From Folioceros fuciformis (taxonomy: Eukaryota): a stretch of 33,127 nucleotides of DNA. A program made the translations under genes and the position numbers. The notes beneath the pieces are model-generated. The model was not told where the DNA came from. It was given only the letters and a program-made list of their open reading frames with translations, and ran no database searches. Positions within the stretch are counted from its first letter, which is position 1. The number at the start of each line of letters is the position of its first letter. The stretch is from assembly GCA_049999805.1 (NCBI GenBank), contig JBNGIO010006279.1, positions 342,485 through 375,611 of the forward strand, in the 5' to 3' direction. Below, in pieces: positions 1 through 33,127 of the stretch.

Positions 1-2
1 GC

Positions 3-791
3 CATGCCAAGAAGCAGGCTACAGTGTACATTCCTCCAGGAGTAGTCCACATGGGGAACGACACCAGCGGTGGGCAATTCTGTTGGGACAACGAGTACCC
101 GCCACACGAGAGCAGGGTGGATCATCCCTTTGTGGTGAGCAGCAGGCCAGTATCCATCTCCGACTTCCGCACCTTCGTGCTCCTGAACGGCTACCAGCAG
201 ATGCGTTTCTGGAGGGAGGAGGAGTGCAGCTGCTTCCATGGAAAGGGTGTGAAGTGCCCCGCAACATGGTCGCTGCTGGACGGCGACTTCTGGGTCCACT
301 CTCCGTCTTCGTCGCAGCATTGGAGTGAGGTTGCCAGTGAGCCGGTGTTTGTGAGCCTGGCGGAAGCCATGGCCTACTGCGCCTGGGCCGGGGCCAGGAT
401 CATGACTCAGGCCGAGTATCACCGCATCCTGGACGTGGTGGACGCGGACTTTGAGCGACAGGAGAGGAAGCGTATGGTGCAGAGGGGTAACGTATATCGC
501 AGTGATTATGGTAATAACAGCGGGGTGAACGGAGCTGGGGGGGCAAGGATAGAGCAGATTCGTACAGGTGGGTGGGAGTGGACAAGTTCCGTCTTTGAAC
601 CATTCCCTGGATTCCAGCCGATGGTAGAGTACCCTGAATATTCTGCCGATTTCTTTGATGGTGAGCACTACGTTCTCAAAGGATCTTCCCCAGTGACCCA
701 TCCTTCCATGTCTAGGGATTCTTTCAACAATTTCTATCAGCGGCTTTATCCTTACGTATTTGCCAAGTTCAGGTGTTGTTTTGATTTGTAG
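3..791 (+). CDS. 3' part of an ergothioneine biosynthesis sulfoxide synthase (Egt1/EgtB-like); C-terminal FGE-sulfatase domain, 5' end outside the window
   Basis: The frame is open from base 3 to TAG at 789-791. Motifs WDNEYPPH, SRPVSISDF, EPVFVSLAEAMAYCAWAGARIMTQAEY, WEWTSS..PFPGFQPM..YPEYSADFFDG.HYVLKGSS..TH and SFNNFYQRLYPY..KFRC match the EgtB/Egt1 FGE-like C-terminus. No methyltransferase follows, unlike OvoA. Confidence 0.8.
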   Translation, partial: HAKKQATVYIPPGVVHMGNDTSGGQFCWDNEYPPHESRVDHPFVVSSRPVSISDFRTFVLLNGYQQMRFWREEECSCFHGKGVKCPATWSLLDGDFWVHSPSSSQHWSEVASEPVFVSLAEAMAYCAWAGARIMTQAEYHRILDVVDADFERQERKRMVQRGNVYRSDYGNNSGVNGAGGARIEQIRTGGWEWTSSVFEPFPGFQPMVEYPEYSADFFDGEHYVLKGSSPVTHPSMSRDSFNNFYQRLYPYVFAKFRCCFDL

Positions 792-1069
792 GTGCATCAG
801 TTTTTGCTACTTCCTCGTCGCATCTCTTTGTTGCACAACTTGTGCAGCTGTGCAGACTATCTACGTGTTTGTAAGAAGCAAATTGAAGTGCATTGCACTT
901 GTTAATCAAATGGTGTAGTATCCCGAAGGATTCACCGTCAGTTTGTAGCAACCATCACGTCTGTTGCAGTGCATATTCAAAGTCAGAACCGATCCTCCAC
1001 ACGACTGTTCACTTGACCAGTTTCAAATCTGTCAACAACTGGTGGATGCGTGGAGGTAAAGAATCCTTG

Positions 1070-2193
1070 TCAACAATCCGCCTTCCTGAGAACTCTCTCC
1101 AGGAAAGTACCGACCACGTCTGAAGCTTGCTTCTCTAACGTTTCTTGAGTGATCTCTCTTTGCTTCAACACCTGCTTGCCAACTTTGAACGAGTGATCCC
1201 CGCCTTCTACGATGAAGACCTCGTTCAGACCCGTCATGGAGGCTCGGACATGGTCAAGCTTGTCCACAGGACACATGGGGTCCTTGCTTCCCTGGATGAA
1301 CAGGATCGGAAGTGAAAGATCCAGTAATGTCGAGTCCCGGAGAACTCCATTCGCACCCTGCCAACTCCCGGACCTATCAGCGTCTTGCAGAACTTTCGTG
1401 CTGCTCGCATTCAAGGAGCACAGAACTGTACGCAAGCAAAGGCGGAACAACCTTCAGAGGATAACCCAGACACACTACAGCCGCGACACCAGCCTGTTCA
1501 TTAGCCGCAACCATGCAACTCACCCTGTCGTCAAACCAATTCTGCAGCTGAGAATTGTGATTCAAGGAGGATGCGAGGTGCAGAGAAGACCAATATGAAA
1601 TACGAGCACAAAACCTGGAGCCCATGGACTTTCCAACCAGCACCACGGGATGTCCAGGATGCCTAGAAGCAGCCTTCTTTACTTGAGCAAGGTGGAAATC
1701 CACCAGCTTTTCAGCTTTAGGCGGAGCCCCACGCTTACCTCCAGCCAGATCTGCCACAGATGCACGTTGTCAGACACCTCATCCCCCAGCCCTGCCCTCA
1801 CGCATCACTTCCCGTGTGCACATTGAGGTTACATGGGTAATCGAAGGTAACAACCTCCACCGCGTTGGTAGCAGCGTTCAACAGCTCCGACCACCTGCTT
1901 GTAATCAAACATCAGGCACCCGCAGAGAAATATCCCATCGCCCCAGCAAGTCCTGACACTCACCTGATCATCCAGGGCGAGGACGAGGAAGCCCCAGCCC
2001 CATGTGCGAAAACCAGCAACGGAGTAGCATTGGCATGACCATCGCCATCCCCGTCACCATCACCATCACCCACCATAACCTGATCAAAGCAAACCTTGCT
2101 GCCCCCGGGCTGTGACTCATCATCGTGGTCTGAGCTGAGACGTGTGCGCTTCTCAGTCACGGCAACAGCACCTCTTTTTCTTTTAGAAGGCAT
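1070..2193 (-). CDS. KANSL3/TEX30-like alpha/beta hydrolase, 5 exons (2193-1964, 1894-1833, 1750-1615, 1524-1452, 1357-1070), about 262 aa
   Basis: Motifs LVFAHGAGA, TFDYPY, nucleophile elbow GKSMGSR, CLGYPL, LFIQGSKD and GGDHSF. All four introns are GT-AG and the exon phases join into one open frame. Confidence 0.85.
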
Positions 2194-2481
2194 GGCTGGA
2201 AAGTACGAAAGGCCCCACGACAAACGCAAGCTCTGACGACGAGAGGAATGTTAGGACTTGCAGCTGGGGAGCAGGCAGGTTGAGTGAGATGGGGGCACCA
2301 CGTCAAGGAAAAGGGGCTGCGATCGCAACGGTCACGGACTTGCACATGTTCGATGCAAGGTGTCAAGAGGAGAGCTTGTTAGAGTCGGTAAGATTGTGAT
2401 TGTTGTTGATCTGTTTGTTCCCTGGAAGAAGTTGTTGGTTTGTGCTACTGAGAGGAGAGGGCGGCGGTGGCAGGCACCAAG

Positions 2482-2713
2482 GCCAGGCGCTATTCGTCAC
2501 TACAAAGTAATTGAAGGAACGAAACCCGAAGCGCCAGGTCGTCATGGTCATATCTTTGTTTGCATCATGCTAAGCGCAAAGTCACCGTGGTGTCCATGAT
2601 CTGAGCTCTAATAACAGAGTGAATGGCCGTAATGTATGCCGTTCCGGATCACTGTAATCTCACTGCCGTAAGCGTAACTTGTAACCGTAACTGTTTGTAT
2701 TCCAGCTGTATAC
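2482..2713 (+). repeat. Left TIR of the MULE
   Basis: Its reverse complement matches 6778-6995 with scattered mismatches and small indels. Confidence 0.92.
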
Positions 2714-3755
2714 AGCACAAATACCTGGCGCGAGTTACTTGACCCTTATACCTCACAACTCGTATCCAGTTACATTGCGTGGTTGCTTGTGTTTTGAGAG
2801 GACAGCGTAGTAGTGCGCACTGAAAGCAGGCTTCATAGTTCACGCTCCATAGTGCGCGATGAAGATTGATCTCCAAGCAGTGATCCCTCAGTAGGAAGAG
2901 GATGAACCTATGCAACTCGGTTATGTGCCGCTGCACATTGTTGTTGAGGATTATGATTTTATGAGGTTGACTCGGGAAGAGTTCAGTATGAAAGAAGTGA
3001 GAGAAAAGCCTCAACTTTGCTTAGAAGGTTGCAAGGAAGGCATTTCTTTTGCCTCTTCTCCATTAACAGAGCCACTGCTCACCATCTTGCAAGCGTTATT
3101 ATTTTACAAGTTGATGCAGTGTATGTGCAGGACTTGTTTCCAACCATTTCAAAGCTAGGGAGCACACTAGTTAGACCACACTTAGGAAAACCATGTTGTG
3201 CTAACAGCCCAAGAACACCAAGCATTAAAGGTATGTCCTTAGGTGTCCTGGACACAGCCATACTCACATCTTCTCATGCAAACATGAATTTATAACTAGC
3301 AAACAAGCCTTTGTCATTGTCTACTGCTCTTGTCATTTGCTTCTGCTTATCCATAGTAGGGGCTATAGTGATAATGTCCCTCCTAACTACCACCCTTGTC
3401 ACTATTTCTCTTATATTTTCCCTTGTAGGCATGGCATTGTGCTAGCTTTTGTAAGACTTTTCCACATTCTGTATTTTAAACACGAAAGATGTGGCTTAAA
3501 GCGGAAGTGTCTTTCATCCATCATGTAATAAAAAAAATGGTATATGTACACACATTCATGATTCCAGCAAGCAATAAGAAAATGGTTCGATATATACATA
3601 TATATATTCCAATACCAAATCTATGGCTTAAAGTAGCAGCATCTTTTTTTTTAATTCCATGTCATCACAAAATGGTTTATGTACACACATTCATGATTCC
3701 GTAAGTAATAATGAAACTACTTAGTACGATATACCAATGCCAAATCTATTAAAAA

Positions 3756-6508
3756 CTATGCTTCATGTGTGTTTGTTCCTAGCAGATGCATGCTCCATAC
3801 TTCAGGTATGTCAGTTCCAACAGCTACACATTCCATGAATGATCGCTCTACACGTTCCATGAATGATCGCTCGTTCTTCAGCTTAGAAAGCTTCCAACTA
3901 CTTTTCGTTTCCCAAAATGCAAGCTTTCTTTTTAAGATGTTATCAGAATTGGTAGGATCAACCAAGGTAGGAAGTATAGGCAACATGGTCTTGGCTTCTA
4001 CCTTTGCTCTCAATCCCTCTAGCTGCCTAATCAATTGTTGGAATAAAGCTACTACATGTTGTTGCAAAAAAGACCACTTTTGTAACGTGGTTATTGACTG
4101 TTGGCACAAAAGTTTCCATGTTTGGACTCGCATCTACTAATTGGCCTACTGCTTGTGTGCATGAATGGTTCACTATGTGCAAGAAGGTAGTTGCACCTTG
4201 CCTTGCAGCTACAACCCCTTTGTTATGACATATAAACTTTTTCTAGAAGTCTATGCTTGCATCTTCATTAATGGACATGCCAAGTTGTTGACAATGTGTT
4301 TGAGCTTGGGCAACCTTAGAGTACTTGACAAGTAACTTGTGAGTGGGGACTACATTGTCCATTGCCATCATGACCATCAATTGGTGCTTGCACATGAAGC
4401 CTCTTGTCCTATGCTTGCATGCGCAATAACCCAATGGTGTTCCCGCGCCACTTGCTGTATACATACACACTCTTCCATGATCTTGACTTCGCACATAAGC
4501 AAGGCTAGGAGATACTATGTTTGGCAACAATACATCAGGAGATACTATGTTTGGCAACAATACATCACTGTCTGCAATGCATAGAGCCTTTTGAAAGGCG
4601 CTCTTTACTATTTGCTCTTGCTTTCAGTTCCTATGCCTGCCAGCTCCTTTACATTGTGCCACACACCAAAAATGTCTATTCACTTCCTCAAAGTAAATGT
4701 GCATAAGCACAGTCTAAACACCGACTACGTAGGGTTTTTTTGGATAGCAAGCTTCTGTACTTCATATGCTTGTGCTATGCCTCAATAGATGAATTGCAAT
4801 CTTGTTCTACATGTGACATTGTACGCACAGCTTTAATCTACTGATGCATGTTACAACCCCACTGGTCCATAAAGTACTTGACAAAACTAGGAGCATGCTC
4901 ACAAAAGGTATCATTGAAGTGTACCAATTTTTTTGTGCAGGCTTGCTTCACATCGACACTCTCATCAAAGTCCATATGCATAATGTCACCCAAGCGCTTC
5001 ATAATGGTATGTCTTATGTGGGGTTCCTTTACCTTTTTCAGTAGCTGCTGTAACCAGGCTCTCTTAACATTCCTTTACCTTTTTCAGTAGCTGCTGTAAC
5101 CAGGCTCTCTTAACATGCCACAGGCATAAAAAGATTTGCACAGATGTTCCAAACATAGCTTGGATGACATTGATTTTTGCCATACAATCATCTACAAGAA
5201 AAGCATTGGGTTGCCATGTAGACTGATGTTGTACCATCTTCTCATGCAAGAAATGCAACCACTGTGAAATAGCATATGATGTGGCCTTACTTGTGACAAC
5301 CCAAGCCACAAGAAAGGCATTGAAGTGGTCATCAAATACCAAAACTCTGAAGAGTTGGAACTTCCATTTGTTAGTGCCAAATGTGGCATCCATAGCAATG
5401 ATCGAGTTGTGACCCCAATAGAGCATTTTCTGCATTCGGAAATCACTCTGGATGCCTAGCATGAAGCCTATGGCATTGTCTTCTATTCCTGGTAGTGGAT
5501 TCATATCTATGGATATCCATCCATAACTTAACACTTACCTCATCTCATGCATGGGAACGCCACACCCTGGTATCAAGTTCAGCTTGTAAATTCCTAATGT
5601 CACTAAGAAGGAGAAAACCATCCCTCCGAAGCACTCCTTGTGGATCACCTTGCTTTTGTAAGAAAACATCCAACTTATGATCTTTCATGATTTGAAAGCC
5701 AATGTCTTGCACAACAACTTGTAATTCACCCATTCCTTTTTGGCCACATATAAGTAAGGAACCATATTGCAATTTGGACTTGAGTTCATGGTAAGTGCTC
5801 CATGATAATACTACCATGTGGTACTTCACCCATTCCTTTTTGGCCACATATAAGTAAGGAACCAGATTGCAATTTGGACTTGAGTTCATGGTAAGTGCTC
5901 CATGATAATACTACTATGTGGTACTTCACCCATTCCTTTTTGGCCACATATAAGTAAGGAACCAGATTGCAATTTGGACTTGAGTTCATGGTAAGTGCTC
6001 CATGATAATACTACCATGTGGTACTTCACCCATTCCTTTTTGGCCACATATAAGTAAGGAACCAGATTGCAATTTGGACTTGAGTCATGGTAAGTGCTCC
6101 ATGATAATACTACCATGTGGAATGATGTGGTGTGCTTCATGTAATCGTAATTCAGCTACATAGGGAACATTTCAAGTTGGCTAACAAATACCAAAAATTG
6201 GCATCCACGCTTCTTACTCTCTCCACACATCACCTTAGCGTGCCTAATGCCAACACATGTCTTTGGTTTGTTAGTGAGATTAGCACAAATGTATGATTCC
6301 ATGAAATTGTATTTTCGGGACAAAAACACAACTGAATTTCATATAATGGCAAGGAGTGGTTGGAGAGATTGCATTTTGCCTGATGCTTGACCATGTCCAA
6401 ACGTTCACCCTTACCAACTTCATTCGAAAGAATTTTGATGCCTCCTCCCCAGCGATGAAATCTACATATCGAACTTTCTTCCTGACTGTGTGCACAGCAT
6501 CTTGCCAT
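3756..6508 (-). pseudogene. MULE transposase pseudogene (DDE core plus SWIM zinc finger)
   Basis: 5064-5534 encodes IAMDATFGTN...LVFDDH...VAWVVT...FLVDD...FLCLWHVKRAW. 4243-4560 encodes the SWIM motif CACK...MCKH. The frame is broken by stops, frameshifts and tandem duplications. Outer limits are approximate. Confidence 0.85.
5725..6120. repeat. Tandem repeat, 100-bp unit, about 4 near-identical copies, inside the transposase
   Basis: CATTCCTTTTTGGCCACATATAAG recurs at 5731, 5831, 5931 and 6031. Confidence 0.95.
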
Positions 6509-6777
6509 TGAGAAAGGTCCTAGGCCAGTAGTCTAAACAATGAAAGGGCAACGTTTGTGGCTCAATGAGAGCATCTGCATTTCTACACCCAACTTCCATC
6601 AACCCGATTGTTCAAGTTCACTCAATCGAAGCACTCAATTGTGCACGCCGCTTGGGTGTGCACGTTGCTTCAGACGCAGTTCGGAATAGCAACATGGGCG
6701 GGATGCCTTGCATTTGTGGCTAAGAACATTTGAAAGGTAGTTGCGGTGTCTCCTCTTCAAATTTCCGCGCTATAGAG

Positions 6778-7092
6778 GTATACAGCTAGAATACAAACAG
6801 TTACGGTTACGCTGCAGTGAGATTGCAATGATCCGGAACGGCATGCATTACGGCCAGGCACTCTGTTATTAGAGCTCAGATTATGGACACTGTGACTTTG
6901 CGCTTAGAATGATGCAAACAAAGACATGACCATGACTACCTGGCGATTCGGGTTTCGTGCCTTCAATTACTTTGTAGTGACGAATAGCGCCTGGCTGCGC
7001 TTAGCATGATGCAAACAAAGACATGACCATGTCGACCTGGCGCTTCGGGTTTCGTGCGTTCAATTACTTTGTAGTGACGAATAGTGCCTGGC
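6778..7092 (-). repeat. Right TIR of the MULE, with its terminal 97 bp tandemly duplicated (6899-6995 and 6996-7092)
   Basis: Direct comparison with the left TIR. Confidence 0.92.
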
Positions 7093-8261
7093 GGCACCAA
7101 GAGACCTGTCAGACAGGAGGAGTCGGAGAGGAATCCTTGCAGAGAGGGTTTAACATATTTTAATGGTCCTCCAAGTTGGCCGGTGTTGTTGGTGAGGTGG
7201 TGGGAGGATGTGCTGGCCAGCGGCTAGTGCTATCCACAAGTGTTTCGTCCCACGTGGGCAATGCTACTGTAACGCAACATTCCAGGCTTGGCAGCTTTGG
7301 GCCGTGCATGTTGCCATTTGATGAGATATGTGATGGGTGGCAACTTGGTGCTGACACGCTTTTCGCTGTGACCGCGATGGGCCTGCCGCCTGGGCCATGA
7401 ACCGTCCCACTTCCACACGCCTAATTTGTCCTTGCCTCCCTCCTTGTGCGGAATGTATGATGCGGCTTCCAGCTTGTGGCCAATGGCCTCCGGCCACAGG
7501 CTACGTGAACCTATTCCCGAACCTTTCGAGAGGTGGGTCACCAGACTGCCCGCCAATCTCCGGCCAAGAGTCGCAATCCCTGTTTCACAAACATGAGGCA
7601 AGGCTCTCATGCTTCTGCACTGCTGTGTCACGCCTTGGTGAGCTCTCACGAGGTAAGGTGAGGTGAAGTGAAGTGAAGCTTGCCTTCTGCTGCCTTGAGG
7701 CGGCGGCCTTCCAGAGTGAAGGCTGAATCTGTCAGCAAGTCTTGCTGCTGTACCGTGGTGTGCCGTGTGCCCTTTTATGGAGCCCGGTAGATGAAGATCC
7801 ACTTACGCACACATGGTCGACAGTATGGATTCATGACCCGGGCTCAGCAGGTGGCGGGCGAGCGGGCTTCTTGGTTCTTGGTGAGCGCCTGTATCCCTGG
7901 CAGGTTTCTGGTGAGGCCTGTGGCCGAAGGTCGTGGGCTGCGGATTTGTGGCTATTTCTGGCTTATTGCGGGTGAGGGTGGTTCTGAAGAGAGAAGGGTC
8001 GGGGTAGTGAGTGCAATGCAATGCAGGATGTCTCTCTCCCGCTGACAATGCGGCGGATCTACAGATGAATGCCTGGATGGACGGATAGATGGATGGTCCG
8101 AGACTGTGGGTTTTGTTGGGTTTTTCTCGTGACTCTGGGAGTCGGTTTCTGTGCAGATCAGAGTGTGCGTAGTGGAATGCCGCATCTCTGCTGATGGTGG
8201 GTGGAATGGTTTGGAGGAGCAGGTGCTTCCGGGCGTGTTGTTGCTGTGGGCAGCGCTTAGG

Positions 8262-9413
8262 ATGTGTCAAGTAGCTTTGATGGATGCCAAGACGAGCGGC
8301 AGTGTGGGCAGCAGCACGGAAGAGAGTGATGAGATGCCGCAGGAAATATGGTGTGGGCTGCCTCAAGAAGTGCTGGAGAGGATCCTGCTGTTTCTGCCGG
8401 TATCGAGCCTGTGCCGATTCTGCGCAGTGAGCAAGAGGTGGAAGTCTCTGATTTCATGCTTGGATTTCGTGCAAGGGCGTGAACGGGTGAATTCATCCAA
8501 GCCTTGCTTCATGTTCGCAGGGTTTATGAGAACCAAGATGTTGACCATGGTTGACAGCAGCCTTCAGGGCTTTAGCTATGAGTGGCATCCTCAGCCCAAG
8601 TTGAATTTCCTGCCCTGGCCTGTCTTCTTGGTTTCTTCCTCTGAGGGTTTGCTGTTGTGTCAGAGTCGGCAGCATGATCATCTAGTCTGCAATCCTGTCA
8701 CACGTACGTGGAGGGCCTTACCTCCTGTACCTGATTTTGGCAAGCCTGGGTTTCCTGCACGCTCATGCTTGATCACAGACGTCCAGACCAGAGCTTTCAA
8801 GCTGATTCTGGCAAGGATCTTTCGACGGGGACGCTGGTCCTTTCTGCAGGTTTATGACTCCAAGCTGGACAGCTGGGACAAACCCATTCGACCGCCTGCA
8901 GAATTCAAGTTCTCAGCTCTGGCGGGTAGTGTTCCTATCTACTACAACGGGCTGCTCTACATTTCGGGTCGGGTCCTAAACCACCTGTCATCAGAAGTGG
9001 TTCTCACCTACAGCATCGAGGAAGGCGTGTGGAGTAGACTGCAAGCCCACAACTTGCCAGGCACGCAGATAGGGGGCTTTGTCGTCTGCGCCGGCAAGCT
9101 GCTCATGCTCAGATACGATGCCGACAAACTCAGCATGCGCATCTGGGAGCTTCACCAAGCACGAAGAATGTGGATAACAGTGGTCAATGTACCTTCTGAT
9201 CTCCTGAACGAGCTCAACATCAAGGACCCAACTCAAGAAATGCGCTTTTCTGGCTTGGGTGATCTGGTGTACTTCACATCCAATCAGGTTTTCAAAGTGC
9301 TCGTCTGCGATTATTCCAGAAGGCTCTGGTTTTGGCTGACTTTGTCAGCGCCATTTGGCCACCTCATGTTCCCTGTCCTGCCATTCACCTCAAGTTTGGA
9401 TCCTCGGCTCTGA
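8262..9413 (+). CDS. F-box protein with a C-terminal kelch/FBA-like propeller; single coding exon visible
   Basis: F-box IWCGLPQEVLERILLFLPVSSLCRFCAVSKRW, then SSEGLLLC, LVCNPVTRTWRALP, FKLIL, QVYDSKLDSW and IWEL. Start is ATG 8262 or 8280; upstream exons are not excluded. Confidence 0.88.
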   Translation: MCQVALMDAKTSGSVGSSTEESDEMPQEIWCGLPQEVLERILLFLPVSSLCRFCAVSKRWKSLISCLDFVQGRERVNSSKPCFMFAGFMRTKMLTMVDSSLQGFSYEWHPQPKLNFLPWPVFLVSSSEGLLLCQSRQHDHLVCNPVTRTWRALPPVPDFGKPGFPARSCLITDVQTRAFKLILARIFRRGRWSFLQVYDSKLDSWDKPIRPPAEFKFSALAGSVPIYYNGLLYISGRVLNHLSSEVVLTYSIEEGVWSRLQAHNLPGTQIGGFVVCAGKLLMLRYDADKLSMRIWELHQARRMWITVVNVPSDLLNELNIKDPTQEMRFSGLGDLVYFTSNQVFKVLVCDYSRRLWFWLTLSAPFGHLMFPVLPFTSSLDPRL

Positions 9414-10159
9414 CTTTCCGGAGCTTGTGTTAGAACAGGACCCCATTTCTGTCGAACAGATCATTCATCTTGCTGTGTTTGACGATGCCCATTGCAACAC
9501 TCATTCTATTGGCAAATTTTTTCACAGCTTTGTGATTTGTTTTTTTTGGCGGTGGAGAACGTTTTTCAACTTTTCAATTGTCGTATTTGTTGTTTGGCAT
9601 TTCAGTTGCTTTAGTTACTTCATGCGTATTTCTATCATGGTGTCTGCTACTTTTGAGAGTGATCGATGAAAATTGTCATATTGTAGATGAATGATTTCTT
9701 TTCGTTTTGGACAAGAGATTATTTCAGAACATGGACAAATAGTCCCACAGAAAAATTTGTTGCAACAAAAGGTTTGTCAAGTTCTACTTTCAGCGCTGGC
9801 AGATCTGCCTTTATGCGTGGCAAACAAGCCATTTGTACATCTATGTGCATGCAAAACGCTAAAAACTCTGAATAACAGACATTTGATGCACATATTTCTA
9901 TGATTCGGCGTGCTAACACCGAATCATATCCAGCTTTCTCCTCCAAGTGACTGAGACGAAAAACCTCAACGCAAACGCTCACATTCCAACGTCAACACAG
10001 CCTGCCATGGGAACTTTTTATTCATCTCGACATCTCCGTATCATCTGTAGAGGACACCAACCAATTTATCACCAAGCAAAAAAGCTGCAAAACTTAGAAG
10101 CACGACAACAGGCATGATCGACGTGTCATTCAACGATATGACCAAATATATTACAAGAT

Positions 10160-13077
10160 TTACACCGACATTGTCAGGGAGAGATTACCTGCAACACTCT
10201 GACCTTCACCAATGTGTTTCAAACCTTCAACGACCTCGCTGGTCGCTGCATCCTGTCCTTCAACTTCTGAAGCAGGTTTTTTCCGAAACAGTGAGCTCAC
10301 ACTTTCAGAAACTCGACCCACGATACCTTTGCTGTCTGGGTCAGAGGGACTGGCAGGGCTGCGTGGGGAGGACCCACCCAAGCTCAAGCCTCCCAAAGTG
10401 TCGGTGATTTTCTGGGACAATGCCTTGTCATGTTCGTCAGGATGGAACCTGTCCGCAGCAGCATCTTTGGTGGAAACAACATACTCTTTGGCTTGCCCAA
10501 CACCCTGGCTCACCTTTTGAGTGAAGGGCACACATTCAGTATCAACCTCAGTGCTAATGCCTGTACCCATGCCAATACCAGTGTCAGTATCTGGCAGTGA
10601 GTCAGCCAGTGAGGTGGGCAGTTCGGATTGATCTGTCACAAATTTCGGGGAAGACGCGTAGCCTAGTTTTGATGCTATCGCGTCCTTTGCAGCGTATGCA
10701 GATTCCTGCACTCTCTGTGTCACAGAATTCTGTTCTGCGGTGCCAGTTGGAGTAGCACTGGTGTCCTGAGCACCAGCCCCGTATCCTATCTTGCCAGTCA
10801 CCGCACTCAGCGTCTCCTTGGCCTTGTCCGACCATGTTTTGCCGACTTCGGTTGCGGAGCCTGTGGTCTCTCTGTCCACCTGGGAGGACTCAGTAGTAGC
10901 GTTCGCTGCCTTCTCCTTCATTCCATACAGAGCGCCAACAGCAACCTCCTTGGCGTAATTCAGCCCTTCCTTCGCACGCTCTGTGTACGGTTTCTGCTGC
11001 TTCTCCTCAGAAGCGGCGATCAATTCAGTGGTGCCAGACTCCGTTTCTGTATCAGTATTACCTGTAACTGCTCCCACAACTTTATCCTTCGCATTGTAGA
11101 TGCCTTGTGTGGCACGCTCCGCGAACGGCTTCTGTTCCTCAGCAGCGGTAGTATCTTCGGACACAGCTCCTACAACCTTGTCCTTGACATTGTAGATACC
11201 TTCTGTAGCACGCTCTGCAAAAGGCTTCTGTTCCTCAGCAGTAGTGATATCTCCGGACACAGCTCCTACGACCCTGTCCTTCGCGTTGTAGATACCTTCC
11301 GTGGCACGCTCTGTGAATAACTTCTGCTCATCAACTCCAGACTCCGCTCCCGGGCTGCTCGTTACAGCACCCACCAGCCAATCCTTCGCATTGTAGGTAC
11401 CTTCGGTCGCACGTTCTGTCAAGGGCTTCTCCTGCTCCTGGTACGGTACATCCTCCCCTTCAATGTGGTGCTTCGCTGCCTCCGCCGACCCTGCCGCGGC
11501 AGCTGCCTCCTTCAGACGTTCGGTGAAGGGGAGATTATCTCTTCCAGCCGCTGCGGGCCCCTTGAATTCCTGCAGCAGACACCAAGAAGAGTGTCCATAT
11601 CTTCACATTATCATCATGAACGCCGTGGTTGAATGAACGAAGGTTTGAGTTAAGGACTGTCATGTTTGATGTATAAGTGAACTCACATTCTGATCCCTGC
11701 TGAACAGTCCCTGGGTTGCAGGATCGTGGAGAAGCGTATGGGGAACGTGCTCTCCACTCAGCTCACCGAGGTCACGAGAGATTCCAGCTGACTCCTGACC
11801 TGCAAAATCGATCCAAACACAAGAGTCAGCGACAATTCATTCTTCCTTTCCTTCCCCACTTCCAACACATGTCCCAAACAACACACCTTCAACTGAAAGC
11901 ACAGTCTTCTGCCTACTCCGGGTTTCCTCCTCGGAGGGAAGGGACGCAGCACCGTAGAAATATTGAGTGGGAACAGCTTGCAGAGTGTTCTCCGGGCCGT
12001 CGTTTCTAAACGGGCTGATGAACTTATTGCCATCACCATCGTCCTGGACCGAGGACTCAGACACCTGCCATCCACTATCACCCACTGCAGGAGCGGCAGG
12101 ATCTGGCACCCCACGGTCGGAGCTAATTCCTTCCTGCCCAGACACAGCCCTTGGGAACGAAGACCCCCCGTGCACCGCAGGGGCTGTAGCATCGGACTGT
12201 AAGCCTACATCCAACAGCATGGAAACATACCCCCCTATTAGGCTCACATGTGTCGCCCCTACAGACGTAGACTCATACCACTCCACACATCCATCCGTCA
12301 CTGCACTCCGTCTCCTCCGACTCCATTCCACCTACCCTTCTCGGAGTCGGGCGCAGAAAAGCAATCAACGACAGCCAATGTGTTTGTTTATCAGCGAAAG
12401 GCTTGGACAGACAAGCAAACCCGGCCAGACTGAGTGCAATACCTGCAGGACTCGAGGTAACGCTGAACTGCTCAGCCAGAGGATCCCCGTGTTGCTTGGG
12501 CAGCTGGGCGTACTCTCCCTGCAAAACCCACAGCACATAAACCTCGTCGCCCATTGCAGCCACCGCCGGTACCTCAATGCACACACCCACACTACCAGCA
12601 CACATGTCAATCTCACCTGCGAGGCAGCCTCGCTCTCATCTTCACTAGACGACGCAGAGCTGGACTCCTGCCCCGGCCCGCGGTCAGTGGCACCGCCAGA
12701 GCCGTCCTTGTCGGAGGTCCGGGCGTGGAGCTCTTTCTTCACCTTCGTTTTGAGCTTAGAAGTCTTGTCCTTGATCTTCGACATAAAAGACGACGACTTC
12801 TTTCCACTGGGGCTCTGCACCTCCGGCACACTCGTGTCCAGCCTCTGCTCCGACTCTGCAGACGTCAACCCCGTCGCTCGCTCAGCTGATTCAACGTCGC
12901 CCACACCCAACATTCACTCACATTCTCTAACCCACAAACCGCATTGCACTACCCTTCCACGAATTCCACCACCCAAAACCCACCGGGAGTGAGCTGCACG
13001 GAGTCGGAGTCATCGTAGGCCCGGATGGCGCCTTCCGGGGCCTGGGGAGCCGGGAATCCTGACTGGTACTGCGCCAT
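10160..13077 (-). CDS. LTI65/RD29B/CAP160-like dehydration/ABA-responsive hydrophilic protein, 6 exons (13077-12984, 12885-12617, 12518-12443, 12204-11887, 11799-11687, 11569-10160), about 759 aa
   Basis: Lys-rich N-terminal KKSSSFMSKIKDKTSKLKTKVKK; PGEED-like motif PDEHDKALSQKITDTL; C-terminal GIVGRVSESVSSLF; LEA-like repeats KPFAERATEGIYNAKDKVVGAV. GT-AG junctions give a phase-consistent frame. The internal exon borders are my prediction. Confidence 0.75.
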
Positions 13078-13297
13078 CGTCGAGTCGTGACTATCGAGCG
13101 AACCTCGTCGGCCTTCTCTCAGATGCGGAGGAAAATGCAGGTCCAATCGTAGACACCAGCAGCAGCAGCAACAAGAATGAGGAGAATGTTGGGGACAACA
13201 GAGTGACAGTCACAGCAGCCGGATCGTGAACAAGAGCGGGACTCGCGTTTTGTGTGGCAGACTAGGCCGAGGCTAGCATAAGAAGGCGAAGGAGATT

Positions 13298-13387
13298 GCC
13301 ACGCGGCTCCCAGCAAGTGTGCGCGTGGCACCTGCTACGTGCCGTGCTCCTGTCACAGACACCAGGCACTCAGCCGACGTACGTGGC
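13298..13387. promoter_or_regulatory. Cluster of ABRE, CE3-like and DRE/CRT elements upstream of the LTI65-like gene
   Basis: GCCACGCG 13298-13305, GCGTGGC 13323-13329, ACGTGCC 13337-13343, GCCGAC 13373-13378, ACGTGGC 13381-13387. Confidence 0.65.
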
Positions 13388-14592
13388 CGCCATCTACCCT
13401 CCTTGCACATGTCTTCCACAATCAGGCTGTCTTATCTCGCCTCTATGCCTTTATCCGTAGGTTTGTAGCATTTCAAATGTTTTGCAATCACAATTAGCTG
13501 GTCAAAGTGATTCGAAATTAGGCTTACTCTGCGGATTCCAGGCGATGCCATGGCCGCCAAGTCCGTCTTCTTCCTCTTTGCCGCGAGTGCACGGAGTCCG
13601 TGGTACACTAACTAGTCTGGGTTCCTTCGCCTTGGTACTCACAAAGGCTTCCGGGTCCATGTATACAAGAACTTCAATATTAAGCATCCTTGCTCTTTGA
13701 CCTAGTCGTGGGAGTAAGTAATTAAGCACACCATGGTATAAGTTGTTAAGTATCAAGTCACATGATTGAAAATGGAAGCAAGTGGTTTAGTATACTCTGG
13801 AAAGGGCCTTGAAGTTTCTCTTCCAAGATCTACATGGAAGGAGTCCAAATCTAAGAAAATGAGTTGCTCATGAACCTCGCCTAACCCATCTCATATATTG
13901 TTCCAGCATATGAAGGAAGATAAGTATGGTTAGAAGTGTTCCCACTCTAGCATATTCCAAGAAGATGCCAAGGATTCCATTAACCTAAACCTCTACCCTC
14001 CATATGTGAAGGAAAAAAAAGGTCAACCTTGAGGGAGGAGATTGTTCTGGAAAGTAGAGCAACATGTTATCAACAAGGTCATGGGTCTTGGCTGCTACGA
14101 ACCAATGGACCAAGTTGAACATCTTTGCATCTACTTGCATCTTGTGTCATCAAACCATCCACTAGTCATCGTAGCTATGGTGAGCTAGAGAGTCACTTGT
14201 TGGCTGCCTCGGCACTTGTCTTATCACAAGGGACAGACATTCGCAACATCCTCTTTTTTCCTCTTCTATTTTTATCACTTTTGGACCACATTCGCAACCA
14301 ACATACACCAGCAAGTTTTGTGATAGGAAAAAGGGTAACTTCTAGTAACATTACCAACCTATCACAAGGTACAAAGAAGTAGAGGTGGGGACCTGCAAGG
14401 GAATTGAACCTTCTTTGAAGAATAGAAGGACAAATACATTGTCCTCAAGTTCAAGGAATCATTGAGGTACAAACTTGTAGGCAATAGACAACTAGTTAGA
14501 CCAAATACACAATCAAGGTCTCTATTTAGATGAAATAAACCCTTAACCTCAACATGAATATATCCTCGATACCTCATCTCGGATGAAATAGA

Positions 14593-14761
14593 GACTTCTT
14601 ACAAGCAATCTTGTCTCACCCAAGTTCAGGCATAACAATTAATGCAACTAGACTAGACTTCTTACAAGCAAACTTGTCCCACCCAAGTTCAAACATAACA
14701 ATTTAATACAACTTCACTTCTTGCAAGCACACTTGTCCTTCCCAAGTTCAGGCATAACAAT
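14593..14761. repeat. Imperfect tandem repeat, about 60-bp unit, 3 copies
   Basis: ACTTCTT(A/G)CAAGCA..CTTGTC...CCCAAGTTCA..CATAACAAT occurs three times. Confidence 0.85.
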
Positions 14762-15074
14762 AAGAGTAAGAATATGGTGAATGAGCATGGCTGAGTCCAA
14801 GTATCATTATCTGAAAAAAAAAAAACAGCTTAGTTTGTTTTGGTTTGGATGCCATTGAGGTGCTTAGAACCCACGAGTAAGTGTTGAGATCTTCGTTCCA
14901 CCGCTAAGAACAAGAACGGCTGGTGAAGATCTTGGCTACTTGAAATTGATCTAGACAAATAGAAGTGATGATCACCACCGTTCACTGCTGTAGCAAATCG
15001 AACATCATGTAGGTGTGGATGTGCTGGGCTTCGAAAGGGGAGGGAGCGTGCTTTGAAGTGATTCCACCCCTTTT

Positions 15075-16636
15075 ATGCCGAAAGCAGTGCCCGCTAGATG
15101 GCCACACATTGTCAGCTGGATGCCATGTGTACCCAACAAATTGGTGGCTATGCAGGGATTCTACGAGGCGTTCCCGCTCCCCGCATGTTATGTAGTCACT
15201 TGCTGGCAAGAAAGCAGGCCTGGAGAAGCAGCAGTGGAAACAGCTCAGCAGTTCAAGGAAAACGTGTGGCTGGGAAGGAATGCTCAGCGATGCTCGTCGC
15301 CAGGAGCAGGAGTTCTTGTGGAGACATTTGTTTCTGGACCCTACCATGTGGTGGGATGTCCGGCGAGGTAAGAGCAGCTCCCGTTCCCCTGACTGTCGGC
15401 GGAAGGGGTCCGGCGAGGTCCTCTGGTTAGACAGCGTTCTTAAGCAGCGTGGGTGGATGAGCAGCTTGTTGCTTTGACTGTGCACATGGGGGATGGTGCT
15501 TCGCCTTCCAAGTCCAGATTTTGGGATAAGGATGAGCCTTGCGGGCCCGCTGGATCCGAGATGGGCGTCAGGGCTTGCACCGTCAGCATGTTATGTGAGC
15601 AGGAAAGGCTTGCTGAGGCTGTTGGAGCGCTGGAATTCCTGGTGGAGACAGACTGTCCTGTCTCTCAGTCTCTGGTTATGACATTGTGACAAAACAATGT
15701 GCAGCTAAGAAGGATCTGGTTCTTGGGCGACAGGTGCATGATCTGTCTGTCAAGCTAGGGTACGACTCAAATGCATTCTTGGGGAATCATATCTTGCGCA
15801 TGTATACATGTGTGGGCAGGTTACCAGAGGCCATGGATGTGTTCGCCAGGGTGGGCAAGCCAAGTGTCTTCATGTGGTCGTCCACCATCTCCGCATATGC
15901 TAAGCATGGGAAACCTGATAAGGCCATACAACTTTTGCATGAGATGCGTAGCTGGGCTCTGGAGGTTCGCTCTGCGTGAAGAAATGGAGGAAGAGGGCCT
16001 GGTTCTGGCTAACCATTTCACCGTTGCCTGCCTTCTGAAGGCCTGTGCAAGTGCTGGTGCCTTGCAGAAGTGCAGAGACCTGCAACCACAGATTGTGGAA
16101 AGAGCGCAGCTACGAGGTGACATTGTGGTGGGTAACCGCCCTGGAGGACATGTATGCGAAGTGCGGGGAACTGCAAGAGGCACGCAAGGTGTTTGACAGT
16201 TTGGCCAGACAGGATGTGGTGACATGGACGGCCTTAATAGGCGGGTATGAACAGAAAGGGCTCTAGTAGAGGCGCTTGTATTGTATGAGAAAATGGAGCA
16301 GGAAGGCCTAATTTTGCCAACAGCTTTACTTTCGCTTGCCTGCTGAGGGCCTGTGCAAGCGCTGGTCTTCAGCAAACGGGCAAGCAGCTTCACTCACAGA
16401 TTGTGGAAAGAGGACAGCTGCAAAGTGATATTGTGTTAGCGACTCCCTGGTGCACATGTATGCAAAATGCGGGGAACTGGAAGAAGCACGCAAGGTCCTT
16501 GACTGTTTGACCCGTTAAGATGTGGTTACCTGGACAGCCCTGATAGCTGGATGTGGTACGCGTCATGGTCACAACGCACTAGCATGCTCTCAGGAAATGT
16601 TCGATGAGGGCATTCAGCCTAACGATGATACTTTAG
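15075..16636 (+). pseudogene. PLS-PPR pseudogene with an N-terminal OSB-type PDF motif; related to the two downstream PPR genes, 3' truncated
   Basis: Fragments in shifting frames: LWRHLFLDPTMWWDVRRGKSSSRSPD..., TVSMLCEQERLAEAV, AFLGNHILRMY, MYAKCGELQEARKVFD, GIQPND. Several frameshifts and stops; no E domain. The start is approximate. Confidence 0.85.
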
Positions 16637-18064
16637 GGTTACTTTAGGGACCCTCAGCAACCACCAGGATACGTGCCCCAGCCACAGGTTTCAGACGTTC
16701 GTCAACTTCACACTACGTTTCACTGACCAAATCACACAATTTATCAAGCCATTTCTGTGCAACAGGAACTTGAACTTGGTCCAGAATACAATGGGCAACG
16801 ACAAATCATTCTTCGCCAGTAATGGCGCTTCATCAGACAAGGGCACCTGGGCCGTCGACTAGGTTAGCTGGATGTGCTGCCACCTCCTCTTAACCATCTC
16901 AGAGTGTCTACGGCTGGGGTTCAAAAACATAAGGAAACAAAAGGATTTGAGACGGAAAGAAAACAGGAGTCACCAGCGTAGCCTCACGAGAGAGTTTGGT
17001 CCTCGCGAGAAGGAGCTCGCCGAAAAGGAGAGTTCGTCTAGCACGAGAGAACCATCAACCTTTCCAGATGATGGATGAACCTAACACGCGAGAGGACAGA
17101 TCTCAAACCCAAGCGGCTGGGAAAGATAGCGAACCTACGCCAGGAAATTACTCTTGCGGCACAGAGGATGTCTCACCGGATGGTGCTACACCTCAGCTAC
17201 CTGAACGACACTCGTTCGAACCCTTCCCGAGCTGATTGAGCCGTGAGGTTTTTCGGCACAAGGACTGCAATGACTTTGACACCCGATCCGGTGTGCTGCG
17301 GCTATTCGTCATCAAAGATGCTGAGAGGAACATCTTTCATGTAACAAAGCGCAGAGTCACTTTGGCACCCTCGTAGAGACGCCTTCACATCATCTGTGAG
17401 GAGCCCGGATTTTCCAGGTGCATAGCACGCAAAAGCGCAGCCTCGCGCGACACTCCAGACAGAAAGGCCTGTATGTAGAACATGGGCATGGAGCTGATCA
17501 ATGTTCTGCAGCTATACACATGCAAGACATTGAGACGGATCTTCCATGCAACAAAGCGCAGACTCAGTTTGGCACCTTCGTAGAGGCATCTTCTCAATGA
17601 TGTATGGAGAGCCCGGATATGTCAGGTGCATTGCACACTGCGAAGATAGCACAGACAAACGAGAACATCAAACACAACACGGCAACGCAAACGATACTGC
17701 GCGGCCAGCCACCCGGCGTTGCAAACCCAGAAGCTGCATCCCCAGGCAGCGCACTGTAACCTATCAACAAGACGTGCCATGAAGTGAAATATATACATAC
17801 ACGAATGTCATTAGGTTATCCTATATCGTTCATGACAGGACTGACAAGCGCGAAATGTCCTGAGCCCTAAACTTGACACTTGAACTTCCACCAAAGCAAA
17901 CCTGCTCTGTCCGCGTGCTCCACCTTTACTCGTCTGTACTAATCAGTTAAGAAAGACGACCATGACATGAAAAGATCTATCCTTCGCACACTTAAAGAAC
18001 TCTTTTTCTGCTTCTACTCATCCCTCTGTTCGTTTAGGAAAAGCTCTACTCTAGCCCAGCTTGA

Positions 18065-21000
18065 CTATGGGTGGGAGGACTGATCGTCCTCCCCAACCAA
18101 AAAACTATGGACCAGTCCGTCATCATCTGTCCACCAGCTCTGACCTGGGTTCTTCCAGGCTCTGATCCTTTTTCTCCTTGATTGTATCTTCTCTGCCCGT
18201 TTCAACATCTGGGCACTGTTGTAAAGGTTCGACATCAACAAATATGCTGCACCATCGTACTTGTCTAGCTTCACTGCTTCATTGAAAGCATGGCGTCCCA
18301 CGTCGACATTGCTCCACTTTCTACAAGCACTCAACAGAGTTTGCCAAACCGCCGTACTAGGAAGTACAGGCATATTGCTTATAAAGAACAATGCCTCATC
18401 CAGTTGCCCTGCACGGCCCAGAAGGTCAACAATGCATGTGCAGTGCTTCTCTGTGGGAGTTATGCCGTACTGTCTGCTCATAGCTTCAAAGTAATTCCGT
18501 CCCTCGTTCACTAGACCTGCATAACTGCACACTGTTAATATGCTAAGGAATGTTATGCTGTTTGGCTGTATGCCATCCTCTTTCATTCTACGGACCAATT
18601 CGAACACTACTTCACTGTCTCCTTGACAAGCATAGCCTGCAAGCAGCACATTCCAGAGAACAACGTCTCTTGCTGGCAATTCATCAAAGACCTGTAGTGC
18701 ATCAATCATGCTCCCGCACTTCCCATACATGTGAATCAAACTGCCAGCTACAATCGGATCAGCTTGCAGCCCTTGTTCTACGATCTGTGCATGTAGCTGC
18801 CTTCCCAGATGCAAAGCTGCCACATTTGCACATGCCTGTAGGAGGCACATGAGTGTTACAGAGTCAGCAATGTGCATGCCGTCTTCTTGCATAGCTCTGT
18901 AAAGATGCAGGGCCTCCTGACCCATACCCTGCTGGGAATATCCTGCTATCATAGCATTCCATGCCACAAGATTTTTTTGGCCAAGTCTGTCAAACACACT
19001 CTGAGCATCTTGCAAACTGCCACACTTTGCATACATGCTGACCAAACTGCTGGCTATAAAGGCATCGGTTTGATATCCTCGGTCTCTGATTTCCAAATGA
19101 AGTTGCCTCCCATTATCCAAGGCCAGGGTACCTGCACTTGCACATGCCTGCAGGAGGCACACATACGTCATGGAATCTGGTCCAACCATGCCTTCTCCTT
19201 GCATCGCAGCGTAGAGACAAAGCGCTTCCTTCCCCATGCCTTGCTGGGAGTACCCTGCTATCATGGCATTCCACACCGCAACGTCCTTTTGACCAAGTCT
19301 GTCAAATACTCTCCGGGCATCGTCCAAGCTGCCACATTTTACAAACATATTTACCAGACTGTTGGATACAAACACGTCAGCTTCAAACCCATGTTTTCTG
19401 ATTTGAGCATGAAGACGCTTTCCCTTCTCCAGCGCAGGGATGCCCACACTGGCACATCCCTGCACGAGACATCCAAATGTTATGGAATTGGGTGAGTCCA
19501 TGCCTTCAAACACTCTCTGAGCGTCGTCCAAGCTGCCACACTTTGCATACATGTTCACCAAACTATTCGCTACAACCAGATTTTGTTGATGTCCTTCTTC
19601 TATGATTTGTGCATGAAGCTGCTTTGCCATCTGCAACGCTGGTGCGCCCACACTTGCACAGGCCTGGAGGAGGCACACAAATGTCACAGAATCTGGTACA
19701 GCCATACCTTCCTCTTGCATAGCACTGTACAGGAGAAGAGCTTCTTGCTCCATTCCATGCTGCGAATACCCTGCTATCATGGCAGTCCAGCTCACAATAT
19801 CTTTCTGACCAAGCCCGGCAAACACTCTCTCGGCATCTTCCACACTGCCACACTTTGCATACATGTTCACCAGACTGTTCCCTACAAACCCATCAGCTAA
19901 ATGTCCTCCGTGTACAATTTGTTCATGAAGGTCCGTCCCTGTCTTCAGCGCTGTGGTGCCCACACAAGCACATGCCTGCAGGAGGCACACGAATGTCAGA
20001 GAATCAGGTACAGCCATGCCTTCTTCTTGCATAGCATCGTAGATGCGGAGTGCTTCCTGTCCCAAACCCTGCTGCGAATATCCTGCAATCATGGCAGTCC
20101 ACGTCACAACATCCTTTTGCCCAAGTCCATCAAACAATCTCTGAGCACCTTCCAAGCTGCCACACTTGGCATACATGTTCACTAAACTGTTGGCTACAAA
20201 CACATTAGCCTCAAGTCCTCTTCCTACGATTTGCCCATGAAGCTCCATCCCCTTCTCCAACGCCAGGGTGCCCACACTAGCACATGCCTGCAGGAGGGAA
20301 ATGAATGTCACCGAATTGGGTAGAGCCATGCCTTCCTCTTGCATAGCACTGTGTAGACGAAGGGCTTCCAGGTACATACCTCGCTGGGAATACCCTGATA
20401 TTAATGCAGTCCACGCAACCACATCCTTATGAACAAGTCCATCAAACACTCTCTGCGCGTCCTCCAAGCTGCCACACTTGGCATACATGTTCACCAGACT
20501 GTTGGCCACAAACACTTCGCCTTCTTGTCCTCTTTCTCTGACCTGCACATGAACCTGCCTCCCCTTCTCCAGAGCCAGGGTGCCGACACTCGCACAAGCC
20601 TGCAGGAGGCACACAAATGTCATGCAGCTTGGTACAACCATGCCCTCATCTTGCATGTCATTGTACAGATCCAGGGCTTTCTGCCCCATACCTCGCTGGG
20701 AATATCCTGCTATCAAAGTAGTCCATGTCACCACATTCTTCTGACCCAGGCAGCCAAACACTCTTTCAGCGTCCCCCAAGCTGCCACACTTTGCATACAT
20801 GTTCACCAAACTGTTACAGACATGCAAATCCGGCTCAACGCCACTAGCAAGCAAATCAGCATGCACCTGCTGCCCAGATTTCAAATCGTATCCCCTTGCA
20901 CAAGCCTGGAGAGCTGCCACAAACACGTGGCCATCTGGGTTTGCACTCGACCTCCGCATCTGATGATACAGCTCTATGGCCTGCTTGTCCTCTCCATGCT

Positions 21001-21838
21001 TAACATGCGCAGAAATCATAGAAGACCACATGAACGCATCTGGTTCAACAACACCATTGAACACCTCCTTCGCTTCTTTCAACCTGCCATGAAGAGAATA
21101 CATCTGTAGTATGTGATTGCACAGGAAAGTGTCCGCCTGGTACCCTTTTCTCACCGCGAAAGCATGAACACGGCTGCCTGAAACAAGATCCTTCTCCAAC
21201 ACACATCTCTTCAACAGAGTATAAAATAAAAATCTGGAAATGCCAGTAGCCGTCTGCACCAGCACTTCCAAAGCTTCAACAGCCTGAGAGAGATGGCCCT
21301 CATCACACAATTTGCTCACAGTTTCAGCTGTCACGTCCCGGTCGTCGCTTGCAGGCCTGCAATCCCCGGGACTATCCGCCAAGCCCCTGTCGGACACACA
21401 GCGACCACTCCACAGGTCCAGAGCAGCCAGCTGCGCATCCACCCAACCTGGCTTGTAAAAGCTGTCCAACCAGAGAACCTGATGGGACTGCTTGTGTCGG
21501 AAGTCAGGGGACCTACGGCTCTTCTTAGTTCTCCTGTGATCCCACCAAAGTGAGGGGTCACCAAAGAATTGTCGCCACAGATTCTCCTGGCGCCAACGTT
21601 CCCAGGATCTGTCGCCAGTGACCGCTTCTCTTGCACCGGCTTCCTTTCTTGTGAGGGTGCCACTGATGCACCTCTCGCATTGTGTCCCGGTAGAGTGCTC
21701 GTTCTTTGATGTTAGATGACAAGGAGCTCCTCCTGCAGTAGCCGTCTGGCCACCACATGGTTGGGTCCACGGACCCAGTCCCCACAAAGAATTTCCTTGC
21801 ACTTTTCTCGACCAAATTTCCACGCTCACGACAGCCAT
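18065..21838 (-). CDS. PLS-class PPR protein (about 28 motifs) with N-terminal PDF motif and E1-E2-E+ (WW-type PG box); putative organellar RNA-editing factor, 1257 aa, intronless
   Basis: Long ORF with P-L-S triplets (NSLVNMYAKCGS / VVTWTAMIAGYSQQG / VTFVCLLQACA), P2-L2-S2, E1 (WQTLLSACRKW) and E2 (AYLLMSNLY), ending KNPGQSWWTD..VHSFLVG...HP. Confidence 0.95.
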   Translation of the reverse strand: MAVVSVEIWSRKVQGNSLWGLGPWTQPCGGQTATAGGAPCHLTSKNEHSTGTQCERCISGTLTRKEAGAREAVTGDRSWERWRQENLWRQFFGDPSLWWDHRRTKKSRRSPDFRHKQSHQVLWLDSFYKPGWVDAQLAALDLWSGRCVSDRGLADSPGDCRPASDDRDVTAETVSKLCDEGHLSQAVEALEVLVQTATGISRFLFYTLLKRCVLEKDLVSGSRVHAFAVRKGYQADTFLCNHILQMYSLHGRLKEAKEVFNGVVEPDAFMWSSMISAHVKHGEDKQAIELYHQMRRSSANPDGHVFVAALQACARGYDLKSGQQVHADLLASGVEPDLHVCNSLVNMYAKCGSLGDAERVFGCLGQKNVVTWTTLIAGYSQRGMGQKALDLYNDMQDEGMVVPSCMTFVCLLQACASVGTLALEKGRQVHVQVRERGQEGEVFVANSLVNMYAKCGSLEDAQRVFDGLVHKDVVAWTALISGYSQRGMYLEALRLHSAMQEEGMALPNSVTFISLLQACASVGTLALEKGMELHGQIVGRGLEANVFVANSLVNMYAKCGSLEGAQRLFDGLGQKDVVTWTAMIAGYSQQGLGQEALRIYDAMQEEGMAVPDSLTFVCLLQACACVGTTALKTGTDLHEQIVHGGHLADGFVGNSLVNMYAKCGSVEDAERVFAGLGQKDIVSWTAMIAGYSQHGMEQEALLLYSAMQEEGMAVPDSVTFVCLLQACASVGAPALQMAKQLHAQIIEEGHQQNLVVANSLVNMYAKCGSLDDAQRVFEGMDSPNSITFGCLVQGCASVGIPALEKGKRLHAQIRKHGFEADVFVSNSLVNMFVKCGSLDDARRVFDRLGQKDVAVWNAMIAGYSQQGMGKEALCLYAAMQGEGMVGPDSMTYVCLLQACASAGTLALDNGRQLHLEIRDRGYQTDAFIASSLVSMYAKCGSLQDAQSVFDRLGQKNLVAWNAMIAGYSQQGMGQEALHLYRAMQEDGMHIADSVTLMCLLQACANVAALHLGRQLHAQIVEQGLQADPIVAGSLIHMYGKCGSMIDALQVFDELPARDVVLWNVLLAGYACQGDSEVVFELVRRMKEDGIQPNSITFLSILTVCSYAGLVNEGRNYFEAMSRQYGITPTEKHCTCIVDLLGRAGQLDEALFFISNMPVLPSTAVWQTLLSACRKWSNVDVGRHAFNEAVKLDKYDGAAYLLMSNLYNSAQMLKRAEKIQSRRKRIRAWKNPGQSWWTDDDGLVHSFLVGEDDQSSHP

Positions 21839-21978
21839 TCCTCGTCATCAAAACTTACAGATGAGCCACAAGCGATTTGACTTTCATGACTGTATCGAAT
21901 CTGTGATACAATCCATGAAACCTTTCAATGTAACTGGTCCGTAGTCTTCACTCTAGAGCCTGCTTCGTCCTGCAAGCA

Positions 21979-24900
21979 ATGAAAGTCGGGAGCTTTGCAA
22001 GTGAGTCATGCAGAGGTCAAGGGGACCCGTTGTGGGGACAGTTCTCGTGGACCCAGGGAAATTGTAATGCAGGAATTGTGGGAAGAGCCTCTAGGGGACT
22101 GACTTCAAGGAACCAACTGTCGGCACACAACCAATGCGGCGTGTCTAACACCTTATCCAGGAAGCCAGCCCGTCCAAGAGGATGTCTGACTGACGGCAGA
22201 AGCTCCAGTGAGAAGAAATTGAGGCGACAACATTCTCTGGACTCCACGCTTAGCAGGCAAAAGGAGAAGAGCAGTCGTTCTCCTGAGTCCCAGAGGAAGG
22301 AGACACAAGAGGTCTTCCGGTTAAACAATCTACGGAAATCAGCTTGGGTGAATGCACACATTCCTATTCTGGACATTGTGATGGGTCGTCGTGCCTCTGA
22401 CAGCAGCTTACAGGATAATCCTGGCACTTGCAGGCCTGCACGTGACGATAGGGTCGTGACGGCTGAAACCGTGAGCAAGCTATGTGATGCTGGCCTTCTC
22501 GCTGAAGCTGTCCAGGCTTTGGACCTTCTGGTTCAAACAGACCGCGGTATTTCTAAATCTCTCTTTTACACAGTTCTGAGGCAATGTGTGGTGAAGAAGG
22601 ATGTCGTTTTGGGTAGCCGTGTTCATGCTTTCGTGGTGAGAAAAGGGTACCAGGCAGATACTTTCCTGTGCAATCATATCCTACGGATGTATGCTTCTCA
22701 TAACAAGTTGCAAGACGCAATGGAGGTGTTTGATGCTGTTTGTGAACCGGATGCATTCATGTGGTCTTCTATAATTTCTGCGCATGTTAGACATGGAGAA
22801 GACAAGCAGGCCTTAGAGCTGTATCATCGCATGCGTAGGTCCAGGGTGAAGGCAGATGGGCATGTGTTTGTGGCAGCCCTTCAGGCTTGTGCAAGGGGAT
22901 TAGACTTGAAATCTGGGCAGCAGGTGCATGCTGACATCGTGTCCAGTACGGTGCAGCCTCATCTGTTTGTGTGGAACTGCCTGGTAAACATGTATGCAAA
23001 ATGTGGCAGTTTGGAAGAGGCTCAAGGAGTGTTTGACGGACTGTGTGAGAAAGATATTGTGACATGGACTACCCTGATAGCTGGATATTCCCAAAAGGGT
23101 ATGGGGCGGGAAGCCCTTACTCTCTTCAGTTCTATGCAAGAGGAAGGCATGGCTGTACCGAATTCCATCACGTTTGTGTCGCTCCTGCAGGCGTGCGCCA
23201 GTGTGGGCACCCTGGCGTTGGAGAGGGGAAAGCAGCTTCATGCACAACTTCGAGCTGCTGGACACGAAGATGATGTGGCTGTGGCCAACAGCTTGGTCAA
23301 CATGTATGCTAAGTGTGGCAGCTTGGAGGACGCTCATAGAGTCTTTGTTGGACTTGGGCAGAAGGATGTGGTGACGTGGACCACAATGATAGCAGGATAT
23401 TCCCATCAGGGCTTGGGCCAGAAGGCCCTGTGTCTCTACGATGCTATGCAAGAAGAGGGAATATCCGTACCCAATTCTGTAACATTTGTTTGCCTCCTGC
23501 AGGCGTGCGCAAGTGTGGGAAACCTGGCGTTGGAAAACGGGAAGCAGCTTCATGCTCAAATCAGGGAAGGAGGACATGACGCGGATATGTTTGTAGCGAA
23601 CAGTTTGGTGAACATGTATGCTAAGTGTGGGAGCTTGGAAGCTGCTCAGGAGGTGTTTGATGGACTTGGTCAAAAAGATGTGGTCACATGGACTGTTATG
23701 ATAGCAGGCTACTCCCAGCAGGCCATGGGCTCTAAAGCCCTTCATTTTTACACCGCTATGCAAAAAGAAGGCCTGGCTGTACCCAATGCTGTGACATTTT
23801 TATGTCTCCTGCAGGCATGTGCAAGTGTTGGCACCCCAGCTCTGGAGACGGGTAAGCAGCTTCATGCCCAAATCAGAAGAGGAGGATACCTGGCTGATGT
23901 GTTTGTGTGCAACAGCTTGGTGAACATGTATGCAAAATGTGGCAGTCTGGAAGACGCTCAGACACTGTTCAATGGACTTGGTCAAAAGGATGTTGTGACA
24001 TGGACTTCTATGATTGCGGGATATGCCCAGCAGGGTATGGGACTTGAAGCCCTTAGTCTCTACAGTGTTATGCAAGAGGATGGGGTGGCTATACCCGATT
24101 CAGTGACTTTTGTGTGCCTCCTGCAGGCATGTGCAAGTGTTGGCCCCTTGGCATTGGAGAAGGGGCAGCAGCTTCATGACCAGCTCAAAGAAAGAGGCCA
24201 TCACCCTGATGTGGTCGTAGCCAATAGTCTGGTGAACATGTACGCAAAGTGTGGCAGCCTGGAGGATGCTCAGTGTGTGTTCGATGGACTTATTGAAAAA
24301 GACGTCGTGACGTGGACTGTGATGATAGGAGGATATTCCCAGCAGGGCAGGGGGTTGGAAGCCTTAAGTCTCTACAGTGCTATGCAAGAAGATGGCATGG
24401 TTGTACCCGATTCCGTGACATTTGTGTCGCTCTTACAGGCATGTGCATGTGCGGGATCCCCAGCATTGCAAAAGGGGAGGCAGCTTCATTTGGAAATCAA
24501 ACAACGCGGACACCAAGCTAATGGGTTTGTAGTGAACAGTTTGGTGAACATGTATGCAAAGTGTGGCAGCCTGGAGGATGCTAAGAGAGTGTTTGACGGA
24601 ATTGGACAAAAGGATGTGGTGGCATGGACTGCGATGATTGCAGGATATTCCCAGCAGGGCAGGGCCCAGGAAGCCCTTCTTCTCTACAGTGCTATGGAAG
24701 AGGAAGGGGTGGCTATACCAGATTTTGTTACTTTTGTATACCTCCTCCAGGCATGTGCGAGCATGGGCAGCTCAGCACTAGAGAAGGGGAAACAACTCCA
24801 TGAGCAAATAAGGGAACGAGGATTTCAAGCTCATGGTTTTGTAGCCAACAATTTGGTCAACATGTATGCAAGGTGTGGCAGTTTTGAAGATGCACAGAGA

Positions 24901-26340
24901 GTCTTTAAATGCATGGCCGTACCGGACTCCGTGACATTCGTGTGCCTCCTGCAGGCATGTGCAAGCGTGGGCACCGCCGCCTTGGAGACGGGGAAGCAGC
25001 TTGATGTGCAAATCAGAGACAGAGGAATTCAAGGTGATGTGTTGGTGACTAACAGTTTGGTGAACATGTACGCAAAGTGTGGCAGTTTGGATCATGCTCA
25101 GAGAGTGTTTGATGGACTTGACAAAAAAGATGTAGTGACTTGGACTGCCTTGATAGCAGGGTATTCCCATCAGGGCATGGGGCGAAAATCCCTTCTTCTC
25201 CACAGTGCTATGCTAGAGGAAGGCATGACTGTTCCCGATTCTGTGACATTTGTTTGCCTCCTGCAGGCATGTGCAAGTGTTGGCAGCCTGGCGTTGGAGA
25301 AGGGAAAGCAGCTTCACGCGCAGATCAAGGGATGGGGGTATCAATCTGATGTGGTTGTAGCTAACTGTTTGGTGAACATGTATGCAAAGTGTGGGAGTCT
25401 GGAAGATGCTAAGAGAGTATTTGATGGGCTGGGCCAAAAGGACGTGGTAACGTGGAATGCCATGATAACAGGATACTCTCAGCAGGGCATGTGGCAAGAG
25501 GCCCTTTGTCTTTACAGCGCCATGCAAGCAGGGTGCGTGGCTGTGCCCGACTCCGTGACATTTGTGTCCCTTCTACAGGCATGCGCAGATGTGGCAGCTT
25601 TGAATGTGGGAAGGCAGATACATGCCCAGATTGTAGAGCAAGAGCTTCAATTGGACTTGTTCGTAGCTGGCAGTCTGATTCACATGTATGGAAAGGCTGG
25701 GAGCATGGTTGATGCACAGCAGGTGTTTGATTCGTTGCCTGAACGAGATGTCGTCGTCTGGAATGCACTGATCGCAGGCTACGCCTGTGAAGGAGCTACC
25801 GAAGTGGTGTTGGCCTTGGTCAAGAGTATGAGGGAGGATGGCATATGCCCAAACGGTGTCACATTCCTTAGTGCTTTAACAGTGTGCAGTCATGCAGGCT
25901 TAGTGGACGAAGGGTGGCAGTACTTCGAGACTATGAGCAGACAATTTGGCATCAGTCCCACAGAGAACCACTACACATGCATGGTGGATCTCCTGGGTCG
26001 TGCAGGACAACTGCATGAGGCCCTACACTTCATAAAGACAATGCCTATACTCCCCAATACTGCGGTATGGCACACTCTGTTAGGTGCTTGTAGAAAGTGG
26101 AACAACGTGGAGGTGGGACTCCAGGCTTTCAGGGGAGCAGTGAAGCTAGACAGGAAAAATGTCGCAGCACATGTGTTAATGTCAAACATTTACATGGGTG
26201 CCCAAATGTGGGAGCAAGCAGAGCAGATGCAGGCCAGGAGGAAACGGATCAGAGCATGGAAGACGCCAGGTCAGAGCTGGTGGACAGACGAGGACGGACT
26301 AGCGCACAGCTTTCTGGTTGGTGATGACAAGCATTCCTAG
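21979..26340 (+). CDS. PLS-class PPR protein (about 34 motifs) with E1-E2-E+ (WW-type PG box), 1453 aa, intronless; paralog of 18065-21838
   Basis: Same architecture with two extra triplets; ends KTPGQSWWTDEDGLAHSFLVGDDKHS. Confidence 0.95.
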   Translation: MKVGSFASESCRGQGDPLWGQFSWTQGNCNAGIVGRASRGLTSRNQLSAHNQCGVSNTLSRKPARPRGCLTDGRSSSEKKLRRQHSLDSTLSRQKEKSSRSPESQRKETQEVFRLNNLRKSAWVNAHIPILDIVMGRRASDSSLQDNPGTCRPARDDRVVTAETVSKLCDAGLLAEAVQALDLLVQTDRGISKSLFYTVLRQCVVKKDVVLGSRVHAFVVRKGYQADTFLCNHILRMYASHNKLQDAMEVFDAVCEPDAFMWSSIISAHVRHGEDKQALELYHRMRRSRVKADGHVFVAALQACARGLDLKSGQQVHADIVSSTVQPHLFVWNCLVNMYAKCGSLEEAQGVFDGLCEKDIVTWTTLIAGYSQKGMGREALTLFSSMQEEGMAVPNSITFVSLLQACASVGTLALERGKQLHAQLRAAGHEDDVAVANSLVNMYAKCGSLEDAHRVFVGLGQKDVVTWTTMIAGYSHQGLGQKALCLYDAMQEEGISVPNSVTFVCLLQACASVGNLALENGKQLHAQIREGGHDADMFVANSLVNMYAKCGSLEAAQEVFDGLGQKDVVTWTVMIAGYSQQAMGSKALHFYTAMQKEGLAVPNAVTFLCLLQACASVGTPALETGKQLHAQIRRGGYLADVFVCNSLVNMYAKCGSLEDAQTLFNGLGQKDVVTWTSMIAGYAQQGMGLEALSLYSVMQEDGVAIPDSVTFVCLLQACASVGPLALEKGQQLHDQLKERGHHPDVVVANSLVNMYAKCGSLEDAQCVFDGLIEKDVVTWTVMIGGYSQQGRGLEALSLYSAMQEDGMVVPDSVTFVSLLQACACAGSPALQKGRQLHLEIKQRGHQANGFVVNSLVNMYAKCGSLEDAKRVFDGIGQKDVVAWTAMIAGYSQQGRAQEALLLYSAMEEEGVAIPDFVTFVYLLQACASMGSSALEKGKQLHEQIRERGFQAHGFVANNLVNMYARCGSFEDAQRVFKCMAVPDSVTFVCLLQACASVGTAALETGKQLDVQIRDRGIQGDVLVTNSLVNMYAKCGSLDHAQRVFDGLDKKDVVTWTALIAGYSHQGMGRKSLLLHSAMLEEGMTVPDSVTFVCLLQACASVGSLALEKGKQLHAQIKGWGYQSDVVVANCLVNMYAKCGSLEDAKRVFDGLGQKDVVTWNAMITGYSQQGMWQEALCLYSAMQAGCVAVPDSVTFVSLLQACADVAALNVGRQIHAQIVEQELQLDLFVAGSLIHMYGKAGSMVDAQQVFDSLPERDVVVWNALIAGYACEGATEVVLALVKSMREDGICPNGVTFLSALTVCSHAGLVDEGWQYFETMSRQFGISPTENHYTCMVDLLGRAGQLHEALHFIKTMPILPNTAVWHTLLGACRKWNNVEVGLQAFRGAVKLDRKNVAAHVLMSNIYMGAQMWEQAEQMQARRKRIRAWKTPGQSWWTDEDGLAHSFLVGDDKHS

Positions 26341-27482
26341 GTCACCATGCTGAACCTGACAAATGAACGCGGATTTGTGCCACATTTCCACCGAACCTCG
26401 GGAGACACAGGACATGAAACTGGCTCACTCCCGTCCTCATTAAGGGAGATCCCCAGAATTAGCACACGTCTCATCTCATGAGCGGGAAGCAAAGCAAGTC
26501 CATCGGTCGTCGGCCAAGTTTGTCATTCTAGCCCCAACTTTCCTGACGACCCATGACACATACATACCAATTCAGCTGAGGATGAGGTGGCATGGAGCCG
26601 GTTGTTGGGTATATACTCTCAGCAAGGGCTTGGTCGAGAGGACTCTTGTTTGATATGGGAGAGTGCAGGCAGCTGCACCCACATACTCTGGGAAGGACTG
26701 CCACCTATCACACTGGTTGGCACCTGGCTGGCTGGCGGACACGGATCAAAATGAGGTGGGCTGGGAGCAGCAACGCCGAGGCTTTGACAGGTTGGCCACA
26801 AGAAATGTTTGAAGCTGGAGCTGCAGCGATTGAGCAGCTCTGAAGAGTCCCTAGCAGGGGAAGCCGACCGCTTTTGCTGCAGGGCCCTCAGCTAGATCCA
26901 ACAACGCCCACGACTTTGTAGTCTTCAATCAGGGTTCCTGAACACGTAGTACAGACGGGTTACTTCTCAGCTCTGGACGTCGCTGCGAAGCAGAGTCGTG
27001 AGCAAAATAGAGAAAGAGGACATGTAGAGGATGTGTAGCAGTAGCTGCTCATCCAGCTTCGGCACGGGAGCACAAAAGCAGTGCTTGATGTATATAGCCC
27101 GGCCCTCAAGTTCATCAGGCCACCAGATGTAGGTCTACGTGCTCTTAGGGTCCGTGTGGTGAACGTCTTCTACGTCCTCCAGCCCTTCGTGTTCCTTTCA
27201 TCTATATACAAAATCAATAAGTAATAATTGTATTAAGCAATAATTATACTAAATAGCTGTTTACTTTCATTCACAGGTCGCAGTCAACCCCAAAATGTAT
27301 CAGAGGCAGATGCGGTTGGCCTCATAGCGAGACAGTTGGTTGTTCTTGAGCAGTTTTTGAGCTTGCCGAAATTGTGTACAGTCTCTCCTAACTCGGAGAA
27401 CGGATCCGCTTCGTCAGAAAACAGTAATTGGGAAACGAACTACGTGTGCAGCCCTTCTAAATACTGGGTCATACCAGCGCGG

Positions 27483-29306
<1,824 letters not shown>

Positions 29307-29406
29307 NNNNNNNNNNNNNNNNNNNNNNNNNNNNNNNNNNNNNNNNNNNNNNNNNNNNNNNNNNNNNNNNNNNNNNNNNNNNNNNNNNNNNNNNNNNNNN
29401 NNNNNN
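29307..29406. other. Assembly gap (100 N), interrupting RPT2
   Basis: Run of exactly 100 N. Confidence 0.99.
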
Positions 29407-29501
29407 CGTCCAAGTGCTAATTTCTCGGTTTCTTCATTATAATACCCTTGCTGGGCCGACCGTCATTTCCGACCCTTTGGACATGACCACCATTTACCAA
29501 C

Positions 29502-29570
29502 CTACCTACATACATACATCCATCCATATATACATACATACATATATACATACATATATATATATATACA
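29502..29570. repeat. Compound (TACA)n/(TA)n microsatellite
   Basis: Seen directly. Confidence 0.9.
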
Positions 29571-29929
29571 AGATATAAACCTACTGGACATACCAATATC
29601 TTTCATGTCTAGCCATTAAATCTCCATGTAGAACAATTACCTTCCTATTCTCTCTCGATAAAAATCAGAATTATATTTTTCTTTCTTCCAAACAATCAAG
29701 GTGAAATAAGTTGCACTTATTTATTTCAGAAGAACAAGATGGGAAAACTCATCTACCTCCAAAGAGGGAGATAAACCATGAAAGAAACATTAAGGCTAAC
29801 CCCTAAAGCCTAATGACTACCAATAACACCTTAAACATCATGGTGTAAGGAGAAGAAAGGATAAACCTATTCCTAGGGGTACGAGGAGGCTTCGGGCCAC
29901 CTTTAGGGAAAAGCATTATGGGCAAGAGC

Positions 29930-30500
29930 TGCAGGCCTTCATGCTAGATTCCTCCATTGACAAGTAGGGCCGGGCTTGCCTTCGATCTTGTTCAGAGAAG
30001 GACGTTGGCTTTTGGCTATTGGCCCATCCATGCATCTACGCTTCCCGAATTGCACCAGCTTCTTTCTCTACCGTGATGAGGTTCCGCCTTGGCTTGGTCC
30101 AGCCGTTGGCCTAGTCTCTCTCTTCTTATAGCTGTAGGGTCCCCCTCGACAACCCTGGGAGCCACCTGGCGCGTTGCCCTATCAGCGGGCATCGCATTGC
30201 CACCCATAATGCAGTAAGGGACGTTATGTTTTCTTTGGCCAAGGAGGGTGGCTTCTTCCTCTACAAGAAGCTGCTATATCCTTGCTAAACGGTGTCTCCC
30301 TCATTGCAGACCTTTTCCTAACTAAGGGGGACCAGGTTTCTATAGCGGATGTGGTGGTCACAGACCCCACTCGAACAAACCATCAGCGAGCACGTCGTTA
30401 TCAACCCCTCGGTTTGGGTAGCAAAAGGAAGCGCAACAAGGAAAACTTGCAAGTACAGGCCCATGCAGAAGGGTCACTTATTCATCCCCCTTGCTTGTAA
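29930..30500 (+). mobile_element. Decayed 3' fragment of an RLE-type (CRE/R2-like) non-LTR retrotransposon
   Basis: Translation gives TVMRFRLGL, a zinc-knuckle-like SCRVPLDNPGSHLARCPISGHRIATHNAVRD, endonuclease-like ADLFL...IADVVVTDPT, and K..KY....HLFIPLAC, with frameshifts. Confidence 0.7.
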
Positions 30501-31127
30501 GAAGTCTTGTGAGGAAAGGGGCATTGGGTGTAGGTAGTTAGAAATTAGTAGGGAGGAAGCATTGGGGCCCTTCCAAGTGAAGGAGTGGTATCTTCCTATT
30601 GACTAAACGTGGTGTAGGTATGCATTAGGGAAGGTTGAATGTCGTACGTGAATGATAAATGTAGTTGGAGGGAGCTAACCAGGCTCAAAGGGGAGCAATT
30701 CCAAGGAAGCCTACAATGACCGTGGGATTGATGTGGCTACGATCCATGTGAGTGGGTGTTTGGTAGGGTTGCCAGACTTGCTCGCCCATAGTCATTCACT
30801 TTTTTTTACTCGAGAACTTCCCAGTGGAAGGTTAGTGAAACAAAGGGCACTCAGAATGCATATCGTGGAAGGGAAGACTGTACCAATGGACCTCAAAGAA
30901 CTCAGTCAAATGCAAAGACAAGCAAAGAAGAGGACGAAGGGAAGGGGAAAGGAAGTTGATCATGCACCCCCTGAAGATTTAACAAAAACAGCACCATGAC
31001 ACTCCAATGATGATACATGGGAGGAGGAGCAACTTGAAACATTCTCCAGTGACAAAGCAGCAAGAATCTCTACCGCATGAAGAGTAGATAGTGTCGTATG
31101 ATACAATAGCAAATGAGAAAGCGTTGT

Positions 31128-31252
31128 GGCATGCACTTCTACTCGCCACAAAGGTTTGTGAACATTGAAAACTTCTACGCACCACAAAGGTTTGTGAACA
31201 TTGATATAGGCATGCACTTCTACGCGCCACAAAGGTTTGTAAATATTGAAAT
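31128..31252. repeat. Imperfect tandem repeat, about 35-45-bp unit, 3 copies
   Basis: ACTTCTAC.C.CCACAAAGGTTTGT.AA.ATTGA occurs three times. Confidence 0.9.
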
Positions 31253-31481
31253 ATGTGATTTTGTTTTACAAGAATGCCATCAGCAAGACGTGTTGGGAAT
31301 CAACTCTTCCAAAACATCTAATTTGAAACCCACTATGTATTATGTGTCGACCATGCCCAACTTAGTAACGGCAAAACTGTGCGATATAGGAGGGTGAGAA
31401 GCGGGGTAACATGCACACCAAAAAGGGAAAGAAGGGTCAACAGACAAACCCAAATCATTTTAGACGGCATTACATATGGTT

Positions 31482-31741
31482 TCCTAAGAGGGCCTAGTTT
31501 TGCACGTGTGATCTCTTAAGAGGACCTAATTTTGCACATGTGGTATCCTAAGAGGACCTAGTTGTGCACATCTGGTATCCTAAGAGGGCTATTTTTAGGG
31601 AGGACCTAGTTTTGCACATCTAGGATTCTAGAGGGCTAGTTTTTGGGGGGCTAGTTTTGCACATCTGGTATCCTAAGAGGGCTAGTTTTAGGGAGGACCT
31701 AGTTTTGACAATCTAGGATTCTAAGAGGGCTAGTTTTTGGG
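31482..31741. repeat. Degenerate minisatellite (CCTAAGAGG/CTAGTTTT/GCACATCTGG modules)
   Basis: The modules recur many times over 260 bp. Confidence 0.85.
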
Positions 31742-32004
31742 AGCATTAGAATGCACGTAGAAGGAAGGTATGAGGGTGAGGAGGTAGGGTTGTCAATTTA
31801 GGCATCCTTTAAGGAATAGGATGAATAGGAAGTTGGTTAGGTGAAACAAACCCTCAAGGTCAAAGGGGAGGTAGGGTTCTCAAACTAGCCATCTTTTAAA
31901 CAATAGAGGTAGAGTAGGAAGTTGGAAGTTAGTTAGCCGAATCAAAGGTAGAATAGGAATTTAGAAGTTGGTTAAGTAGAAGTACAAACCCTCAAGTTCA
32001 ACAA

Positions 32005-32800
32005 TGTTGAAGGTCTCCAATCTGATTTCCTCGCCACAACTGTTTTTCGAAATGCATCCATCCACCTCACAAGATCTTCTGTGGTTGCTTCCTTGGTAAG
32101 TACCCAAGCCACCGGTATACCATTAAAATGGTCATCAAAAGCAACCACTGCAAACATTTGATACCTATATTTGTTGACCCTGAAGGTTGAGTCCATAGCC
32201 AAGCAGTTATTATGTTCGTGCTTCACACAAGCATCCAACATGAACAGTGTTTGGAAGCCAAGACAAAACCAAGCTTGATGATTGTGGAGCACAAATTACC
32301 AGTGATTGTGAATTACGTAAGTTTGAAGGTCCATAAGCACACCATAACCTGTATAAGAACAGACATTGTGAGACACAAGGCATCAGCTGAAGTGTCTCAC
32401 CAAGATTGAGTGGCTCAGACCTTGTGAGTTTGCAAGCTGTATCGTGTTTGGGAAATAGAGGTCCCCGAACAACAATTGCGTTCTTCCTACTGCTCACCAC
32501 AGAATAGCTTGTGGGAGCTTGAGACAACTCTCCCATCCCTGTAATGAAATCTGGTACACGCATCCACGGGATGAAAGCTTTCCGCATTTCCTTCTACACA
32601 CTTGGCGCAGGACTGTGTTTGTATTTGCTGCATTTCCAGTCGAGAGCAATAACATCAAACAAACCAAGCGGCACACTCTACACCACAAACGGGCAATTTG
32701 CGGGCATTTTCGCAGACATTAGACCCCACTTTCAGCAGTTGCCTTCAAGCAGCGAGGCAACTTCAATTTTTGGCATAAACGAGTTCAAGCCGTCCAGAAC
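32005..32800 (-). mobile_element. Second MULE transposase remnant, truncated within the DDE core
   Basis: FCLGFQT...CLAMDSTFRVNKY...VAFDDHFNGIPVAWVLT...WRPS aligns with the 5064-5534 transposase. The upstream limit is approximate. Confidence 0.8.
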
Positions 32801-33034
32801 CGGGTTCAGGGTCGATTGAAGTGCCTCACAGAAAGGATTCGATTTCACTCAAAACTGAAACCCAGTTTCGTGAGAGAGAAGTCAGTACACGAATGGCCGT
32901 ATGTATTCAGGAGAGAACTCCATAGGTATAAGAGAGAGGAGAGATTGAGAGCGGGAGGGGCATGGCTCACCATGCCATGTAGGTGGTGGGCCCCACGGCT
33001 AGCCAGGCTATCTTTAGCCGTTATACAGTCCACC

Positions 33035-33122
33035 CTCCCTAAATGTTACATGTTGGGAGTAGGGCATTGGGTAACATTCTCCCTAAATGTTACCTGTTGG
33101 GAGCAGGGCATTGGGTAACATT
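33035..33122. repeat. 44-bp tandem repeat, 2 copies, each with internal inverted arms AATGTTAC/GTAACATT
   Basis: CTCCCTAAATGTTAC begins at 33035 and 33079. Confidence 0.85.
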
Positions 33123-33127
33123 TAAGG

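Follow-up and report, generated by a model that had tools for sequence, protein, structure and literature searches.

An OSB-type PDF motif ahead of the PPR array of a putative editing factor in Folioceros fuciformis

Gene B and its PLS-E+ architecture

The window, a stretch of 33,127 nucleotides of Folioceros fuciformis (contig JBNGIO010006279.1, positions 342,485 to 375,611 of the forward strand), carries three copies of a PDF-PPR gene: gene B, a paralog in head-to-head orientation whose motif has decayed (gene C), and a frameshifted pseudogene that has retained the motif (gene A). Gene B lies on the minus strand at 18065..21838 and is an intact, uninterrupted ORF of 1257 residues (P0001), with an in-frame stop two codons 5' of its ATG. 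From the N-terminus to the C-terminus, it comprises a putative presequence, a PDF motif, a linker, a PLS-class PPR array, an E motif, and an E+/PG-box end. The genomic DNA itself therefore shows the PDF motif and the PPR array fused in a single ORF. Exact and colinear contigs of an independent public run (X1) cover 21463-21832, 20978-21290, and 17861-18811; they confirm the DNA sequence of the gene B region and carry no weight for transcription or for the absence of splicing.

The repeats of gene B are matched by the Pfam models PPR_2 (4.4e-126, 12 stretches) and PPR (3.3e-107, 17 stretches). They are tandem P/L/S repeats with a triplet periodicity of 312 nt (104 aa), and the first PPR-like helices begin at about residue 171. 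The E motif (18134..18316, minus strand, residues 1175-1235) is matched by PF20431 at 1.6e-12, above the curated cut-off. Behind it lies the E+/PG-box end, where the protein terminates in ...PGQSWWTDDDGLVHSFLVGEDDQSSHP; the stop codon is at 18065-18067. This C-terminus, also given as ...HSFLVGEDDQSSHP, is truncated and has no DYW cytidine deaminase: the Pfam model DYW_deaminase (PF14432) does not match the protein and, in a tblastn search with the DYW C-termini of five relatives, gene B aligns at the PG-box end only (18068-18193), with no credible DYW remnant downstream. As the Pfam Eplus_motif model gave no match to gene B at E<=1, the E+ label rests on the PG-box end.

In these respects, gene B resembles the PLS-class E+ editing factors of flowering plants, which also exhibit a PLS array, an E motif, and a PG-box end, and no deaminase. 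CRR4-type E+ proteins act with a DYW protein in trans. Gene B differs from the flowering-plant factors in the unusual uniformity of its triplet repeats and in its N-terminal PDF motif, with which those factors have not been described.

The N-terminal stretch of gene B (residues 1-84, 21587..21838, minus strand) is unconserved and predicted to be disordered, with pLDDT values of 34-47 for residues 1-70 in the AlphaFold2 model. Residues 1-77 include 15 Ser/Thr and 18 Ala/Gly and have a net charge of +2. We infer that this stretch is an organelle-targeting presequence. The initial annotation had placed the motif N-terminal to a PLS-E+ array, and this order holds, with the 84 unconserved residues ahead of the motif and the PPR helices behind it. 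Between the two, residues 138-170 (21329..21427, minus strand) comprise the end of the C-terminal helix of the PDF domain and a flexible linker that leads to the PPR helices, for which the predicted pLDDT is 47-67 at residues 141-170 and below 50 at residues 147-161.

The PDF motif and its occurrence in PPR proteins

The PDF motif of gene B, ENLWRQFFGDPSLWWDHRRTKKSRRSPDFRHKQSHQVLWLDSFYKPGWVDAQL, spans residues 85-137 (21428..21586, minus strand), with an HMM envelope at 21416-21592 and a folded unit at approximately residues 75-145. It lies within the range 21420-21597 given for it in the initial annotation. We searched 1.84 billion representatives with a 67-aa motif query using phmmer, which gave 605 matches at E<=1e-3 and 165 at E<=1e-10. 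The matches include "protein OSB1, mitochondrial-like" of Populus (8.9e-19) and "Protein OSB3" of Anthurium (2.3e-17). An HMM was built from 279 PDF instances in 131 non-PPR matches and, in a six-frame scan of the window, it finds the gene B site at an i-E of 5.4e-22 and 66 bits; across scans, the score against this OSB-derived profile is 66-70 bits. The resemblance to OSB motifs had been proposed from the sequence alone in the initial annotation and is borne out by these values. In the alignment, gene B keeps all the hallmark positions, i.e. LW, F, P, WWD.R, K, PDF.HK, LWL, and P.WV. The phmmer matches, the profile, and the alignment together identify it as truly homologous to the PDF motif of OSBs. 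A word-index search returned nothing, either for the 67-aa motif or for residues 1-200 of P0001, which reflects a sensitivity limit of the index, since the exhaustive phmmer search did find matches.

According to PMC13393729, membership of the OSB family needs an SSB-like OB fold plus the PDF motif. The named OSB matches carry an SSB/OB domain (PF00436), followed by the PDF motif. In P0001 and in its first 169 residues, no SSB or OB family was found by Pfam at E<=1. Gene B therefore falls outside the OSB family, with which it has only the motif in common. Both contexts exhibit one to three copies of a motif of approximately 50 residues with identical conserved positions, and both OSBs and gene B are nuclear-encoded and presumably organellar. 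In contrast, the motif is C-terminal to the OB fold in OSBs and N-terminal to the PPR array in gene B.

The structure prediction, also called for at the outset, gives a confident small domain, with a pLDDT of 91-98 for residues 81-140, whereas residues 1-70 and 147-161 are predicted to be disordered. The predicted secondary structure is a helix, three short strands, and a helix. Modelled alone, the PDF domain has a mean pLDDT of 89.7 and a pTM of 0.76. A Foldseek search of this model against the PDB found no analogue (four matches, all with E>=6.2, the best at 6.2), a phmmer search of the PDB sequences gave 0 matches, and an ESM Atlas look-up with residues 70-150 gave no usable match. As neither Foldseek nor phmmer found a PDB match, the structure offers no independent functional hint. 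The motif of gene B has a net charge of +4 and 12 aromatic residues. PPR-linked motifs as a group have a mean net charge of +2.65 and 9.5 aromatic residues, versus -0.58 and 7.9 for 353 OSB-type motifs. The PDF motif of gene B is thus predicted to be an independent, basic and aromatic-rich domain of about 65 residues between disordered segments.

The association of an N-terminal PDF motif with PPR repeats is found in 14 proteins among the 150 listed phmmer matches, and seven of the nine long matches are PPR proteins, one with a DYW domain. Among 118 new PPR relatives of gene B, 27 have a PDF match, and in 21 of these the motif is full-length at E<=3e-20. The named genera are Calypogeia, Sphagnum, Diphasiastrum, Selaginella, Adiantum, and Pteridium. 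Proteins of liverworts, Sphagnum, lycophytes, and ferns repeat the order presequence, one to three PDF motifs, PLS array, and E motif, to which a DYW domain may be added, and the residues conserved in them are those conserved in OSBs. In the 41 other fusions, the number of PDF copies ranges from one to three, and in 40 of them the motif precedes the PPR-similar region; a faint match in P0203 overlaps this region. One LW-to-P.WV spacing is common to 39 of 43 PPR-linked motifs, the other four being outside the pattern; this uniformity, like their more basic and more aromatic composition, distinguishes them from OSB motifs. Residues W88, R102, D112, F113, L122, and W123 (gene B numbering) are invariant in 36 fusion proteins, and conservation reaches at least 90% at ten more positions of the motif, whereas no consensus residues are found ahead of it, the presequence being unconserved. 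In some database members, i.e. Selaginella P0141 (residue 1-4), P0273, and P0287, no more than a few residues precede the motif, which leaves no room for a presequence unless their gene models are truncated.

On these sequence comparisons, PDF-PPR proteins are a family and not a one-off, as the initial annotation had supposed when it spoke of a chimeric family. We propose here to call "PDF-PPR fusion proteins" those with one to three PDF motifs N-terminal to a PLS array in one polypeptide. The supposition that the family is of the E+ type is too narrow, as many members bear a complete DYW deaminase (e.g. P0099, P0081, and P0231). Likewise, the statement that standard PLS-E and DYW factors carry no such domain stands, in this sample, for seed plants only, where 0 of 18 listed relatives has the motif, and fails for Diphasiastrum (12 of 15 listed rows), Calypogeia (3 of 4), and named Sphagnum proteins (3 of 4). 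No functional description had been known to the first annotator, and our search of the openly accessible literature provisionally agrees: it found none joining the PDF or OSB motif with PPR, PLS, or DYW proteins.

Some database fusions may be merged gene models, such as a PDF motif with a kinesin in Coptis (P0033) and possibly Striga P0042, whose source name is "Interactor of constitutive active ROPs 2". For gene B, it is highly improbable that the resemblance arose by chance or that an OSB gene and a PPR gene were joined by an error of assembly or annotation. The E-values are 1e-17 to 1e-22, the uninterrupted ORF in raw DNA requires no gene model, and three copies are present in the window. 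Furthermore, the PDF-PPR order is found independently in at least six named genera, and exact-match contigs of the independent run span 21463-21832. Taken together, these observations refute this reading.

Divergence of the local copies

Gene C (21979..26340, plus strand) encodes 1453 residues and has the same PLS-E+ end as gene B. The two genes are inverted repeats with 76% identity, their ATGs are separated by 140 bp, and their N-termini exhibit 40% identity starting at the first Met. Their dS is about 0.8 and their PPR parts have 69% amino acid identity, with a dN/dS of 0.21 that indicates purifying selection on this part. Between the two copies, the PDF motif has changed more quickly, with a dN/dS of 0.52 versus 0.21 for the PPR part. 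In gene C, the motif (22222..22377, plus strand) has decayed: the LW, WWD, PDF, and LWL positions are gone, only ...SAWVNAHI... is kept, and two aromatic residues are left versus 12 in gene B. The non-PPR profile gives an i-E of 0.0038 at 22255-22371 only in the window scan, and no match to the gene C protein. As the long ORF of gene C is intact despite this decay, the motif is dispensable in at least some copies, and gene C argues against an indispensable role.

A third PDF motif (…FLWRHLFLDPTMWWDVRRGKSSSRSPDCRRKGSGEVLWLDS…) is found at 15298..15438 on the plus strand, at the head of gene A, with an i-E of 1.9e-15 and 45 bits; it sits in an ORF piece at 15196-15477. Gene A (15307..16635, plus strand) is a truncated and frameshifted PDF-PPR pseudogene, colinear with residues 84-295 of gene B and then continuing as PPR fragments. 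In tblastn, its alignment to gene B runs through frames 1, 3, and 2, then 3 and 1, and ends near 16635, with broken ORF pieces. The cluster is turning over, with one intact copy, one decayed motif, and one pseudogene.

Such a decaying cluster, with divergent ATGs only 140 bp apart and no run on record as RNA among the matches found, could indicate that the motif had a function in the ancestors of the family and that gene B is now unexpressed or its motif out of use. We consider this unlikely, as gene B has kept its 1257-codon ORF and every hallmark residue despite a dS of about 0.8 since the split from gene C. The purifying selection on the PPR part and the high score of the gene B motif against the OSB-derived profile also speak against a relic.

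Putative role of the PDF motif

When a PPR tract binds RNA, its N-terminal repeat is the one placed at the 5' end. Based on the sequence and on the structural models, we lean towards gene B being an E+ editing specificity factor, putatively targeted to an organelle, in which the PDF motif is a putative accessory grip on single-stranded nucleic acid. The gene would be nuclear and its product a PLS-class PPR protein of the E+ type, without its own deaminase. If the first 70-80 residues or so serve as the targeting peptide, the PDF domain would form the N-terminus of the mature protein. As the N-terminal repeat faces the 5' end of the RNA, the domain would then be placed directly 5' of the footprint that the PPR tract recognises by sequence. 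Its basic and aromatic-rich composition would be in keeping with nucleic-acid binding. In this position, it may grip single-stranded nucleic acid non-specifically, which could increase the affinity or the dwell time, or keep the target unfolded, while deamination would be performed by a DYW protein provided in trans.

The PDF domain would thus be a built-in helper, comparable to the RRM that precedes the PPR tract of maize PPR4 (PMC9459714). In both cases, an accessory nucleic-acid-binding module is fused ahead of the PPR tract; PPR4, however, is a P-class splicing factor and the RRM is unrelated to the PDF motif. The MORF/RIP, ORRM, and OZ proteins, trans-acting editing helpers in flowering plants, possibly do the same job of helping a PLS protein hold RNA, but they are separate polypeptides of unrelated families.

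A grip on RNA does not follow readily from what is published on OSBs. As reported in PMC6963530, PMC4166229, and PMC6451138, which cite Zaegel 2006, the PDF motif of AtOSB1 is responsible or sufficient for ssDNA binding, and PMC4166229, with the same reference, states that OSB1 and OSB2 bind ssDNA in preference to dsDNA or RNA. This preference suits a role at the nucleoid better than an RNA grip. By analogy, the PDF motif of gene B could have kept the ssDNA preference and tether the editing factor to nucleoid ssDNA, such as transcription bubbles, R-loops, or intermediates of replication or recombination. In this way, the PPR tract would meet nascent RNA co-transcriptionally. The identical hallmark residues in the OSB and PPR contexts are consistent with this, and a PDF-PPR protein exists in Selaginella (P0141), where the motif would persist although the survey in PMC4166229 detected no OSB in Selaginella moellendorffii. 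On the other hand, PPR-linked motifs exceed those of OSBs in basic and aromatic character, and their specificity may have shifted. We regard DNA anchoring as possible but rather doubtful; to our knowledge, flowering-plant editing factors operate without any PDF-like anchor.

The E+ proteins of flowering plants require a partner deaminase, and the PDF domain might instead be a protein-protein module that does not bind nucleic acids here, and that oligomerises or recruits the trans DYW deaminase, an OSB, or another PDF protein. The model of a compact, aromatic-rich domain on flexible tethers would fit such a module, as would the tetramer described for AtOSB2 (PMC6963530). Nevertheless, P0099, P0081, and P0231 carry the motif in addition to their own complete DYW domain, so deaminase recruitment is not its general role, and ssDNA binding is its only published activity in the sources cited above. 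This makes the protein-protein reading improbable.

Land plants have few gene families as large as the PPR editing factors, which also serve as a chassis for designer RNA editors. It is a matter of continuing debate how the factors of early-diverging lineages attain high affinity when they lack the helper proteins known from flowering plants. If the PDF motif raises RNA affinity, as in the accessory grip that we favour, synthetic PPR tools could take it over as a ready-made part. Binding to organellar ssDNA would connect RNA editing with nucleoid biology. In either case, the motif would be widened from a signature of the small OSB family to a portable module. No Pfam model matches the PDF motif, and Pfam-type surveys may consequently have missed a domain that heads many such factors.

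More speculatively, the PDF-PPR arrangement might be ancient and predate the split of liverworts, mosses, lycophytes, and ferns. It may have provided in cis a clamp that does a MORF- or ORRM-type job, or that couples editing to ssDNA of organelle genomes under transcription or recombination, and been lost or replaced by trans helpers towards seed plants. In a 65-column tree of the motifs, those linked to PPR repeats do not form one clade, and the starred branches force at least three changes. The PPR-linked labels are nevertheless strongly clustered on this tree, needing eight changes versus a mean of 37.4 after shuffling, and 0 of 500 shuffles was as low.

An OSB-type PDF motif ahead of a PLS-class PPR array

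Gene B is an ORF of 1257 codons without interruption on the minus strand (18065..21838). A stop codon is located two codons 5' of its ATG and the next Met does not occur before residue 244, so the product of the ORF includes the PDF motif. The peptide that the initial annotation placed ahead of the PPR array was located at residues 85-137 of this ORF (window 21428-21586, minus strand). In Pfam, gene B matches only PPR families and the E motif (residues 1175-1235, minus strand, 1.6e-12), with no match to the DYW deaminase and no match of any kind in the first 169 residues; the PDF motif has no Pfam model. The C-terminus is within the PG box (...PGQSWWTDDDGLVHSFLVGEDDQSSHP*) and, when DYW ends from five relatives were used as tblastn queries, no credible DYW remnant was detected 3' of gene B, which is therefore of the E+ type. 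With its repeats, its E motif and no DYW domain, gene B belongs to the PLS/E+ PPR class, in agreement with its earlier description as an editing-type protein.

The motif was compared by phmmer (67-aa query, window 21413-21613, minus strand) with 1.84 billion cluster representatives. This yielded 605 proteins with an E-value of 1e-3 or lower; 165 of them reached E<=1e-10 and 15 reached E<=1e-30, and many had 2-13 matched stretches. The named OSB matches, including 'protein OSB1, mitochondrial-like' of Populus (8.9e-19), 'Protein OSB3, chloroplastic/mitochondrial' of Anthurium (2.3e-17) and 'OSB1, mitochondrial-like' of Drosera, exhibit an SSB/OB domain followed by the PDF motif. To avoid circularity with PPR proteins, we built a non-PPR profile from 279 motif instances in 131 matches without PPR similarity. 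In a six-frame scan of the window, this profile matched the gene B motif with an i-E of 5.4e-22 (66 bits), and all PDF hallmark positions are present in the alignment. At the sequence level, the proposed identity as an OSB-type PDF motif is confirmed, beyond chance.

Gene B shares this motif with the OSB family but not the OB/SSB domain, which is absent according to Pfam. As OSB membership requires both domains in the available text of PMC13393729, gene B is ruled out as an OSB. The top phmmer match, P0002 of Kingdonia uniflora (1160 aa), combines an SSB-like domain at its C-terminus with 13 PDF stretches, far above the 1-5 PDF copies described for OSBs in that text (PMC13393729). The gene model of P0033, from Coptis chinensis, joins a PDF motif to a kinesin motor, and P0042, from Striga hermonthica (1063 aa, PDF and SSB domain), bears the source name 'Interactor of constitutive active ROPs 2'. 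In either case, the apparent fusion may reflect two adjacent genes joined in the model.

Occurrence and conservation of PDF-PPR proteins

PPR arrays were found in 14 of the 150 phmmer matches listed, in each case downstream of the motif. Pfam identified seven of nine long matches as PPR proteins, of which one also has a DYW deaminase; the remaining two are a kinesin and an SSB-containing protein. In a whole-protein search, identity to gene B was at most 51% among the 120 relatives listed, which indicates that the databases lack a close representation of the source organism. Among the relatives listed, 27 of the 118 beyond the earlier matches scored against the non-PPR profile with an E of at most 0.01. 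In 21 of these the motif is full-length (E<=3e-20), in three its first half is missing at the N-terminus, and three matches are weak (1.7e-7, 2.5e-4 and 1.2e-3). Counted by hand from names among the relatives listed, PDF carriers represent 12/15 rows for Diphasiastrum, 3/4 for Calypogeia, 3/4 named rows for Sphagnum, 1/17 clear plus two weak for Adiantum capillus-veneris, 0/9 for Ceratopteris and 0/18 for seed plants, the prefix 'Gb_' presumably denoting Ginkgo. Further members are found in Selaginella, Pteridium and several Sphagnum species, and several members have full DYW domains. The motif (1-3 copies) is N-terminal to the PPR-similar region in 40 of 41 other fusion proteins; in P0203, a PPR fusion, a faint motif match overlaps this region. 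The interpretation of gene B as part of a chimeric PDF-PPR-E+ family is borne out, as regards the family, by this recurrent order, and the family, recurring in Diphasiastrum, Calypogeia, Sphagnum, ferns and Selaginella, is much wider than the initial annotation supposed.

The first 300 residues of gene B were aligned with 35 fusion proteins. In this 36-sequence alignment, the invariant columns before the PPR array are W88, R102, D112, F113, L122 and W123 (gene B numbering); F92, P95, W98, D100, K105, P111, K116, P130, W132 and V133 show a conservation of 90% or more, and the stretch ahead of the motif has no consensus. Structure prediction, a check suggested by the initial annotation, gave a confident independent fold: AlphaFold2 with the fusion alignment assigned pLDDT 91-98 to residues 81-140, with a helix (75-93), short strands (98-100, 113-115 and 121-122) and a second helix (132-144). 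Disorder is predicted for residues 1-70 and 147-161, and PPR helices begin at 171. The motif modelled alone adopts the same fold (mean pLDDT 89.7, pTM 0.76). No sequence relative of the motif was found in the PDB, and the best Foldseek match of its model there had an E of only 6.2. That this domain acts as a protein-interaction module is ranked third and seems improbable.

PPR-linked motifs have a mean net charge of +2.65 versus -0.58 for OSB-type motifs, and 9.5 versus 7.9 aromatic residues per motif. The LW-to-P.WV spacing takes a single value in 39 of 43 PPR-linked motifs, the other four not matching the pattern; in OSB-type motifs it is 4, 5 or 6. A tree was built from 134 motifs, 90 of them OSB-type motifs drawn from 353 at one per protein. 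On this tree, PPR linkage clusters strongly (8 changes versus a shuffled mean of 37.4), and the PPR-linked motifs do not form one clade. The motif of pseudogene A and those of two PPR proteins are nearest to that of gene B.

In function, the best parallel is offered by proteins such as maize PPR4, in which an RNA-binding domain is fused to the N-terminus of a PPR tract. The extra domains named in the available part of a Physcomitrium PPR review are RRM, SMR, NYN and LAGLIDADG, and the term PPR does not occur in the available text of PMC13393729. In a full-text search of the main text of largely openly available papers, no PDF-PPR protein was described; the novelty of this conserved arrangement of a known repeat protein class and a known motif is therefore provisional.

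Local copies and possible role of the motif

A second strong PDF motif (15298-15438, plus strand; non-PPR profile, 1.9e-15) heads pseudogene A, a truncated, frameshifted copy with PPR fragments to about 16635 (15298-16635, plus strand). Over three reading frames, it follows residues 84-295 of gene B colinearly, and it lies tail-to-tail with gene B. Gene C (21979..26340, plus strand) is a head-to-head paralog of gene B, and the two form an old inverted duplication with arms 76% identical. Their divergent ATGs are 140 bp apart (21839-21978), so any promoters or 5' UTRs would have to be shared or very short. The gene C N-terminus aligns to gene B from the first Met with 40% identity, and the LW, WWD, PDF and LWL positions are lost, leaving two aromatic residues in the motif versus 12 in gene B. 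With a dS of about 0.8, dN/dS between the two genes is 0.21 for the PPR-E part, 0.52 for the motif and 0.76 for the presequence. From the comparison of the three copies, the cluster ancestor therefore possessed the motif, which is retained intact in gene B over a long time and dispensed with in at least one intact paralog, gene C. That the gene B motif is a local relic is ranked fourth and seems improbable too.

PPR tracts bind RNA in parallel, with the N-terminus towards the 5' end, and the PDF domain would therefore be just 5' of the specific footprint, where it could add non-specific single-strand binding. The disordered first 70-80 residues of gene B would be a targeting peptide, the PDF motif then heading the mature protein. 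Beyond its architecture, homology, conservation and confidently predicted independent fold, which are observed, we somewhat favour a contribution of the PDF domain to RNA affinity, ranked first. The main points against this are the decay of the gene C motif and the preference of OSBs for ssDNA. The PDF motif, of about 50 aa, is sufficient or responsible for ssDNA binding in AtOSB1 in the available passages of PMC6963530, PMC4166229 and PMC6451138, and OSB1 and OSB2 prefer ssDNA over dsDNA or RNA (PMC4166229, available part). This preference argues for the domain anchoring gene B to nucleoids or ssDNA, which is ranked second and is conceivable, if rather doubtful. Both the AtOSB1 binding and the OSB1/OSB2 preference reportedly go back to Zaegel 2006.

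Repeats and surroundings of the cluster

The PLS triplets of genes B and C form 312-nt tandem arrays (19506-20815 and 22982-25598) of 4.2, 6.2 and 2.2 copies with 75-77% matches. This uniformity, unusual for a PPR tract, points to recent duplication within the tract or to gene conversion. A weak alignment to the start of the DYW region of a Sphagnum relative (26221-26385, plus strand) runs past the gene C stop, reading …HS*VTMLN…ERGFVPH (the HSP as a whole has an E of 1.9e-4). It could be what remains of a DYW domain since lost.

Two MULE transposase fragments (5064-5534, 7.2e-12, and 31972-32295, 1.6e-8; both minus strand, Pfam MULE) flank the PPR cluster, one on each side, several kb away. 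Pfam also identified the end of an FGE-sulfatase-domain protein (3-791, plus strand), an alpha/beta hydrolase exon (1070-1450, minus strand), an F-box/beta-propeller protein (8151-9413, plus strand) and a repeat-rich LEA-like stress protein (10160-11422, minus strand; HSP9_HSP12 and LTI65 repeat matches). An assembly gap (run of N) is located near 29.3 kb. A split AAA ATPase gene (27949-29416, minus strand, Pfam) appears, on our reading of its translation, to resemble a proteasome RPT subunit.
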